Source: Thermoplasmatales archaeon
GTDB taxonomy: Archaea > Thermoplasmatota > E2 > DHVEG-1
Assembly (NCBI GenBank): GCA_020350825.1
Contig: CP070724.1
Location: 89,860 to 153,859 of the forward strand
Direction of reading: 5' to 3'
Length of the DNA: 64,000 nucleotides
In this document: positions 1 to 64,000 of the stretch, piece after piece
Numbering within the stretch: the first letter of the stretch is position 1
Layout of the letters: every line of letters begins with the position of its first letter
Notes under the pieces: generated by a model
Seen by the model: only the letters and a program-made list of their open reading frames with translations
Told to the model about the DNA's origin: nothing
Database searches by the model: none
Made by a program: the position numbers and the translations under genes

Positions 1-141
1 TTTCTCTTTTTACTATTGAGAATTGTTTTGTGTCATTTATATAATTTTCTATATTTATGTTACTAATTAAAATCTATTATGAAAGGAGTATCTAGTTACA
101 AATTTTCTTATCAAAATAGAAATGAAGATAGTTTTAAATTT

Positions 142-465
142 CTAATATGTTCTCCATCGATGTCCACATTTTGTGCATGTATAAATTCTAGTTTCAGGCT
201 CGTCACTGCTTCTAGTCTGTCTTAGAACCCAAAAAGCCTCATTATGCCCACATTTTGGACACTCAACCCGTGTTTTTGGAAGAATATCTATTTTCTTTTC
301 CAATACTGTTGTTTCTTTTTCAGTCTGTTTTTCTACAACCACAGCACTTCCTTTCCTTTTCTGCTCAAATTTGCATTTATCACAAACAAAAATATCGCCT
401 TTCGGAAACATCAATGATTTACATTTTGGACAAAACACCACGATAAAACCCCTGTAAAGCCTCAT
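142..465 (-). CDS. tfs: Transcription factor S (TFS, RNA polymerase subunit M-like cleavage factor)
   Basis: N-terminal Zn ribbon FCPKC..CDKC plus a C-terminal TFIIS-type ribbon CPKCGH..QTRSSDEPETRIYTCTKCGHRW with the acidic DE hairpin. An in-frame GTG near 441 would give the usual short N-terminus and reduce the overlap with the NUDIX gene. Confidence 0.85.
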   Translation of the reverse strand: MRLYRGFIVVFCPKCKSLMFPKGDIFVCDKCKFEQKRKGSAVVVEKQTEKETTVLEKKIDILPKTRVECPKCGHNEAFWVLRQTRSSDEPETRIYTCTKCGHRWRTY

Positions 466-874
466 TAATTATTTTGCTATGATCAAATGATAAGTCAGGT
501 AATTTATTCAGGTTAAAAAATTTTACAGTAGAAGCATCATCACCTGCTAATAACTCGCCACCGACTATATCCAAGATATATACAATAGTTATGGTATGTC
601 CTCTGGGATCTCTATCTGGATCAGAATAAACTCCTGCAAGTTGATTTATCTTTGTTTTCAAACCAGTTTCCTCCAATACTTCTCTAATTACTGTATCTTC
701 TGTTTTTTCGCCGTATTCTACAAAACCACCAGGTAAAGCCCATTTTCCCTTAAACGGCTGATTTTTCCTTTGAATTAGTAGAATTTGACGATTTTTTATT
801 AGAATTCCATCGACGGTAATGCTTGATTTCTTATACCTCATTGAACTTAGAAACAATCTATCTATATAAAACAT
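419..874 (-). CDS. NUDIX hydrolase
   Basis: Canonical Nudix box GGFVEYGEKTEDTVIREVLEETGL (GX5EX7REUXEEXGU). Start uncertain (alternative Met at 841). Confidence 0.85.
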   Translation of the reverse strand: MFYIDRLFLSSMRYKKSSITVDGILIKNRQILLIQRKNQPFKGKWALPGGFVEYGEKTEDTVIREVLEETGLKTKINQLAGVYSDPDRDPRGHTITIVYILDIVGGELLAGDDASTVKFFNLNKLPDLSFDHSKIINEALQGFYRGVLSKM

Positions 875-946
875 TTATACTAACCAGAATCTATTAAACT
901 AAAATAAGAATTGTATTTTGAACCTATGTTATAGGTTTAATGCTGG

Positions 947-1057
947 CTATTTTAAAAAATCATTCCAAAAGTTAGGTAATTCCTTTCCAAGTTTTTTTGT
1001 CCATAGCTCAAAGAATTTGTCATCCTCAATATTTCGTATCCCTTCCAATTTGAACAT
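947..1057 (-). CDS. Small hypothetical protein (36 aa, below the ORF-track cutoff)
   Basis: Hand-translated ORF MFKLEGIRNIEDDKFFELWTKKLGKELPNFWNDFLK with GAGGAG about 8 nt upstream of the ATG. No family recognised. Confidence 0.2.
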   Translation of the reverse strand: MFKLEGIRNIEDDKFFELWTKKLGKELPNFWNDFLK

Positions 1058-1440
1058 TTTTTATCTCCTCGTTTATTCTGTTATACATAGCAGGGTCTTT
1101 ATAAAAGAAAATTGTTTTTTATCGAGCGAGCGTATTCTCTAATTTGCATCCCAAATTTTCTCAGTAGTTATTTTTCCCTAGCCGTAGGTTAAGTAACCAA
1201 AAAACATTTTATATATCTTTTTTGCAGATGCATAATCTGGTATATATGTAGATATGATTTTTATAGACGATAAAAAAAATCGTTAATATTTAAACAAAAA
1301 TTTTTTTAAACTAAAGTCGGAACGGAACCCAATTTACTAGATAGAAGGAGGAGAATAGAAGGATTAGTATTTGTGTAATCAATTGTTCTGCGCTTAATCA
1401 TTTTAAAAGTCACATGTACCCCCTGATTAATTTAATGATA

Positions 1441-2037
1441 TTATCTTTTGAAACTGATTTCTACTTCGTCAATTTTATCGACACCTTTTAACGATTTTAA
1501 CATACCAAGAATCCCATTTTTAATAATATCTGCGGGAAACTCAGAAAGAGGTACAACTTTCTTATTTACCCACACATTAATATCTTGATTGTTAAAAACT
1601 TTTTTTTTAGCAATCTCTTTTTTTATTAACTCGAAAATATCTTCAAAATTATCTTGATAATAACCAATTGTATTATCTCTTTCTTCTATATCTCCCAACC
1701 TTATTTTGGGTATACTAGGATCACGGGCACCTTCAACGATTATGACATCATAGCATCCCATCTCTGAAATGTTATGAATGATATCATCGTTTAACATATT
1801 TTCTTTAACAATAAAATCAGTTTCATAGGATGAAGACAAAACAACGAGCTTGGCTCCTGCTTGACCATGTTTCCAGGTATCTTTTCCCTTTTTGTCAATG
1901 TCAATTTTCTTATCAGTCTTTTTAATTGTTGCTACTTTATATCCCTTGTTGGTGAGTTTTTTAATTATTTTTACAATGAGGGCGGTTTTTCCTGTATTTG
2001 ATCTTCCATAAAATCCAAAAATTGAGGTATGAGACAT
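1441..2037 (-). CDS. mobB: Molybdopterin-guanine dinucleotide biosynthesis adapter protein MobB-like P-loop GTPase
   Basis: FGFYGRSNTGKTALIVKIIKKL P-loop followed by KVATIKKTDKKIDIDKKGKDTWKH and AKLVVLSS, the typical MobB pattern. Has a C-terminal extension. Confidence 0.75.
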   Translation of the reverse strand: MSHTSIFGFYGRSNTGKTALIVKIIKKLTNKGYKVATIKKTDKKIDIDKKGKDTWKHGQAGAKLVVLSSSYETDFIVKENMLNDDIIHNISEMGCYDVIIVEGARDPSIPKIRLGDIEERDNTIGYYQDNFEDIFELIKKEIAKKKVFNNQDINVWVNKKVVPLSEFPADIIKNGILGMLKSLKGVDKIDEVEISFKR

Positions 2038-2180
2038 GATTAACTGTAATCAACAAAAAAGGTATATGTTTTACGACGGAAAAAATATCTAGGCAAAATA
2101 AATGATATCCAACTGTTAATATTATTTATAGAATTATAACAGAAAATCAAATAGTATGATTTTATATTACTAACTTTAAC

Positions 2181-3077
2181 ATGATAAAACCTTATGCAGC
2201 TCTTTTCACTTCAATCGTTGCGGTTTCATTTGCAGCTATATTTATTGAAACTTTAATAGATATATACAGTACACATCCTTTGTCCATCGCGTTTTACCGG
2301 TTGTTGTTTACCGCATTACTAATTATGCCTTTTGTAATCCTACATAAAAAAACCAGGAATGAAATTAGGAATCTAACACGGACGATGTTGATTATTATGG
2401 TTGGTATTGGAATTATTCTTGCTGCGCATTTTGCACTCTGGATCACTTCTCTTGAGCTAACATCTATAGCAAGTTCTGTGTTGTTGGTTACTGCTCATCC
2501 GGTTCTTGTAGGACCAATTTCGCACTACTTCTTTAAGGAGAAACTTTCTACCATTAACACAGTTGGGATAATTTTATCAGTAACAGGGGTTAGCATACTA
2601 GTCATAGGTAACTATGGATTAGGTTCATTCACCCTGGATTCGTTAGAAGGTAATATATTAGCAATTCTCGGAGGTGTCGGAGCAGGCCTCTACATCCTCG
2701 GAGGAAGGAAGATGCGCAAGACTGTCTCTGTTGCTTCGTATGCATTTGTTGTATACTCTGTTGGTACATTAGTATTATTTGTAATTTGCCTTCTTTTTAG
2801 TGCACCTGTATACAATTTAAATATTCAGGTTTATGGAATTATATTAATTATGGCAGTAGTTTCAGGTATTTTTGGACATACCTTCTATAATTGGTCTTTG
2901 GGGTATGTTCGCGCCTCGGTGGCATCAGTCTTTCTCTTAGGGGAGCCTATTGGTTCATCTCTTCTTGCATATGCAATTCCATGGATACATCAAATTCCGT
3001 CACAATTTACTCTCATGGGAGGAGGCATTATTCTTCTAGGGATATATCTTACCGCGAGAAAAACTAATGTAGTTTAG
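2181..3077 (+). CDS. EamA/DMT-family transporter
   Basis: About 10 predicted TM helices in two similar halves, 298 aa, typical EamA size and composition. Confidence 0.75.
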   Translation: MIKPYAALFTSIVAVSFAAIFIETLIDIYSTHPLSIAFYRLLFTALLIMPFVILHKKTRNEIRNLTRTMLIIMVGIGIILAAHFALWITSLELTSIASSVLLVTAHPVLVGPISHYFFKEKLSTINTVGIILSVTGVSILVIGNYGLGSFTLDSLEGNILAILGGVGAGLYILGGRKMRKTVSVASYAFVVYSVGTLVLFVICLLFSAPVYNLNIQVYGIILIMAVVSGIFGHTFYNWSLGYVRASVASVFLLGEPIGSSLLAYAIPWIHQIPSQFTLMGGGIILLGIYLTARKTNVV

Positions 3078-3085
3078 TTTCAATT

Positions 3086-3817
3086 ATGAGTGTTGTAATA
3101 ATGAAGGATATTGAAGAACTTATAAGAAATAGTACCAAATATTATGGCGCAATTTTCCAAAAGCAATTTGAAAGTAAAAAAAACACAGTAGGCTATGTTA
3201 TTCTAAATGATAAACCCAGAGTATTAAAATGGTATGTGTCCGGTCTCAAGACCAACATGGAAATAGAATACACAACTTTGAAGAAAGGTTCATCCAAACT
3301 GAATATACCAACTCTTTTCAATAAAGATACAGATAACAATGTTATTGTAATGAGTTACATTATTGGAAAGAACCTTTGTGACATCTTAAATGATAAAGAT
3401 ACTTCTTTTAAAGAAAAAAACAGGATCGTATGTATGCTGGCAGAATGGTTTGTAAAATTCCATAAACATTACCAAACTGAGGATAGTTTTCGTATTCGTG
3501 GGGATTCTACACTTAGAAATTTTATTCTCTCAGAACACGTGTGGGGAGTTGATTTTGAGGAATCCCGAACTGGCAAACCCATTGAAGATATCGCTGGAAT
3601 GTGTTCTTCTATTCTTAGTACAGATCCAATGTTTACAGATGAAAAATTTCAGCTTTGTAAAACTTTTATTGAATCATATAAAAAATCAGTCAAATGGACT
3701 TTAGACAATATTAATGATGAAATAGCATATGCTCTTCTTGAAAAGATTCAATGGAGGCCAGAGGAAGAAGAAACCCTGAGGAAGTATAACATTAGAATAC
3801 GGGAACGGGGTTTATAA
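3086..3817 (+). CDS. Protein-kinase-like fold phosphotransferase (APH/ChoK/Kdo-kinase-like), function unknown
   Basis: The catalytic-loop-like RGDSTLRNFIL and the following GVDFEES resemble the HGDxxxxN and xDFE motifs of small-molecule kinases, but the usual His is replaced by Arg. Confidence 0.4.
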   Translation: MSVVIMKDIEELIRNSTKYYGAIFQKQFESKKNTVGYVILNDKPRVLKWYVSGLKTNMEIEYTTLKKGSSKLNIPTLFNKDTDNNVIVMSYIIGKNLCDILNDKDTSFKEKNRIVCMLAEWFVKFHKHYQTEDSFRIRGDSTLRNFILSEHVWGVDFEESRTGKPIEDIAGMCSSILSTDPMFTDEKFQLCKTFIESYKKSVKWTLDNINDEIAYALLEKIQWRPEEEETLRKYNIRIRERGL

Positions 3818-3868
3818 TAAACAACATGGTCATAATTTTTAAATAGACCCGACTATATCCGTGGACCG

Positions 3869-4264
3869 ATGTTTATGGGGAAGCAAAAACTGATACCGAT
3901 TTTTGCGATGATTGTACTTTTAATAGGCAGTCTTTCTTCCATCTATGTTTACGCGACAACAATTAATTCAGAATATATCAATATAAACGACAGAGATTAT
4001 ACCATTGATCAATTATTGTTTATAGGTGAAGAAAGAACAATTGAGACCTATACGGGTATTGCTCTTGATGATCTTATAGTTAAAATTGGAGTTTCTAATC
4101 CAGAAACCCATGAATATACCATAATCGCAGCGGATGCATATCAAAAAACAGTTAAATGGGAAAATATAAAAAATGGTCTCTTAACAAAAAATAGAGAATC
4201 AATATTTTCTGATTTGCCGAAGTCATTTAGAGTTAGAGATATTGTAAAAATCGAGGTGATATAA
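3869..4264 (+). CDS. Small membrane-anchored or exported protein, first gene of the AOR cluster
   Basis: N-terminal hydrophobic anchor LIPIFAMIVLLIGSLSSIYVYA. The segment GIALDDLIVKIGV..YTIIAADAYQKTV..KIEVI loosely resembles substrate-domain patterns of molybdopterin-type oxidoreductases. Its stop abuts the next ATG. Confidence 0.5.
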   Translation: MFMGKQKLIPIFAMIVLLIGSLSSIYVYATTINSEYININDRDYTIDQLLFIGEERTIETYTGIALDDLIVKIGVSNPETHEYTIIAADAYQKTVKWENIKNGLLTKNRESIFSDLPKSFRVRDIVKIEVI

Positions 4265-4924
4265 ATGGAGAAAATGAAACTGATAACAGGAATACTTGTA
4301 TTTGGTTCATTATGGGGATTTTCAGAATGCATTATCGGATCTGCATTGCATGATGCTGGACTTCCTACAGGTGCTATTATGACGGGTTTGTTTGCTGTTG
4401 TTTTAATGATGATGAGTAGAATGCTTTACAAGCAGCGTGGAATGCAGATTGGAATGGGTTTTGTTGCAGGGGTGTTACGATTGTTCAGTCCTTTGGGAGG
4501 TAATGTAGGCTATTTTATATGTTCAGCAATAGCGATAATAGCGGAAGGGATGATATTTGAACTAATATGGTATAAAATATCTCTAGATTTGAATGAGCTG
4601 AAACCTTTTAAGATAAGTAGTAGTATGGGAATTATTACTGCTTATTGTTGTTATGTTGGTGGATATATTGTTACTCAAATTCTGACACCAGTATTATCTT
4701 CTGCAGGCTTCCATATTGTAAACCTTATAGTTTTTATACCCCAGATGCTAGCGACCGGACTTTTAGCAGCTTTGATTGGTGGGGTTGTGGTGCCCTTGAC
4801 ACTACAACTTAAAAAATTTGATATTACGATCAAAGATCACTTATATTATCCAACAACTATAGGTGTTTCTATTTTGTGTTGGTTTATAGTCATTTCAAAT
4901 ACAATACTTATATCAAGTACTTAG
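4265..4924 (+). CDS. Polytopic membrane protein (5-6 TM), reminiscent of an ECF S-component
   Basis: Hydrophobic throughout. Placed directly between the exported protein and the ferredoxin/AOR genes with 0-12 nt spacers. Confidence 0.55.
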   Translation: MEKMKLITGILVFGSLWGFSECIIGSALHDAGLPTGAIMTGLFAVVLMMMSRMLYKQRGMQIGMGFVAGVLRLFSPLGGNVGYFICSAIAIIAEGMIFELIWYKISLDLNELKPFKISSSMGIITAYCCYVGGYIVTQILTPVLSSAGFHIVNLIVFIPQMLATGLLAALIGGVVVPLTLQLKKFDITIKDHLYYPTTIGVSILCWFIVISNTILISST

Positions 4925-4936
4925 GGAATAAATATT

Positions 4937-5386
4937 ATGGAAAGACCTCCAACTGTCAAGATATTAAAATTTTACCCTGAGAAATGTAATGGATGTTTGG
5001 AATGTGAAAGTTCCTGCTCAATGATACATTTCAAGACAAAAAATGGTGGAGAACAATCAGCGATCCGCATATTCAAAAAAGGGAACAGTTATCAAATCCA
5101 TGTCTGCGATCAACGGGGTCTTTGTCTTGATATGTGCCCCGTAGGAGCACTTACGAGAAAAAAAAATGGTATCGTTTGGCTTGATAAAAAAACCTGCATT
5201 GGTTGCCAAGCATGCGTAGGTTTCTGTCCCATCGGTGCAATGAGAAAATCAGATGCGAGAATTGAACCATTTAAATGTATCTCATGTGGTGCATGTGTTC
5301 GTGCATGTCCAGAGGGAGCCCTTGAACTTGTCGAAAGGAAAGTTGATGATATAAAAGAAGTAGTTTACCATAAACAGGGTGTATAA
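4937..5386 (+). CDS. 4Fe-4S cluster ferredoxin-domain protein (AOR partner)
   Basis: Cys motifs CNGCLECESSC, CIGCQACVGFCP and CISCGACVRACP. Ends 2 nt before the AOR start. Confidence 0.85.
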   Translation: MERPPTVKILKFYPEKCNGCLECESSCSMIHFKTKNGGEQSAIRIFKKGNSYQIHVCDQRGLCLDMCPVGALTRKKNGIVWLDKKTCIGCQACVGFCPIGAMRKSDARIEPFKCISCGACVRACPEGALELVERKVDDIKEVVYHKQGV

Positions 5387-5388
5387 AT

Positions 5389-7710
5389 ATGGCAAAGGGA
5401 CAGATTTCAATCGAAGACTACAATACAGGCATTACTAGACATAAATGGGACACAAAAAAGTTAAAATCAGTACATAAAATCATTACAAAATATGATTACA
5501 AAAGAGGAATAGTTCAACGAGGTTATGCCAATCGCACACTTTATTTAAATCTTAGCACAGGTGCGATTAATGAAAAACCTGTTACTGAATATATGAAAAA
5601 GAAATTCACAGGTGGCCGTGGTTTTGGATTAAAACTGTTGTGGGATTCTATTAAACCAACAACAAGGTGGAATAGTGAAGAAAATGAATTAATTATCACA
5701 ACAGGGCCGTTATGCGGAACTACACAATATCCTGGATCTGGTAAATCATTGTGTCTTACAATTTCTCCATCCTCCAATATAATATGCGATAGTAACGTCG
5801 GAGGTTTTTTCGGACCGTATCTTAAATTTTCAGGTTTTGATGCACTTGAATTACAAGGGAAGGCTAAAGAAGATATTGTGGTGGTTATCGATGGTGAAAA
5901 AGGTAGTGTTACCGTTGAAGCTGCTCCACTTGAAGAAACAAATTCACATTTACTTAACGAACAACTTACGTATACATATGCCTCTGAAGACACTGATAAA
6001 TCTCGCCAGAAGGTTTCAGTTATTTCTTCTGGATCTGGGGCTGAACATAGCTGGTGGGGTTGTTTAAACTTTTCATTTTATGATATTAGGAGAAAAATTC
6101 CACGAATGAAACAAGCAGGACGAGGGGGGCTTGGAACAGTTTTAAGAGACAAGAGAATTAAAGCAATTGTTGTTAAGGTTGAAAAAATCGACGGTATTTC
6201 AAATCATCCTGCCGATCCCTTAACTCTTGCCCAGATTGGCACTAAGCTTCATAAGGAAATCAGAGATCTTGACAGATTTCAATGTAATATGCGTACTGTG
6301 GGAACAGGACATCTTGTGGAGATCATGGATGCGTATGATTTGCTCCCAACAGAGAATTACAGATTCGGATCTTTTCCAAAGGCTTCAAAGATTTACTCAC
6401 CAGAGTTTTACAAGCTTTTTACAAAGATTATTCCCGACGGCTGTTGGCATGGATGCACACTTGCTTGCTCTAAAACAGTTGATGATTTCACGGTGAAGAC
6501 TGGACCATATAAAGGGCAAAAGGTAACAGTTGATGGACCCGAATATGAGACTATTGCCTGCGGGGCGAATATGAGCTTATGGGATCCATTGTGGATTCTT
6601 GAGTTCAACTTTTATTGTGATACCTATGGCATTGATACCATATCAGCTGGTACTGCCATCGCTTTCTACATGGAGATGTACGAGTATGAAATACTAAATA
6701 AAGAAAGGTGCGATGGGTTAGAACTTTGTTTTGGAAATTCAGAGGCTGTTCTAGAATTTTTACATAGAATGGCGAGAGGTAATAATGGAAAATTTATTAC
6801 TGTTGCTGCAAAAGGAATTCGAAGAGTAAAAGATTGGCTCATTAAAAAAGGATGGGGAGACCCAAAACTTATTGAAGAATGTGGTATGGAAAGTAAAGGA
6901 CTTGAATACTCAGAATATGTTACAAAGGAGTCCCTTGCTATGCAAGGAGGATATGGTTTAACATTAAAGGGACCTCAGCATGATGAAGCTTGGCTTATTT
7001 TCATGGACATGGTAAATAATGCTATTCCAACATTTTCAGATAAAGCCGAAGCACTCCATTATTTCCCTATGTGGAGAACATGGTTTGGACTAAACGGTCT
7101 TTGTAAACTTCCATGGAATGATATAGAACCAGCAAATAATGCAGAAACCAATGAGCCGTCTAAAGTCCCCGAACACGTTCAGAATTATGTTGATTATCAA
7201 AACGCTGTAACAGGTTGGAATGTAAGTAAGGAGGAATTAATCTTGCAGAGCGAGCGATGTTACAACTGGCAAAGAGCTATGAATGTATGGATGGGACGAG
7301 GACAGAGAAAGGATGATTGGATACCGTATCGTTCTATGGGGCCAGTTACAGAAATGGAATATTTATCTAGAAAAGAGAGATATGACAAACAACTAATTGA
7401 AAACCTAGGATTAACAGAAAAAGGATTAGAAAAGATGGATGTGAAGGAAAAAATAAAGATTCTTTACAATTTTCGTCGAGATCAATATCAAAAATTAGCT
7501 GATGCTGTATACTATAGAAGAGGATGGACTCCTAATGGCATTCCAACTCCTCAGAAAATGAAACAGCTTGGAATGGATGATCCAAAGATGTTGAAAATTC
7601 TTCAACAAAAGATAGATGAGGATGAAAAAACAGGTTTAAACGTATGGGGAGGAAACTACAATAAAAGAGAAAAACCACCATGCAAAGAACATAAATATTG
7701 GGAAAAATGA
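5389..7710 (+). CDS. aor: Aldehyde:ferredoxin oxidoreductase family tungstopterin enzyme (long form, 773 aa)
   Basis: GYANRTLYLNLS N-terminal domain start, GGRGFGLKLLW, DGPEYETIACGANM (EYE motif), and Cys-containing DGCWHGCTLAC cluster region. Has N- and C-terminal extensions relative to the classical ~600 aa enzymes. Confidence 0.9.
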   Translation: MAKGQISIEDYNTGITRHKWDTKKLKSVHKIITKYDYKRGIVQRGYANRTLYLNLSTGAINEKPVTEYMKKKFTGGRGFGLKLLWDSIKPTTRWNSEENELIITTGPLCGTTQYPGSGKSLCLTISPSSNIICDSNVGGFFGPYLKFSGFDALELQGKAKEDIVVVIDGEKGSVTVEAAPLEETNSHLLNEQLTYTYASEDTDKSRQKVSVISSGSGAEHSWWGCLNFSFYDIRRKIPRMKQAGRGGLGTVLRDKRIKAIVVKVEKIDGISNHPADPLTLAQIGTKLHKEIRDLDRFQCNMRTVGTGHLVEIMDAYDLLPTENYRFGSFPKASKIYSPEFYKLFTKIIPDGCWHGCTLACSKTVDDFTVKTGPYKGQKVTVDGPEYETIACGANMSLWDPLWILEFNFYCDTYGIDTISAGTAIAFYMEMYEYEILNKERCDGLELCFGNSEAVLEFLHRMARGNNGKFITVAAKGIRRVKDWLIKKGWGDPKLIEECGMESKGLEYSEYVTKESLAMQGGYGLTLKGPQHDEAWLIFMDMVNNAIPTFSDKAEALHYFPMWRTWFGLNGLCKLPWNDIEPANNAETNEPSKVPEHVQNYVDYQNAVTGWNVSKEELILQSERCYNWQRAMNVWMGRGQRKDDWIPYRSMGPVTEMEYLSRKERYDKQLIENLGLTEKGLEKMDVKEKIKILYNFRRDQYQKLADAVYYRRGWTPNGIPTPQKMKQLGMDDPKMLKILQQKIDEDEKTGLNVWGGNYNKREKPPCKEHKYWEK

Positions 7711-7866
7711 CAGGAAGGATTGACTTAACTTACTTAGTTTTGATACTGTTTTTTCATATATATTGAATCGTTTTTTACAATCTTCCTGAAGAAGATAATA
7801 TTTGGATAATACAATATTAAGATAATATAATAAAATTTATATACTGGTTTGTACAATATGTATATC

Positions 7867-7930
7867 AGAGAATGGGGGAAAGAAATTTTTAATCACATCT
7901 CCTCACCACCTCACTAAATCCCCATTCTCT
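7867..7930. other. Perfect 11-bp inverted repeat with a 42-nt C-rich spacer in a convergent intergenic region
   Basis: AGAGAATGGGG (7867-7877) pairs with CCCCATTCTCT (7920-7930). Confidence 0.5.
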
Positions 7931-8077
7931 CCTTAAATGAGTATTAAAGATTAAGTATTTAGAAGATATAGTTCTGGCCCTTTTATGTCTTTTTAAAAAA
8001 TCAAAAGATAGACTTCAAATCCATTAAAATACCTTATATCAAAACTTAAAAAAAATATGCCTTATTTGATTGGAAGA

Positions 8078-9223
8078 TTACACAGATTCTACACTCCAAG
8101 ATCTCTCACACACATATAGATTTACACCAACATGTGTTAAACATACTTTTTTTACAACCTCAGGATCGTTTGGTGCACGTGTTGAACAAAGCTCTATAGT
8201 ATAGGAAAAAATCCCTCTTTTTCCATATAACCAATTCTCGGAAGTTCCAAGGCTACCACCATATCGTGGAATAAAATATTGTCTACCAGTGATAAGAGTG
8301 TAATTATTTATTTTAGACATGTTTTCACCAATTGAAATGAAAATATCTTCATGTGGAGTAGGTCTACTTGTATGTGTCCAAGGATAAAACATAACTTCAC
8401 TAAACGAGTGATAGGATAAGGAAATATGAACATCCTGCTTCTCTACAAAGTTTTTCACAGCATAGGTTTCATTTTCAGAAAAGGGTCTTTCACCTCGGTA
8501 ATTGGGGCTTGAATCTAGTATATTAAATAGAAGATGATAACTAAAGGGTAAGATGTAGTATAAATACCATTTATATCCATAGTTTCTGTTTAAATTAACT
8601 CCATAAGATGTAATTTCTTTATTAAATCCAAAAGGACCATAATTTGGAGCACAGTTTTTTCTTGTATTAGCCTCAACGCCATCAGGATTAACCATCGGAA
8701 TTAAAAATATCTGAGTATTGTTAGTTACCTCTCTTACACGGTCCTCTGAAGGATCTTCATCAATTAAACCATCACCGTCATTATCAATTCCATCAATCGG
8801 ATCTTCATTTACAAATCCATCTCCATCATCATCGGTGTTTTCCTTACTATAGTTTTCAACCATGTGCTGAATAAAATTAATCAATATTTCATAAGAAGGC
8901 TTTTCATTACCATGATGAGCACCCATAAGTAATACACCAGATTCATTTTCATTTTCACCTACGTTATCTGAAAGTTTTACCATCCAAATATCTCTTTCCT
9001 CATAGGTTATGCCTATTGAATCTAGATACATAATATCAGAATAATTATTTTCAAGATCATGAAGTAGATTTGTCATTTCTTGATAATTAAAATAATGATA
9101 TGGATCGTTGGTAATACTGCTATTAGTTTGTGAAATAACCAATATTGGAAATACAGAAGTAAGTAAAAATAGGCAGAGTATTAAATAAATTAATCCTTTT
9201 TTAAGGAAGGATTTTTTTATCAT
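8078..9223 (-). CDS. Secreted M14-family zinc carboxypeptidase with an Asp-rich Ca-binding-like insert
   Basis: Signal-like LIYLILCLFLLTSVFPILVIS. Zn ligands in GAHHGNE and SYHSFSE, catalytic Glu in YTIELCS. ATG at 9223 has GGAG 9 nt upstream; the track start at 9238 is a TTG. Confidence 0.85.
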   Translation of the reverse strand: MIKKSFLKKGLIYLILCLFLLTSVFPILVISQTNSSITNDPYHYFNYQEMTNLLHDLENNYSDIMYLDSIGITYEERDIWMVKLSDNVGENENESGVLLMGAHHGNEKPSYEILINFIQHMVENYSKENTDDDGDGFVNEDPIDGIDNDGDGLIDEDPSEDRVREVTNNTQIFLIPMVNPDGVEANTRKNCAPNYGPFGFNKEITSYGVNLNRNYGYKWYLYYILPFSYHLLFNILDSSPNYRGERPFSENETYAVKNFVEKQDVHISLSYHSFSEVMFYPWTHTSRPTPHEDIFISIGENMSKINNYTLITGRQYFIPRYGGSLGTSENWLYGKRGIFSYTIELCSTRAPNDPEVVKKVCLTHVGVNLYVCERSWSVESV

Positions 9224-9539
9224 TATAGATATCTCCAAATATAATATTACAGATGTACCATATATAAGCCTTTTGAAATCCGCGTTTAGAAATTTTCCCT
9301 TTCAAAATAAAACCAGTTCACCGGCGAGCATCTTTGCTAGTATTATAAAAGTTGAAATAGCAATGAGCAGAGCAATAAATTGTTTTGATCCTTCAATCAT
9401 TTTACATGCCTTTAGTATGATTATGTAATTCTTAATTTATATACTGTGAGAAAACATTCGGAAATTCCCAAACAATCATCAATAAAACATTCAATCAGAA
9501 AAATATAAATTGATAAATTTGTTGTCCTAATACCTACGG

Positions 9540-9725
9540 ATGGAAATTACTACTTGTCCAAAATGTGGTAGCAAAAATATCTCTCATAGTACAATAAGAG
9601 ATGGAATACTAATCGGATATATCAAAAGATATGTATGTAAGGAATATGGTTATCAGGGCATGCCGTTTATCTTCGATTCAGAAAAAGAATACAAGGCATT
9701 TTTAAAAAGTATTAGATATGATTAA
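9540..9725 (+). CDS. Small Zn-ribbon-like hypothetical protein
   Basis: CPKCGS near the N-terminus. No other support. Confidence 0.3.
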   Translation: MEITTCPKCGSKNISHSTIRDGILIGYIKRYVCKEYGYQGMPFIFDSEKEYKAFLKSIRYD

Positions 9726-9802
9726 GTTTTTCTTGGTAATATTTAAGAAGAATGAATCAAATTTAAAAAAAAGAAAGGAGAGAGATGGGCGGACTCATTC
9801 TT

Positions 9803-10714
9803 TTATGGCAGATAATTTGTATTTTTTAATTCACCGTTAAATGCGACCATGAGTTGATCAGGCACATCCATATTTGCCTCAACTTTTACAACATTACCAG
9901 CTACCGGTGCGTAATATATAGAACCAAAAAGCCCCTCGAAGAATACAATATTATACGCATCATATATTCCTGCTTTCACAGTTACCTCCTCAGCAGTAGC
10001 AGAGTATTGAAGTACGGGGACATCCATTTCTGTGTCAAGAATTATCTCCTCTGGTATATCCGCGATAAAAATATGTAGAATCTTTAACACAATAGATTCC
10101 AATTTAATATTCACGGACATAAATGTTTCAGGTAATATCCCAGATTTTCCATCAAATAGTGGGAAATCCAGAATTGGTCTAGGTGTAGTATGTACCGTCT
10201 TTACCGTGATAGTCGCAGGAAAGGGTATGGGAAAAGATAAAGGAAGAGGATGTTCGGTTAAAAGGGCAATTCCTCTTATAGTAATAATCGTTTCTTCTAC
10301 TGCAAGATCAGTTTGACGCATAAGTAATGAACCGAAAATACTTGTAAAGAAAAGACTTCCGTTAATAGTTGTCCCTGCACCATCATCATATTTTAACGTT
10401 CCCTTGATTCTACCAGAGACACTCATTTGATAAGAAGTTGCCGTGGTTCCCTCTACTTTTAAGATAAAATTATCCATTGATAAATCCAGCCCCATGAATT
10501 GCCCTGACATATTAACCTGGATTTGACAAGTGTCAATATCATACTCCCATAAGTCTTCATTTTCCCAAATCGGTACATCATCATCAAAAGAACTTTTATT
10601 TAACTCAGTATGTGATATTTTTATAAGCTCCCCTTTATCATCATTCGTTGCTACAGTTAAAAAAGTAGTTAACAGCATCATGCAAACTAATATTCCAACA
10701 ATTTTACTTTTCAT
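9803..10714 (-). CDS. Secreted hypothetical protein
   Basis: Internal Met at 10714 gives a clean signal peptide MKSKIVGILVCMMLLTTFLTVATN and is preceded by a G-run SD-like element. The track start at 10834 is probably too far upstream. Confidence 0.55.
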   Translation of the reverse strand: MKSKIVGILVCMMLLTTFLTVATNDDKGELIKISHTELNKSSFDDDVPIWENEDLWEYDIDTCQIQVNMSGQFMGLDLSMDNFILKVEGTTATSYQMSVSGRIKGTLKYDDGAGTTINGSLFFTSIFGSLLMRQTDLAVEETIITIRGIALLTEHPLPLSFPIPFPATITVKTVHTTPRPILDFPLFDGKSGILPETFMSVNIKLESIVLKILHIFIADIPEEIILDTEMDVPVLQYSATAEEVTVKAGIYDAYNIVFFEGLFGSIYYAPVAGNVVKVEANMDVPDQLMVAFNGELKNTNYLP

Positions 10715-10883
10715 GTCTTTCCCCCATTTTTTAATTTGATAATGTATACATGATTTAAATATATATCTGTTATCATTTTTATAAATATCTGGAGCTAGTA
10801 TAACCATTTTATAAAAGCACGAAATCTCACTCAATTTTAGGTATGCATTACTTTTTAAATAAGTAGATATTTATTCGCTATTC

Positions 10884-12176
10884 ATGAAAGCTATTTTGCA
10901 GGTGGCTTTGGACCTTCTAAATGCACATCGTGCATTAAGTATTGCAAAAGATGCTATAGAAGGTGGAGCGGACTGGGTGGAAGCAGGTACACCTCTTATT
11001 AAAAGCGAGGGTATGGAAATTGTAAGAGAACTCAAACAAACATTTCCGGAAAAAACGCTTGTCGTTGATATGAAAACTATGGATACAGGTGCACTTGAAA
11101 CAGAAATGGCTGCAAAAGCAGGAGCAGATATAATTTGTATTCTTGCTGCATCAGACGATAGTACAATACTTGACGCATTGAAATCTGCTCGCAGCTATGG
11201 AGCAAAAATCATGGTTGATATTATCGGCGTTAAAGATAAGTTAAAACGAGCAAAAGAATTGGAAAAACTTGGTGTCGACTATTTATGCATGCATGTTGGA
11301 ATTGATGAACAAATGATAGGGAGAAAACCCATTGAAATTCTTTCATCTCTTGTCAAAACTACTGATATCCCAATTGCTGTTGCTGGAGGATTGAACAGCG
11401 AGACTGTTGCAGATGTTGTCAAAGCTGGTGCAAGCATTATAATAATTGGTGGGGCAATAACTAAAGCCAAAAATGTTGCAGAGGAAACAAAAAGGATAAA
11501 AAAAGCAATATCTGAGAAAAAATCTATTGATACCACACTTTTTAAAAAATATGATAAATCCCATCTGAAAGAAGCGTTTTCTATGGTTTCTACGCCAAAC
11601 ATCTCAGATGCGATGCATAAAAAAGGGGCAATGCAAGGGATTAGGCCAATCAAACTTGGTTTTCACATGGTTGGAAAGGCTCTTACTGTTAGGACAACAG
11701 ATGGAGACTGGGCAAAACCTATAGAAGCAATAGACATGGCAGATAAAGACCAGGTAATAGTAGTCGATGTAAATGGTGGAAAAACGGCTATTTGGGGAGA
11801 GCTTGCTACTTGGAGTGCAAAACTCAAAAATCTTGCTGGTGTTGTAATAGATGGTGCAGTTAGAGATTTAGATGATATCATAAAAATAGATTTTCCTATT
11901 TTCTGTAGGTATATCTCGTCTAATGCGGGAGAACCAAAAGGTTTTGGAGAAATTGGTGCAGAAATAAAATGTGGAAATCAAACTGTACAAACTGGAGATT
12001 GGATAATTGGTGATGATTCTGGAATAGTTGTAGTGCCACAAGAGATATCTCAGGAAATCGCTAATCGAGCATTAGATGTAAAAGAACATGAGAACCGTAT
12101 TCGTGAAGAGATAAAAAATGGCGGCTCGTTGGGTAGTGTCACCAAACTAAAGAAATGGGAGAAAATAGTAGGATGA
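10884..12176 (+). CDS. Bifunctional 3-hexulose-6-phosphate synthase / RraA-family (aldolase-like) fusion protein
   Basis: N-terminal half LQVALDLL..VEAGTPLIKSEG..VVDMKTMDTG..VAGGL matches the HPS / OMP-decarboxylase fold. C-terminal half ISDAMHKKG..VIVVDVNGGKTAIWGELATWSA..GVVIDGAVRD..GDWIIGDDSGIVVVP matches RraA/DlpA. Confidence 0.85.
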   Translation: MKAILQVALDLLNAHRALSIAKDAIEGGADWVEAGTPLIKSEGMEIVRELKQTFPEKTLVVDMKTMDTGALETEMAAKAGADIICILAASDDSTILDALKSARSYGAKIMVDIIGVKDKLKRAKELEKLGVDYLCMHVGIDEQMIGRKPIEILSSLVKTTDIPIAVAGGLNSETVADVVKAGASIIIIGGAITKAKNVAEETKRIKKAISEKKSIDTTLFKKYDKSHLKEAFSMVSTPNISDAMHKKGAMQGIRPIKLGFHMVGKALTVRTTDGDWAKPIEAIDMADKDQVIVVDVNGGKTAIWGELATWSAKLKNLAGVVIDGAVRDLDDIIKIDFPIFCRYISSNAGEPKGFGEIGAEIKCGNQTVQTGDWIIGDDSGIVVVPQEISQEIANRALDVKEHENRIREEIKNGGSLGSVTKLKKWEKIVG

Positions 12177-13159
12177 AGAAGGTTATCTTCTTTTCAGATT
12201 TGGAAATGCTTCATAAAGCACTAAAAAGTTTTAATATTCAGACCTTTGCTGGTAAAAAGGTTCCCGTGAAACTTCATATGGGTGAGATTGAAAATAAGTA
12301 TTATTCTAAACCTCATTTTGTTAAGCTAGTAATTGATGAGTTGAAAAAGGACAATGTAGATCCTTTTCTTTTTGATACGACCGTGGCATATCCTGGATTG
12401 AGGCATTCCAAATCTGGTTATCAAAAGCTTGCAAAAATACATAGTTTTACCTTGAATAAAGTTGGGTGCAACGTCGTAATAGATGATAATGGTATTCCAA
12501 TTAGTGTAGAAAATAGGGATTATGAAGTTGCTGAGCATCTTGTTGAATCAACTCATATATTTGCGATATCCCATGTTAAAGGCCATGTCGCAACTGGCAT
12601 GGGAGGTGCAATTAAAAATTTTGGTATGGGTGGTGTTACAAAAGAAACAAAAATAAAAATGCATCGCGGTAGTAAGCCTATTTATAAGAAAGATGCTTGT
12701 ACCTATTGTGGTGTATGTGCTGAGGTTTGTCCTTTTGATGCTTTAAATGTTAAAGAAAATTATTGGAACCTAAAAACGGGATCTTGTTTTGGGTGTGGAG
12801 TATGTGTTGATGCATGCAAGGATAACGCACTAACTTATACAGATGCAGATTTTCAATATGTACTTGCATGTGCTGCAAAAGCATGTGTTCAAGATAAAAA
12901 CGTGATCTATCTAAATGAATTAAAACGAATTGCAAGAAGTTGTGATTGTGATCCATATGCAGATCCTATTATATGTCCAGATATTGGTTTTCTAGTATCA
13001 GATGATCCGGTTGCAATAGATAGTGCATCGCTTGATCTCATACATGATGTAAAAGAAAATGTTTTTGAAAAAGAAAATAAGGTTAATCCGTTTAAACAAA
13101 TAAAATATGGTGAGGATATTGGACTTGGATCCTCTGAATATACGTTGATAGAACTATAA
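12173..13159 (+). CDS. DUF362-like protein with an inserted 2x[4Fe-4S] ferredoxin domain
   Basis: CTYCGVCAEVCP and CFGCGVCVDAC motifs. ATG at 12173 overlaps the upstream stop as ATGA (translational coupling). Confidence 0.7.
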   Translation: MKKVIFFSDLEMLHKALKSFNIQTFAGKKVPVKLHMGEIENKYYSKPHFVKLVIDELKKDNVDPFLFDTTVAYPGLRHSKSGYQKLAKIHSFTLNKVGCNVVIDDNGIPISVENRDYEVAEHLVESTHIFAISHVKGHVATGMGGAIKNFGMGGVTKETKIKMHRGSKPIYKKDACTYCGVCAEVCPFDALNVKENYWNLKTGSCFGCGVCVDACKDNALTYTDADFQYVLACAAKACVQDKNVIYLNELKRIARSCDCDPYADPIICPDIGFLVSDDPVAIDSASLDLIHDVKENVFEKENKVNPFKQIKYGEDIGLGSSEYTLIEL

Positions 13160-13161
13160 TT

Positions 13162-13737
13162 TTATTTTATCGTTTGACTACCTATTGGTAGGATAGTTTT
13201 TCCATAGGTTTCATTAATGACTTCAGCCATGGCAAGGTAAATAGCACTTAATCCACAGATAATACCTTCATATCCTGCAATCATTGTAATTGTGGTATTT
13301 CCTGTAAATTCACCTAGAGCAAGAAGCCAGAACAAAATCGCTAGAGATATAAACACAAACTGTAGTGCCTTGTTTTTCTTCAATGTTGAGATGAACATCA
13401 TAAATGTGAATAATCCCCACATGAAGAGGTATGTTGTCATAGCAATATTCCCTGGTCCTTTGAACCCAGTAAGTTCGGGAATTACTTTCAGCCCAACAAA
13501 ACTTAGCCAAAACAAACCATATGAGGTAAATGCTGTTACACCGAATGTATTCCCTTTTCTATATTCTAAAGCCCCGGCAATGACCTGTGCCATGCCGCCA
13601 TAGAAAATACCCATGGCAAGTATCATCGAACCCAGCACAAAGAAACCTGCATTATGTATATTTAACAGAACTGTAGTCATTCCAAAACCCATTAAACCCA
13701 GAGGTGCTGGATTTGCTAATAGATTTTTCTCAGTCAT
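13162..13737 (-). CDS. GPR1/FUN34/YaaH (SatP) family acetate/succinate channel
   Basis: Signature [14 protein letters not shown] at the N-terminus, six TM helices, 191 aa. Confidence 0.85.
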
Positions 13738-13907
13738 CTTAGATCACAGCATCGCCGAATAAAACAATTCTTTAAAAAGCTATCGAGAGAATAAAGGATT
13801 ATTTCCAAAAGATAACAACAAAACCTGCAAAAATAAGAAATAATACGATAAGAATTGCAATAACTTTTATGGCCCAATTCTTTAATGTTTTTTTATTAAT
13901 TTTCATA

Positions 13908-16619
13908 TTATTTTTCCTGGAATTCCAAATAAAATCCATCGAAAGGAATAATCTTACTATCACGTTTCCCTTTGACTATGATCTCCTTTTCTATTTTAAC
14001 ATATCCATCTTGTACTATTTTTTCATTCGGAACCGCAGAATCTGCAGGAAAAAACTCAGATAACGGTATATCTTCGTCTCTTTGGATTTTTTCAATAACT
14101 TCTTCATGATTATTGTTAATATATTCGACTAATTTTTTACCATCTTTCTTTAATTTAGGACCAATTTTTGAATAAACAGGAGAAACATTCTTAATTACTT
14201 TTTCGACAGCTGGTTCACCTTCGATAAACTTATGTTCAGGCGGATATTTCAAAGTCGAAATTATAATTGAGCTACTTGGTTTTATCTTAGAAATGATTTC
14301 TTTTGACGCATAGGTTGCTGTAGTAGGAAGACAAGCGTTCAAAGCAATACCCTGCCCACTTTTATAATTTCTTACCTGGGCAATGATGTATTCAACTTGT
14401 TCACCATTTTCTTCAGCTTTTTTATCAATAAATAATGACTCTGGCCAAGATGAAATATGAATGCTTTCATCGTCCTCGAATTTTTTGTAAATGTTAACGT
14501 AGATTTCTTCGGTTATATGTGGGAAAAACGGTGCAAAAAGCTTAAGAATCCCAAGACCGACTGTGTATATTGTATACCTGATGCTGTCTACGTTTTTCTT
14601 TTCATAAATGGATGATTTAATCATTTCTATATAATGATCTGCAAGTTCATGCCAAAGAAAATACTCTACTTCTTTCATTGATTGTGAGTAGTCGAATACA
14701 TCCATCTTCATTGTACATTTCTTTACAAGTTTGCTATATTTAGAAAGAATCCATTTATCAATATCTTGCAGCCCTGTTTTTTCAGGTTTACTACCTTTTA
14801 CAACACTTCCTATGAACTGTTGAACATTCCACAGTTTTCTAAGAAGTTTAACTCCTCGGACAATTTCTTTCTTTCTGAATGGATTGTCCTCTCCAAGGGC
14901 ACAACTTGCAGCATAACATCGAAATGCATCAGTGCCATATTCATCTATAACCTCTAGTGGATCTATAACATTACCAAGGCTTGCATGCATGGGAGTACCA
15001 TCTTCTGATAATATAAATCCTCCCATCATGATATTTTCAAAGGGTTTTTCGTCTGTTAAGAGTGTACATCGAAGTATAGTATAAAATGCCCATGTCCGTA
15101 TAATGTCGTGAGCTTGGGGACGTAGGGACATAGGATAAAATTTTTTAAATTTTTCATTATCCCTATACCAAAACGTGTTATATAAAGGAGAAATAGATGA
15201 ATCCATCCATGTATCAAATACATCCTCACATCCTTTTAGTGGACCACCACATTTTGGGCAATTATCAACTGGCGGTTTATCAAAAGTAGGGTCAATATAA
15301 CAATCCTCCGGTCGCGCTAGAACAATTTCTTTACATTTTTTACATTCCCAAAGAGGGATAGGAGTTGCAAAATACCTCTGTCTACTAATGACCCAATCCC
15401 ATTCAAGTGAATTAACCCAGTCTTCAAGTCGAATTTTCATGAACTCTGGATACCAGTTCATTGCATCGCTTTCTTGCAGTACTTTTTTCTTAAAAGTAAC
15501 AGTTTTCAAAAACCATTGCTCTGCATTAATATATTCTACAGGAGTCTTACATCTCCAACATACGCTAACATTTTGATCTAAAGGTTCTTGTTTAATAAGA
15601 ATATTATTCTTTTTTAAATCGTTGATAACACCTTTTCTTGCATCTTTAATTCTCATTCCTTTGTATTTACCACAGATTTCTGTCATTTTCCCTTCTTCGT
15701 CGATGCTCATTTCAAGGGGAAGTTTATACTTGAATACCCAGTTTAAATCTTCTTTATCTCCAACTGTACAAATCATTACGATGCCTGTACCAAAATTAGG
15801 ATCAACAGCATCATCTTCAACAATTTTTACTTCTTTATCAGTTGAAGGAACCTTAACAGTTTGATTAATCAGCCATGGTGTTCTTTCATCATTTGGATGT
15901 ACCGCAACAATCTGACATGATGGGAGCATTTCTGGCCGAGTTGTAGCAATTTCAATATATATTCCGTTTTCATCCTTTCCTATGCTATGATATTTTAAAA
16001 TCTGCTCATCCTGCTTGTCCTTAAAATAGAATTTTATCGTATTAAGTTTAGTTGTCCTATCGCTATATACTACTTCAGCATCTGCCATTGCAGTCATACA
16101 ACGTGGGCACCAATTTACTGGAAACTTTCCTTTATAGATATGGCCTTTATTGTAAAGTTCAATAAACGATATCTGAGTAATTCTACGATAATATTCCGCA
16201 TTTGTCTGATAGTATATTGTTGTATCCATACTTTCTCCCAGTCGTATAAACTGGTCGGTCATAGTCTTGATATTCTTTTCAGCAAAATCAGAACATATCT
16301 TTGTGAATTCATGTCTATCAATATCCTTTCTAGTTATGTTCAATTTTCGTTCAACACGTTCTTCAATGGGTATACCGTTGACATCAAAACATAATGGAAA
16401 AAAGACATTGTAGCCTCTCATTCTTTTGTAGCGAGCAGCAAAATCTATATGAGTATAATGTACAGCATGTCCTGCGTGTAATGGACCAGAAGCATATCGA
16501 GGTGGAACGTCTATACTATATGGCTGTTTATCTTTAACAAAATTGAAGTGATAAATATTCATCTCTTGCCATTTTTTCTGCCATTTTTTTTCCAAGGCTT
16601 TTTGATTGTATTCCGACAT
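13908..16619 (-). CDS. valS: Valyl-tRNA synthetase
   Basis: HIGH-type motif PLHAGHA, editing-domain ATTRPEMLP and GTGIVMICTVGDKED, and SLGNVIDPLEVIDEYGTDAFR after the KMSKS position. The KMSKS motif itself reads PMHAS (see findings). Confidence 0.9.
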   Translation of the reverse strand: MSEYNQKALEKKWQKKWQEMNIYHFNFVKDKQPYSIDVPPRYASGPLHAGHAVHYTHIDFAARYKRMRGYNVFFPLCFDVNGIPIEERVERKLNITRKDIDRHEFTKICSDFAEKNIKTMTDQFIRLGESMDTTIYYQTNAEYYRRITQISFIELYNKGHIYKGKFPVNWCPRCMTAMADAEVVYSDRTTKLNTIKFYFKDKQDEQILKYHSIGKDENGIYIEIATTRPEMLPSCQIVAVHPNDERTPWLINQTVKVPSTDKEVKIVEDDAVDPNFGTGIVMICTVGDKEDLNWVFKYKLPLEMSIDEEGKMTEICGKYKGMRIKDARKGVINDLKKNNILIKQEPLDQNVSVCWRCKTPVEYINAEQWFLKTVTFKKKVLQESDAMNWYPEFMKIRLEDWVNSLEWDWVISRQRYFATPIPLWECKKCKEIVLARPEDCYIDPTFDKPPVDNCPKCGGPLKGCEDVFDTWMDSSISPLYNTFWYRDNEKFKKFYPMSLRPQAHDIIRTWAFYTILRCTLLTDEKPFENIMMGGFILSEDGTPMHASLGNVIDPLEVIDEYGTDAFRCYAASCALGEDNPFRKKEIVRGVKLLRKLWNVQQFIGSVVKGSKPEKTGLQDIDKWILSKYSKLVKKCTMKMDVFDYSQSMKEVEYFLWHELADHYIEMIKSSIYEKKNVDSIRYTIYTVGLGILKLFAPFFPHITEEIYVNIYKKFEDDESIHISSWPESLFIDKKAEENGEQVEYIIAQVRNYKSGQGIALNACLPTTATYASKEIISKIKPSSSIIISTLKYPPEHKFIEGEPAVEKVIKNVSPVYSKIGPKLKKDGKKLVEYINNNHEEVIEKIQRDEDIPLSEFFPADSAVPNEKIVQDGYVKIEKEIIVKGKRDSKIIPFDGFYLEFQEK

Positions 16620-16854
16620 TTTGTCCTCATAAGGAGTGGATTTTAGAAGGCAAAGTAAATTTTTACTTATAAACGTTACCTAATATTCTCACCAAATCTA
16701 TTCTTTTTAAAATACTAGAATTATCTTTGTCTTTTTAAAATACAAATTTTGGTAGAATAAATAATCATTACCTTTATTGAATATGCAATAATTTTATAAT
16801 TGCCATTTTGATTACCTATCCGGGTGCAAAATTCCCTGCACAGGAGGGTAAATT

Positions 16855-18786
16855 TTGGCTGAAGCAATCGCACATGAGTTAGCTAAAAAACAGAAAGAAA
16901 TATCAGTGGCAGAATTCTTTGAACGAAACAAACACATCCTGGGTTTTGGAAATCCAACAAGAGCTCTGGTAACAAGCGTTAAAGAGGGAGTCGATAACGC
17001 CTTGGATGCATGTGAAGAATCTGGCATCCTTCCAGATATTTATGTAGAAATCAGAAATCACGAAGATGGTGAAAATAAACTTATTATTGAAGATAATGGA
17101 CCAGGCATTGTAAAAAAACAGATCCCCCATATTTTTGGAAGACTGCTTTATGGTTCACGTTTCCACGCTATCCAGCAAAGTAGGGGGCAGCAAGGAATAG
17201 GAATCTCTGCTGTTGTGTTATATGGTCAACTAACAACTGGTAAACATGCAAAAGTTATATCAAAAATACAAGAAGATAGACCTGCAACGATTACAGAACT
17301 TGCTATCGATACCAATAAGAATCGCTCAGATGTCATAAATCGAGATATTATGCATTGGGATAAACCATCTGGTACTAGATTTGAAGTAAGTATTGTTGCA
17401 GACTATAAACGCGGTAAACGTTTTGTTTTTGAGTATCTACAGAGTGTATCTATTGTTAATCCCCACGCACAAATCACTTTCAAGGAACCTGACGGTTCTG
17501 AACATTTGTTCGAACGAACAACAGACATGTTGCCAAGAAAAAGTGTCGGGATTAAACCGCATCCTTATGGAGTTGAACTTGGTACATTAATAAAATTAGC
17601 TAAAAATACAAAAAGTAGAAAATTGTCCTCATTTTTGAAGAGTGAATTTAGCAGTATGGGAGACAGAACCACGAAAGCAGTATGTGAAAAGGCTCAGCTT
17701 GATAAAGATTTTAATCCAAAGAATATGTCAAGAGAACAATTCTTGGCACTACATAAAGCATTTAAAAAAGTAAAAATCATGGCTCCTACTACTGAATGTC
17801 TCTCCCCCATTGGCGAAACGTTAATAAAGCGCAGCTTAAAACATGAAACTCAGGAAATTTCCCCAGAATTTATTGTTACAGCATCAAGACCTGCATCTGT
17901 TTATTCAGGAAATCCCTTCCAAATTGAAGCAGGAATTGTGTATGGTGGCAGTCTTCCTAGAGACAATTCTGTTAAATTAATGCGATTTGCCAATCGTGTT
18001 CCACTCTTGTACCAACAAGGAGATTGTGTTTCCACTTCTGCCATATCATCTATTGACTGGCGGAGGTACGGTTTAGATCAGTCTTCTGGAAAAGGGATAC
18101 CATCCGGCCCTGCAATTTTTTTAACTCATATCTCTTCTACACTTATTCCATTTACCTCTGAAAGTAAAGAGGCCATTGCGGACATTCATGAGATCGAAAG
18201 TGAGATTAAGCTTGCATTTAGAGAATGTGCAAGAAAAGTACAACGCCATATACATAAAAAAATACGGCGTGCAAAAACCAGAGAGAAATTTGAATTGATT
18301 ACAAAAATTTTACCTGAAATTGCGAAAAAATCTTCAAATATGCTGGATAAACCAACACCCTCTCTCGATAAAGTGATAACAAAAATAATGGATGTTGTAT
18401 GGATTGAAGATATAATAGAGTATGAGAAAACCTCTTCGAAACCTGTGCAATCTACCCTATTCGACGAATCTTCGGAAAAACGTGAGGGAGGCTGGATCAC
18501 AAAAAGCACAGTCATGGTTGTAAATTATAAAAATAAACCGCAGAAATTCAATCTCTATGCAGTTATTCCTGAAGATGCCGTGATAGGAAGTGTAACACCT
18601 CAACCAACAAAAATCACTGATAATTACATAAAATGGAACCTTGACACTATTATACCAGCAGACAAAAGAGATATTTATTTTGAACTTGCAGGGCTAGATA
18701 AAGAAGATTTTGATGAAAATGATCTATATGTTGAAAATATAAACCCGTCATATGTGATAGGGGCAGATAAATGGGAGGGAGATTAA
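16855..18786 (+). CDS. top6B: DNA topoisomerase VI subunit B
   Basis: GHKL ATPase motifs [12 protein letters not shown] and IEDNGPGI, plus the transducer domain. TTG start 6 nt after AGGAGGG. Confidence 0.9.
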
Positions 18787-18788
18787 AA

Positions 18789-19883
18789 ATGTCGCGTGAT
18801 TATACAAATGTAATTAACAGTATAAATTCAATTGCATCAAAGGTCTATAATGATCTTGAGAGTTCAGAAATACCAAATCTAAAACTTCCTACGCGTACCA
18901 AATCTAACATTCAATTTGATGACAAATTGAACGTGTGGAAATATGGAAAAAATATGACAGAAAGATCTGCAAAATCGTTAGATGGCGCGTATATGATGCT
19001 TCGTACGATGTACATGGTAGATTTCATCAAAGATATGATAAAGGCCAACAAATCATCAACGCTCAGAGAGATGTACTACATTTCTGAGGGGTGGGACCTT
19101 GCGAAATTCAATTCGCAACCAGAATCAGATTCGCTTGCTGAAGATTTAGAAGTAATAACAGGCTGCATGAGAGAAGATTTTAAACTAAGACCAGAGGAAG
19201 ACGGCGCACGAGTAATTGGAAATCTAACTATTGAAGAAGTAACACGAAATAAAACCAAAAAGAAAATTCATTGCCAAGACGATGTTGGAGATTCAGGTTA
19301 TTCCATCCCTTACAATGTTGAGCCGGAAAAGATATCATTTAAAGGAGCGGATGCTGATTTTATTCTTGCGATAGAAACTGGTGGTATGTTTGACAGGCTT
19401 GTTGAGAATGGATTCGATACATCAAACAGAGCAATTCTCGTTCATCTTAAGGGACAACCCGCTCGATCAACAAGACGATTTATTAAGCGTTTAAATAAAA
19501 AGAAAAAATTACCTGTTCTCGTTTTTACAGATTGTGATCCTTGGAGCTATAGAATATTTGGAAGTGTTGCCTATGGAGCTATTAAAACCGCACACATCTC
19601 TGAATATCTAGCAACACCTGCAGCTCAATATCTTGGTGTCACACCTTCAGATATCGAAAACTATAAGCTACCCACTGATAAACTAACAAAAGAAGATATC
19701 AACGCGTTAAAAAGTGAACTTTCAGATCCTCGTTTTCAAGATTCTTTCTGGAAGCATGAAATTAAATTACAGTTGAGTCTAGGTAAAAAATCAGAACAGC
19801 AGGCACTTGCAAAATATGGTCTAGATTACGTCACAGAAACATATCTTCCAGAAAAATTAGCAGAGATGGGAATAAAAAAATAA
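18789..19883 (+). CDS. top6A: DNA topoisomerase VI subunit A (Spo11 homologue)
   Basis: Catalytic-Tyr region [10 protein letters not shown], Toprim [10 protein letters not shown] and [14 protein letters not shown] at 18789 lies 2 nt after the top6B stop. Confidence 0.9.
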
Positions 19884-19885
19884 TT

Positions 19886-20329
19886 TTATTCTTTTTTTCC
19901 CCACAATCCATAAGGTGGTATCATTTGGAATCGTAAATTGAGTATATTGTCTTCATCAATTTTTACATAGGTTTTACTGAAAATTCCACCCTTAGAATCT
20001 AATGGGAGGGTGTAAATATGTAATTTTTTACCTTTATAGAATAGTGGTTTTGGTTTTTCACTTTCAATTCTTTTCCTTTTAACAATGAAATGATGTAGGA
20101 TAAATATTATATCAAGAACAACAAACACACCTAAAATAATTATACTTGATATTATCCATTGATCCATTGTTAGAAACGCCAATTTGTAGATTCCAAGAAA
20201 ATAAACACTCATTATAAGTATGGTAATCCAAAGAGCATATATCACAGCCAGTATTAGAATTATTTTAGATGTTTTTAGATATCTGACTTTCAGAATATCT
20301 TCATCCATATTCATTTCTACTGCAGACAT
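19886..20329 (-). CDS. Hypothetical membrane protein (3 TM plus a short soluble tail)
   Basis: Hydrophobic segments only. No family recognised. Confidence 0.45.
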   Translation of the reverse strand: MSAVEMNMDEDILKVRYLKTSKIILILAVIYALWITILIMSVYFLGIYKLAFLTMDQWIISSIIILGVFVVLDIIFILHHFIVKRKRIESEKPKPLFYKGKKLHIYTLPLDSKGGIFSKTYVKIDEDNILNLRFQMIPPYGLWGKKE

Positions 20330-20493
20330 ATCCTTTCCTGTATGTTATATTATTGATGTACGTTTTTAAAACTTTCTATTTTTATATGCTTTGATATTTT
20401 ATATTATTTTTGTTAAATAGAATTATAAAAAGTAACAATGAAGTTAGACTAGGGTGTCTAACTGTAATTTGTATTTATTTCTCTCTAATATCT

Positions 20494-21047
20494 TTATTTT
20501 TCTTTTAAAAATTTTATGAATTCTTCCAATGCCTTCCCTCGATGAGAAAATGTGTTCTTTTCTTCAGTACTCATCTCAGCAAATGTTTTTGTTACAACGT
20601 TAGGAATAAATATTGGATCGTAGCCAAACCCCCCCTCCCCTCTTTCTTTATTGGCTATCGTCCCAATGCATTCTCCAATAAAAAACAAAGGCTTTTTATT
20701 GGATTCAGAATAAGCATATACAGATTTGAAAATTGCAGTTCTCCTCTTTTTATCTTCCAAAAGTTTGAGAATGCCTTTGCAACCAATTGTAAAAAATACA
20801 TATTTAGAATACACTCCAGGAAAACCTTCCAACGCATCCACAAAAAGACCAGCATCCTCAATTATAAAAGGATGAGGGAATCTTTTTTTTATGTGGTCCA
20901 CACCATATCCGGCCACTTCTTTGAGAGAAACTCCCTGTACCTCAGGGTATCCAAGATTTTTTTGGACTACTGTGATATCTAAATTTTTCAACTTTTCTTT
21001 TACCTCAAAGAATTTTCCTTTATTCCCAGTAATAAAATAGATTGTTT

Positions 21048-21051
<4 letters not shown>
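20494..21051 (-). CDS. Non-canonical purine NTP pyrophosphatase (HAM1/RdgB/ITPase)
   Basis: ITGNKGKFFEV, FGYDPIF and SHRGKAL motifs. 4-nt overlap with bud32. Confidence 0.9.
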
Positions 21052-22698
<1,647 letters not shown>

Positions 22699-23268
22699 TT
22701 AGTCAGAATCATATCTATTAAAAAATATTTTTTTCTTGTTGTTTTTATTTATTTTGGATGCTCTCTTACTAGGATAACCAATTGGAATTATAACAACAGG
22801 TTCAAAATTAAAAGGTATTTCGATCAAATCATGCAAAAAATCCATTTCTCCAGGGGTATAAGTAAGCGTTGCAAGTTTTTCATTTTCTGCAGCAAGAACA
22901 ATATACGCTATTGAAAGCCACGTAGATTCCAACCAATAGGGTTTATTGGTTTCACCTGCAACAACAACCAAATACGGTGCATCGACAAGAAAATTCTTCT
23001 CTAAGGAGATTTGTTTTTCTAACATCCACTTTTTAAACCATCCTTCAGAATTTGCGAATAACCTTTTATCAATCTCTTCGCAACGATCCTTAATTTTCTC
23101 TTTTAAAACAGGGTCATCAATAATAATGTAAACATACGGCTTCTTATCTGCACCAGATGGAGCCAACAAACCTGCATTAAGTACTAACTCTATTGTTTTC
23201 CTTGGGAACTTTTTATCAGAAAAATGTCGTATACTTCTACGGTTTTTCATCAATGTATATAGATTCAT
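22699..23268 (-). CDS. Nitroreductase-family flavoprotein
   Basis: RRSIRHFSDKKFP N-terminal signature, ~190 aa. Confidence 0.75.
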   Translation of the reverse strand: MNLYTLMKNRRSIRHFSDKKFPRKTIELVLNAGLLAPSGADKKPYVYIIIDDPVLKEKIKDRCEEIDKRLFANSEGWFKKWMLEKQISLEKNFLVDAPYLVVVAGETNKPYWLESTWLSIAYIVLAAENEKLATLTYTPGEMDFLHDLIEIPFNFEPVVIIPIGYPSKRASKINKNNKKKIFFNRYDSD

Positions 23269-23274
23269 GGTTCT

Positions 23275-26200
23275 CTATTTGCGTATCCCAATTTCAGCAT
23301 CTAATTCGTCGATCTTCCACTTTTTAACAAGATTTCCCTTAGGTTTTTCCACAAAGGATACTATTTTTGATCGTGTTTCTACTTTTATATAATCTTCCCA
23401 TTTCTGAAGCGCCACTTTCTTCTTGATCCCAACATCGATTTCGGTAGATATTCTATCCTCTACATCGAGATCTAATTCCTTTCTCATGGACTGTATTCTT
23501 CTAATTATCTCTCTAGCAAAACCTTCTGCTTCTAACTCTGGTGTTAGAATAGTATCTAAAAATAAAGTCGCATTTTCCGCATCTGCCCGTGCGACATGGT
23601 CTTTTTCATTTTTAACTATTTCAAAATCTTCATCAGTTAGTTTGATTGTCTCATTGTCTATATTGATTTTAACTTCATTATTCTTCAATAATTTCGCGTA
23701 AACTTCTTCTTTATCTAAAAGTTCTAGTGCATCGATAATGCCCTTAGCTTTTTCCTTATATTTTGGACCTAAATGAGAATAAATTGGTTTTACAGATTTT
23801 ATCATAAATTGACTTGGATCTCTGGCAAAAGAAATCGACTTTACATTGAGTTCTTCTTTCAAGAGTCCTAGCAAATCCTTTATCGAATTCTCTATCTCGC
23901 TTGAACAGATTATTGTTGCGTCATTTAATGGATATCTAACCTTGATTCCAATCTTAGAACGCAGTGCACGACCAACTTCAACAAGTTCTCTTATTTGTTC
24001 CATTCCCTTCTCAAGCATATCATCTAGAGCTTTTTCATCTGGTGTTAAGTAATCACATAAATGAATGCTTACTGGCATTTTATCTGTTCTAAGATTCTGG
24101 TAAGTTTCTTCAGTTATAAACGGAATGAACGGAGCCAAAAGCTTTGACAAGTCAAGGAAGATATCATACATTGAAGAATATCCTGAAAGCTTGTCCTCGG
24201 TTTTTTCTTCAATCCATAATCTCTTACGTGAGCGCCTTAAATACCAATTACTGAAGTCATCAACTACAAAGCTTTCAATGGCTCTTGCTGCCTTGTGTAT
24301 TTCAAAAGTTTTTATAAACGCGTGAATCTCCCCAATCATGCGGTTAAATCTACTCAACACCCACTTATCCAAGAACCCTCTCTTTGAAACAGGGATCATA
24401 TCCTTTTTCGGGTCAAACTTGTCAAGATATGCATATGTTGTAAAGAAATTATAGGAATTCCAAAACGTTAAAATGAATTTACCTAGTGTATCTTTGACTG
24501 CTTCCTCATAAAACCGTGTTGACATCCAAGGTGCATTTGCCGATATAAGATACCAACGCAATGCATCAGCACCTTCATGATCAAGAATAATATTTGGATC
24601 TACATAATTTTTTTTACTTTTGCTCATCTTTTGATTATCTTTATCTAAAACTAAGCCAAGTGTCAATACTGTCTTGTACGGGTTTTTGTCAAACAAGAAT
24701 GTAGATATTGCAAGTAATGAATAGAACCATCCACGTGTTTGATCCAAGGCTTCACTAATAAAATCTACTGGGAAATTGGCTCTAAATTTTTCTTTATTTT
24801 CAAAAGGATAATGCCACTGTGCAAAAAATGAGGATCCAGAATCATACCAACAGTCGATAACCTCTTTTTCTCGGGTCATTTTTGATTTACATTTTGGACA
24901 TTTGATAATTAGTTCGTCAACAAACGGTTTATGTAAGTCAAAATCAGCAGGAAATGATTCACTTAAATCTTTTAGTTCTTGAATACTACCCACACAGATT
25001 GTAGATTTACATTCTTTATTGTCACAGATCCAGATTGGTAAAGGTGTTCCCCAATATCTATCACGTGAAAGAGCCCAATCTTTAACCTCCCTTATAAAAT
25101 CTCCAAATCGTCCCTGTTGAAGATGTTCTGGATACCAATAAATTTGATTATTATTTTTTATCAACGAATCTTGTACCTTAGACATCGAAATAAACCAAGA
25201 TTCCATGGCATAGTAAAGTAAGGGTGAGTCACATCGCCAGCAAAATGGATATTCATGAGTATAATCCCTGGTTCCCTCGAGTAATTTTCGTTCTTCCAAA
25301 TATTCAATAATACTGGGATCTGCATCCTTAACAAACTTTCCTTTCCACAGTGTAACCTCATCGGGAAAAGTTCCATCTAGTTTAACCAACTGAACAACGG
25401 GGAGATCATATTCTCTGCCAATATTATAATCATCTTCACCGAAAGCAGGAGCAATGTGAACAATACCTGTTCCTTCTTCCATAGTTACAAAATCTGCACA
25501 GATGACATACCATGCCTTTTTGTCTGGTTTAGCATAAGGAAATAACGGCTCATATTCTATTTTCTCAAGTTCTCTTCCTGAAAAACCATCTAGCAAGTCA
25601 TATTCCTGACCTTTCAACAAGGCTGCTGCACGGGCCTCTGCTAAAATCAAGTTTTGTCCTTTATAAAGTATTTTTATATATGTTTCATTTGGATTAACAG
25701 CAAGTGCTACATTTGATATAAGAGTCCAAGGGGTTGTAGTCCATGCTAGAAAATAAGAATCTTCATTTTTCAGTTTGAATTTTACAAAGATGGATGGCTC
25801 CTCAACTGTCTTATATCCCTGTGCAATCTCATGAGCAGAAAGTACAGTACCACAACGTGGGCAATAAGGAACAACTTTATGGCCTTTATACAATAGTTTA
25901 TTTTTCCATGCTTGTTTAAGAGACCACCAGACAGATTCGATATACTCGTTTTTAAAGGTTATATATGGGTCGTCCATATCAACCCAGAACGCAATACGGT
26001 TAGTCATATCAACCCAGGCGCGTTCGTATTTGAGTGTACTTTTTTTACATTCTTTGTTAAACTTGGAAATTCCATAATTTTCAATAGCTTGTTTATCTTC
26101 CAATCCAAGCTGTTTTTCTACCTCTATTTCAACCGGTAAACCATGAGTATCCCAACCTGCTTTTCTTCTGATATAATGTCCATTCATTGCCTGATAGCGT

Positions 26201-26406
26201 AGAACAAGATCTTTCATTACTCTTGTGAGAACATGACCAGGATGGGGAAGTCCATTTGCAGTTGGAGGTCCTTCTAAAAAAATATAAGGTTTACAATCCT
26301 TTCTTTGCTCAATGGATTTTTTGAATATTTCATTTTCTTGCCAGAACTTTTGAATTTTTTCTTCTACTTCTTTTGGGACATATTTTTGAGGCGGAGATTT
26401 AATCAT
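23275..26406 (-). CDS. ileS: Isoleucyl-tRNA synthetase (archaeal/eukaryotic type)
   Basis: PPTANGLPHPGHVLT (HIGH), GWDTHGLPVE, KMSKSKKNYVDP, and Zn-finger CPKCKS insertions. Confidence 0.95.
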   Translation of the reverse strand: MIKSPPQKYVPKEVEEKIQKFWQENEIFKKSIEQRKDCKPYIFLEGPPTANGLPHPGHVLTRVMKDLVLRYQAMNGHYIRRKAGWDTHGLPVEIEVEKQLGLEDKQAIENYGISKFNKECKKSTLKYERAWVDMTNRIAFWVDMDDPYITFKNEYIESVWWSLKQAWKNKLLYKGHKVVPYCPRCGTVLSAHEIAQGYKTVEEPSIFVKFKLKNEDSYFLAWTTTPWTLISNVALAVNPNETYIKILYKGQNLILAEARAAALLKGQEYDLLDGFSGRELEKIEYEPLFPYAKPDKKAWYVICADFVTMEEGTGIVHIAPAFGEDDYNIGREYDLPVVQLVKLDGTFPDEVTLWKGKFVKDADPSIIEYLEERKLLEGTRDYTHEYPFCWRCDSPLLYYAMESWFISMSKVQDSLIKNNNQIYWYPEHLQQGRFGDFIREVKDWALSRDRYWGTPLPIWICDNKECKSTICVGSIQELKDLSESFPADFDLHKPFVDELIIKCPKCKSKMTREKEVIDCWYDSGSSFFAQWHYPFENKEKFRANFPVDFISEALDQTRGWFYSLLAISTFLFDKNPYKTVLTLGLVLDKDNQKMSKSKKNYVDPNIILDHEGADALRWYLISANAPWMSTRFYEEAVKDTLGKFILTFWNSYNFFTTYAYLDKFDPKKDMIPVSKRGFLDKWVLSRFNRMIGEIHAFIKTFEIHKAARAIESFVVDDFSNWYLRRSRKRLWIEEKTEDKLSGYSSMYDIFLDLSKLLAPFIPFITEETYQNLRTDKMPVSIHLCDYLTPDEKALDDMLEKGMEQIRELVEVGRALRSKIGIKVRYPLNDATIICSSEIENSIKDLLGLLKEELNVKSISFARDPSQFMIKSVKPIYSHLGPKYKEKAKGIIDALELLDKEEVYAKLLKNNEVKINIDNETIKLTDEDFEIVKNEKDHVARADAENATLFLDTILTPELEAEGFAREIIRRIQSMRKELDLDVEDRISTEIDVGIKKKVALQKWEDYIKVETRSKIVSFVEKPKGNLVKKWKIDELDAEIGIRK

Positions 26407-26599
26407 TGTATTTTCACCGAATTAGAATACAATCTTATAGAATCTACACATAATGACACAACACCATTAAAACCATTTCCATCAATTCAACAGATTACAT
26501 CGTCTTAAATAAACAATTTGTTTTTCCTTGATGATTTTATATGTTTTTATAGTTATATTATGCTATAAAATTAAATAAAGGAAAAAGAGAGTTGGTATG

Positions 26600-27736
26600 T
26601 CACTGGAGATATAACAGCACTAGTCGTTCTAATAGTGGGTGACGTTCTATGAGTTTTTCAAATGTTTTATTATCCAGATTTTTAAGCCAATTATAAATTT
26701 GAGCCATATTAGATTTAGCGATAGTTCTCGGGCGGGTGTTTTCGGCATCGGTTTTAACACCTGATTCTGTTTTAAATTCTTTAATGGATCCATATGCAAT
26801 ACCACATTCAGCATTGTCTGCAACGGCTCTAAACCAATAAGTCGTATCAGATTTCAAACCTCCGACATATGCTGTGAAATCACCAGTTGTATTCATTATC
26901 TGATGCGTAGTATTCTCATCTAAATTATTTGGATTATCGTCTCCATACTCAAACCATACTTCACAAGTTTCTACTCCCCCCAAATGCCAAAGTTTTCCTG
27001 GTAAAACAGCGTAATCAACACCTACTTCACTAGGTAAATATGTTTGAACACCTGCCTGTCCTGGCGCGACACTTAAAATTATTCCATCAGTAGTATCTAC
27101 ATCATTTATTGCAACAGCCTTATAATAAATCGTGTCACATTTTACTAAATCTGTGAGGCTAGCATTGAAGTCACCTGTTGAAGTTAGTGTTTGATGTGGT
27201 GTTTCATCTACCATAAGATCGGGATCTTCTCCATAAACAAAAAATACCTCACATGAGGGTGCACCCCCCATAAAACCTAGGTTTCCTCTAAGAACCGCAG
27301 AATTCAATTCAACATCAGTAGCCCAATATGTATGTACTATTGGGCGACCTGGGAGAAAAGTTCTATCTATTCCACTGTATATCTTGCTGTTCGGTCCTTG
27401 ATACTCAGCAAAAGCTCTGTAATGATAGGTTGTTGTACGATCGAGATCTTCAATATCAAGATAGAAGGTTTGAAAACCAGTATGCCAAGTTGCCCATTCT
27501 TTATGAGCATAAAGATCCAAATCATTATGTTTTTCCGTATCCCAAACAAATCCTTCCTCCCAATTATCCGCAGATTGTAGAAGGGATAATCGTCCCCATA
27601 TTCTAACAGCGGTTGCTTCAGTATTCATATTTTCCCAACCTTCAGTAAAAACAGTAAATACCTCTGCACACCCTGATAGAACAGAGAAACACACCAGCGT
27701 TGATGCCATTAATATTACTAATTTTTTTTCATTCAT
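26600..27736 (-). CDS. Lipoprotein-like secreted protein with three tandem Fn3-like repeats
   Basis: Lipobox-like VLSGCAEV. Three ~100-aa repeats share A.L.G.L..GG..CEV.F.YG and end in TTYHYRAFA / DTIYYKAVA / TTYWFRAVA. Confidence 0.7.
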   Translation of the reverse strand: MNEKKLVILMASTLVCFSVLSGCAEVFTVFTEGWENMNTEATAVRIWGRLSLLQSADNWEEGFVWDTEKHNDLDLYAHKEWATWHTGFQTFYLDIEDLDRTTTYHYRAFAEYQGPNSKIYSGIDRTFLPGRPIVHTYWATDVELNSAVLRGNLGFMGGAPSCEVFFVYGEDPDLMVDETPHQTLTSTGDFNASLTDLVKCDTIYYKAVAINDVDTTDGIILSVAPGQAGVQTYLPSEVGVDYAVLPGKLWHLGGVETCEVWFEYGDDNPNNLDENTTHQIMNTTGDFTAYVGGLKSDTTYWFRAVADNAECGIAYGSIKEFKTESGVKTDAENTRPRTIAKSNMAQIYNWLKNLDNKTFEKLIERHPLLERLVLLYLQ

Positions 27737-27822
27737 ATTATTCCCCCTTACTATATCTTATAATGTTAAAATAAAACAGATTACTTTTATTTATATTTTT
27801 GCTTAAATGTTTCCATTTGTTT

Positions 27823-29133
27823 TTAATAATTCTTAATATCTTCTGACTTCATAAACTCTCTCAAAAGTGAGGTTGCATAACATCCTTTTTGCAATTCAAA
27901 CTTTAAAATCAATACCTTTTTTCCTTCGTTTAATTCGTCGGTATCCAGTTTCCAATCCATTTTGTTTAACAGTGCTAAAAATGACCGTCTTGAACCTGAT
28001 GAGGAAAGATAAGGAATTTCAGGTATGATGAAATCCCTATGATCAATTTTTTCTTTCTCAACTATTTTATGTTCAATTTCACCCATATCTCCTTCAGGAA
28101 AGATTGAGTCACTACCAACCAAAAGCCCACTAACAAATGCTTTTTTCTTTGAAACTTGTCTATTTACTTTTTCTATATTTGATTTAGTTACCATAATTCC
28201 ATTATAATCTATTACGTTCTTCCTAACGGGCAGAATAATATCACCAACTATTGCTTTATTTAAAGGGATATTTTTCCGAATGCGTTCACTTAATATTCGA
28301 TTAAAAAGGTAGGATTGGTAAGCACTGACAAACATGGTTAAAAGATTTTTTGGCAGCTCTTTCAATGCACCAACAAAATCCTCTGGGTCAGTTACCAACT
28401 TATTGAGGATTGCTTTTTCAAAATTTAGAGAATTTGGGTAAGATTGTAATGCTCTGGAGAAATCATACGATTTCTCTAAATCATCTCTCAATCTATATGT
28501 ATCCTTGTTTTCACCTGCCATAGGATTTGCAATATAACTCATTACTGCTTTTTCAAAATCTCCGTTTATTATGTGTTTACCTACAATATGGGTAATAGGC
28601 CTCATAATTCCAAAACGTTGCACTCCATAAAAATTGGGAAATCCACAATGTTTCTCCAGATAGCCAGCAATATTTTGTACTTTTTCTTGTTTGACGTTTT
28701 TATCTATCCTTCTAATAGTCACCTCAAATTTATTTCCATGTAACTCTCCTAGTTTTATAGGCTTATCAGTACTATAGACATTTTTAATTGTCATGTCTTT
28801 AATCTTAATGTGAGATAATTTGTCTTCAGGAATATTATAAAAAGACATAAGTTGTGTACTACATGCTCTTTTATCTTTAGTACCTGCAAAACTTATTCTC
28901 TTTCTAGAAATATGTAACTTTTTAGACATCTCACGTACTAAAGTATTGGTTTCCCAATTCCTGCTTGATATTTCAGCAATGGTGAACAAACCGTTTTCCT
29001 TTCGATTTGGATATAAGAAAATTTCTTTAACAATAAAATCCTCAGGTAGGCTACGAAGCTTTCCACCTATTCCCAACTCTTTTGTAAAAAAAGTCTCTAT
29101 ACCAATATATTCTTCAAAATCCAAACTTTTCAT
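27823..29133 (-). CDS. truD: tRNA pseudouridine synthase TruD/Pus7 family
   Basis: Catalytic motif FAGTKDKRA, N-terminal PEDFIVKE, 436 aa. Confidence 0.85.
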   Translation of the reverse strand: MKSLDFEEYIGIETFFTKELGIGGKLRSLPEDFIVKEIFLYPNRKENGLFTIAEISSRNWETNTLVREMSKKLHISRKRISFAGTKDKRACSTQLMSFYNIPEDKLSHIKIKDMTIKNVYSTDKPIKLGELHGNKFEVTIRRIDKNVKQEKVQNIAGYLEKHCGFPNFYGVQRFGIMRPITHIVGKHIINGDFEKAVMSYIANPMAGENKDTYRLRDDLEKSYDFSRALQSYPNSLNFEKAILNKLVTDPEDFVGALKELPKNLLTMFVSAYQSYLFNRILSERIRKNIPLNKAIVGDIILPVRKNVIDYNGIMVTKSNIEKVNRQVSKKKAFVSGLLVGSDSIFPEGDMGEIEHKIVEKEKIDHRDFIIPEIPYLSSSGSRRSFLALLNKMDWKLDTDELNEGKKVLILKFELQKGCYATSLLREFMKSEDIKNY

Positions 29134-29149
29134 CTAAAATTTGCTCTTA

Positions 29150-29413
29150 TTATTCAAAATTTTTACCAAATTTTTTAACTTCATCTCCTAACTGCTTTAC
29201 AGCTTTTTTTAGAAATTCATTTGGATTTCCTTTTTTTACTCTTATAAACAAACGTCGTTTATTAATTAAGGGATGATCTGCTATACATGTAGCATATTCA
29301 ATATCTTTGTTCTCTGACAATATGTGTATGATTGGATTAAGAATAGTCTCATTTTCATCAATAACTTCTATTTCAAGTTCTGTTTTTGTTTTTTTTATTG
29401 TTTTTACATCCAT
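29150..29413 (-). CDS. rpoL: DNA-directed RNA polymerase subunit L (Rpo11)
   Basis: 87 aa. LEIEVIDENETILNPIIHILSENKDIEYATCIADHPL fits the RpoL/RBP11 pattern. Conserved adjacency to csl4. Confidence 0.75.
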   Translation of the reverse strand: MDVKTIKKTKTELEIEVIDENETILNPIIHILSENKDIEYATCIADHPLINKRRLFIRVKKGNPNEFLKKAVKQLGDEVKKFGKNFE

Positions 29414-29443
29414 AACATCGCCTTTATTTCTCCAATAATTTAT

Positions 29444-30013
29444 TCATAGTTTATCCAAATCAAGATTTCCGTAATCCAATGCGATTCTCCTTTTTTGCTT
29501 ATTACCACAATTTTTGCATTCTAAAATATCGCCTTTTTTAACGAGTGGATACCTGCATTTCGTACATAATGATTTTATGGCACCGAGATCTCTATCTTTT
29601 GTCTCGAGTTGTATACTTGGCTTAACTTGTGTAACCTTAGCCCTAATAAAATCTCCTATTCCAAATTCAGTAGAAGGATCTTTCACATAACCTTTTGCAA
29701 TTTCTGATACACGTAGAGTAGCATTAGTATCACCAGAAATAGACCGGTTTTTCCCCATAACATGTATTACCTCAGCAATTACCATTGTTGATCTCACAGA
29801 CTCAACTTTTGCAATAACAATATCTCCTCTTTTTAGGAGTACAGGTGTGCTTGTAACAGGTTTAACCTCGGCTCTCCTGTACTTTTTATTTACAACATAT
29901 TTTCCAACTCTAGCTGCCCGAATAATACCGTCTTCTTCAAATGTTCCTTCACCAGGCAACAATTCTTCAGAAGTGGACAATTGCTCTCCAGGCATCACTA
30001 TTTTATTGTTCAT
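29444..30013 (-). CDS. csl4: Exosome complex RNA-binding subunit Csl4
   Basis: N-terminal VMPGEQL, central S1-like domain, C-terminal Zn ribbon CTKCRYPL..CKNCGN. Confidence 0.8.
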   Translation of the reverse strand: MNNKIVMPGEQLSTSEELLPGEGTFEEDGIIRAARVGKYVVNKKYRRAEVKPVTSTPVLLKRGDIVIAKVESVRSTMVIAEVIHVMGKNRSISGDTNATLRVSEIAKGYVKDPSTEFGIGDFIRAKVTQVKPSIQLETKDRDLGAIKSLCTKCRYPLVKKGDILECKNCGNKQKRRIALDYGNLDLDKL

Positions 30014-30172
30014 TGTGATTCACTATCCCTTGTAATTTCAAATTACGCAAGCCAATCTATGTTTTAAAGGTTATGGTCAATATAGATAATTAATTATATT
30101 GAAGTAAAAAGTGTTATAAATAACATATTTATTTCGATTTCCCTACTATCAGTAACTCTAGGTGTAAAAAGA

Positions 30173-30691
30173 ATGACACGAAAACCAGGCAGCATGTATA
30201 GATACATAAGGGGTAAGCCTACAACCAGAAAAGAGTATGTAGGTGGAGTACCTGCTTCGCGTATATCACAGTTTGACATGGGGAATAAAAAAGAAGATTT
30301 TCCCATGCAGTTATCACTTATTGCAATTGAGAAATGCCAAGTGAGGCATAACTCACTAGAAGCAGCTCGTATATCTGCAAATAGATCTATGGAAAAATAT
30401 GCCGGAAATACAAATTATAGATTACGTATACTTGTGTATCCTCATGTGATTCTTCGTGAAAACAAACAAGCTACGGGGGCAGGTGCAGATAGAGTTTCAC
30501 AAGGAATGAGATCGTCATATGGAAAAAATGTTAGCACCTGTGCAAGGATAGATGCCAATCAAATAGTCATGACTATCGATACAACAAAACAATATTTCCT
30601 GCATGCAAAGAAAGCGCTTAGGAAGGCAGGTATGAAGCTATCTACTCCCTGCACCATTAATATAGATAAAGGAGTCGAGTTAGTACAATAA
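30173..30691 (+). CDS. rpl10e: 50S ribosomal protein L10e (uL16)
   Basis: MTRKPGSMYRYIRGKPTTRKEYVGGVP N-terminus, 172 aa. Confidence 0.9.
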   Translation: MTRKPGSMYRYIRGKPTTRKEYVGGVPASRISQFDMGNKKEDFPMQLSLIAIEKCQVRHNSLEAARISANRSMEKYAGNTNYRLRILVYPHVILRENKQATGAGADRVSQGMRSSYGKNVSTCARIDANQIVMTIDTTKQYFLHAKKALRKAGMKLSTPCTINIDKGVELVQ

Positions 30692-30695
30692 TACA

Positions 30696-32081
30696 CTAAA
30701 GATATTTCATTAGCCAGGGGAAAATAATAAGCACTAAAATTGTCAGTGAAATAGTAACTGATACATTTTTTACTATTTTTTCTCTTTGTTCGTCTGATAA
30801 TCCTTTTTTAACCCTTTTTATAAGAGATCCCATAGCATCGTTAAAAAGAAAACCTCCATCTAATGGGACCATAGGTAGAACGTTAAACAGTGCGACAGCG
30901 AAGTTTAACCAGAAAATCCAATACAGTGCATTTATAATTATCCAAAATACATTTGTTGGAATAACACTGAGAGGGCCTGTTATTACATAGGAGTCTGTAA
31001 AAGGTGAAACAATTGGATTATATCCCTGGAGGTAACCCAGTATAGGAATAACATAGAATAAGAGAAATCCATCAGGGAATCCCTTAAATGGATTTTTTAG
31101 CGCGGAAAGATAATTATCGAATACACTATCTATCAAAAGAAATGTTCCGAGATATCCCATACCTTTAAACGATTCATTATTGAGATAACCTCTTTTTTTA
31201 TGCTCCTCATATCTATCAGTAAGAAATACAGTTGTATCAATCTCCGTATCACCTATTTTATAACTGATAGTAGTTGTCTGATTTGCGTTAGTACCCTTCA
31301 AAGCAATAATATAATCTGTAACATTTGTCACTCTTGTGTTATTTAGGGAGATGATAACCATTCCAGGTTGAAGGCCAATTTTTTCAGCGGGAGAATCGTC
31401 ATCAACAGAATAAACATGGGCACCATCTGCAGCTGGCTGAACTGCAGACATAAAAACAAAAGAGAAAAGTAGTATGCTAATCAGAACGACAATAAAATTC
31501 GATGTGGGGCCTGCGGCATAAATCCTCATTCTAGATTTTGTTTTAGCTTTTTTTAATCCCTCTTCATCAGGTTCACAAAACGCTCCGATAGGAAAGATAA
31601 GATAAAGAATTCCAAGCGATTTGACCTTTAGCTTACTTGCAATTGTTAGAATACCATGGGAGAATTCATGTACAATAATTGCAACAATAAATGCTAGGAG
31701 TATATATCCGATATATTCTAGAGGCAGTATTGGGTTAATTCCTGGAAGGACTAAAGCAATTTCAGGGCCAGGTAACGCTTCTCTCTGTTCAGGAGTAAAT
31801 CCAAAAACAAACCATGCCTGCCAAATAAGCATTATAGTCATTAAAATCATGGTTATGAAGCAAAGGATAATACCTGAACTGCCAAAGGCTTTCCAGAATC
31901 TTTTCTTTTGCGCAATTTTCTTTAAAAAATTTCTGCCTCTTTTGGTACGCCACATTAGAGCAGGGCCCATAAAAGAGATATTATATTTTTTAAAAATGCC
32001 CATTTTATTGAGTATAAAAATTATTATGGAGTATATTCCAATGATAGTAAGAAAAATCAGCAAACTCTCAATCAATGACAT
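30696..32081 (-). CDS. Site-2 protease (M50 family) with a PDZ domain
   Basis: HEFSHG (HExxH) in a TM helix and LPMVPLDGG second motif, with a PDZ-like segment SPAEKIGLQPGMVIISLN between them. Confidence 0.85.
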   Translation of the reverse strand: MSLIESLLIFLTIIGIYSIIIFILNKMGIFKKYNISFMGPALMWRTKRGRNFLKKIAQKKRFWKAFGSSGIILCFITMILMTIMLIWQAWFVFGFTPEQREALPGPEIALVLPGINPILPLEYIGYILLAFIVAIIVHEFSHGILTIASKLKVKSLGILYLIFPIGAFCEPDEEGLKKAKTKSRMRIYAAGPTSNFIVVLISILLFSFVFMSAVQPAADGAHVYSVDDDSPAEKIGLQPGMVIISLNNTRVTNVTDYIIALKGTNANQTTTISYKIGDTEIDTTVFLTDRYEEHKKRGYLNNESFKGMGYLGTFLLIDSVFDNYLSALKNPFKGFPDGFLLFYVIPILGYLQGYNPIVSPFTDSYVITGPLSVIPTNVFWIIINALYWIFWLNFAVALFNVLPMVPLDGGFLFNDAMGSLIKRVKKGLSDEQREKIVKNVSVTISLTILVLIIFPWLMKYL

Positions 32082-32163
32082 GGTTAATTTGTGAGGAATA
32101 AATAAGTATTTAATAAACTAACTGTAATAAACTAACCTAAATTGCTCTGTGATCGAATATATC

Positions 32164-33297
32164 TTAATCAGCTTTTTCTAAAAGTTTAGTTGTTTGTTCT
32201 TCAATATCTATTTCGTGTTCTTCTGTAATGTATATATCTTTGATGTAATGATAAGTAACTGCTCCAATAAATGCTATTAAAATGCCTACCGAGATGTATC
32301 CAATAAATTCAAATGTTAGAAAAGGAGTGATTGAAAAATCATTAAGTAAAGAATAGTATAAGGATTTAAAGATAGCAGAAGCAGTAAACCCAAATGCAAA
32401 TAGTGAAAATGGGACAATCCAGTATGACCAACTTACTTTATTTTTTCTAACATATAAATCTGTTACTCTTCCAAATGCAGCGACTAGGCCTGCTGATACT
32501 ATACCCCATGTTATATCTTTAAGAAAGGACACAACTGGAATTGCCCAAAGCAACTCTAGATTAAAATTTGTGTTATTATACGCGTAAAATACACTAACTG
32601 CTAGTATTACAATAGCAATTATGTATGTGTAAAAGGATAGTTTTCCGGTAAGCATCCCTGATTTCATTTCATGGAACATAAATGCAATGTTTCTTTCCCA
32701 GTTAAATACCCTAATTAGAAGATAGGCTCCTAAGGTGAAAAGAATTGCTCCAAATCCACTTGCAGCAATATTTAAAATGGCAAATATTGCCCATACAATG
32801 AGGATTAACGCTATTGGTAAGATAAACTGTTTTTTAACCTTGTCATCGTCTAAAAGTTTGATGATCTTATAGTAAGTATCTTCTAGTTCCTTACTTTGTT
32901 TTACACTTACTCTTTGAATAGAAGTTATCTTCAATCTGGATTGAACTATGGGGAGAATATATTCATCTTCTGCCCCGTCACTTATTAAAATTGCTTCTTC
33001 TGCACCTGTTTTTTCAATCACCGTTTTCAATTGATCAGTAATTTTCTGATCTGATTTCACTCCTACGTTTATATCTCCGCAGAGGGTTGCTATCTCTACG
33101 TTTTTTCCTTCTTTATTTATTCTATCGTACGTAGATATAGCTAAAAAAATGGCATTAAGATCTGAATCTTCAGGATCTATACGGCCTAATTTATTTGCAG
33201 CATCAAGATTATCTTGAACTCCAATTATAGGGCTCTTTACCTTTGCTTTTCTGCCAAAATCATCATCACGATCTATGTTTAATATCAATGTTTTCAT
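32164..33297 (-). CDS. DUF373-like archaeal membrane protein
   Basis: Soluble N-terminal domain LILNIDRDDDFGRKAKVKSPIIG..DPEDSDLNAIF followed by ~7 TM helices. Confidence 0.65.
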   Translation of the reverse strand: MKTLILNIDRDDDFGRKAKVKSPIIGVQDNLDAANKLGRIDPEDSDLNAIFLAISTYDRINKEGKNVEIATLCGDINVGVKSDQKITDQLKTVIEKTGAEEAILISDGAEDEYILPIVQSRLKITSIQRVSVKQSKELEDTYYKIIKLLDDDKVKKQFILPIALILIVWAIFAILNIAASGFGAILFTLGAYLLIRVFNWERNIAFMFHEMKSGMLTGKLSFYTYIIAIVILAVSVFYAYNNTNFNLELLWAIPVVSFLKDITWGIVSAGLVAAFGRVTDLYVRKNKVSWSYWIVPFSLFAFGFTASAIFKSLYYSLLNDFSITPFLTFEFIGYISVGILIAFIGAVTYHYIKDIYITEEHEIDIEEQTTKLLEKAD

Positions 33298-33407
33298 TGA
33301 TTGTCAGAAATGATAACAGTTCGTGTATATAAAATTTTGTTAATTTGAAAAATAAGTTGTAAGATTCACCAAAATCAAATATACCAAAAATATATTCACC
33401 TTTTTGT

Positions 33408-35051
33408 ATGCCTTTAGTTACATTTGATTATAATGATTTCATCGACCTTCTTGGTTATAATATTCCAAAGGAAAAACTAATTGAAAAACTTCCAATGATT
33501 GGCGGAAGCTTTGATAAGATCGAAGATGAAGAACTCAGTATAGAATTTTTCCCAAATAGACCTGATTTAACCTCCGTTGAAGGTATTGCTAGGGCAGCAA
33601 GAGCTTTTTTTGAATTTGAAGTGGGATTAAAAAAATACGATATTGCAAAATCAGATATTTCAATAACTGTGGATCCTTCAGTAAAAGGAGTTAGACCTTT
33701 TGTTACCACCGCTCTTATAAAAAATGTTACTATGACTGACGAACTGATAGCCTCGCTTATGGACATGCAAGAAAAGCTTCATTTTGGACTTGGGAGAAAT
33801 AGAAGAAAGGTTGCAATAGGTGTTCATAATTTCGAGCCAGTGACGCCCCCTTTTACATATAAGGCTGTTGAACCGGATTCTGTTCAGTTTATTCCTCTTG
33901 CAAAAGATGAATATATGACACTTAGTGAAATATTGGAGAAGCATGAAAAAGGGGTTGATTATGCTTATCTTCTTGAGAAATTTGACAAATATCCACTTAT
34001 AGTAGATGCTAACAATAATGTACTTTCTTTTCCTCCGATTATTAATGGTAGTTTAACTGAGGTAACCCCTTTTACAAAAAATATATTTATCGATGTTACT
34101 GGCTCAGATAGAAAATCAATAAATTATGCTTTGAATATTGTGGCAACTGCCCTTGCTGAACGGGGCAGTCAGATTTTTAGTACTACTATTTATGATGAAG
34201 GAAAAAATTATTCTTCTCCAGACTTAAATCCTAATAAAAAGAACTTGTCAATTGATTATGTAAATAGAATTCTTGGGACGGGATTAAAAGAAAAAGAAGT
34301 TATAAATTATCTTGGAAAAATGGGATATGATTCAACAGAAATGAAGAAAAATAAAATCGAAGTCAAGGTACCTGCATGGAGATCAGATATTTTACATGAG
34401 GTTGACTTAGTTGAAGATGTAGCAGTTGGATATGGGTTTGATAAATTTGAAACAGATTTTCCCAAGGAATTAACATTTGGAAGAACCTTACCTCAAAATG
34501 ATTTATTAGATAGTTTAAGAAGCATAATGATTGGGCTTGGATTCAACGAGGTTACAACATTTACCATATCAAACGAAAAAGATGAATTTACCAATATGGG
34601 ACTGGATCTTGGAAAGATGGTTGAAATAGAAAATCCAATAGGTGAAGAATACTCGGGTCTGCGTACAAACGTATTGCCCTCACTCCTTAAAATATTAAGG
34701 GAGAACAGGCATCATCCATTGCCTCAACAGATTTTTGAGTTAGGAATAGTAGTTGATGAACATGCAAAAAATCGCTATAATCTTGCTGGCATTAAAATAG
34801 ATGCAAAGGCAAACTTTACTGAATCTAAATCTATTATAGAAGCAGTACTAAGGGATATAGGAATCACTTATTCAATAACCGAGGGAAATCATCCTGCTTT
34901 TATCGAGGGTAGATGTGGATCTATTATTAAAGATGAAAAAGAAATAGGGTTCTTTGGAGAGTTGCATCCAAGGACTATCCAAATTTTTGAACTTGAGCAT
35001 CCAATTATGGCCTTTGAATTAAAAGTAGACCTTCTTTCTCAGGTTTTTTAA
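33408..35051 (+). CDS. pheT: Phenylalanyl-tRNA synthetase beta subunit (archaeal type)
   Basis: [17 protein letters not shown]-terminus, [18 protein letters not shown], 547 aa. Confidence 0.9.
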
Positions 35052-35965
35052 TGACATTAAGCTGTACTAAATGCAAAAAACCCGCTGTGACGTTTATTAG
35101 ATACAATGGAACACATTTATGTAAAAATCATTTTATCGAATATTTTGAAAAAAGGATTAAAAAAGAGATTAGAAAACAAGGTAAAACTGAGGAAAAAACA
35201 AAAATTGGCATTGCAATTTCAGGTGGAAAAGATAGTACTGTTGCTCTACGGATAATGAATGATATTTTCTCCAAAAGGCCGACAATCTCTTTATACGCAA
35301 TAACCGTTGATGAAGGCATTAAAGGTTACAGGGATAAAAGTATAAAAACTGCTGATAAAAACTGTAAGATGCTTGGTATAGAACATCATATCATATCTTT
35401 TAAAGAAGTTATTGGTAAGACCATGGATGAAATAGTTAATATGAATAACGAGCTAGGGGAATGTACCTATTGCGGGGTGTTTAGAAGATTCTGCCTCAAC
35501 ATAAAGACAAAAGAACTTGGTATCGATAAACTTGTTACTGGACATAATCTGGATGATATGTCTCAATCAATTCTCATGAATTTTATTGGTGGTGATATGC
35601 AAAAACTTGCAAGACTTGGTCCCCATAAAAAGGTTCAACCTGGACTAGTACCACGTGTTATCCCTTTAAGAATCATCCCAGAAAAAGAGGTAATGCTCTA
35701 TGCTATATTAAAAAATATTGAGTTTCACAATGCAGAATGCCCTTATTCCCTTCGTGCTTCAAGAAGACATTTCCGAAATATAGTGGATAATCTAGAATAT
35801 AACAATCCAGGTACAAGACACAGTATTTTTAATAGCTATGATAACATCAAGGATTTTTTATATCAAAAATATCCGCCAGCCAACCTAAACCGATGTAAAA
35901 AATGTGGTGAACCTACATCTCAGAATGTCTGTAAAACTTGTATTTTGAAAGAGAGGATTTTATAA
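35051..35965 (+). CDS. PP-loop ATPase, tRNA 2-thiolation protein (TtcA/NcsA-like)
   Basis: SGGKDS PP-loop and flanking Zn fingers CTKCKK..C and CKKCGEPTSQNVCKTC. Start overlaps the pheT stop (TAATG). Confidence 0.85.
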   Translation: MTLSCTKCKKPAVTFIRYNGTHLCKNHFIEYFEKRIKKEIRKQGKTEEKTKIGIAISGGKDSTVALRIMNDIFSKRPTISLYAITVDEGIKGYRDKSIKTADKNCKMLGIEHHIISFKEVIGKTMDEIVNMNNELGECTYCGVFRRFCLNIKTKELGIDKLVTGHNLDDMSQSILMNFIGGDMQKLARLGPHKKVQPGLVPRVIPLRIIPEKEVMLYAILKNIEFHNAECPYSLRASRRHFRNIVDNLEYNNPGTRHSIFNSYDNIKDFLYQKYPPANLNRCKKCGEPTSQNVCKTCILKERIL

Positions 35966-36094
35966 TGTTATTCCTCCTTTTTCACATCAACTTTCATATT
36001 CTCATAGACGACATCTTATATAAATGCTACCTTTTAGCAGGGATAAACAAATATATCAGAAGTGCATTATAAATGATGAAGAGGGGGAAAGAAT

Positions 36095-36463
36095 TTGGAA
36101 AAACGGATACTCCTTGGTAGTATCATAGCAGTTGCAATACTATTATTTCCTACTTCTATTGCTAGTGGTATTGATGAAACAAGACCTGAAAATATTATAT
36201 TTGTAAACAATCTGAAAATTAAACCTTTACAGTCCTTTTATAGAATATTGTTAATAGGAAAAATATCCAATAAAACATTCATTCATGGTTGGACTCCCTC
36301 ATATCGTTTTCATATTGATTTAGTTTTAACATTAGGAAATCAAAAGCCATTTTTTCAAATAATACGGGAATGTGATGCATGGATTGCTTGCCCTCTATTT
36401 AATGGATTTCTAACTGAATTTTTTATTTTAGGAATTGCTCAAGATGTGTTTATTTTGCCTTGA
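36095..36463 (+). CDS. Small secreted hypothetical protein
   Basis: Signal-like LLGSIIAVAILLFPTSIASG (similar to the N-terminus of the 49192-49827 product). TTG start. Confidence 0.4.
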   Translation: MEKRILLGSIIAVAILLFPTSIASGIDETRPENIIFVNNLKIKPLQSFYRILLIGKISNKTFIHGWTPSYRFHIDLVLTLGNQKPFFQIIRECDAWIACPLFNGFLTEFFILGIAQDVFILP

Positions 36464-36493
36464 GAAAAGGTATTAAAACCACATTCTGAAACA

Positions 36494-36513
36494 GATTCTT
36501 CTGGGCTAAAAAC
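36494..36513 (+). repeat. Core repeat copy 1: GATTCTTCTGGGCTAAAAAC
   Basis: Perfect 20-mer, identical to the reverse complement of 47091-47110 and 49154-49173. Lies 30 nt after the stop of the 36095-36463 ORF. Confidence 0.95.
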
Positions 36514-36707
36514 AACAGTGGCAGGGATTATTTATTATCCTTTACAGAAACACAGATCCAACGCATTTTCTTTGTTTTTTAGACATTAATGTATTAATCA
36601 ACTCAAAAATGCGTTAATGTTTATTATTATAAGTTTCAATAATATCCAATTAAAAATGCGTAGGAATGGTAGTTTTCCATCAAAAAGGTAGGTTTACATA
36701 CAGCACC

Positions 36708-36797
36708 CTATGGCCTAAGCTTATCAAAGATTAATTTTATTACATATGCAGCTATACCTAAGGCTGCAATACCTAATAAAAAAGTGTAAATATCCAT
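36708..36797 (-). CDS. 29-aa hydrophobic peptide (below the ORF-track cutoff)
   Basis: Hand-translated MDIYTFLLGIAALGIAAYVIKLIFDKLRP, a single TM helix, with GGAGTG 4 nt upstream of the ATG. Confidence 0.3.
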   Translation of the reverse strand: MDIYTFLLGIAALGIAAYVIKLIFDKLRP

Positions 36798-36956
36798 TCT
36801 TCACTCCTTCAATTTTATTAATTTCATATCAAGTAATGATTTAAAAGATTTATTTTTTATTTGTCTAATTCTTAGTATATTAAAGGAATTAATTGATAAT
36901 CCTGAAAAATTAAGGAAAGTAATTGAAGGAGATTTTTAATAATATCTTACCATCTT

Positions 36957-36984
36957 AAATTTGTCATACTAAATTTGCCATACT
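36957..36984 (+). repeat. Tandem 14-mer direct repeat AAATTTGTCATACT / AAATTTGCCATACT
   Basis: Read directly; 13 of 14 identical and immediately adjacent. Confidence 0.8.
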
Positions 36985-37077
36985 CAGAATATACAGTACC
37001 TGTTTGTGGGATATGGATTGATATATAATGTATCTATTCTTACTCATCTTTAACCTTCACATATTATTGATTTCATA

Positions 37078-37096
37078 GATTCTTGGGCTAAAAAAC
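37078..37096 (+). repeat. Core repeat copy 2 (degenerate): GATTCTTGGGCTAAAAAAC
   Basis: Same core with a 2-nt deletion (CT) and one extra A. The arm to its right is homologous to the arms of copies 1 and 4. Confidence 0.85.
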
Positions 37097-37342
37097 AAAA
37101 AATATTGGTAGTAAATAATTATTTTAATCACTCTCTAACGCATTTTCTCTTGTTTTTTCGACTAATACCATTCAAAAATCAGATATTCGTTTATATACAC
37201 TTTTATGTACGTTTTAGTGTATACAATCCATACAAAGGTTATCTTTATTAACCATAACAACTATATTACTAATTAAGAAGGATTATACCTTTTGGTTAAG
37301 AAATTATCATTTTTTAATCTCCCTTCTAGTGATGTGTATGGC

Positions 37343-37501
37343 ATGAAACAAATATCCTGTGTATATTGTAATAATCAAATTTTTGTATCCCGCTCTAGTA
37401 AATCTAGATCTTCTCCGATAATTAAAAGCTATGATCTTAGCTTTTGTTCTCTCCCATGTCGTTCCAAATATTATGAAGAACGATCTAATATTAAAAAATA
37501 A
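37343..37501 (+). CDS. Small TRASH/FCS-type zinc-finger protein (L24e-like Cys pattern)
   Basis: CVYCNN..(22 aa)..FCSLPCRSKYYEE, i.e. CxxC ... FCSxxC. Start taken at the internal Met; the track ORF begins with a TTG at 37292. Confidence 0.45.
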   Translation: MKQISCVYCNNQIFVSRSSKSRSSPIIKSYDLSFCSLPCRSKYYEERSNIKK

Positions 37502-37710
37502 AGATAATAATTAATTCTTTTTGTAAATTTTGGAGGTTTCTGCTTAGGATCATAGGTTTTCGATGCAAAGACTTAGGGGTAACATGGATAAGTAGGGGAG
37601 TAAGGATTTATTTTCATATTGACATTTTGACACAATAGGTTTATAAAACATTAGTGTAAGAACTGGAAGTGCTATGTGATAACATAGCAGAGATGATAAG
37701 GAGTGGAAAA

Positions 37711-37869
37711 ATGGAAATAGAACAAGAATATATAAGAAATGTAATAGATAACCTAATGTCGAAGAAGAAGCCTGTAGAAAAAGAAGAATTTTATAAATAT
37801 TTGGCAAAAGTGTATTTAGAAGGAAAAAAATTATATAAACAATCAGAGTGTCATACAAATAGTCATTAA
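37711..37869 (+). CDS. Small K/E-rich hypothetical protein
   Basis: AGGAGTG lies 5 nt upstream of the ATG at 37711 (MEIEQEYIRNV...). Preferred over the antisense F/L-rich ORF 37550-37894. Confidence 0.4.
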   Translation: MEIEQEYIRNVIDNLMSKKKPVEKEEFYKYLAKVYLEGKKLYKQSECHTNSH

Positions 37870-38022
37870 AACAAAATTTTTCAATGTAACTCAATTTCCG
37901 ATCTTTTTTTTATCCTCCTACAAACACCTAAGGGATTGGTTTTTTAAAAGAAAAACATACTATTGACTACATTCAAGAATTACTACAAAGAGCAGGAGTC
38001 GTCTAAAGCAATTAGTTATCAT

Positions 38023-38337
38023 CTACCAGAAATCTCTATAATCTGGTCTAGCAGAATTTAATTTCAGATTATACTTTTTTATTAGAGCTTGTTGTAACAG
38101 TAGAAAATCGGCGACTGATCTAACCTCATAATAATTGTTATTACTGTTATCTTCAGTAGTAATTGTAAATCGATAAAAATTGAAATCATCAAAGTCTATG
38201 TCTATTTTTAGTATATCTCCGGGAGAAGCGGAAAAAATTATTGGCTTTCCTAATCCCTGTGTAGTTTGTTCACAGCAATCGACTGATACTGTAGTCCTAC
38301 TAGCATTTTCAAAACATGCTTCACAATGTGAACCCAT
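38023..38337 (-). CDS. Hypothetical protein (104 aa, Cys-rich N-terminus)
   Basis: AGGAGG 9 nt upstream of the ATG, with a TTATATAA box ~120 nt upstream. No family recognised. Confidence 0.5.
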   Translation of the reverse strand: MGSHCEACFENASRTTVSVDCCEQTTQGLGKPIIFSASPGDILKIDIDFDDFNFYRFTITTEDNSNNNYYEVRSVADFLLLQQALIKKYNLKLNSARPDYRDFW

Positions 38338-38506
38338 AAAACATACCTCCTTTAATTTATATCATACTATACCACGGTGGATAGTTTATAGTTTTCTATT
38401 TACAAAAAAATACCTTTTTCAACTTCTTTTTATCCTCCACCAAAACACAAGGTTGGGTTTATATAAGTAATAGAGGTTATGAAATTGTAGATATGGAGGA
38501 GGAAAA

Positions 38507-38981
38507 ATGTCAGAGATTAAAGTTCCATTATGGTTTAGAAAACAACTTTTAGATGGAGAAAAAGTTATTACAAAATCTGGACATTTCTATGTTACCAATC
38601 AACGTTTGCTAAGACTATTAAACTCAATTAACAATGGCGTAATAGAATACAATAAAATATCTAATATTACATATGAAAAACATGGTATTGGCCAAAAAGA
38701 TAATGCGGGTTTTACTAGCGCTTTTTGGTTTAACGATTATTATTTTATGTGTAACAATATCCGTTATTGATTATGTACCGTTATGGAGTTTTTTATTTTC
38801 TTGGTTTGCTGGATGTGTTTTTATTATTCTTGCTGTAACGATGAAAAAATACTACTATCAAATTTGGGGATCAGATATTGATAAAAAAACATCTGTGTTT
38901 TGGAGAATTTATAAAAGCCGAAAAACAAAGGAATTAATTACTATTCTTAGTGAAAAAACTGGAAAATCTATTGAGAAATGA
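38507..38981 (+). pseudogene. Possible frameshifted gene: PH-like N-terminal part plus TM hairpin plus C-terminal part (track ORFs 38507-38770 and 38673-38981)
   Basis: GGAGGAGG SD before 38507. The first ORF turns into low-quality sequence after ...YEKHGIGQK, while the +1 frame continues from the A5 run (GGCCAAAAAGAT, ~38693-38704) into a clean two-TM protein. Confidence 0.35.
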
Positions 38982-39147
38982 AATTATAATTAGAGGAGGA
39001 AAAATATCAAAATGTCATATCTGTGATTTGGAGGATGATGATGAATATATAATCTTTGAAAAAATAGATGGGAGATATATTTGCAAAAATTGTATTGAAA
39101 CAAAATATAAGCTAAAGGATTTATTTAAGGGGTTGATAATTGAGTAA
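38950..39147 (+). CDS. Small CxxC..CxxC zinc-finger hypothetical protein
   Basis: CHICD..(19 aa)..CKNC. True start unclear: GAGGAGG at 38993-38999 is followed 4 nt later by an in-frame ATA, not by ATG/GTG/TTG. Confidence 0.35.
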   Translation: MKKLENLLRNEIIIRGGKISKCHICDLEDDDEYIIFEKIDGRYICKNCIETKYKLKDLFKGLIIE

Positions 39148-39301
39148 GGAAAAGCCGCTGGTCTGACAAAAAATGCTAGAGACCGTCTAATAATTTCATA
39201 TATATGAACTTTAAACCGTGCTAATGCTTGACTGCTCATAGTATATATAGTTAACGTAGATTTTCAATTAACCTCAACAGATTTACATAAGGAGAAAATA
39301 A

Positions 39302-39982
39302 TCACTCATCTTCATCATAAAATTCTTTCCTAACATCTACCTTTAAAGAACAAATATTTCCTAAACATGCTTCGATTATATCACCTTCGAATATTTCTCC
39401 TACACCTTCAGGGGTTCCTGTTATTATCAAATCCCCTCTTTTAAGAGTCATTATTTTTGAAACAAACTCGACTATTCTTTCTATTGAATATATCATATAT
39501 CTTGTATTTGATTCCTGTTTTAATTTGCCATTTACCTTCAATTTGAGATCTAGATTGTGTGGATTTGATATTTCATCTTTTAAGACAATATTACTTATAG
39601 GAGCAAAGGTGTCAAAACCTTTTGCTATACTCCATGGCCAACCATTCTTTTTTGCAACAGATTGTATATCTCTTGCAGTAATATCAAGCGCAATTAAATA
39701 ACCTAAAATATGATCTATTGCATCATCTTGCGAAATATGTTTTCCATTTTTGCCTATAACTACACCTAATTCTACTTCATGATGTAAACATTTTGACATT
39801 TTAGGAATTATTATTGATTCATTGTTAAAGATAACAGAACTTTCAGGTTTCAAAAACAGAAGGGGATTTTTCGTTGCATTGGCATTCATTTCTTGAGCGT
39901 GTTTTTTATAGGTTCTTGCTAAACAAATTATTTTTCCTATGTTCACCTGTTTATCATAATTTTGAAAAATATATTCAGTCAT
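39302..39982 (-). CDS. Fumarylacetoacetate hydrolase (FAH) family protein
   Basis: KIICLARTYKKHAQEM, HHEVELGVVIGK, ALDITARD, GDLIITGTPEGVG. Confidence 0.85.
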   Translation of the reverse strand: MTEYIFQNYDKQVNIGKIICLARTYKKHAQEMNANATKNPLLFLKPESSVIFNNESIIIPKMSKCLHHEVELGVVIGKNGKHISQDDAIDHILGYLIALDITARDIQSVAKKNGWPWSIAKGFDTFAPISNIVLKDEISNPHNLDLKLKVNGKLKQESNTRYMIYSIERIVEFVSKIMTLKRGDLIITGTPEGVGEIFEGDIIEACLGNICSLKVDVRKEFYDEDE

Positions 39983-40154
39983 GGTAGTAGATAATATTAA
40001 AAAATGGTTTAAACTTTTTATGTTTTATTTTTAATGGTTTTAAAAAATAATTTTCTTTAAATTTTTTGGTAATAACTGTAAAGATACTGGGTAACAGTTG
40101 TACAATAAATCCTTTATAAAGAGATTAATAAAAGAATATTTGTGGTGATCACTT

Positions 40155-40511
40155 ATGAATGGTTTATTTGTAAGGGCTTTAAAAAAGAAGTTCGAGATGA
40201 CACAAGAAGATGCGGCATCTCTTGCTAAAACTGTCGAAGAAATTTTTAATGGAGAAAAAGAAGTCGAAGATATGACTATTGATAAGCATGCACGTTCATT
40301 ATTTTATGAATTACACAGGGAGAAATTTCTTAAATTGAGGAGAGAAGAATACAAAGAGAAAGGAAAATTTATGCGAAAATATTTCTGGTCTTTTAATAAT
40401 GATGCCATAAAAGAAGAAGCGTATAGAAAATCCATCGTGGAAGAAAATCCTTATAAAATCTATCAAAAAATACCAAGAAATGCGTGGTTAATTCGGTCTT
40501 ACAACACTTAG
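40155..40511 (+). CDS. Hypothetical protein (118 aa, helical, K/E-rich)
   Basis: ORF only. Confidence 0.45.
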   Translation: MNGLFVRALKKKFEMTQEDAASLAKTVEEIFNGEKEVEDMTIDKHARSLFYELHREKFLKLRREEYKEKGKFMRKYFWSFNNDAIKEEAYRKSIVEENPYKIYQKIPRNAWLIRSYNT

Positions 40512-40555
40512 ATCTCAATCTAGGTTATTTTATATTTTTGTGATTAGAACAGGAT

Positions 40556-42505
40556 TTATTCGTATCCGCCAATTTTCAGACTTGGATCACCAAGGAGTAC
40601 ATGTGTTTCTACAATTTTACAATCGTATCTATCAGTATACACAGGAAAGTTATTTACATAATTTGTTACAGTTTGTCCATATGTTTCTCCCAAAATGTCT
40701 ATGTTTTCCTCATTATATAATCTAAAAAATTGAGTTTCAAACCATCCGTCAAGTCCCTCGATACAATCTGGTATTCCATTACTGTTGTGATCTCCAATAT
40801 CCACACCGCCGTATCCAACACTCCCCATAGATGCTATAGCTCCTCCCCCGTTTTTCCTTACAAAAACCCAGCTCCAACATTCAGGAACCCAATTTGTTAG
40901 CCAATAGGAACCAAAATCCTCTTCGCTGTACTTGAAGTACCCGAGTCCTTCCTCAAGGAGACCTTTTATAATATTTAATGGGGTGACATCGATTTCGCTG
41001 TTATGACATCCACCAACCATCAGGATGGGATACATGCCTTCGTTTGTAAGTTTCAGCATATCTTTATTTGAAAATCCTTGAGTCCAGTTTGCATAATCTC
41101 CATTCTCGTGGGTACTCCAATACCTTGGATTTCCATGGCCCACAAAGTAAAGAAAACCTGCACCACTACTTATTTCGTTGTGCATATTTGCTTTTGTCAG
41201 GTTTTCAAGAGATGCATATAATCGTACAGGCTTGAATCCTGACATAAACTCTAACGCTTTCTCGTTTGCTACTTCCCCTTCATTATAATCTGTTCCACCT
41301 TCCCACTTTTTATCAAATGTGTCGCCACCACACACTATCATAGTGTTAAACCACTCTGAGTAATTAGCGTTTTCCTCGTAATCGATTATCTTTTCCACAA
41401 GGGTTCTTACTTCAAAGCCAAACATGCAGGCTAATCTACCAACATGAACGTCAGGAGAGAGATCAACAATATCTTCACGAAGCCCATTATCTGGCCATTC
41501 GCCATAATAACCATCATTATCAGTATCCCAACTAGAAAAGTTACCCTCAGAGTCGTAGATGTCAGCGTAGTAAAGATCACATGCAAATTTTAATTCTTCA
41601 TAATGACCTCCAGCATCTGTCTCAAGGTGGGTATACCTTATTGGCATCTTTCTAAAGTTTCCGACTAGCATTAGATATGTTACTCCCCAATTTTCAACAG
41701 CATTCTTAATAAAATATTTTATTTTTTCTGGATTATCCTTACCTGTAACTGGAAAATAAACACTATTATAGATATCTTTAAGTGTAACGAGTTTTGTTTT
41801 TATGTTATGACTTTCTTTATGGTCAACAAGACGGTTTAGAAATGGTTTATACCAATCATACGTAATGATCATCAGATCATATTCATCAGCAAAAAAAAGT
41901 GGTTCAAGGGGTTCTTCAAAAGATATTTCCAATTTGATGAAACTTACAAATTGTAAGTTATCTTTAATTGGATTATATTTTACAGGATTCATCTGTATGG
42001 TTAAAAAAGTTGTATGTTCATTATTTCTATTTAATCCACCTGCAAGCTTGTACAAATACCAACTTTCAGGGAATAATGCATTATTGTTATAGATATTCTC
42101 ATTTTTTTCTATTTGTATTGAATCTATTTTATTGCTGTATGGGAGTGGTTTTTGCGCTGGAATAATCTTTTTTGAGATATGAATCTCATTCTCTTCAGAA
42201 TATGTACATCTTATTTCTTTGATTCGAGTACCAAGTGGTAATTCAATTGTTTTTAAGTAAATCGGCAAGATAGGTTTTCCAGCATTCATAATAAATGAGT
42301 TTGTTTCTTTAAGATGAATATTTAAAAATTCGTTGTTATCTTTTATCTCTGGTGTTGAAAAACGTTGAAAAATTTCGATTGTATTAGTATTTGATTTTTC
42401 TATCTGTTCGTATTCAGATGTTAAATAAACTGCATTAATGGAACTAGATATCAGTATTAATTGTACGAGTATCATTGCAATTATTAAAATTTTTCTTTTT
42501 TTCAT
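40556..42505 (-). CDS. Secreted C25 (gingipain-like) cysteine peptidase
   Basis: Signal peptide ILIIAMILVQLILISSSINA, propeptide-like N-terminal domain, YDLMIITYDWY..LVDHKESHNIKTKLVTL, catalytic His in FLYFVGHGNP and Cys in ILMVGGCHNSE. Confidence 0.8.
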   Translation of the reverse strand: MKKRKILIIAMILVQLILISSSINAVYLTSEYEQIEKSNTNTIEIFQRFSTPEIKDNNEFLNIHLKETNSFIMNAGKPILPIYLKTIELPLGTRIKEIRCTYSEENEIHISKKIIPAQKPLPYSNKIDSIQIEKNENIYNNNALFPESWYLYKLAGGLNRNNEHTTFLTIQMNPVKYNPIKDNLQFVSFIKLEISFEEPLEPLFFADEYDLMIITYDWYKPFLNRLVDHKESHNIKTKLVTLKDIYNSVYFPVTGKDNPEKIKYFIKNAVENWGVTYLMLVGNFRKMPIRYTHLETDAGGHYEELKFACDLYYADIYDSEGNFSSWDTDNDGYYGEWPDNGLREDIVDLSPDVHVGRLACMFGFEVRTLVEKIIDYEENANYSEWFNTMIVCGGDTFDKKWEGGTDYNEGEVANEKALEFMSGFKPVRLYASLENLTKANMHNEISSGAGFLYFVGHGNPRYWSTHENGDYANWTQGFSNKDMLKLTNEGMYPILMVGGCHNSEIDVTPLNIIKGLLEEGLGYFKYSEEDFGSYWLTNWVPECWSWVFVRKNGGGAIASMGSVGYGGVDIGDHNSNGIPDCIEGLDGWFETQFFRLYNEENIDILGETYGQTVTNYVNNFPVYTDRYDCKIVETHVLLGDPSLKIGGYE

Positions 42506-42627
42506 ATTTTATACCCCTTTTCGTATTATTAACAGATAGTTGTTATAAAAATTTTTTGTTTGTTACGAACTTATTCAAAAAGAGGAGAAAAGTTTATTAA
42601 CATCTAAATAAGTTCAATTATGAAAAT

Positions 42628-42825
42628 ATGGAAGAAATAGAAGAATCGGAAGAAGAAACAAGTCGTATGTTTTTAGATCGAAAAGAACCAATGACATTAG
42701 ATGAAGAGTTGGCTTTTTTCATGCATAGATTCAACTCAGATATAGAAACTATTGAATGTATGCCTGCTTTTGAAGATCATCTGAACGAGTTATTCCCTGA
42801 GCGGAAAAAAGAGATTGTTGAATAA
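42628..42825 (+). CDS. Small acidic hypothetical protein
   Basis: ORF only. Confidence 0.3.
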   Translation: MEEIEESEEETSRMFLDRKEPMTLDEELAFFMHRFNSDIETIECMPAFEDHLNELFPERKKEIVE

Positions 42826-43044
42826 AAGTACAAAACAAAAAACCAACAACAATGATATATTAAATATAACTCATAAAACCGTGCTACTCATTAAATGCAA
42901 CTAATATCTTGAATATTAAAACTTTTACAAAAATAATTAATTAAAAAGTACAAATATTTTGTTACAAAATTGTCATTTTCGTCTGAGTTAATTTAACCAA
43001 AATACATATAAAACTTTACTAGATTCGGAGAATCGGAGGGTCTT

Positions 43045-44262
43045 ATGGAAAATATCAATAGGTTATATTCAGATAGAGCAGGAAAAATGAGAAAATCAGA
43101 GATACGTGAGCTTTTAAAAGTATCACAAGATCCTGAAATAATTTCCTTTGCCGGTGGTTTACCAAACCCACAATCTTTCCCAATACAAGATTTACAAGGT
43201 GTCGTACAAACTGTTTTAGACCATCATGGAAGAACTGCACTTCAATATGGAACTACTCAAGGATTAGACGAATTAAGAGAAAATATCGCAGAACGATCTC
43301 GTAAGGATGGAATAGACGTTACAGCAGATAATATAATAATTACAAGTGGTTCACAACAGGCATTAGATACTGTTGGTAAGATATTTCTAAATCCTGGAGA
43401 CATTCCTTTGGTTGGATTGCCAACCTATCTTGGTGGTATCAACGCGTTTCGAAGCTATGAAGCTAATTTGATAGGGATACCACTTGATCAGGATGGTATG
43501 ATAATAGATGCTTTAGAAGAAAAAATAAAAGAACTTCTAAAAGAAAATTTTGTTCCAAAGTTTATTTACTCAGTTCCAACATTTCAGAACCCTGCTAGTG
43601 TTGTTATGCCAGAGTCACGTAGAAAAAAACTTATTGACGTTGCAAGTGAATATGATCTCGTAATTGTAGAAGACGATCCATATGGCAAACTTCGTTTTGA
43701 CATTCCTCATATAAGACCTATAAAGGCTTTTGATGATGAAGGGCGTGTAATATATATGTCAACTTTTTCAAAGATCCTATCTCCTGGATTCCGACTAGCT
43801 TGGACTATTGCATCTGAAGAACTTACAAGAAAAATGATTATTTGTAAACAAGCTTTAGATCTTTGTACAAATACCTTTACTCAGTTTATTGCCAATGAAT
43901 TTATTAATAGTGGTTCTCTTGATCTACACATAATGAAGCTATGTGAAATGTATAAACCAAAACGAGACATTATGATAAATGCTATGGGGAAATATTTCCC
44001 AGATGGCTGCGTATGCAATAAACCAAAAGGTGGTATGTTTGCCTGGGTTACACTTCCCGAAGGAATTGATACTGAAATACTATTTTTAGATGCTTTGAAA
44101 GAAAAAGTTGCATATGTTCATGGAAAAGCATTTTGCGTTGATGGAAGTGGTGGTAGATCCATGAGGTTGAACTTTTCATACTCTACCAATGAACAGCTTG
44201 AAGAGGGAATGAAACGATTAGGGGCAGTAATTGATAAAAAATTGAAAGTTCTATGTCAGTAG
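43045..44262 (+). CDS. PLP-dependent aminotransferase, class I/II (aromatic / 2-aminoadipate type)
   Basis: MRKSEIRELLK, SFAGGLPNP, ITSGSQQALD, PLP-Lys region STFSKILSPGFRLAW, GGMFAW. Confidence 0.9.
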   Translation: MENINRLYSDRAGKMRKSEIRELLKVSQDPEIISFAGGLPNPQSFPIQDLQGVVQTVLDHHGRTALQYGTTQGLDELRENIAERSRKDGIDVTADNIIITSGSQQALDTVGKIFLNPGDIPLVGLPTYLGGINAFRSYEANLIGIPLDQDGMIIDALEEKIKELLKENFVPKFIYSVPTFQNPASVVMPESRRKKLIDVASEYDLVIVEDDPYGKLRFDIPHIRPIKAFDDEGRVIYMSTFSKILSPGFRLAWTIASEELTRKMIICKQALDLCTNTFTQFIANEFINSGSLDLHIMKLCEMYKPKRDIMINAMGKYFPDGCVCNKPKGGMFAWVTLPEGIDTEILFLDALKEKVAYVHGKAFCVDGSGGRSMRLNFSYSTNEQLEEGMKRLGAVIDKKLKVLCQ

Positions 44263-45815
44263 AAAAGAGAGTTATTGTATTATTAATCATAATATTGCTA
44301 AGTTTCTTTTCGGGATGCACACTCTTTGATAGTCCCGAATTTTCATTGATTTCTTTAGTTGTAGACGATGATGAAGGATTTGTAGGTATGTCAATTAGTT
44401 TTAATATATCTGATAAAACGACACTAAAGCTGTTTGGTCCTGACAGAGATGTTCTTTTTTTAGATGATTATTATAGGGGGATGCACAACGTAATGGCTTA
44501 TCTTGATGAATATAGAAAAACCCCTTCTTCTGGTAGATATAATATACAGGCCTATGACAAAAATGAAAATTTAATTTTTGAAAACGAACTTTTTTTTAAA
44601 GGTCAAAATCTCTCAATTCTTGAGGTTAACGAAAATTGGTGGTTAGAAGATGGTAAATATTCACTCGTTGGACTGAACCTAACCATAATGAATTACGGTG
44701 ATTTACCTGTATACCCATATATTGCAGATGTACAAATTGATAATAAAGAATCATCTGGGCTTTTTTTACCAACAGTAATTTTACCACATCAAAGCAGAAA
44801 TGTATATTGTTTTATTTATATTGATGATATATTATCAAAAAAAAGCCAATTGAAGATATCATTAAAAAATAATGAAGAAAACATTATTGCAAATACTTCA
44901 CATACTATTTTTTTATCTGAAAATATATCTGAATTAACGTATAACTGGAGGTATTTAGGAAATAATAATCTTGTTCTACCAGATATTGAATTTTTATACA
45001 AATACTATAGCAATTTAGAGCGTCTTGTTTTAGATGATTATGCTGCGTACGTATTTGATTTGTACCACGATCAATATATGGATTTGGTTGTCAAAAGATT
45101 GTTATCTCTTACTGATGCATCAGGAGATGTGGGCAAAATCAATTTTGTAGCCTCTTTTATCCAAAATCTAGGTTATGCTGAGGACGACCCTAATGATCCC
45201 ACATGTGAATATCCACGTTATCCTGTAGAGATGTTAAAAGACTCGCAAGGAGATTGTGAAGATAAAGCGATACTTGCAGGATCTATTCTTGATAGCATGG
45301 GATTTAACATTTCACTTTTAAAATTACCGAATCATATGGTAGTTGGCGTCCATTTGGACGAAAGTGAATCAATTTTTGACTATTATATAGAAGAATATTA
45401 CTTTCTAGAAACGACTAGTACCGGATGGATATTGGGAAAAATCCCTCCAGAGTATAAAAATCTGTCAAATGTAACGATCTATCCGATATCGACACGACCT
45501 CTCCTAATTCATAGCTGGAAGAATGCAACCCGTTTTAGCGGTAGCGATGAATCAGATTATGTCAAGCTAAAAATTATAGTAGAAAATCTTGGGAGAGAAT
45601 CTGCCAGTAATTTCAAGATTTTAGGTGCGTTTTATAGCCAAAATAATATTCTAAATCAAGAAGAGATCTTAATACCCTCTTTGGCAGCAGGAAATAAGAA
45701 AATAGTCGATTTAAAGTTAAATGTACCTCAGGGAATTTCTACAACACTTAAAACCCAGATTCATCTGAACAACAAAATTGTTAATGAAAAAGAATCTAAC
45801 TCAAGTTTTCCATGA
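44253..45815 (+). CDS. Lipoprotein with a transglutaminase-like cysteine-protease core
   Basis: Lipobox-like FFSGCTLF. GDCEDKAILAGSILDSMGFN..NHMVVGV matches the Cys/His of transglutaminase-like folds. Overlaps the aminotransferase 3-prime end by 10 nt. Confidence 0.7.
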   Translation: MSVEKRVIVLLIIILLSFFSGCTLFDSPEFSLISLVVDDDEGFVGMSISFNISDKTTLKLFGPDRDVLFLDDYYRGMHNVMAYLDEYRKTPSSGRYNIQAYDKNENLIFENELFFKGQNLSILEVNENWWLEDGKYSLVGLNLTIMNYGDLPVYPYIADVQIDNKESSGLFLPTVILPHQSRNVYCFIYIDDILSKKSQLKISLKNNEENIIANTSHTIFLSENISELTYNWRYLGNNNLVLPDIEFLYKYYSNLERLVLDDYAAYVFDLYHDQYMDLVVKRLLSLTDASGDVGKINFVASFIQNLGYAEDDPNDPTCEYPRYPVEMLKDSQGDCEDKAILAGSILDSMGFNISLLKLPNHMVVGVHLDESESIFDYYIEEYYFLETTSTGWILGKIPPEYKNLSNVTIYPISTRPLLIHSWKNATRFSGSDESDYVKLKIIVENLGRESASNFKILGAFYSQNNILNQEEILIPSLAAGNKKIVDLKLNVPQGISTTLKTQIHLNNKIVNEKESNSSFP

Positions 45816-45901
45816 CTATTTCTTAAAATCAATTGATAATAACCGACCATCAGTAGTGTCTTTCCTTCATAGATTTTCACATTTGGAACTATTGAGTAGA
45901 T

Positions 45902-45915
45902 AAAAAAGTTTATAA
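45902..45915 (+). promoter_or_regulatory. BRE/TATA-like promoter for the RNase P RNA
   Basis: AAAAAAG followed by TTTATAA, centred about 28 nt upstream of the predicted 5-prime end at 45940. Confidence 0.45.
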
Positions 45916-45939
45916 CCAGATTTCCATAATTTATATAAT

Positions 45940-46311
45940 GCTGGGTGTAGGTGGACGGTTGACAGCGATTTATATCGCTGAGGAAAGTCCTCTCTCACTC
46001 TGAATCAGGATACCGTGCAAGCGGTTAAGGCGGGAGTCTTAGCAGAGGCGCAGAAACGACACAGCTCTTGGAATATGCTATGATTCATTTGATGATGAGT
46101 TCTCCTTGGGATTTGGTGAAACGGCCAATCTGCTCCTGGAGCAAGCCCAAATATCGGGATCAGTTATTCAGACTGCTCGAAGGTGGGGCGCATAGACGAA
46201 TACCGTTAGAACAGAAAGAGGCTCTCGTCGGGTCAGCAGACTGCTGCTTGGCTTGACAATGGGGTCACCTCTGATGTTGTAACAGAAAGAGGCTTACTAC
46301 CTTCACCCAGC
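45940..46311 (+). ncRNA. rnpB: RNase P RNA, archaeal type A
   Basis: P1 helix GCTGGGTG (45940-45947) pairs perfectly with CACCCAGC (46304-46311). P3 hairpin CAGCGATTTATATCGCTG, then CR-I GAGGAAAGTCC. CR-V ACAGAAAGAGGCTTAC near the 3-prime end supplies the other P4 strand. G+C much higher than the surroundings. Confidence 0.9.
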
Positions 46312-46392
46312 GACCCCAATAAATTATCGTTGTCTTCTGTTCGGACATACAACAACTTTATGTCCTAACGTAAGACTTCACACTGTCATTTA

Positions 46393-47013
46393 TTATTGAT
46401 AACTAACAGCATTTCCAATGTGATTTTTGTTAATATTTTCTAGTCGTGTCATAGCATCATTATAAACCCTGTTGGATATTTCACCATTTGCCAATTGCTC
46501 TATTAGTTTCAATTCAAGTTCAATTTGATTAGAGTGCTGTACTGTTCGTTGCCTTGGTTCAATACCTGGATTTGCTATGTAGTTATTTGTAGAATCGTCT
46601 TTCTTCTTGGTTTTTGATTCTACTGGAGAATCCATTTTCTTATGTGCTATGGATTTGGATGAGTCATCGGAAATTGATTCAAAGGCCTTGTCATAGGATT
46701 TTCGTAGTTCTTGATCCGTCTTCTTTACATATCTATCGTAAAGTACATTGATGTCTCGATGTCTAGTTTGTGACTGAAGGGTTTTTGGGTCTTTCTCAGT
46801 TTGTGCATAATGGGTTATTCCAGTATGCCTCCAGATATGAGGATAGAATTGTACATTGCCTGGTAAACCTGCAATGTGTCGGTAAATCTTGTGAAATTCG
46901 TGGAGCTTGGTTCTGCTAATTCTTCTCCCATCATAGAGAAATAACGCCTTTTCGTGTCCTTCTCTTGCTTGGTCTATTACAACGACCTTTGGTTGGGGTA
47001 TAGGTATTATCGC
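46393..47013 (-). pseudogene. Tyrosine recombinase (integrase) gene lacking its 5-prime part, no start codon
   Basis: Hand translation upstream of the track ORF gives ..DGRRISRTKLHEFHKIYRHIAGLPGNVQFYPHIWRHTGITHYAQTEKDPKTLQSQTRHRDINVLYDRYV.. (HxxR box, second His, catalytic Tyr). The frame opens directly after a TGA at 47014-47016. No ATG/GTG/TTG occurs before residue M at 46635, the box I Arg region is absent, and there is an unusual ~110-aa tail after the Tyr. Confidence 0.8.
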
Positions 47014-47090
47014 TCATTTCATCGCTGTTTTCGTGATATTGAAGAAATAGACTATCCATAACTTCGCCCTAAAAGTCAATTGATCTATTT

Positions 47091-47110
47091 GTTTTTAGCC
47101 CAGAAGAATC
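47091..47110 (-). repeat. Core repeat copy 3 (GTTTTTAGCCCAGAAGAATC on the + strand)
   Basis: Perfect 20-mer, 78 nt from the 5-prime edge of the integrase remnant. Confidence 0.95.
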
Positions 47111-47345
47111 TACAAGATTATAGCAATGTGGAAATTGAAATCAGATCAACCTGCAATAACATTTTTGTTTTGTTACAGATTAAAAAGAAAATGCGTTAGA
47201 AGGATTAATTACGCTCTATGGATTAAAAAAAAGACAGAGTGCAAGGCTTCCCTGCTAATCATTTTCATATTTTACAATTTGAAGATACATAAGGTAATAT
47301 ATCACAAATAATCCATAGAACTAATGTTATTAAAAACATAACACC

Positions 47346-47798
47346 CTATATTGCTATAAATATAAATGGAATAACAAAAGCAACAAGGATTCCAGAAGGT
47401 ATTTTTGTTAAAAAGAACCTGCTCTTAAATCTTTCAGATAAAAAATTTTTATCTGGATTCATAATAGCCTGAAAGCAACCTAATGGCAATCCTTGATTAC
47501 TTTCGTTGTCAAAAATTATTTTTTCTAACTTTCTGCCTTCTTTTTCGGCTAGATAGATATGAGTCAATTTTTTATGTAAAATAAATAGCCAGATTGAAGA
47601 TATTAAAATACCTGCTAAACAAAGTATCAGAGCTAATAATTTTGTCTTATCATAAATATGAGCGAAACCAGCAAAAAGCAAACCAATTATCAGAATGAAT
47701 ATATAAAAGGATGTCCAATAGCTTTCATCCCATCGTTTCCAAATATTTACTAATATTTCATATCTTCTCAAATTATTATTTGGTGTATTATTCGACAT
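47346..47798 (-). CDS. Hypothetical membrane protein (2-3 TM)
   Basis: ATG at 47798 is preceded by GGAGGGGG. Has hydrophobic helices. No family recognised. Confidence 0.5.
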   Translation of the reverse strand: MSNNTPNNNLRRYEILVNIWKRWDESYWTSFYIFILIIGLLFAGFAHIYDKTKLLALILCLAGILISSIWLFILHKKLTHIYLAEKEGRKLEKIIFDNESNQGLPLGCFQAIMNPDKNFLSERFKSRFFLTKIPSGILVAFVIPFIFIAI

Positions 47799-48140
47799 TT
47801 CCTTTTCCCCCTCCAAAATCTATAATTTTAATAACTTCTCTTTATTTAAAAACCTTTACTATCCTACAGTACTTCCAAAAGTAAGTTATAAAGCCCCAAA
47901 AAAGGACTAAAATCAATATTTTAAGACGAATCTACCAACTAAATTACAGCCTAAATCTAACGAAATGAACAAAAATGATGCTAAAAAAACAATGAAAAAT
48001 GAAAATAAAAGAAGTCTTTGAAATATCTAACAAAGAAAAAGGTTAATGCTATGATGGGAGGGATGTAGAAGAATGTATATTGAAAATACAAACTATTACG
48101 TGAGATAAATATTTATCAAATCTAAGTCGGTATATATTTT

Positions 48141-48602
48141 TTAACACTTAAAACGATATTTTGCTAGTTTATGTTCCAATAGCAAAAGTTCAGTGTCTAT
48201 ACCAATAGCTTTAATAGTTGATGTATATTCATTTCCAACTCTTTTCTGAAACTCTCTAATTAAAAAATAACCGTCGTTATCCTCAAGGGAAAGACTCAAT
48301 TTGGAGATAATTGTATGAAGCGCTTTTCCCACCTCGGTCGGCAAAACAGCATTTATATTCGGCATGACATTTATCCTCTCTTCTTCTTCTAAAAGACGTG
48401 TATCCCGTATCTCTACATACTGTAAAAAACCATAATCTGCCTCAAGTTCTTTAAGTAAAGAACTCATCGTTGAGGTAGCATATTCTTCACCCCTCTTTCG
48501 CATAGTTGTATTAATCAATGTATTCAACACCTGTTTAACAACTTCTGAATTATTTTTTCGAGGGGTTATAAAATCATTACTGAACATATACCGTTTCCCC
48601 AT
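48141..48602 (-). CDS. Hypothetical soluble protein (153 aa)
   Basis: ORF only, non-repetitive composition. Confidence 0.45.
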   Translation of the reverse strand: MGKRYMFSNDFITPRKNNSEVVKQVLNTLINTTMRKRGEEYATSTMSSLLKELEADYGFLQYVEIRDTRLLEEEERINVMPNINAVLPTEVGKALHTIISKLSLSLEDNDGYFLIREFQKRVGNEYTSTIKAIGIDTELLLLEHKLAKYRFKC

Positions 48603-48752
48603 CTCTAATAAGTTATACTGTTCCTGATTTTATATAAATATATTGTGTCAAAATGTCAAATTGGAAAAACATACTTCTTAATACATAATTTTTTTGTTCT
48701 TACGCAGTGAAAATAGGTTTACGACCAACGCTCAACACTTACTTAAACGTAT

Positions 48753-48974
48753 ATGGCATTTACTCTTCATATGGCTATGAATTTTAACGAAGAGTGTATT
48801 TATTTAAGAAAAAAATTAATTAAACGACCTTTGGCAGGTAAGGACACTAAGGAAATTCAATATAGCTATGTATGTTTACATAAAGAAAATTACATGGACG
48901 ATAAAGGCTGTCCACCATCAAATGTATGCAAAGGTTACAATACAACTGGGATTAGAATTATAAATGTTGACTAA
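48753..48974 (+). CDS. Small Cys-containing hypothetical protein
   Basis: ORF only. Confidence 0.3.
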   Translation: MAFTLHMAMNFNEECIYLRKKLIKRPLAGKDTKEIQYSYVCLHKENYMDDKGCPPSNVCKGYNTTGIRIINVD

Positions 48975-49046
48975 TTAATACCACCCTTGTATTCACCACC
49001 CGCCGTTCAACATCGTGTTTTTACCACCCGACACCCGCAGATTCAT

Positions 49047-49076
49047 CAGTACACTGTTTAAGGTACTGTCTTTTTT
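49047..49076 (+). terminator. Hairpin plus T-tract
   Basis: CAGTAC (49047-49052) pairs with GTACTG (49063-49068) across a 10-nt loop, followed by TCTTTTTT. Downstream of the 48753-48974 ORF. Confidence 0.35.
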
Positions 49077-49153
49077 AAGGGTGATTTCTGATGTTGTCGT
49101 ATTCGGGTGATTTACAGAATTATTATATGTTACTTACTGCCAATATTTTTTTG

Positions 49154-49173
49154 GTTTTTAGCCCAGAAGAATC
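49154..49173 (-). repeat. Core repeat copy 4 (GTTTTTAGCCCAGAAGAATC on the + strand)
   Basis: Perfect 20-mer, in direct orientation with copy 3 and 2063 bp away. Lies 18 nt after the stop of the minus-strand gene 49192-49827. Confidence 0.95.
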
Positions 49174-49191
49174 AGCAATTTGTAATACATT

Positions 49192-49827
49192 TTAAATCTT
49201 GGACGAGCAAGGAATTGTACAGGACATACCACCGCAATTTGGAGTCAATAAATCTAATATTATGCCTATAAGCGTATATATGAAATTGATTGGTAATGTA
49301 ATAATACACATGAGTAACCCTGCAATCCCTTTATCAAATGTAAAACAATCAAATGTTTTGGGACAAGCAATAACAACTGATCGCGGTGTATAATCTTTGT
49401 TTTCTGTACCAACATCTTGTATTGGTATTGGGCTATCGCTATCTCTAAGCAGATATAGTGCCACCCTGATTTCATCAGGATTTACACCAATAAATCTTTT
49501 ATTCTCTCGTACATGGTCGATAATGTTCACAATGAATCTCTCGGATGATTTATCATCCATCCTGCTGATTCTATCAACAACTTTCTGAACCATTATTGCT
49601 TTATCATCCCGTTCAGGAAACGGTAATGTATTTCCTTTACCAATATACTCACAAGTAAGATCTTTGCTTTCTTCATCTATCGCCCTGTTAGTTCTAATAT
49701 TAAACAACGGTGATGCTCTCGCAATGGTAGAAGATTTAGTGGTTTGATAACCAACTACACCAGTAAACGACACCAGAACCAGTATTCCAACAGCTATTAT
49801 ACTACCAACCATTATTTTTTTATTCAT
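49192..49827 (-). CDS. Secreted/membrane hypothetical protein with a Cys-rich C-terminus
   Basis: Signal-like IMVGSIIAVGILVLVSFTGVVG and C-terminal TM helix plus ..PNCGGMSCTIPCSSKI. Confidence 0.5.
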   Translation of the reverse strand: MNKKIMVGSIIAVGILVLVSFTGVVGYQTTKSSTIARASPLFNIRTNRAIDEESKDLTCEYIGKGNTLPFPERDDKAIMVQKVVDRISRMDDKSSERFIVNIIDHVRENKRFIGVNPDEIRVALYLLRDSDSPIPIQDVGTENKDYTPRSVVIACPKTFDCFTFDKGIAGLLMCIITLPINFIYTLIGIILDLLTPNCGGMSCTIPCSSKI

Positions 49828-49840
49828 ATTATTCCTCCCC

Positions 49841-52174
49841 TTAGAAGAACTTCCACACAGTCATCTCCGAAGTAGCATTGTTACCGATATTGTCGTAAGC
49901 AACAGCTTTAATTCTATATCTTAAAGGAATCAATGCCCTCCACCTGTAACTATAGGGTTCAGTGAAATCTTCATCTTTAAGTTTATTATTAATATAGAAC
50001 TCTACTTTTTCAATCCCCTCATCAGATATAGCCTCCACCGTAATATCAATATACCCTACTATTATTGTATTTCTAGGCAAAGAAAAGAGTGGTTTATTTC
50101 GGAAGTAGAATCTTCTCTCTATAGGTTTAATTATAGATACATCTAAATCTGCAGGAATTGTGGTAAAACACCAGACCGAACCCTCAGTTGACGCACCATA
50201 GTGATCCCAAGCAACAATCTGCCAATAATACATCATATTACCTAATAATTCACCAGGGTCATAACTTGTATCTGACTGATTACTCGTAACCTGTGGAGGA
50301 GAACTACTAGTTCCAAAATACACATCATACGTAACTGGATCACCATCAGGATCACCACTAGTCCACCTTAACTTAATATTATTACTTACATTAGTCGCAC
50401 CATCTTCAGGGGTAGGCTCATAAGGCTTATGTGGTGGTTTATTTCCAATTCTGACAATGTTTCTCTTAGTGTCATTTTCAGAGTTGTTGCTATGCACACG
50501 TAAAGTTACTAGGTAATATCCTGCTTCCTCGAATGTATGGTTAGTATATGGACTTGTAAAGTTTACATCAAATTCTTCATCGTTGTCCCAGTCCCATTCA
50601 TAAAGAGTAATATATCCATCATAATCATAACTATCTGAAGCATTGAAAAGAATTAGCTCTCCTGGATCTGGAGGTATTGGTGTCCAGTTGAATTCAGCAA
50701 TTGGAGGAAAATCTCTATCCCACACCTCCATTAAAGGATAATTATCTTCGGCATTAATTAATGTATATGGTGTGTCGCCAATACCATCGCTACCTGGTAT
50801 ATTCTGATTAGGGCCTGAAAAATTATCCACCCCTGTATAATCAGACCAAAAGTTACCACCAGAGGGATACCCATCATCCCAATAATTAAATAAATCCCCA
50901 TTAGAAGCCTGCCCATTTTCATCTCCGTTATAAATGAAATTATTATGAAAAACCCTGTTGAGATTTCCACCACATAAACATGCTTCTAAAGCAACGCCTC
51001 GTTCAACATTTGACATGATATTATTTGAGAATATATGATTTTTCGAAGACATAATCATAAAAATCCCAATATTATTGCTACAGATATTGTTCTCCCAAAT
51101 CATGTTTAAAAATCCCCCACCGTCATGTGAAAAATAAATACCAAATCCTGAATTATCGTTTATCGTATTATTTTGTATAACGTTATAACCACCACCCCCA
51201 AAGCAATCTTCCTCCCCAAACCTCACACCATAATGGTTTTCAGTAATAACACATTGATTAATAATACTGTCTAACACACCATTGAACAATATTCCGACAT
51301 TGTTGTTCGAGATGGTGCTATCCGTGAGAAGACAATTATGAGTATTCCATAACTCGATACCAACATCCGTGTTAGATATTTCTTGGTTCTGTATGGTAAT
51401 ATTACTGCAGTTTATGAGTATTACTTGCCCTTCGTCAACATCTATGATAGTATCTGATTTATTTTCTAAACAGACAAGAGGTTTATCATTGACTGTATTG
51501 TTTATAACAGTATTTTGATATGAATAATAGATCTTAAGACCATCGTTGAAAAAAGAATTGTTTAAAACAAAGTTGTTGCTGGAATAACCAAGGACTAGGC
51601 CATACATAACATTTGAAGTAATGGTATTGCCCGTGATTCTGTTACCGTTAGAAGAAGTTAGCCATATACCATTCCATTTATTCGAGCTGATATTATTATC
51701 CTTTATGGTATTGTTATTACTATTACTAGGCCAATCACCTATATCTATACCAACCCAATTATTCAAGATGTTGTTGTCTGCAATCGTGGTAAAATCAGAT
51801 TTTATATCAATTCCTAACCTATAATTGCCACTGTTTCTAATTGTAAAACTACTGATGTTCACCCAATCAGCAGTAATATAAACAACATCTCCAGTATTGC
51901 TACCATCAATAATTGTGGTATTCCTATCTTCTCCAATAAGACTTATCGATTTGTTGATTATAATGGACTCATAATACGTGCCACTTGGAATATATATCGT
52001 ATCACCAGATGATGCATTATCTATCAAATCCTGAATATAACCATTAGAATTAAGAGACGGAAAAGATGTCTTCTCTACAATAATAGTTCCAGTTGAAGGA
52101 ATAACACTCGCACTAACGAATAAGAGTATAACGGCAACTACTACTCCTTCCTTGATGAGGTTATTTCTTTCCAT
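49841..52174 (-). CDS. Large secreted protein: right-handed parallel beta-helix (NosD/PbH1-like) plus PKD plus Fn3-like plus Ig-like domains
   Basis: Signal anchor, about 15 repeats of the N.I..N..GI.L type, PKD-like FNASDSYDYDGYITLYEWDWDND..YLVTLRV, then the module DPDGDPVTYDVYFGT..YYWQIVAWD. Confidence 0.8.
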   Translation of the reverse strand: MERNNLIKEGVVVAVILLFVSASVIPSTGTIIVEKTSFPSLNSNGYIQDLIDNASSGDTIYIPSGTYYESIIINKSISLIGEDRNTTIIDGSNTGDVVYITADWVNISSFTIRNSGNYRLGIDIKSDFTTIADNNILNNWVGIDIGDWPSNSNNNTIKDNNISSNKWNGIWLTSSNGNRITGNTITSNVMYGLVLGYSSNNFVLNNSFFNDGLKIYYSYQNTVINNTVNDKPLVCLENKSDTIIDVDEGQVILINCSNITIQNQEISNTDVGIELWNTHNCLLTDSTISNNNVGILFNGVLDSIINQCVITENHYGVRFGEEDCFGGGGYNVIQNNTINDNSGFGIYFSHDGGGFLNMIWENNICSNNIGIFMIMSSKNHIFSNNIMSNVERGVALEACLCGGNLNRVFHNNFIYNGDENGQASNGDLFNYWDDGYPSGGNFWSDYTGVDNFSGPNQNIPGSDGIGDTPYTLINAEDNYPLMEVWDRDFPPIAEFNWTPIPPDPGELILFNASDSYDYDGYITLYEWDWDNDEEFDVNFTSPYTNHTFEEAGYYLVTLRVHSNNSENDTKRNIVRIGNKPPHKPYEPTPEDGATNVSNNIKLRWTSGDPDGDPVTYDVYFGTSSSPPQVTSNQSDTSYDPGELLGNMMYYWQIVAWDHYGASTEGSVWCFTTIPADLDVSIIKPIERRFYFRNKPLFSLPRNTIIVGYIDITVEAISDEGIEKVEFYINNKLKDEDFTEPYSYRWRALIPLRYRIKAVAYDNIGNNATSEMTVWKFF

Positions 52175-52220
52175 AACTTTCCCCCTCTATGTATTAATAA
52201 TGCACTTCTGATATATTTGT

Positions 52221-52787
52221 TTATCTATTTGTTATGTCTTCAATCTCGACTTGTTTCTCCATAGGAATAATAAAAATATCCTTCTCATCACATCTTCTTT
52301 GGATATATCGTATATTATAATATGGGATTATGGAGATCCTGATTGAATTACTCCTACTATCATATTTATCAAATTTATCTCCAATCTTCCGATTAAACAT
52401 CTCCTTTGATATTCCACTCTTAATCATCGGTTTCCAATTACTTACTTCAATCTTAATAGAATATGTATTATAGTATTCCTCTACCAATCTTAAATATACA
52501 TCAATACTGCCATTGGTTTTATTCTTCTTAGTTTGATACTGAGATTTCATGTAATATGAATTAGGTTGTATTTTATCACTCCAAGATAATCCACTTTCTT
52601 CCAATGTATATTTTATATTATACCAAACGTAAGTTTCTCCAATTTTGCCTAAAATGTTTTCCTTTTTCCTGTATCTCCTAATCCACTTTTTACATTTCCA
52701 AATAATTTCTTGAGTAAATCTCCATCTCTGGCTTACACTAAAGAGATTATTATATACAAAAAAAGGATTGTAATTACTTATTGTCAT
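52221..52787 (-). CDS. Hypothetical protein with a PD-(D/E)xK-nuclease-like motif pattern
   Basis: GKIGETYVWYNIKYTLEESG (helix with Glu), then GSIDVYL and IKIEVSNWK. The spacing is loose (ExxxxK), so the fold call is tentative. Confidence 0.35.
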   Translation of the reverse strand: MTISNYNPFFVYNNLFSVSQRWRFTQEIIWKCKKWIRRYRKKENILGKIGETYVWYNIKYTLEESGLSWSDKIQPNSYYMKSQYQTKKNKTNGSIDVYLRLVEEYYNTYSIKIEVSNWKPMIKSGISKEMFNRKIGDKFDKYDSRSNSIRISIIPYYNIRYIQRRCDEKDIFIIPMEKQVEIEDITNR

Positions 52788-52965
52788 TTCCTTCCCCTAG
52801 ATTACTAGGAGAAGTTCTGATTTCCTTCAAAACCAATTTATGTAAAGAAGATTTACTATATACTAAGAGATAATTAGCTTCTATTTCTTTCTTTAATTCT
52901 ATAAATTTTGTATAAGGCATCTTTGCTATGAATCCAACAGATACCCATTCTTTATCTAAACTCAT
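52774..52965 (-). CDS. Small hypothetical protein, translationally overlapped with the downstream nuclease-like gene
   Basis: 14-nt overlap with 52221-52787. 63 aa. Confidence 0.35.
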   Translation of the reverse strand: MSLDKEWVSVGFIAKMPYTKFIELKKEIEANYLLVYSKSSLHKLVLKEIRTSPSNLGEGNDNK

Positions 52966-53310
52966 ATAATCTCCAATCTAAATCTAAATAACCACATTGA
53001 AACATAAACAAAAGAAATTACATACCTAAAAAGGACATAAGTACAATTACGTACTACGCTTACTCTCCAATTAACTTTGGAATCATCTTTCTACATTTGG
53101 GACACAACCCTCGAGAGAAATCCAATAAAAGATTTCTGACATTATCAATAAGGAGGTAAAATAAATAATTTTTACCTATACAGTGAAAATATATTATATG
53201 CTATTAAATTAGATGTTTGAGTTATGTTGATAACTATTAATTTTCATAAGAATTTTTGTTAGAAATATTTATATTTGAGAACATATTATAAATAATGGGG
53301 ATTTGTAAAT

Positions 53311-54555
53311 ATGAAGAATAAATTAAATGCATTTTTGTTAGTGTTATGTCTATGTTTTGTTAGTGTTGGGATGGCAGGTGCGTATGACTATACTTATATC
53401 TCTGATGAGAAGAATCATTTTCCTAGAATGGTAGATTCTAGTAATGATTACGGTATTCAGTGGGAGAAGAGTTATGGTTCTAATCCATGGAATGATGCTA
53501 GGTATGAGGGTCCCCAACCTATTGGGGATTGTGATAATGATGGTGACAATGAATTACTCATTGGAGGGCGAGATGCCGTTTTGAGAGTTATGGAATGGAA
53601 TGAAGAGAAGCAAACATATGAAGAAACTCATTTGTTGCATTGCCCTTTTTACCCAGTTCGACGACTTGATGCTGATGGTTTTGCGATTGGTGATTTAACA
53701 GGTGATGGGAAAAATGAGATTGCTGTTTCTTGGTACGTTACCGTTCATAAATGGATTAGAGGAAAATATAGAATTATTGGGTGGAATCCTTGGATAGAAT
53801 GGAGTGGTGGTGGTAGTCCAGATTGTTATATCGGGGATTGCGATAATGATGGAAAGAATGAAATAGTTATGAGCTGTCGGGATTGGTCAAGGTCTATTCC
53901 TGAAATTGTTGTCTTTAAATGGAATGGATGGCGAATTGTAAAAGTTGCAGAGTGGGATGATCCTGGCATAAATGGGGAAGTTTTCATGGCAGGAATGGGA
54001 GATACTGATGAAGATGGAGAAAACGAAATCGTCCTTGGTTCTGGTGATAAAGTTGTTGTTCTTAATTGGAATAAGGAGAGTAAGGAGTTTGAGCCAACTA
54101 TTGTAAGTGATGATCCAGCTTCAGGTTGGGAAAATCATCCGTTTGCCTGTATCGTCAAAGATAGTGATATGGATGGAAAAAATGAGATTAATGTTGGATA
54201 CTGGGCCCCCAAGATCAAGATTTTCGAATGGAACGGCACCGGATACGAGATTAAATTTGAAAAAGAATGGCCTGGTGAAGAAGGATTAATTGAAGCCCTA
54301 GATGTTGGTGATGTTGATGATGATGGCATTGCAGAGGTATGTGCAGGAACAGATGTGATACATATATTGCAATGGAATAATTCCACATATGTTGAAGAGG
54401 CAGTTATTGATGAAACATTTGGATTATTGGCTGTTGTCTGTGTTGGGGATTGTGATAACGACGGGAAAAATGAAATTCATGCTGGATCGGTTGGAGTATA
54501 TCCTGGTCAAGATTTTATGTCTTGGGTTTTCAAGTACGGATGGGAATCTAAGTAA
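53311..54555 (+). CDS. Secreted FG-GAP/VCBS-type seven-bladed beta-propeller protein
   Basis: Signal peptide LLVLCLCFVSVGMAGA. Seven repeats of the Ca-binding loop GDCDNDGDNE / GDLTGDGKNE / GDCDNDGKNE / GDTDEDGENE / KDSDMDGKNE / GDVDDDGIAE / GDCDNDGKNE. Confidence 0.8.
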   Translation: MKNKLNAFLLVLCLCFVSVGMAGAYDYTYISDEKNHFPRMVDSSNDYGIQWEKSYGSNPWNDARYEGPQPIGDCDNDGDNELLIGGRDAVLRVMEWNEEKQTYEETHLLHCPFYPVRRLDADGFAIGDLTGDGKNEIAVSWYVTVHKWIRGKYRIIGWNPWIEWSGGGSPDCYIGDCDNDGKNEIVMSCRDWSRSIPEIVVFKWNGWRIVKVAEWDDPGINGEVFMAGMGDTDEDGENEIVLGSGDKVVVLNWNKESKEFEPTIVSDDPASGWENHPFACIVKDSDMDGKNEINVGYWAPKIKIFEWNGTGYEIKFEKEWPGEEGLIEALDVGDVDDDGIAEVCAGTDVIHILQWNNSTYVEEAVIDETFGLLAVVCVGDCDNDGKNEIHAGSVGVYPGQDFMSWVFKYGWESK

Positions 54556-54676
54556 TTGGATATTAAACTCTACAACTACAATTTTTTTAATCCATTTTTA
54601 TCTTCCTCGAAAATCATGTTTGGATATTTAACTTGCAGAAACTATTTATTTTGAAACTGGTTTTTGTTAGTGGGAG

Positions 54677-54952
54677 TTGAGAAATACGCCTAAAACTGTT
54701 GTTAAAAAGGATGGAAGAAAAGAACCTTTCGTAAAAGAAAAAATTGTGGTTAGTGCTGTAAAAACTGGTGCTCCGGTAAAGGTGGCACGTAGTATTGCTG
54801 ATAAGATTGAGAAACACCCCAAAGATGAGCTTAAAACCAGTGAGATCAAAAAAAGCGTCTTGGATGAACTAACATTACATAATCCTGATTTACCTAAACG
54901 CTGGCTCAGTTACGATAAAAGTGTTAAAAGGTTGTATAAACATATGTATTAA
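54677..54952 (+). CDS. Stand-alone ATP-cone domain protein
   Basis: VVKKDGRKEPFVKEKIVVSAVKTG..ARSIADKIE..LKTSEIKKSVLDEL fits the ATP-cone pattern. TTG start uncertain. Confidence 0.55.
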   Translation: MRNTPKTVVKKDGRKEPFVKEKIVVSAVKTGAPVKVARSIADKIEKHPKDELKTSEIKKSVLDELTLHNPDLPKRWLSYDKSVKRLYKHMY

Positions 54953-54976
54953 ATGTAAAGCAAGAAAAATAAGCTA

Positions 54977-56458
54977 TTATGATTTGAGGCGTTTTATACG
55001 GTTGCCCATAGCGTCATAGGTAGCATATTTATAGAGTTCGCCAAGGGTGGGATAATTAAAACAGGTGTCAATAAAAAGATTGCTGCTTGCGTCTATTATA
55101 AGGGCACTGACACCAATGTGGATTAATTCGGATGCGATCTCGCCGATGACATGGACACCTAGTAGTTTCATGGGGCGACTGAGGTCTTTATTGAATTTGA
55201 AGATTAATTTCAAAAAACCATCGGAGTCACCGATAATCATACCTCGTGCATTCTGGTTATAGGCAGCTTTGCCCACCGCATAATCAATCTTTTCCTCCCG
55301 ACATTCTTCCTCGGTTTTGCCAGCCATAGAGCACTCAGGGATTGTGTAAATACCAATGGGCAAAATGGGTGCCACATGCTTCTTGTAGGGTTCTAAGTTA
55401 AAGGCTTTGATCATGGCGAAGCGAGCCTGTTCCATGGAAGTCGAGGCTAGAGCAGGTCTGCCAATGACATCACCAGCAGCATAGATACCTGACACAGGTT
55501 TTTTTGTCTCTGGATGTATAACCTGGTAGTTTTGATCTACCGCTAATAAACCGTGTTTGCCAGGTGTGATCCCAGCGACCTCGAGATTCAATTCCCTAGT
55601 GTTGCTAGTTCGTCCTGTCGCGAGCATTACCGCCTCGTACTTGCTGACTTTTCCCGAACCCAGTTTTATTTGTAGCCCGTTAGCCATCACAGTACAAGCC
55701 TCTACGCTATCGGGCTTCAGCAGTTTAATTCCCATCTTTGACATGCTGTTCTCGAGTGCAAATGATATATCGCGATCAAGAAAAGGTAGCAGGATCTCCT
55801 TGTTGTGAATTAAGGACACATCAACACCCAATGCAGCGAAGGTGCAGGCATATTCACAGCCGATGACACCACCACCCACTACTACCATATTCTTTGGCAC
55901 TGGACTTTTGATCTGCAAGATAGAATCCGAGTCGTAGATACGTGGATCTTTAGGGATGTTGTCGGGACGCCGTGGATTCGAACCCGTTGCAATCAAGATA
56001 ATATCGCCCTTAAGGAACTTAGGTGGTTTGTCGCGTGCCTCGATCTTGATTGTTCGTTTATCCACAAACGAGCCCATACCCTTGAAGATGTCCACGTTAT
56101 GGACAAGCATGTTATTCATGACACGTGTACGCTCAGCATTTTTCACTACTCGCTCGTGGTGTAGAAAGTCCCTAGCTGTGGCCTGACGTTTGAGCGAAAG
56201 ATCCACGCCGTGGAGACGACGTGCACGTATCCCTGAGAGTGTTAGCGACGTTTCTCGTAGGGTTTTGCTTGGGATCGTAGTACCAGCTGCTGCACCGCCT
56301 AAATAGGGGTCTCGTTCCACCATGGCGACATTTTTACCGAAATAGGCAGCCTGTGCAGCGCCTTTCTCACCTGCAGGGCCTGATCCAAGAACGATCAGAT
56401 CATATTTGAGTAAGGATCCTCTCTTAGCTATACATACTCCCCCTAAATAATAATCTTC
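54977..56458 (-). CDS. SthA/UdhA-like soluble pyridine nucleotide transhydrogenase (FAD/NAD(P) disulfide-reductase fold without the redox Cys pair)
   Basis: YDLIVLGSGPAGEKGAAQAAYFGKNVAMVERDPYLGGAAAGTTIPSKTLRE (no CxxxxC), second Rossmann VVVGGGVIGCEYA, C-terminal dimerisation domain. The coordinates span the whole open frame; the first canonical start (ATG at 56323) would delete the GxGxxG motif (see findings). Confidence 0.75.
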   Translation of the reverse strand, partial: EDYYLGGVCIAKRGSLLKYDLIVLGSGPAGEKGAAQAAYFGKNVAMVERDPYLGGAAAGTTIPSKTLRETSLTLSGIRARRLHGVDLSLKRQATARDFLHHERVVKNAERTRVMNNMLVHNVDIFKGMGSFVDKRTIKIEARDKPPKFLKGDIILIATGSNPRRPDNIPKDPRIYDSDSILQIKSPVPKNMVVVGGGVIGCEYACTFAALGVDVSLIHNKEILLPFLDRDISFALENSMSKMGIKLLKPDSVEACTVMANGLQIKLGSGKVSKYEAVMLATGRTSNTRELNLEVAGITPGKHGLLAVDQNYQVIHPETKKPVSGIYAAGDVIGRPALASTSMEQARFAMIKAFNLEPYKKHVAPILPIGIYTIPECSMAGKTEEECREEKIDYAVGKAAYNQNARGMIIGDSDGFLKLIFKFNKDLSRPMKLLGVHVIGEIASELIHIGVSALIIDASSNLFIDTCFNYPTLGELYKYATYDAMGNRIKRLKS

Positions 56459-57216
56459 TCACCCTCAGAGGCGATGCTGATATTAAGTTTTAATTCGTGG
56501 GATACTTCCTTCACTTCTTTCTTGATTTCTTTTTCCAGTTTCGGGCTTAAATGAAATAAGATTACCTGTGGAAAACATCCTTTGACTCGATGAAAATCTA
56601 TCAACTCTTTTTTTAACATTTTGGGACATAGGTGTGCTGAATTGATTGCTCTATTTTCTAATCTATTGGGAAAAGTTACTTCCACTATAATAAGCTGAGG
56701 TGATATGTGTTCCCAAAGAGCTGAAAGACCTGGACCAGTATCACCAGAGTAAAACACCTTCTTTCCATCTTTGGAAGTGATTTCAAAGCCTAATGCGTTA
56801 ATGGTATGTCTTACCGGCAGGGGTAAAACCTGATAACCTTCAATATCTACTGGAACAAAGGGTTCTAAAGCAACAAACTTGAGTGATGGTTTTTCTAAGA
56901 AAAAGGGAATCTTTTTTGTGAATTTAGGATAAATTACACCATCAACAAGATGAGAGGAAAGGATTTTAAGTGTCTGTGGAGCAGCAAAAATCTCAGTAGT
57001 ATGATTAGGATTATTGAAGGCAAAAGCTGGAATCCCTCTAATATGGTCGTAATGTCCATGAGATAGCAAGATTGCCTTTATCTTTTCTTGCTCTGAAAAT
57101 GAAAGTTCCGAAGCTAGGCTCCCTGCATCCACAGCTAAGATATCATCAATCAGAATGGAGATCAACCTAGTATCTCTTGATTCTGCATTATGTGCACCTA
57201 AAAACTTTACGATCAG
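56443..57216 (-). CDS. MBL-fold hydrolase resembling class II 3',5'-cyclic-nucleotide phosphodiesterases
   Basis: VKFLGAHNAESRDTRLISILIDDILAVDAGS, SHGHYDH (HxHxDH), YSGDTGP, AHLCPKMLKKEL, LFHLSPK. The coordinates span the whole open frame; the track start is a TTG at 57165. Confidence 0.6.
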   Translation of the reverse strand: MIVKFLGAHNAESRDTRLISILIDDILAVDAGSLASELSFSEQEKIKAILLSHGHYDHIRGIPAFAFNNPNHTTEIFAAPQTLKILSSHLVDGVIYPKFTKKIPFFLEKPSLKFVALEPFVPVDIEGYQVLPLPVRHTINALGFEITSKDGKKVFYSGDTGPGLSALWEHISPQLIIVEVTFPNRLENRAINSAHLCPKMLKKELIDFHRVKGCFPQVILFHLSPKLEKEIKKEVKEVSHELKLNISIASEGEKIII

Positions 57217-57327
57217 TTAATCAACTCCAATATATTGTATGGCAACGTGGTTTTCTTAAAAACCTTTATGTTTATAAATCCTGCTTTTGACTATCTATAG
57301 TGATAGTAATCAATCTGTTATTTGGGC

Positions 57328-58905
57328 TTAGATGCGGCGAAGTTTTCTAGAGAGCCCCTTTGCCATGTTTTGCATCACTATCTTGCCAAGATGACTATTT
57401 TTGTTCATCAGATTTTCTAGTTCAAACCGATCTATCACAACGAGCTTAGAACCTACATCTGTTACTAAATCAGCGACTCTAGGCAAATCCTCAATGATTG
57501 CCATCTCGCCAAAAATCTCTCCTTGACTAATAGAGCCAATTTTAGATCTTTTTTTTCCAGTTCTCTTAGCAAAAACTGATGCTTTACCTTCTGCAAGAAC
57601 AAAAATTTCGCTCCCACATTCACCTTCACTGCATATAGTTTTTCCTGCAGGGTAGGAAACCATTTTACATATTTGAGCCAGTTGGGATAACTCCCCATCG
57701 GAAAGACCCTGGAAAATGTCGGATTGTCGTGTTACTTCGGTGATTTCTAGACCAATTTTCTTACATTCCAAGTCCTTCATTGCCAGCTTAAACATATCTT
57801 TGGCCATTGATGTAAGCTTTATGTCTCTCACATCTGGAGGTATAAGCAACTTGGCCATACGTACCACATCAAGTCGTTCCACTCCTCGGAATACCATTGA
57901 GGGGCAATAGGCCACTGGAACAAATCCTAATCTATCTAAGGTCTTTTGCATTTGAGAAGAATATGCGCTTACATCCATTTCAATATACTGAGCCTCATAA
58001 TTCTCTGGGGCCAGCTTTACCAGTGTTGATAACAAGAACCCTTTCACTTCATCGTCGAACTCAATAAGTTCGAGCACCTTAACCTTCTTATCAATAACGT
58101 CCACGGTGAAGCCGATCGCGCCCAAGATTACGCCCTTATCTTTGGCTACCAAATAGTGAGCTTGATTCGTAGCGATTTTAAAGAATCCATAACTCAAACT
58201 CAGATTCCCAAATACCTCAGGATTCTTGATCCGTCCTCGTTCAATTCGGAGAAGAGGTGAAACTCCAGCTGATTGGAGTTCCATAATATCAAAAGTCTTC
58301 TCTGTGGGATAACCATCTACTTCATCTTCAACTATAAGATCCACTGGTAAGCCAAGATTTTGCATGCTTTTAGCTGCCATTGGGTAGATACAAGCAATAA
58401 CTCGAGGATTATTCCTTCTCAGGGAGAGAGCAGGTTCAAAGAGTCTGGTGACAAAAACCACGTTCTCTCTGGCTGTCGCAAGTTGATACTTATTTGGTTC
58501 AAATCCTGTTGGAAAAAATCCACACCGTTCAGAGATCTTTTGGGCCCCTGAATGAACAGCCCTACACTCAGCAAAACCAAATTGGATAATTTCTGAGGAA
58601 GCATCTATTAAACCATTGAAGATCTCAGTGCCGGTACCTTTTCGACCGCATTTTGGATCTACTACCAAACGTCCAAACTCACCTATTAAATCTGAGAATC
58701 CGCCCGCCGTAAGAAAAACTGAGCCCGTACCAACAATTCGGTTTTTCTCCTTAGCAACTAAAATTATGTTATCATCAGAATAGATACTTTTAGTAAGCCA
58801 CATGGGATCGTAAAATTTCTTGAATGGATAATCTGGACCATAGGTTTTTACAAAAAGATTCATAATTAGTTGCGCATCATTTTCGTCTGCTTGTGTAATT
58901 TCCAC
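57328..58905 (-). CDS. Tandem GNAT acetyltransferase with a C-terminal cyclic-nucleotide-binding (CAP-type) domain
   Basis: GNAT motif A RLVVDPKCGRKGTGTEIF in the first domain and a degenerate second GNAT-like domain. C-terminal FQGLSDGELSQL..GEIFGEMAIIEDLPRVADLV (FGE..PR.A phosphate-binding cassette). GTG start. Confidence 0.8.
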   Translation of the reverse strand: MEITQADENDAQLIMNLFVKTYGPDYPFKKFYDPMWLTKSIYSDDNIILVAKEKNRIVGTGSVFLTAGGFSDLIGEFGRLVVDPKCGRKGTGTEIFNGLIDASSEIIQFGFAECRAVHSGAQKISERCGFFPTGFEPNKYQLATARENVVFVTRLFEPALSLRRNNPRVIACIYPMAAKSMQNLGLPVDLIVEDEVDGYPTEKTFDIMELQSAGVSPLLRIERGRIKNPEVFGNLSLSYGFFKIATNQAHYLVAKDKGVILGAIGFTVDVIDKKVKVLELIEFDDEVKGFLLSTLVKLAPENYEAQYIEMDVSAYSSQMQKTLDRLGFVPVAYCPSMVFRGVERLDVVRMAKLLIPPDVRDIKLTSMAKDMFKLAMKDLECKKIGLEITEVTRQSDIFQGLSDGELSQLAQICKMVSYPAGKTICSEGECGSEIFVLAEGKASVFAKRTGKKRSKIGSISQGEIFGEMAIIEDLPRVADLVTDVGSKLVVIDRFELENLMNKNSHLGKIVMQNMAKGLSRKLRRI

Positions 58906-59135
58906 GATGTGGCCTCCCTTTTCACTAACTAGAAACTTATATAATCCAAAAATAATTACCTCTTTTATAACTTTCTCTATTTTAATGGATAAAATGTTCT
59001 TAAAATCATATTTTCTCTACGATACATCAATATTTAATCCGTTTTTACTTATATAGGGACTAAAATCTATATGTTTTAAATAGGTAAACTGAAGATTCTG
59101 TTTCTGTGTGTAAATAAAGAAATATGGAGAAAGAT

Positions 59136-59426
59136 TTATTCTAGATACTCTAAATCCACAAGTAATTCAAGTTTCCTTGGGGGAGCTTCAAGTCCTCTTT
59201 TTGAAAAAAACGTGATAGGTTCTTCTCTAATCTTTTTGGTAAATTTAAGAAATGATTTAAACTCCTTAAATTTCAATAGAGCAGCATAGTTCCATTCACT
59301 TGACGGTTTTAATATATCCATCAGCTCCACATTATCAAATTTTTTTGATGCTTGCATCATAGTTTTTTTTGCTTCCTCAAACTCTTCTTTGCTACCACTA
59401 AAATTAAAATAGACTATTGCGTACAT
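59136..59426 (-). CDS. Hypothetical protein (96 aa)
   Basis: ORF only, in an AT-rich spacer within the cAMP block. Confidence 0.35.
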   Translation of the reverse strand: MYAIVYFNFSGSKEEFEEAKKTMMQASKKFDNVELMDILKPSSEWNYAALLKFKEFKSFLKFTKKIREEPITFFSKRGLEAPPRKLELLVDLEYLE

Positions 59427-59684
59427 TTTATCGTTTTTGCATCTTTTTTACATATAAAAATATTTCCTTATTAGAAGCATGTTGTTTTATTCCGGAATTA
59501 TTCTTTTCGAGAAAATTAAGTAACCGATTTATTATACATAAAGAAGTTGAATCAGAAGGAAATCTAACAAGACTAGTCGATCTGAATATCATCCAAGAAC
59601 TAGATCAAGACATTCAAAGAAAGAGCTAATACTTCCTCCCCAAATCTTTTTATATAAAAATATAATTGTACGGAAGGGGATATT

Positions 59685-60566
59685 TTGGCAAAAAAAATTG
59701 ACAATAAGGAAATCAAGTCCAATAAAAAGGTAAAATCCAAAAGAAAAATATTTCTCCTGATAATCCCCGTAATAATTATTGTTTGTATCATAGGATTTAT
59801 ATGGTTCACACTTACCACTGATGTAGTCAATGCCCAACTTATTGTTGAATCTGGGACTGTCCAGGTAAAACACGTAGGAGGATCATGGATCTCTGCCGAA
59901 AATAGCATGCTTCTCTCCCAGTCTGATTCAGTGAAGACAGGAGATAATACATCTGCGTCAATAATCCTTTTTGAAAGCAGCATAATCAGGCTTGACAACA
60001 ACACAGAGGTGACGATTCAAGAACTCATCCAACTGGATGAAGAAACCAGTGTTAAGATAAAACAGGATGCAGGACGGACATGGAACACAATTTCCAAGAT
60101 GAGTGGTATAGACAACTACGATGTCCAGACTCCAACAACAGTTGCCAGTGTTCGTGGAACCGCTTTTGTTGTAATTGTCCAATCAAATGGGACAACCTAT
60201 TATGGAGTGGCCCATGGAATCCTAAATGTTTCTTATGTGAGCAATGGTACAATTCAAGGCGTTGTAGATTTGGATGAGAATGAATCTGTAATAGCTTATG
60301 TTGATATGGTGAATATATCTCTTGAAATAAAACCTTTTGTTATGGATGATTGGGTCTTAGAAAATCTTCTTGAAGATGAGCAGTTTAGAATTGATTTAAA
60401 GGAGGAACTTTACAGTCGAATTGAACCATATATACCTGAATTAAAAGAGCAGTATGGTTTAACTGACCAAGAATTAGAGGTTCTTATCGATGGTTACATT
60501 ATGGGATACTTCGACCTTCCACCTGATACACCAGAATGGGCAAGAGAATTATTTGAATTGTCTTGA
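59685..60566 (+). CDS. FecR-domain protein with an N-terminal membrane anchor
   Basis: TM helix IFLLIIPVIIIVCIIGFIWF. GTVQVKHVGGSW..GDNTSASIILFESSIIRLDNNTEV..VASVRGTAFVV fits the FecR fold pattern. TTG start. Confidence 0.7.
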   Translation: MAKKIDNKEIKSNKKVKSKRKIFLLIIPVIIIVCIIGFIWFTLTTDVVNAQLIVESGTVQVKHVGGSWISAENSMLLSQSDSVKTGDNTSASIILFESSIIRLDNNTEVTIQELIQLDEETSVKIKQDAGRTWNTISKMSGIDNYDVQTPTTVASVRGTAFVVIVQSNGTTYYGVAHGILNVSYVSNGTIQGVVDLDENESVIAYVDMVNISLEIKPFVMDDWVLENLLEDEQFRIDLKEELYSRIEPYIPELKEQYGLTDQELEVLIDGYIMGYFDLPPDTPEWARELFELS

Positions 60567-60580
60567 GCCTGTGGTTTATA

Positions 60581-62533
60581 ATGCCTACTATACTCAAAAA
60601 CAAACTCACAAAAACACTATTTATCTCACTATTTATCTCAGCCATAGTGACAATGCTTATGACTGCAGGTTTCTTAGATACATGGGAATCCAAGATCTCG
60701 GATGCTTTTTATGCTCCGGGTAATACACTTGATGAGATCATAATAGTAGCAATAGATGACGAGAGCCTCCAGGAACTTGGTAGGTGGCCCTGGCCTAGGG
60801 ACCACTTTGCTAGGGCTATAAATTATCTAAACCAGAGCTCAGTAATTGGAATAGATATCTCTTTTTTTGAGCCCGCAGAAGGAGATTCTGAATTAGCCGA
60901 TTCTTTCAAGGCAGTTAATGTCGTCTTGGCCATGGAATATACATCCTTCTCCTATAAAAATGGGGAGCTGTATGGGGAGAGCTTGCTTAAACCAACCACA
61001 ACTCTGGGCACCTTAGGTGTGGATTTTGAGACAGGCTTTGTTAACCTTTACACAGACTCAGATGGTGTGACGAGATCTTTTAATCCTCATATATCCGGTA
61101 TCGAAGACTACGACCACATCTCTATGGTTGTTGTTGGTGAATACCTTGGAATCACTCCCGACCTTGGAAGCTCCAGAATGCTGATAAACTTCTTTGCTCC
61201 CCCAGGAGAATATGAGTACATATCATTTTCTGACGTCTACAACAATATTATAGACCCTTCATACTTCAAGGGCAAAATTGTTCTTATTGGTGCCACTGCT
61301 GCAGATCTCCATGACGATGTTATAACTCCTATATCCAACCAAGCTATGCCTGGTGTTGAGGTAAATGCCAATCTTGTACAGTCTATACTCACGAGGGACT
61401 TCCTATATTATCAGGACGATTTTTCTGCTATAGGAGTTATATTCCTTTTTGCCCTGCTCGCAGGCTTTTTACTATTCAGATTTAGGATACATATAGCTAC
61501 TGTCCTTTTGGCAGTGCTTGCTATAGCCTACATCTTCTTTTCCATCTATACTTTTGATTCAGGAATCATCATGAATATACTCTACCCGCTACTTTCCCTA
61601 ACGTTGGTCTACATCACTCTTGTTGTGATATACTATCTGACAGAGGAAAGGAGTAGGAAGTGGATAACTTCGATCTTTGGAAAGTATGTTTCACCTGTGG
61701 TAATAGACAACCTTATAAAAAATCCTGATTGGATAAAACTGGGAGGGGAGAAGAGGACTATAACCGTTTTCTTCTCTGACATAAGAGGATTTACCTCTAT
61801 ATCAGAGAGACTTGATCCTGAGGAGCTAGTCCATCTCCTAAACGAGTACTTAACCGAGATGACCTCGATAATAATAAAGGATCAGGGGCTTGTTGACAAG
61901 TATATGGGTGACGCTATCATGGCCTTTTGGGGAGCACCTCTAGAGCAGCCCAATCACACAGAGTTAGCATGCTCAAGTAGTCTGGAGATGATAGATAAGC
62001 TCGAAGAGCTCAAGAAGAAATGGAAAAAAGAGGGAATACCATCTTTTGATATTGGAATAGGTCTAAACAGTGGTGATGCTATTGTGGGCAACATGGGCTC
62101 CTTAAAAAGGTTTGACTACACTGCAATTGGTGACAATGTCAACCTTGCCTCCCGGATGGAAGGCCTTAATAAGATCTATGGTACTAATATAATAATAACC
62201 GAAAATACCCACAAGGTTGTCAAAGATAAATTCGAGACTAGAAAGCTTGATGCTGTTAAAGTATTGGGGAAGAAGAAACCAATCCTAATCTATGAACTCC
62301 TCTCACAAAAGGACAGATTCAGCAAAAAGCAGGGAGATTTTGTCAGGCTCTATGAGGCTGGCCTTGAACTTTATTTTAAGAAGAATTGGAAGCCAGCTAT
62401 CAAATCCTTCCAGGATGCTGTTAAGCTCATGGAGGATAATGCCTCCCATATATTTATAGCACGCTGTCAGGAATTCTTAAAGAATCCGCCCTCTAGAGAT
62501 TGGGATGGCGTATGGGAGATGGAAACCAAATAA
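60581..62533 (+). CDS. CHASE2 sensor domain-containing class III adenylate cyclase
   Basis: CHASE2 signature IIIVAIDDESLQELGRWPWPRDHFARAINYL, three TM helices, then cyclase core ITVFFSDIRGFTSISE, VDKYMGDAIMAFWGAP and DYTAIGDNVNLASRMEG. The track start (TTG at 60563) overlaps the FecR stop by 4 nt; the ATG at 60581 is the alternative. Confidence 0.9.
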   Translation: MPTILKNKLTKTLFISLFISAIVTMLMTAGFLDTWESKISDAFYAPGNTLDEIIIVAIDDESLQELGRWPWPRDHFARAINYLNQSSVIGIDISFFEPAEGDSELADSFKAVNVVLAMEYTSFSYKNGELYGESLLKPTTTLGTLGVDFETGFVNLYTDSDGVTRSFNPHISGIEDYDHISMVVVGEYLGITPDLGSSRMLINFFAPPGEYEYISFSDVYNNIIDPSYFKGKIVLIGATAADLHDDVITPISNQAMPGVEVNANLVQSILTRDFLYYQDDFSAIGVIFLFALLAGFLLFRFRIHIATVLLAVLAIAYIFFSIYTFDSGIIMNILYPLLSLTLVYITLVVIYYLTEERSRKWITSIFGKYVSPVVIDNLIKNPDWIKLGGEKRTITVFFSDIRGFTSISERLDPEELVHLLNEYLTEMTSIIIKDQGLVDKYMGDAIMAFWGAPLEQPNHTELACSSSLEMIDKLEELKKKWKKEGIPSFDIGIGLNSGDAIVGNMGSLKRFDYTAIGDNVNLASRMEGLNKIYGTNIIITENTHKVVKDKFETRKLDAVKVLGKKKPILIYELLSQKDRFSKKQGDFVRLYEAGLELYFKKNWKPAIKSFQDAVKLMEDNASHIFIARCQEFLKNPPSRDWDGVWEMETK

Positions 62534-62555
62534 TACTGCAATCATCAAAGGATAT

Positions 62556-64000
62556 TTATCTTCTCTTTTTTCTAAGGATGACCAATATTAGTACTATCAT
62601 TGCTAATAAAGATATAGCCTCAAATCCAGGTGTCTTCTCCTCCTCATATATCTTCAGCCATTTCTGGATAACAAAATCAACATAAGGTGATAACTCTGTT
62701 ATTAGATTATATGCATAATCCCACTTGCCATCTCCATCACTATCTATAAGATAAGTATTGTTTTCCCTTCCAACGATTGTCTGATTCCCTGTTGCATCAT
62801 TATAAAATACATCCCAAGTATTGTTACTGTTAAGATCAATTAGTTCTCCTATGATTATATCATCGATTGGATGTACATCTATTAAAACTGTATAAGTTGT
62901 TATCCCCGAAATAGCATTGTTTATATCCTCTGCATATACAGTTATAAGGTATTCATTATAGGTTGACCAACTATGGTTTTGAGTAGTTGTAGTACCATTT
63001 GTTAAGTATTCTGTGGTTGTATTGGTGTCGTCACCCCAGTCAAAAACGTACCTAATAGTATCGTTATCTAAATCTGTTGAAACTACATCATAATCAAGTG
63101 ATGTTTGTTTATGTCCAAATGTTGGACCATCCAATGTTGGTTGTGTAGGCGGATTGTTTGGTATGGTAATATATACTGTGGCTGTATCAGTATGTGTACT
63201 TCCTTCGTTATCATATACCCTTAGCGTAACTGTATATTCCCCTATTGCTTCATAGGTATGGTTTGGATTTACCCCCAAATCTTCATGCCATGTATCTTCA
63301 TTGAAAAACTTCCAATCATACCGGACAATAGACTCACCATTTTCATCGTTATCTGTACTATTTGTTCCATCGAACTCGATTTCTTCATCTACAAATCCAT
63401 AGTATGGTCCACCAGCATCAGCAGTTGGATCATTTTGTGATGACGACGGGGGTGGTAGACTTTTAGATGAAAAACTCCATACAGGACTTTCATTAGATGC
63501 ACTATGATTATCCCATGCTATAATCTTCCAGTAATAGATTCTTCCGAGATCTAATGTTCCAGGATCATAAGTGTTATTTGATTGATTACTGGAGACTTTT
63601 GGTGGAGATGAATCAGTTCCAAAGTAAACATCGTAGGTGAGAGTGTCACCTGGATCCAGATCGCTGCAATTCCAACTAAGGTCAGTATTGACCGCTATTT
63701 CTGAGGCGCCATTATCTGGTACAGGATTACTAGGGGAATTTGGAGGATCATTCACATCACCCACCGTTATACTAACCGTAGCAACATTAGACGTAGCACC
63801 ATCATCATCATCCACCTCATAAGTAAAACTATCAGAGCCAAAATAATTCAAATCAGGCGTATAAGTAACCACACCAGTTGTCGCATTCACACTCGTAACA
63901 CCATCAGACACACCACTAACAATAACAACAGACGTAGGATCAACCGAACCATCAACATCATAATCATTCGCCGTGACATCGATATCAACCGCTGTATCCT
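62556..64000 (-). CDS. PGF-CTERM-anchored surface protein with cadherin/VCBS-like, Fn3-like and PKD domains (5-prime end outside the window)
   Basis: C-terminus TPGFEAISLLAMIVLILVILRKKRR is a PGF-CTERM-type sorting signal. The frame stays open from 63911 to the window edge (..DIDVTANDYDVDGSVDPTSVVIVSGVSDGV..). PKD-like YDWKFFNEDTWH..YTVTLRVYDNEG. Confidence 0.8.
   Translation of the reverse strand, partial: DTAVDIDVTANDYDVDGSVDPTSVVIVSGVSDGVTSVNATTGVVTYTPDLNYFGSDSFTYEVDDDDGATSNVATVSITVGDVNDPPNSPSNPVPDNGASEIAVNTDLSWNCSDLDPGDTLTYDVYFGTDSSPPKVSSNQSNNTYDPGTLDLGRIYYWKIIAWDNHSASNESPVWSFSSKSLPPPSSSQNDPTADAGGPYYGFVDEEIEFDGTNSTDNDENGESIVRYDWKFFNEDTWHEDLGVNPNHTYEAIGEYTVTLRVYDNEGSTHTDTATVYITIPNNPPTQPTLDGPTFGHKQTSLDYDVVSTDLDNDTIRYVFDWGDDTNTTTEYLTNGTTTTQNHSWSTYNEYLITVYAEDINNAISGITTYTVLIDVHPIDDIIIGELIDLNSNNTWDVFYNDATGNQTIVGRENNTYLIDSDGDGKWDYAYNLITELSPYVDFVIQKWLKIYEEEKTPGFEAISLLAMIVLILVILRKKRR

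Follow-up and report, generated by a model that had tools for sequence, protein, structure and literature searches.

The window analyzed here, a 64,000-nt stretch of a Thermoplasmatales archaeon contig, contains six genes at positions 54977-62533 that we interpret, with a probability of roughly 0.55, as a module for cAMP signalling carried on the chromosome of a Thermoplasmatota lineage. The domains present, the intact residues for catalysis and ligand binding, the conserved linkage and the archaeal host form the basis of this interpretation. In the proposed module, the CHASE2 domain of a membrane receptor cyclase would sense an outside signal, a co-transcribed FecR-like membrane protein would probably modulate this receptor, and the cytoplasmic class IIIb domain would convert ATP to 3',5'-cAMP. 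The nucleotide would bind the C-terminal CAP-type domain of an effector and allosterically switch its N-terminal acetyltransferase, by analogy with the mycobacterial MtPat/MsPat enzymes, which have another architecture. The effector would likely acetylate lysines in acyl-CoA synthetases or other metabolic enzymes, and a 257-aa MBL-fold phosphodiesterase would hydrolyse cAMP and reset the signal. The SthA transhydrogenase and a 96-aa protein would be conserved passengers, possibly with a part in redox output or as a target or adaptor.

In the literature consulted (PMC10249747), no archaeal protein is described that makes, degrades or binds cAMP, in agreement with an earlier note on this DNA that knew of no described archaeal cAMP-to-acetylation pathway. 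A cAMP-gated acetyltransferase cluster of this kind has not been studied in archaea, and related systems are known in mycobacteria and rhizobia. The cluster of these sediment Thermoplasmatota thus provides concrete candidates for cAMP signalling proteins, which have never been characterised in archaea. Its features are as follows.

54977-62533, both strands: cluster interval, six genes (two on plus, four on minus)
54977-56431, minus: SthA-type soluble NAD(P)+ transhydrogenase, 484 aa; start ATA at 56429-56431
56443-57216, minus: binuclear MBL-fold phosphodiesterase, 257 aa, candidate cAMP phosphodiesterase; start CTG at 57214-57216
57328-58905, minus: effector, 525 aa, three parts (Pfam Acetyltransf_1 35.1 bits, cNMP_binding 60.2 bits)
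57337-57723, minus: effector CAP-type cyclic-nucleotide-binding domain (aa 395-523)
57847-58290, minus: effector GNAT-like middle domain, highly conserved (aa ~206-353)
58426-58905, minus: effector GNAT acetyltransferase domain, GNAT1 (aa 1-160)
59136-59426, minus: conserved 96-aa cytoplasmic protein, invariant motifs EEPxTFFxKRGL and PPxxLEL
59427-59684, no strand: intergenic region separating the divergent 96-aa and FecR-like genes, with a conserved promoter-like box
59685-60566, plus: FecR-like membrane protein (Pfam FecR 38.8 bits; weak DUF7354/MtxA_N match)
60563-62533, plus: class III adenylyl cyclase, receptor type (Pfam CHASE2 171.6 bits, Guanylate_cyc 97.4 bits)
Cyclase aa 14-39, plus: TM segment (hydrophobic segment)
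60641-61459, plus: cyclase CHASE2 domain, extracytoplasmic (aa 27-299; Pfam)
Cyclase aa 285-361, plus: three TM segments (hydrophobic segments)
61745-62317, plus: cyclase catalytic domain (aa 395-585; Pfam Guanylate_cyc)
Cyclase C-terminus, plus: tail of ~70 aa after the catalytic domain

Organization, conservation and origin of the cluster

The plus strand encodes the FecR-like membrane protein and the CHASE2 class III cyclase, and the minus strand the 96-aa orphan, the GNAT/GNAT-like/cNMP-binding protein, the MBL-fold phosphodiesterase and SthA. All domains named in the earlier note were found by Pfam at the positions listed above, those of the cyclase and the cNMP domain scoring above the cut-offs, and all motifs quoted there are present in the window proteins. 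The note did not mention SthA or the 96-aa gene, nor that the FecR-like gene and the cyclase form a unit.

Examination of synteny in related archaeal genomes revealed the full cluster in ~10 Thermoplasmatota genomes from independent assemblies, with Top6A/B and Kae1 alongside. The gene order is kept in archaeal loci L001-L004, L006-L011 and L015 (partial copies in L012-L014), with protein identities down to 50-60% (FecR-like protein). Since the same order recurs in independently assembled loci, the clustering is not a matter of chance. Degraded copies are also found (a truncated cyclase in L012, no cyclase at the locus in L013 and only an effector remnant in L035), thus the module is dispensable, a point against the proposed interpretation.

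The window backbone is archaeal, as judged by its RNase P RNA and the synteny of Top6B/A, Kae1 and Bud32, and a 2.32 Mb contig labelled Thermoplasmatales archaeon encodes a protein with 100% identity to the window cyclase. These observations bear out the earlier claim that a cyclase and a cNMP-gated GNAT are clustered in an archaeal chromosome. The G+C excess reported for the block is also real when measured by GC3 (0.30-0.47 in the cluster vs 0.258 +/- 0.031 in 41 other window ORFs). It could point to bacterial contamination or a chimeric assembly join, an explanation of negligible probability, given that the same genes with archaeal flanks occur in assemblies of different projects, megabase-scale contigs included, and that the PKD-protein flank is syntenic in those relatives that cover it. 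A chimeric join, against which the earlier note had advised a check, is excluded by the presence of the same cluster in independent assemblies. Moreover, the raised GC3 is seen only in the sub-lineage of the window, and in seven relatives the cluster GC3 equals that of the flanks. Because the cluster is clade-wide and the excess is restricted to one sub-lineage, it is no evidence of bacterial origin, and the compositional argument for horizontal acquisition from bacteria fails. The suggestion itself gains ground from the effector tree, in which a shallow effector clade falls within bacterial homologues, making an old transfer from bacteria plausible.

The receptor cyclase, its FecR-like partner and the divergent region

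The mechanical start of the cyclase ORF is a TTG, and the NCBI start for a protein identical to it is the ATG at 60581. The catalytic domain contains the motifs FFSDIRGFT (D406), DKYMGDAIM (K446, D450) and DYTAIGDNVNLASRME (T520, N527, R531). In an alignment of 120 cyclase orthologues, which answers the earlier concern about catalytic residues, D406, K446, D450, T520, N527 and R531 are invariant and K570 is retained in 118. Judging by these positions, the cyclase has the full seven-residue adenylyl cyclase set, the Lys/Thr pair included, in line with the earlier prediction of ATP as substrate, and its product would be cAMP. The best structural relatives are solved bacterial adenylyl cyclases (124-144 bits; for example, 2W01). 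Among the closest solved catalytic domains is that of the class IIIb enzyme CyaB from Pseudomonas aeruginosa (3R5G, 136 bits), which shares the Lys/Thr pair and the metal and transition-state residues, and whose alignment with the window cyclase spans FFSDIRGFT, DKxxGD and DYTxIGxxVNLASRxE. The two proteins differ in their sensors, the window cyclase having CHASE2 and a FecR-like partner.

The FecR-like protein has a single N-terminal TM segment (aa 16-50) and an extracellular FecR domain. Counted from the mechanical TTG, the cyclase ORF shares 4 nt with the FecR-like gene, and counted from the ATG at 60581 the two are 14 nt apart; because of this spacing, the FecR-like protein is a likely co-sensor encoded in the cyclase operon. 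Its true start may lie slightly upstream of 59685, since no stop interrupts the frame from 59658 onwards and its relatives have 313-318 aa. Archaeal loci with both this gene and the cyclase have them side by side, as does a bacterial locus, L034. Similar pairs of CHASE2-cyclase and FecR-domain or mtxA genes are SMc02176/SMc02177 of Sinorhizobium meliloti and the mtxA-cyclase pair of magnetotactic bacteria. In the Clr-CyaD1-SMc02177 system of S. meliloti, as here, a CHASE2 receptor cyclase lies by a FecR-domain/MtxA-type extracytoplasmic protein together with a cNMP-binding effector. However, the S. meliloti effector is a Crp-type transcription factor, whereas that of the window is an enzyme; the S. 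meliloti locus has neither phosphodiesterase nor SthA, and signal perception there did not need the FecR-domain protein.

In archaeal loci covering the interval, the 96-aa gene has the effector on one side and the FecR-like gene on the other (60-99% identity); it is interrupted by a stop codon in L012, and its product has no match in Pfam, NCBIfam or PDB. An A/T-rich promoter-like box, AGGAAATATTTTTA...AAAAGATGC, is located ~20-45 nt upstream of its ATG and is common to nine relatives (upstream sequences aligned by eye); it may work as an archaeal TATA/BRE element.

The GNAT-cNMP effector

The earlier description of the effector as a tandem GNAT with a cNMP domain holds for GNAT1 and for the C-terminal domain, whereas the second domain is GNAT-like and not a proven GNAT. 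GNAT1 bears a G-x-G loop after strand 4, and G90, E113 and Y140 are conserved. In the AF2 model (mean pLDDT 81), both N-terminal domains have the strand and helix order of GNAT proteins. The cNMP domain contains the motif FGEMAIIEDLPRVA, as quoted in the earlier note, and G466, E467, R476 and A478 of its phosphate-binding cassette are invariant in 111 effector family members. By Foldseek and phmmer, this C-terminus is nearest to the cAMP-binding domains of CRP, GlxR and PKA; its ligand is presumably cAMP, although cAMP and cGMP are not distinguishable from the sequence. The most conserved part of the protein is the middle domain and not GNAT1, which counts against a cAMP module.

A CAP/PKA-type cNMP domain joined to a GNAT is also found in the 'type III' bacterial GNATs MtPat (Rv0998) and MsPat (MSMEG_5458) of mycobacteria, where cAMP is an allosteric activator and acetyl-CoA synthetase is among the proteins acetylated (PMC8556138). 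Unlike these ~333-aa proteins, the archaeal effector of 525 aa has its cNMP domain at the C-terminus rather than the N-terminus and possesses the additional conserved GNAT-like middle domain. Its similarity to MtPat is limited to the cNMP domain (NF058543 27.9 bits vs a cut-off of 460). Activation of the effector by cAMP would be expected by analogy, rather than inhibition.

The neighbourhoods of effector relatives bear on both its input and its targets. In L047/L048 they adjoin an adenylyl cyclase of another type, a soluble cyclase-AAA_16-TPR protein, also with Lys/Thr residues; in L046 genes for NDP-forming and AMP-forming acyl-CoA synthetases come after the effector relative; and in L004 an AMP-forming synthetase with a PKTQSGK lysine motif is inserted. 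Acyl-CoA synthetases are classic targets of protein acetyltransferases. These three independent associations (the L047/L048 cyclase and the synthetases of L046 and L004) support the cyclase-to-effector link. A bacterial effector copy in L034 is located 4 kb from a FecR and CHASE2-cyclase pair; in total, 26 bacterial effector loci have no conserved neighbours and a cyclase is nearby in only one of them, which weighs against the module.

Alternatively, the effector could be a cAMP-regulated N-acetyltransferase of small molecules (amino acid, polyamine or antibiotic-like), an Eis- or MshD-type tandem GNAT and not a protein lysine acetyltransferase. The two-domain GNAT layout, the Acetyltransf_9 matches in 16 of the 31 family members, the lack of significant MtPat similarity outside the cNMP domain, and a middle domain that could be a small-molecule pocket are consistent with this possibility, and a PLP-decarboxylase-cNMP fusion encoded nearby in L004 hints at amine metabolism under cNMP control. 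We consider it unlikely, as the two independent neighbourhoods with acyl-CoA synthetases point to classic protein substrates, and two protein acetyltransferases, Sulfolobus Pat (3F8K) and RimI, are among the weak best matches of GNAT1 to solved structures. The effector of the proposed module would act on proteins.

The MBL-fold enzyme and SthA

The weakest link of the module is the MBL enzyme, for which the evidence is equivocal, as none of the curated family cut-offs is passed convincingly. The gene starts 17 codons upstream of the mechanical ORF start, at CTG here and at GTG, ATG or TTG in relatives; the mechanical ORF (56443-57165, minus) contains Lactamase_B_2 (63 bits in Pfam). The full binuclear metal-ligand set is present: among 76 family representatives, D57 is nearly invariant, and H53, H55, H58, H137, D159, H195 and H222 show no variation. 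Pfam PDEase_II scores 25.4-25.6 bits against a cut-off of 23.7, with one third of the model covered, and matches 47 of the 76 representatives (best E 5e-19).

The earlier assignment to class II phosphodiesterases is only partly sustained. Only the broader family profile recovers yeast PDE1 (4OJV), with 68.7 bits over almost the whole length in a single stretch, residues 44-243, which takes in the non-metal motifs HLxNxxIxPDF and HLxPxxLxxEL; YhfI scores 63.6 bits and Apyc1 41.8 bits, and RNase Z aligns in two pieces only. In contrast, the top curated-model score of the archaeal protein is RNase Z (54.8 bits vs a cut-off of 293), and PhnP is the solved structure that the archaeal profile matches best. 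Scores for PhnP itself (32 bits) and for the cyclic-nucleotide phosphodiesterase model NF041851 (30.7 bits vs 400) are far below the cut-offs. The fold search was uninformative because of a poor AF2 model (pLDDT 64). The enzyme shares with class II phosphodiesterases (PF02112; PDE1) the HxHxDH binuclear site and the later His/Asp/His ligands, is ~100 aa shorter than PDE1, and resembles short YhfI/Apyc1-type MBL phosphodiesterases in length (~250 aa) and layout.

It is possible, though doubtful, that signalling involves only the cyclase, with its FecR-like partner, and the effector, and that MBL-SthA is an unrelated neighbouring operon. The MBL enzyme would then be a general phosphodiesterase (with substrates such as 2',3'-cyclic phosphates, phosphoribosyl cyclic phosphate or RNA 3' ends), with cAMP removed by another enzyme or by dilution. 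Besides the RNase Z and PhnP matches, this would explain why the gene has its own conserved promoter-like box, with a Shine-Dalgarno-like site GAGGTTGAT, why its tightest partner is SthA and not the cyclase (an 11-nt gap or an overlap), why a gene is inserted between effector and MBL in L004, and why family members elsewhere are found in unrelated contexts, without cAMP-related neighbours. On the other hand, the MBL gene follows the effector in archaeal loci although the flank beyond SthA is rearranged, phn genes are absent nearby, and the RNase Z alignment breaks at the expected tRNA-binding arm, whereas PDE1 aligns unbroken with the class II-specific motifs included. Hydrolysis of cAMP, as proposed for the module, would fit this alignment.

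Precomputed Pfam data list the Anti-Pycsar Apyc1 family for MBL orthologues, and the PADLOC models for Pycsar cyclase and effector match the cyclase and cNMP domains, as might be expected if infection triggered a cyclic nucleotide and a cNMP-domain effector executed anti-virus defence. Such a Pycsar-like function is very improbable: the matches go no further than generic domain similarity, the cyclase combines a CHASE2 membrane-receptor form with Lys/Thr residues of the purine type, the effector is without a membrane-disrupting or TIR domain, and the chromosomal position beside housekeeping genes is stable across the clade.

SthA starts 36 codons upstream of its mechanical ORF start, at ATA here and at ATG in relatives, and with the extended N-terminus it scores 474.9 bits for NF003585 (cut-off 465). 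The MBL and SthA genes are adjacent or overlapping in the archaeal loci other than L012. As SthA begins 11 nt past the MBL stop codon in the window, the two genes are probably co-transcribed.

Organization and conservation of the cluster

The six genes at 54977-62533 were delineated from the ORF listing and profile searches, and they form two divergent groups.

Genes of the cluster (window positions, strand, description)
59685-60566, +, FecR-like protein with a single N-terminal membrane segment
60563-62533, +, CHASE2 class III cyclase, 656 aa (ORF listing and profile searches)
59136-59426, -, orphan protein, 96 aa (ORF listing)
57328-58905, -, GNAT / GNAT-like / cNMP-binding effector, 525 aa (ORF listing and profile searches)
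56443-57216, -, MBL-fold hydrolase, 257 aa (ORF extended upstream of the mechanical start)
54977-56431, -, SthA-type transhydrogenase, 484 aa (ORF extended upstream of the mechanical start)

The FecR-like ORF overlaps the mechanical TTG start of the cyclase by 4 nt. The mechanical starts of the metallo-beta-lactamase-fold protein (MBL) and SthA were too short, and upstream translation restored both N-termini, recovering the first strand of MBL (KFLGAHN) and, in SthA, the GSGPAG motif that binds FAD. Read from the ATA codon at 56431, SthA passes the equivalog cut-off of NF003585, the Si-specific NAD(P)+ transhydrogenase model (474.9 bits vs 465), whereas the product of an internal ATG stays under it (426.7 bits). 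In the window and its closest relative, L006, the minus-strand start codons are CTG for MBL (57214-57216) and ATA for SthA (56429-56431); at the same positions other relatives have GTG, ATG or TTG for MBL and ATG for SthA. Since the CTG and ATA starts are common to two independent assemblies, sequencing error is ruled out. The ribosome-binding site GAGGTTGAT is intact upstream of the MBL CTG start. These unusual starts may reduce the expression of both enzymes.

Conserved A/T-rich, promoter-like boxes are found on the minus strand in all relatives at 59427-59560 (96-aa gene), 58906-59060 (effector) and 57217-57290 (MBL), and the 96-aa gene has a further conserved element, AAAAGATGC, between its box and its start. 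At their junctions, the FecR-like gene and the cyclase, and likewise MBL and SthA, overlap or almost touch. Together, the boxes and junctions suggest four transcription units: one for FecR and cyclase, one for MBL and SthA, and one each for the 96-aa gene and the effector. A scan with sigma-70 promoter and terminator models, which are not applicable to archaea, gave background levels. The 96-aa protein matched no family and no structure.

Large secreted or surface protein genes flank the cluster at 49841-52174 (-), 53311-54555 (+) and 62556-63911 (-), with beta-helix/NosD-like, FG-GAP repeat, and PKD/Big_9 domains, the last protein being anchored in the membrane at its C-terminus. A gene converging on the 3' end of SthA encodes a stand-alone 91-aa ATP-cone protein (54677-54952, +; 38.4 bits in Pfam), a small nucleotide-sensing domain without an attached enzyme.

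The archaeal backbone described in the earlier note was borne out by an archaeal RNase P RNA at 45943-46308 (+; Rfam RF00373, 158.9 bits). The Top6B/A, Ham1, Bud32, Kae1 and IleRS genes of the window are ordered as in relatives, and an NCBI protein from a 2.32 Mb contig with the label Thermoplasmatales archaeon matches the cyclase at 100% identity. Scanning the GTDB species representatives, we identified the effector gene in 26 bacterial and 12 archaeal genomes, the latter all carrying the labels Thermoplasmatota, Thermoplasmatales or Thermoplasmata. The bacterial hosts belong to Planctomycetota, Myxococcota, Chloroflexota, Hydrogenedentota, Kiritimatiellae, Victivallales, Ignavibacteriaceae, Fimbriimonadaceae and Verrucomicrobiota. 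The few database entries labelled Asgard or Methanobacteriota were treated as submitter labels.

The full gene order (cyclase, FecR-like, 96-aa, effector, MBL, SthA) recurs in the archaeal loci L001-L004, L006-L011 and L015, whose cluster proteins are 50% to 99% identical to those of the window. This recurrence at such identities shows selection for linkage and excludes a chimeric join, a possibility that had been raised against the cluster. Every relative whose locus extends to the PKD-protein flank keeps it syntenic with the cyclase. On the other side, SthA abuts Top6B in L002, L007 and L012, an adjacency that the window and L006 lack. Compared with those three loci, the block Top6B-Top6A-Ham1-Bud32-Kae1-IleRS (16852-26421) lies inverted and ~35 kb from the cluster (54977-63911). 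The flank difference fits one inversion whose breakpoint lies between SthA and Top6B, so that mobility of the cassette is an unnecessary explanation for it.

The module is dispensable in some relatives. Three MAG chromosomes carry eroded copies: in L012 the cyclase ends after residue 458, a stop codon interrupts the 96-aa gene and SthA is absent; in L013 the locus is without the FecR-like gene and the cyclase; and all that L035 retains is the final 197 codons of the effector.

The receptor cyclase and the effector

The cyclase consists of a transmembrane segment, a CHASE2 domain (171.6 bits vs a cut-off of 26.3), three further transmembrane segments and a catalytic domain (PF00211, 97.4 bits vs a gathering score of 21.9), with hydrophobic segments at residues 14-39 and 285-361. 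Alignments of the catalytic domain with solved adenylyl cyclases of bacteria score 124-144 bits, that with Pseudomonas aeruginosa CyaB (3R5G) scoring 136 bits. The CyaB alignment places the metal aspartates at D406 and D450, the substrate lysine at K446, the threonine of the Asp/Thr position at T520, and the transition-state residues at N527 and R531. All six are invariant across 120 orthologues, and the phosphate lysine K570 of the window protein is kept in 118 of them; among the matches listed, protein searches with the cyclase and with MBL gave close orthologues only. The earlier reading of both metal aspartates and of a Lys/Thr pair pointing to ATP is supported. Because this residue set is present and conserved, the assignment as an active, purine-specific, most likely adenylyl cyclase is well supported by sequence.

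A CHASE2 cyclase paired with a FecR- or MtxA-type extracytoplasmic protein is an established two-gene arrangement in bacteria. In Sinorhizobium meliloti, CyaD1 (SMc02176) adjoins the FecR-domain protein SMc02177 and the Crp-like Clr, and in magnetotactic bacteria a CHASE2 cyclase gene comes after mtxA; both resemble the pair in the window. The same pair is found in a further bacterial locus (L034).

The C-terminal 130 residues of the effector form a canonical CAP/PKA-type cNMP-binding domain (PF00027, 60.2 bits vs a cut-off of 27.5), with sequence matches to PKA, PKG and CRP. In the AF2 model its fold matches CRP, GlxR and PKA, with target-normalized Foldseek TM-scores of about 0.5-0.8. All 111 family members compared keep the phosphate-binding cassette (G466-E467 ... 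R476-x-A478) unchanged, as expected from the intact CAP-type cassette noticed before. From the linked Lys/Thr cyclases only, we infer that the ligand is cAMP rather than cGMP or another nucleotide.

The N-terminal 160 residues (GNAT1) belong to the GNAT superfamily (Acetyltransf_1, 35.1 bits vs 20.7), and the AF2 model contains the GNAT strand order. The glycine-rich loop after strand 4 reads GRKGTG (bacterial consensus RAxGAA); G90, E113 and Y140 are conserved, the latter two being a candidate catalytic pair. The best matches among solved structures are weak and include the protein acetyltransferases Sulfolobus Pat and RimI.

The middle domain (about residues 206-353) is the most conserved part of the protein, with 71 of 220 columns invariant vs 33 of 165 in GNAT1. 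It scores 18.3 bits with PF18014, under the cut-off of 22.7, and this family is found in 8 of 31 members. An hhalign comparison with GNAT1 yielded a match of only 25 columns at a probability of 13%, and a search against PDB sequences gave no match for this domain. Its modelled strand and helix order is compatible with a GNAT core. The top 50 Foldseek matches of the effector model were all to the cNMP domain, with none to the GNAT domains. Thus, of the tandem GNAT proposed in the earlier note, the first domain stands above its cut-off and the second falls short; given the weak sequence evidence for the middle domain, a tandem GNAT identity is plausible, short of proof.

The most invariant stretch in the family, LLRIERGR..FGNLSLSYGFF at residues 213-247 (within 57847-58290, -), is modelled with pLDDT <50. 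A mobile element with a role in regulation or substrate docking is one possibility.

The effector was also compared with the mycobacterial cAMP-regulated Pat (NF058543). This identity was rejected, as the match, at 27.9 bits vs 460, is confined to the cNMP region and the domains stand in the opposite order: mycobacterial Pat has an N-terminal cNMP domain and a C-terminal GNAT, whereas the window effector has the GNAT first and the cNMP domain last.

The candidate phosphodiesterase

The MBL protein passes PDEase_II (PF02112) narrowly, at 25.4 vs 23.7 bits, and covers only positions 78-175 of the 340-position model. Against the YhfI/Apyc1-like cyclic nucleotide phosphodiesterase family NF041851 it scores 30.7 bits, far from the cut-off of 400. 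When a profile of the archaeal orthologues is compared with solved structures, PhnP comes out on top, followed by PDE1, the class II cAMP phosphodiesterase of yeast. The AF2 model, built from 23 close orthologues, is poor (pLDDT 64), so that its Foldseek list, with PhnP, YhfI, RNase Z and others, cannot settle the function.

An exhaustive search placed the protein in a family of ~255-aa proteins with 2119 representatives at 50% clustering, whose members elsewhere occupy unrelated gene contexts. We built a broader profile from 76 of these representatives. Among them, the histidines of the set H53-G-H55-Y-D57-H58, H137, D159, H195 and H222 are invariant together with D159, and D57 nearly so. PDEase_II is matched by 47 of the 76, with a best E of 5e-19. 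In the 76-member profile, residues 44-243 align in a single stretch with yeast PDE1 119-352 (68.7 bits), and the two share motifs outside the metal site: HLxNxxIxPDF corresponds to HVFNDLIWPDLT of PDE1, and HLTPxxLxxEL to HLSPIYLINEL. The same profile scores 63.6 bits with YhfI and 41.8 bits with the phage enzyme Apyc1 (7T28).

RNase Z was considered as an alternative identity, the protein scoring higher with the RNase Z model (54.8 bits) than with PhnP (32) or NF041851 (30.7). This identity was rejected, since the RNase Z cut-off is 293 and the profile alignment with the Bacillus subtilis enzyme is split, skipping residues 154-200, which we take to be the tRNA-binding flexible arm. From the profile and motif comparisons we conclude that MBL is a putative compact relative of the class II and YhfI-type cyclic-nucleotide phosphodiesterases, with predicted activity on 3',5'-cAMP. 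The suggested likeness to class II phosphodiesterases is partly supported, by the metal ligands and the PDE1 alignment; of the curated models, PDEase_II is barely passed and NF041851 is far out of reach. The predicted phosphodiesterase fits no curated family, and it is the weakest link of the proposed pathway.

The proposed pathway and its origin

The cluster could represent the first complete, dedicated archaeal cAMP pathway, with a new class of cAMP-gated acetyltransferases, control of acyl-CoA synthetases and SthA, and an MBL off-switch; we put the probability of this full reading at about 0.3, and thus regard it as tentative. An outside signal would act through the receptor cyclase to raise cAMP, which would switch on the acetyltransferase. 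The new class, laid out as a GNAT, a conserved GNAT-like domain and a C-terminal cNMP domain, is present also in Planctomycetota, Myxococcota, Chloroflexota and other bacteria. The invariant segment at residues 213-247 could serve as an autoinhibitory or substrate-docking element freed by cAMP. Acyl-CoA synthetases would come under the control of this class, as would the balance of NADH and NADPH by way of the co-inherited SthA, and a minimal class II-like MBL enzyme would end the signal.

Other neighbourhoods of the effector family bear on this reading. Two loci on the basal branch of the archaeal clade, L047 and L048, encode effectors of 72% identity, each followed by a zinc-ribbon gene and then by a class III cyclase that is soluble, carries AAA_16 and TPR fusions and shows the Lys/Thr pattern of the window cyclase (L047, 255-5388). 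A signal from cyclase to effector is supported by this linkage of the family to two cyclase architectures that are unrelated. In L046, whose effector (52% identity) represents the sister group, an NDP-forming acyl-CoA synthetase starts 7 nt after the effector and is followed by an AMP-forming synthetase whose C-terminus carries a GK lysine motif (19-5787). The arrangements in L046 and L047 are apparent operons. In the archaeal locus L004, an AMP-forming acyl-CoA synthetase ending in PKTQSGKIKR (7848-9485) is inserted between effector and MBL. This linkage to acyl-CoA synthetases recalls the known Pat/Acs relationship (PMC8556138). Just downstream in L004 (12403-14676), a 757-aa PLP-dependent decarboxylase is fused to a cNMP-binding domain, which hints at a wider set of cNMP-controlled enzymes in these archaea. 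These clues are tempered by a neighbour search across the 26 bacterial effector loci, 25 of which have no conserved neighbour, and by the unrelated gene contexts of MBL family members elsewhere.

A Pycsar anti-phage system was considered and rejected: the cluster shares with it only generic domain matches, the cyclase has purine-type residues and a receptor architecture, and the effector is a GNAT rather than a TM or TIR protein. By analogy, the proposed cAMP pathway would combine the CHASE2 cyclase and FecR-like partner of rhizobia and magnetotactic bacteria with the cAMP-gated acetyltransferase of mycobacteria, while its effector belongs to neither the rhizobial/magnetobacterial nor the mycobacterial Pat effector family.

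According to a 2023 review (PMC10249747), cAMP has been measured in archaea, its role is unknown, and no archaeal protein that synthesizes, degrades or binds it has been characterized. The literature that we searched contains no description of this effector architecture or of any archaeal cAMP pathway, in agreement with the earlier note, which knew of no archaeal route from cAMP to acetylation. The mechanism itself is unsurprising, and the cluster is a concrete, testable entry point to the open question of archaeal cAMP. For each of the three steps it offers expressible soluble domains, drawn from a sediment lineage that is abundant, and it points to an uncharacterized family of cyclic-nucleotide-gated acetyltransferases that these archaea have in common with several bacterial phyla. 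Should the pathway work as proposed, the mycobacterial logic from second messenger to protein acetylation would reach archaea, and a whole signalling module would have been built around an imported effector gene and long kept in an archaeal clade.

In a neighbour-joining tree of the effectors, rooted at the midpoint and without support values, the archaeal proteins form a single shallow clade, sister to the sequences P0096 and P0097 and nested within a much deeper bacterial radiation. This topology favours one old transfer of the effector from bacteria. Bacterial acquisition had been thought plausible from raised G+C, and the excess in the window is real: GC3 is 0.47 in SthA, 0.44 in the cyclase and 0.35 in the effector vs 0.258 ± 0.031 elsewhere in the window. 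It recurs in L006, L010 and L035, where cluster genes reach up to 0.47-0.58 vs 0.26-0.30 in the flanks. In L002, L004, L007, L008, L012, L013 and L015, however, cluster and flanks have the same GC3. The excess is thus a trait of one sub-lineage and the compositional argument fails as stated; since most relatives lack the excess, a recent bacterial transfer was rejected as its cause. One idea is that the genes of this sub-lineage were replaced by a copy from a G+C-richer relative.

What the first reader, a model, noticed from the sequence alone, without database searches (positions are those of the whole stretch)
57328..58905. GNAT-GNAT-cNMP domain order is the reverse of the known cAMP-regulated lysine acetyltransferases
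The mycobacterial cAMP-dependent protein acetyltransferases (Rv0998 / MSMEG_5458 type) carry the cNMP-binding domain N-terminal to a single GNAT domain. Here a catalytic-looking GNAT (RLVVDPKCGRKGTGTEIF) is followed by a second, degenerate GNAT-like domain, and the cNMP domain sits at the C-terminus. This suggests an independent fusion that reached the same regulatory logic, with a possibly pseudo-enzymatic middle domain acting as scaffold or substrate-binding module.
Basis: partly seen in the sequence, partly recalled or inferred. Interest (0 to 1): 0.65.

Follow-up and report, generated by a model that had tools for sequence, protein, structure and literature searches.

The report
Archaeal tandem-GNAT acetyltransferase with C-terminal cAMP sensor
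This archaeal gene encodes an acetyltransferase-type enzyme with a cyclic-AMP sensor at its tail end, the reverse of the only studied example, and it sits beside a cAMP-making enzyme and a probable cAMP-degrading enzyme, so the three may form a complete and testable cAMP signalling unit in archaea, where no such proteins have been characterised.

Summary
Window 57328..58905 (minus strand) encodes a 525-aa protein with three domains. The first is a canonical GNAT (aa 1-160). The second has a GNAT fold but no acetyl-CoA pyrophosphate loop (aa ~165-355). [quoted passage not shown]

"Degenerate" is misleading for the middle domain, because it is the most conserved part of the family.

The architecture is not a one-off. 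It occurs full-length in 222 species-representative genomes, spanning one archaeal clade and more than ten bacterial phyla. The two-GNAT core also exists without the CNB domain. This and the lack of specific similarity to mycobacterial Pat support an independent fusion.

In the archaeal clade the gene lies in a conserved cluster: a FecR-like gene, a CHASE2 adenylate-type cyclase, a small ORF, this gene, an MBL-fold class-II-phosphodiesterase-like gene and an SthA-like gene. I read this as a cAMP writer, eraser and reader set.

A more distant bacterial sister clade has His instead of the cassette Arg and is tightly linked to M20 deacylase genes. That hints at small-molecule or peptide substrates rather than protein lysines.

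I found no characterised member in the literature. Verdict: new variant of a known kind. The acceptor substrate is unresolved.

The parts
57328..58905 (-). Whole gene: 525-aa GNAT / GNAT-like / CNB protein (GTG start, TAA stop at 57328-57330)
   Evidence: more than 100 full-length homologues at 47-98% identity
58426..58905 (-). Domain 1 (aa 1-160): canonical GNAT. Motif A loop PKCGRKGT lies between beta4 (aa 74-82) and alpha3 (aa 91-103); relatives carry R-x-x-G-x-G/A at this position
   Evidence: Pfam Acetyltransf_1/7/10 above cutoff; model; Foldseek single-GNAT hits with target-normalised TM 0.7-0.8; motif alignment
57841..58413 (-). Domain 2 (aa ~165-355): diverged GNAT fold without the pyrophosphate loop. 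It is the most conserved part of the family (ELIEFDDxVKGxLL, Q320, F328, Y333, P335, R344, D346)
   Evidence: no sequence hit in the PDB
58165..58266 (-). aa 214-247: highly conserved segment LLRIERGR...E.FGNLSLSYGFF, predicted with low confidence (pLDDT below 50). Relaxed forms of it are also present in members that lack the CNB domain
57754..57810 (-). aa 366-384: helical linker between d2 and the CNB domain
57331..57738 (-). Domain 3 (aa ~390-525): cyclic-nucleotide-binding domain, including a conserved C-terminal helix (LGxxVxxNxAxGLSxKLRR)
   Evidence: Pfam cNMP_binding E 2e-16; PDB sequence hits to PKG, PKA-R and CRP; Foldseek probability 1.0, rmsd ~2 A to CRP/GlxR CNB domains
57469..57513 (-). 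Phosphate-binding cassette FGEMAIIEDLPRVAD (aa 465-479), with G466, E467, R476 and A478
   Evidence: Invariant in A1; Arg present in the window protein and in 35 of the 38 loci L001-L038 plus L044 and L048
56443..57216 (-). Downstream gene: 257-aa MBL-fold hydrolase, class-II cAMP-phosphodiesterase-like (HGHYDH motif). It starts at CTG
   Evidence: Pfam Lactamase_B_2 and PDEase_II (25.6 bits against 23.7); NCBIfam weak match to cyclic-nucleotide-degrading phosphodiesterase; start codon; syntenic in 10 archaeal loci
54977..56431 (-). Next gene downstream: SthA-like flavoprotein (Si-specific NAD(P)+ transhydrogenase-like). It starts at ATA, 11 nt after the MBL stop
   Evidence: NCBIfam PRK05249 426.7 bits (cutoff 465); start codon; syntenic in 8 archaeal loci
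59136..59426 (-). Upstream small ORF (96 aa) with no family match, conserved at this position in all 11 archaeal loci
59685..60566 (+). Divergently transcribed FecR-domain protein with an N-terminal hydrophobic segment. It overlaps the cyclase gene by 4 nt
   Evidence: Pfam FecR E 1.3e-9; synteny in 10 loci
60563..62533 (+). CHASE2-sensor class III nucleotide cyclase of adenylate type (Lys in DKYMGD, Thr in DYTAIG, as in P. aeruginosa CyaB)
   Evidence: Pfam CHASE2 3e-50 and Guanylate_cyc 1e-27; PDB 3r5g CyaB E 8e-40 with alignment; synteny

Best explanation
The gene encodes an acyl-CoA-dependent N-acyltransferase gated by cyclic AMP, and it acts as the output of a local cAMP signalling module.

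Shown here:
- The protein has an N-terminal GNAT with a CoA-type motif A.
- It has a second, strongly conserved GNAT-fold domain that lacks the CoA pyrophosphate loop.
- It has a C-terminal CNB domain with the canonical ribose- and phosphate-contacting residues (Gly-Glu ... Arg-x-Ala).
- In the archaeal clade the gene is syntenic with a CHASE2 class III cyclase that shares CyaB's residues at the positions I recall as adenine-specifying, and with an MBL-fold class-II-phosphodiesterase-like hydrolase.

Inferred mechanism:
1. The membrane CHASE2 cyclase, with its FecR-like partner, turns an external cue into cAMP.
2. cAMP binds the C-terminal CNB domain. This moves its conserved C-terminal helix and the helical linker to d2.
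3. That movement switches the tandem-GNAT core on, by analogy with MtPat, PKA and Epac. An off switch is not excluded.
4. Domain 1 transfers the acyl group. The acceptor binds in the cleft formed with domain 2, including the invariant LLRIERGR/FGNLSL segment, as in other tandem GNATs where one domain is catalytic and the other shapes the acceptor site.
5. The MBL enzyme hydrolyses cAMP and ends the signal.

The acceptor is not identified. I lean towards a defined amine-bearing metabolite, amino acid, or peptide or protein N-terminus rather than broad protein-lysine acetylation. A protein target such as the co-transcribed SthA-like enzyme remains possible.
For: - Domain calls above curated thresholds.
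- Cassette residues G466, E467, R476 and A478 invariant in 25 relatives, and Arg kept throughout the archaeal and nearest bacterial clade.
- CNB fold matches CRP, GlxR and PKA-R at rmsd ~2 A.
- d1 motif A loop present, and canonical R-x-x-G-x-G in relatives.
- d2 has GNAT topology without the loop, and tandem-GNAT Foldseek hits span both domains.
- Conserved synteny cyclase<-FecR | orf96->GNAT-CNB->MBL->SthA in 8-11 archaeal species genomes at 65-93% protein identity.
- The cyclase matches CyaB (E 8e-40) and has the same Lys and Thr at the two positions.
- The MBL passes the Pfam PDEase_II threshold.
- This is the only CNB protein and the only cyclase in the 64-kb window, and they are neighbours.
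- The leaning towards a small-molecule or peptide acceptor rests on two things. First, M20 amidohydrolase/deacylase genes of two different subfamilies lie directly upstream in the sister clade. Second, the closest structural matches to d1 are SpeG, AAC(6'), RimI and phosphinothricin/ArsN acetyltransferases.
Against: - No biochemical data exist for any family member.
- The acceptor cannot be read from sequence.
- The M20 link belongs to the sister clade, whose CNB pocket differs (His for Arg), and it is absent from the archaeal clade, so carrying the substrate inference across is risky.
- pTM falls from 0.83 (core alone) to 0.70 (full length), so how the CNB domain packs on the core is uncertain, and the direction of regulation (on or off) is unknown.
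- The MBL protein's similarity to class II PDEs is weak (25.6 bits). It scores as well or better against RNase Z and PhnP models, all far below their curated cutoffs.
- The window protein's motif A has the Arg shifted by one position (G-R-K-G-T-G).
Confidence: 0.55

Rival explanations
1. It is a functional analogue of mycobacterial Pat: a cAMP-activated protein lysine acetyltransferase that modifies specific enzymes, for example the co-transcribed SthA-like flavoprotein or acyl-CoA synthetases elsewhere in the genome.
For: It has the same domain pair as MtPat/MsPat. The SthA-like gene is co-oriented 11 nt downstream of the MBL gene and is syntenic in 8 loci. The tandem-GNAT enzyme Eis acetylates proteins as well as small molecules (PMC8556138).
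Against: There is no specific similarity to Pat's GNAT. No AMP-forming acyl-CoA synthetase was found among the 20 large ORFs scanned. The sister clade pairs with M20 deacylases rather than with sirtuin or HDAC-type protein deacetylases. The SthA linkage is limited to the archaeal clade.
Confidence: 0.3
2. The C-terminal CNB-fold domain does not sense cAMP. It binds cGMP or another ligand, or serves only for oligomerisation, and the linkage to the cyclase is coincidental.
For: CNB-fold domains bind varied ligands (PMC2246266; PMC10959531, listed). In the sister clade the key Arg is His (PHSAT) in 40 of 42 aligned loci, and it is Tyr or Cys in three others, so the pocket is evolutionarily plastic. 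The residue after the Arg varies (V, S, T, A, N).
Against: The window protein and all ten full-length archaeal homologues keep the full canonical cassette. The neighbouring cyclase shares CyaB's Lys and Thr, unlike 2w01, which has Glu and Gly there. The synteny with the cyclase and the PDE-like gene holds across homologues down to ~65% identity.
Confidence: 0.12
3. The tandem-GNAT core is not an acyl-CoA transferase. It would be, for example, an aminoacyl-tRNA-dependent (Fem/L-F-transferase-like) or otherwise non-canonical enzyme, or the middle domain would be the catalytic one.
For: Some tandem GNAT folds use aminoacyl-tRNA donors (my own knowledge). d2 is more conserved than d1. d1 lacks the usual alpha4 Tyr (read from the sequence).
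Against: d1 carries the CoA-type R-x-x-G-x-G/A loop across the family and passes three Pfam acetyltransferase models. d2 has only a two-residue beta4-alpha3 loop.
Confidence: 0.05

Closest known systems
Mycobacterial cAMP-dependent protein acetyltransferase MtPat (Rv0998) / MsPat (MSMEG_5458), a 'type III' GNAT
   Same: A CNB domain and a GNAT in one polypeptide, and the presumed logic that cAMP controls acyl transfer. The CNB domains are homologous (the NCBIfam Pat model aligns to aa 396-482).
   Different: The order is reversed, with the CNB at the C-terminus. There are two GNAT-fold domains instead of one. The GNAT parts show no specific similarity (27.9 bits against a cutoff of 460; Pat not found with d1). 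The linker and lid elements differ. The taxonomic range is also different: one archaeal clade and many bacterial phyla, with only one actinobacterial locus (Acidimicrobiia) among the 80 listed.
Eis-type 'type V' tandem GNATs (M. tuberculosis Eis)
   Same: An active N-terminal GNAT, then a central GNAT fold that lacks CoA-binding features, then a C-terminal accessory domain (PMC8556138). Some family members give weak Acetyltransf_9/17 (Eis-type) Pfam hits.
   Different: The C-terminal domain is a CNB sensor rather than an SCP2-like fold. There is no significant sequence similarity. The C-terminus is not conserved as a free-carboxylate catalytic element, because many relatives have extensions beyond the C-terminal helix.
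Tandem GNAT of the clavulanic acid pathway (PDB 2wpw/2wpx) and PH putative acetyltransferase 3ddd
   Same: They are the only Foldseek hits that align across both N-terminal domains (~390-425 columns, probability 1.0).
   Different: Identity is 11-12%, TM 0.4-0.47 and rmsd ~12 A, so the arrangement of the two domains differs. Neither has a sensor domain.
PixB of Myxococcus xanthus (PilZ-PilZ-GNAT)
   Same: A GNAT fused to a nucleotide second-messenger receptor (PMC8316039).
   Different: The messenger is c-di-GMP, sensed by N-terminal PilZ domains. There is a single GNAT, and the sequences are unrelated.

Membership tests
GNAT superfamily (domain 1) | Match to curated GNAT profiles above threshold | tested here: met
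   Acetyltransf_1 35.1 bits (cutoff 20.7), Acetyltransf_7 31.3 (27), Acetyltransf_10 27.3 (23.6)
GNAT superfamily (domain 1) | GNAT fold with a beta4-alpha3 pyrophosphate-binding loop (Q/R-x-x-G-x-G/A) | tested here: met
   The model has an 8-residue loop, PKCGRKGT. Foldseek gives target-normalised TM 0.7-0.8 to many GNATs. Relatives have R-G-Q-G-I-G and similar; the window protein has G-R-K-G-T-G, with the Arg shifted by one.
GNAT superfamily (domain 2) | GNAT fold | tested here: met
   The model shows the GNAT strand and helix order for aa 249-353. Tandem-GNAT Foldseek hits span both domains. Only sub-threshold sequence signals were found.
GNAT superfamily (domain 2) | CoA pyrophosphate-binding loop | tested here: not met
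   The beta4-alpha3 connection is 2 residues (F-D-D-E-V-K-G) and has no R/Q-x-x-G-x-G/A.
Cyclic nucleotide-binding (CNB/cNMP_binding) domain | Profile match above threshold, and the CNB fold | tested here: met
   PF00027 60.2 bits (cutoff 27.5); Foldseek probability 1.0, rmsd 1.9-2.7 A to CRP, GlxR and other CNB domains
Cyclic nucleotide-binding (CNB/cNMP_binding) domain | Intact phosphate-binding cassette (G-E ... R-x-A) | tested here: met
   FGEMAIIEDLPRVAD; G466, E467, R476 and A478 are invariant in 25 relatives
Cyclic nucleotide-binding (CNB/cNMP_binding) domain | Actual binding of cAMP or cGMP | not testable with these tools
   Needs ITC, DSF or a co-crystal structure
Mycobacterial Pat (NCBIfam NF058543 ActPatMycb56) / 'type III' regulated GNAT | Full-length match to the Pat equivalog model | tested here: not met
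   27.9 bits against a cutoff of 460, and only the CNB part aligns
Mycobacterial Pat (NCBIfam NF058543 ActPatMycb56) / 'type III' regulated GNAT | Regulatory ligand-binding domain N-terminal to a single GNAT (definition in PMC8556138) | tested here: not met
   The CNB is C-terminal, and two GNAT folds precede it
Mycobacterial Pat (NCBIfam NF058543 ActPatMycb56) / 'type III' regulated GNAT | cAMP-stimulated protein lysine acetylation | not testable with these tools
   Needs an enzyme assay
Eis-type 'type V' tandem GNAT | An active N-terminal GNAT followed by a central GNAT that lacks CoA-binding features | tested here: met
   (competence inferred from motifs only)
Eis-type 'type V' tandem GNAT | C-terminal SCP2-like domain whose terminal carboxylate takes part in catalysis; Eis-family profiles | tested here: not met
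   The C-terminal domain is a CNB. No Eis profile scores above threshold. The C-terminus varies in length across the family.
Class III adenylate cyclase (neighbour, 60563..62533) | Cyclase catalytic-domain profile, plus Lys and Asp/Thr at the adenine-specifying positions | tested here: met
   Guanylate_cyc 97.4 bits. The alignment to CyaB (3r5g) shows a shared Lys (DKYMGD) and Thr (DYTAIG). The assignment of these positions rests on my own knowledge of class III cyclases.
Class II cAMP phosphodiesterase (neighbour, 56443..57216) | PDEase_II profile above threshold and an HxHxDH metal motif | tested here: inconclusive
   PF02112 scores 25.6 bits against a cutoff of 23.7, but only over aa 25-115, and HGHYDH is present. 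The NCBIfam cyclic-nucleotide PDE model scores 30.7 against 400, and RNase Z and PhnP models score similarly, also far below their cutoffs.

The most novel reading that the evidence does not exclude
The cluster at window 54977..62533 is a complete, self-contained cAMP module in an archaeon. A CHASE2 adenylate cyclase writes the signal, an MBL-fold phosphodiesterase erases it, and the tandem-GNAT-CNB acyltransferase reads it, so that the output is cAMP-gated acylation of a metabolite or protein. These would be the first candidate proteins for making, degrading and sensing 3',5'-cAMP in Archaea. The wider family would be a previously unrecognised class of C-terminally regulated tandem GNATs ('reverse type III / sensor-bearing type V'). 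It would have two ligand-pocket variants: R-type, and H-type linked to M20.
Probability: 0.4. Interest if true: 0.75.

Novelty: new variant of a known kind. Interest (0 to 1): 0.58.

Why it matters
There are three reasons.

1. All ligand-regulated GNATs characterised so far carry the sensor at the N-terminus (PMC8556138). This family couples a CNB sensor to the C-terminus of a tandem-GNAT core and is phylogenetically broad (222 species genomes). It therefore offers an independent test of how CNB domains transmit allostery to GNAT active sites.

2. [quoted passage not shown] This locus supplies one candidate for each role, side by side and conserved across an archaeal clade. All three can be expressed and assayed.

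3. The split between R-type members and H-type members paired with M20 genes suggests that the same scaffold has been retuned to another ligand and tied to a deacylase. That is a lead for finding the substrate.

Tried and rejected
- The whole-chain Foldseek search returned only CNB-domain hits, so I modelled aa 1-385 separately.
- Sequence searches of d1 and of a d2 profile against the PDB found nothing significant.
- Profile-profile comparison of d1 with d2 gave only a 25-column motif-B match. Internal duplication is therefore plausible but not demonstrable by sequence.
- I considered that the MBL and SthA genes were truncated or frameshifted. I rejected this because syntenic homologues place ATG, GTG or TTG exactly where the window has CTG and ATA.
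- I considered that the C-terminal KLRR tail acts as an Eis-like catalytic C-terminus or as a pseudo-substrate. This is not supported, because many relatives extend past it.
- I looked for a conserved partner in the R-type bacterial loci (L012-L038). None recurs.
- I looked for acyl-CoA synthetase targets in the window. None was found among 20 large ORFs.
- The sigma-70 promoter and terminator scan was uninformative for an archaeon and did not exceed the shuffled expectation.
- GC content across the cluster is only modestly raised and does not decide for or against horizontal transfer.
- Five literature searches found no paper describing a GNAT with a C-terminal CNB domain. Absence from this library is not proof of absence.
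Full report
**1. The observation**

The window carries an ORF at exactly 57328..58905 on the minus strand. It is 525 aa long and starts at GTG, with a GGGAGG ribosome-binding site 7 nt upstream. Pfam places Acetyltransf_1/7/10 at aa 14-133 and cNMP_binding at aa 416-503, all above their curated cutoffs. A sub-threshold Acetyltransf_18 hit lies at aa 295-341. The stated domain order is therefore real.

The contig is archaeal. It carries an archaeal RNase P RNA at 45943-46308, along with Topo VI A and B, Kae1, TruD and an archaeal-type PheRS beta subunit.

**2. Anatomy**

Two AlphaFold models were built from a 25-sequence alignment. The full-length model has pLDDT 80.5 and pTM 0.70. The model of aa 1-385 has pLDDT 81.3 and pTM 0.83.

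- Domain 1 (aa 1-160) is a canonical GNAT. It has an 8-residue beta4-alpha3 loop (PKCGRKGT). Relatives carry textbook R-x-x-G-x-G/A sequences at this position.
- Domain 2 (aa ~165-355) has the GNAT order of strands and helices, but its beta4-alpha3 connection is only two residues long, so it has no pyrophosphate-binding loop.
- Foldseek with the N-terminal model returns many single GNATs (SpeG, AAC(6'), RimI, PaiA, ArsN). The only hits that span both domains are tandem-GNAT proteins (2wpw/2wpx, 3ddd), at low TM, so the arrangement of the two domains differs.
- By sequence, d2 is an orphan. It has no PDB relative, only sub-threshold GNAT hits in Pfam, and only a motif-B match to d1.
- Despite this, d2 is the most conserved part of the protein. 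The conserved stretches include LLRIERGR...FGNLSL (aa 214-247), which is modelled with low confidence, and Q320/F328/Y333/P335/R344/D346.
- A helix (aa 366-384) links d2 to the CNB domain. The CNB domain matches the CNB domains of CRP, GlxR, PKA-R and PKG in sequence and in fold.
- Its phosphate-binding cassette, FGEMAIIEDLPRVAD, keeps Gly-Glu and Arg-x-Ala, and these residues are invariant in 25 relatives.

**3. The family**

The full-length architecture is widespread.
- More than 100 proteins share 47-98% identity over 100% of the length.
- A scan of one genome per species found 222 genomes that encode a relative. The 80 best fall into an archaeal clade whose records are labelled Thermoplasmatota or Thermoplasmatales, and into Planctomycetota, Myxococcota, Verrucomicrobiota, Nitrospirota, Armatimonadota, Gemmatimonadota, Acidobacteriota, Chloroflexota, Gammaproteobacteria, Melainabacteria and others. 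Some near-identical proteins are labelled Asgard.
- Searching with aa 1-385 alone finds 437 clusters at 50% identity. Domain mapping shows 36 full-length d1-d2-CNB representatives and 19 complete d1-d2 proteins of 373-422 aa without a CNB domain. There is also one 802-aa d1-d2-d1-d2 duplication.

So the tandem-GNAT core is a family in its own right, and the CNB domain is an added module. The NCBIfam model for mycobacterial Pat aligns only to the CNB part, at 27.9 bits against a cutoff of 460. Domain 1 finds no Pat structure by sequence. Together these results support an independent fusion.

**4. Genomic context**

In the eleven archaeal loci the neighbourhood is syntenic. It reads: CHASE2 cyclase and FecR-domain gene, transcribed divergently; then orf96, the GNAT-CNB gene, an MBL-fold gene and an SthA-like gene on the same strand.
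- The cyclase's best solved relative is P. aeruginosa CyaB (3r5g, E 8e-40). The two share Lys (DKYMGD) and Thr (DYTAIG) at the positions I recall as base-specifying in class III cyclases. The next hit, 2w01, has Glu and Gly at those positions. cAMP is therefore the likely product.
- The MBL protein passes the Pfam class-II cAMP-phosphodiesterase threshold and has HGHYDH. It is equally close to RNase Z and PhnP models, all far below their curated cutoffs, so its role as the eraser is plausible but not secure.
- These are the only cyclase and the only CNB protein in the 64 kb, and they are adjacent.

**5. A second clade with a different pocket and a different partner**

I compared the cassette with the neighbouring genes across the 80 loci, 78 of which could be aligned. 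The split is clean.
- Loci with the canonical Arg (all ten aligned archaeal loci and the nearer bacterial clade): 34 of 35 have no M20 gene nearby.
- Loci with His at that position ('PHSAT'; 36-39% identity to the window protein): 33 of 40 have an M20-family gene next to them. Three of the seven exceptions have less than 1 kb of upstream sequence.
- The M20 gene usually sits directly upstream on the same strand, and the two called ORFs usually abut or overlap (median -9 nt).
- Two different M20 subfamilies fill this slot. One is an M20D amidohydrolase, similar to N-acetyl-diaminobutyrate deacetylase and CpsA (TIGR01891, 376.7 bits against a cutoff of 153.75). The other is glutamate-carboxypeptidase-like.

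Recurrent pairing with deacylases and carboxypeptidases hints that the core acts on an amino acid or peptide-like amine. Carrying that inference over to the archaeal R-type protein remains an inference.

**6. Mechanism**

- Shown: the domain identities, the intact cassette, the missing CoA loop in d2, the synteny, and CyaB's Lys and Thr in the cyclase.
- Inferred: a CHASE2/FecR signal leads to cAMP. cAMP binds the CNB domain. The C-helix and linker move. Acyl transfer by d1 is activated, or possibly inhibited, onto an acceptor held between d1 and d2. The MBL enzyme ends the signal.
- The acceptor is unknown. I give about 55% to the overall cAMP-gated acyltransferase reading. Within it I lean towards a small-molecule or peptide acceptor and away from the Pat-like lysine-acetyltransferase variant (~30%).

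**7. Comparison with known systems**

The protein combines features of two classes in the scheme of the 2021 review (PMC8556138). Type III covers ligand-regulated GNATs, which always have an N-terminal sensor. [quoted passage not shown] This protein is a member of neither by their defining features. Five literature searches found no description of a GNAT with a C-terminal CNB domain. Database names for family members are generic, such as 'RimJ/RimL family', 'GNAT family N-acetyltransferase' and 'cyclic nucleotide-binding domain-containing protein'.

**8. Significance and verdict**

[quoted passage not shown] This cluster offers a candidate for each of those roles.

The finding is a new variant of a known kind: an uncharacterised but widespread family, found here in a notable archaeal context. 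Interest is 0.58.

Noticed in passing
window 57214-57216 and 56429-56431 (minus strand): Two consecutive genes appear to use near-cognate start codons. The MBL gene starts at CTG, directly after an in-frame TAA, with GGAG 9 nt upstream. The SthA-like gene starts at ATA, with GGGGGAG 6 nt upstream. Syntenic homologues have ATG, GTG or TTG at exactly these positions, and the closest relative, L001, shares CTG and ATA. A mechanical ORF list therefore truncates both genes.
   Followed up: yes
loci L039-L080 (for example L070:6762-7967 and L068:4851-6143): The sister clade of the family has His instead of the phosphate-binding Arg in the CNB cassette ('PHSAT'). In 33 of 40 loci it has an adjacent M20 metallohydrolase gene, drawn from two different M20 subfamilies. 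The canonical-Arg clade lacks an M20 gene in 34 of 35 loci.
   Followed up: yes
window 59136-59426 (minus strand): A 96-aa ORF with no Pfam or NCBIfam match is conserved immediately upstream of the GNAT-CNB gene in all 11 archaeal loci (60-99% identity). It could be a partner or a substrate.
   Followed up: partly
window 59685-60566 and 60563-62533 (plus strand): The FecR-domain gene overlaps the CHASE2-cyclase gene by 4 nt, which suggests translational coupling of a sensor pair. Both are syntenic in the archaeal clade.
   Followed up: partly
protein P0121 (802 aa): One family representative is a head-to-tail duplication of the whole tandem-GNAT core (d1-d2-d1-d2) with no CNB domain.
   Followed up: no
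window 45943-46308 (plus strand): Archaeal RNase P RNA (Rfam RF00373, 158.9 bits).
   Followed up: no
window 54000-62600: GC content across the cluster is about 0.38-0.48, against about 0.28-0.36 in much of the rest of the window. The SthA-like gene is highest (0.46-0.48). This is compatible with bacterial origin or with coding constraints, and it does not decide between them.
   Followed up: partly
loci L001-L011 and proteins P0040, P0085, P0111: Taxonomic labels for this archaeal clade disagree between records. Genome records say Thermoplasmatota or Thermoplasmatales, while some near-identical proteins are labelled Promethearchaeota or Hodarchaeota (Asgard). One 'Thermoplasmata' chromosome is 5.16 Mb.
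   Followed up: no
window 49841-52174, 53311-54555 and 62556-63911: Several large predicted surface or secreted proteins flank the cluster. They carry NosD/beta-helix plus PKD, FG-GAP repeat, and PKD/Big_9/cadherin-like domains.
   Followed up: no
window 10884-12176 (plus strand): A single ORF fuses an OMPdecase/HUMPS-family domain to an RraA-like aldolase domain.
   Followed up: no
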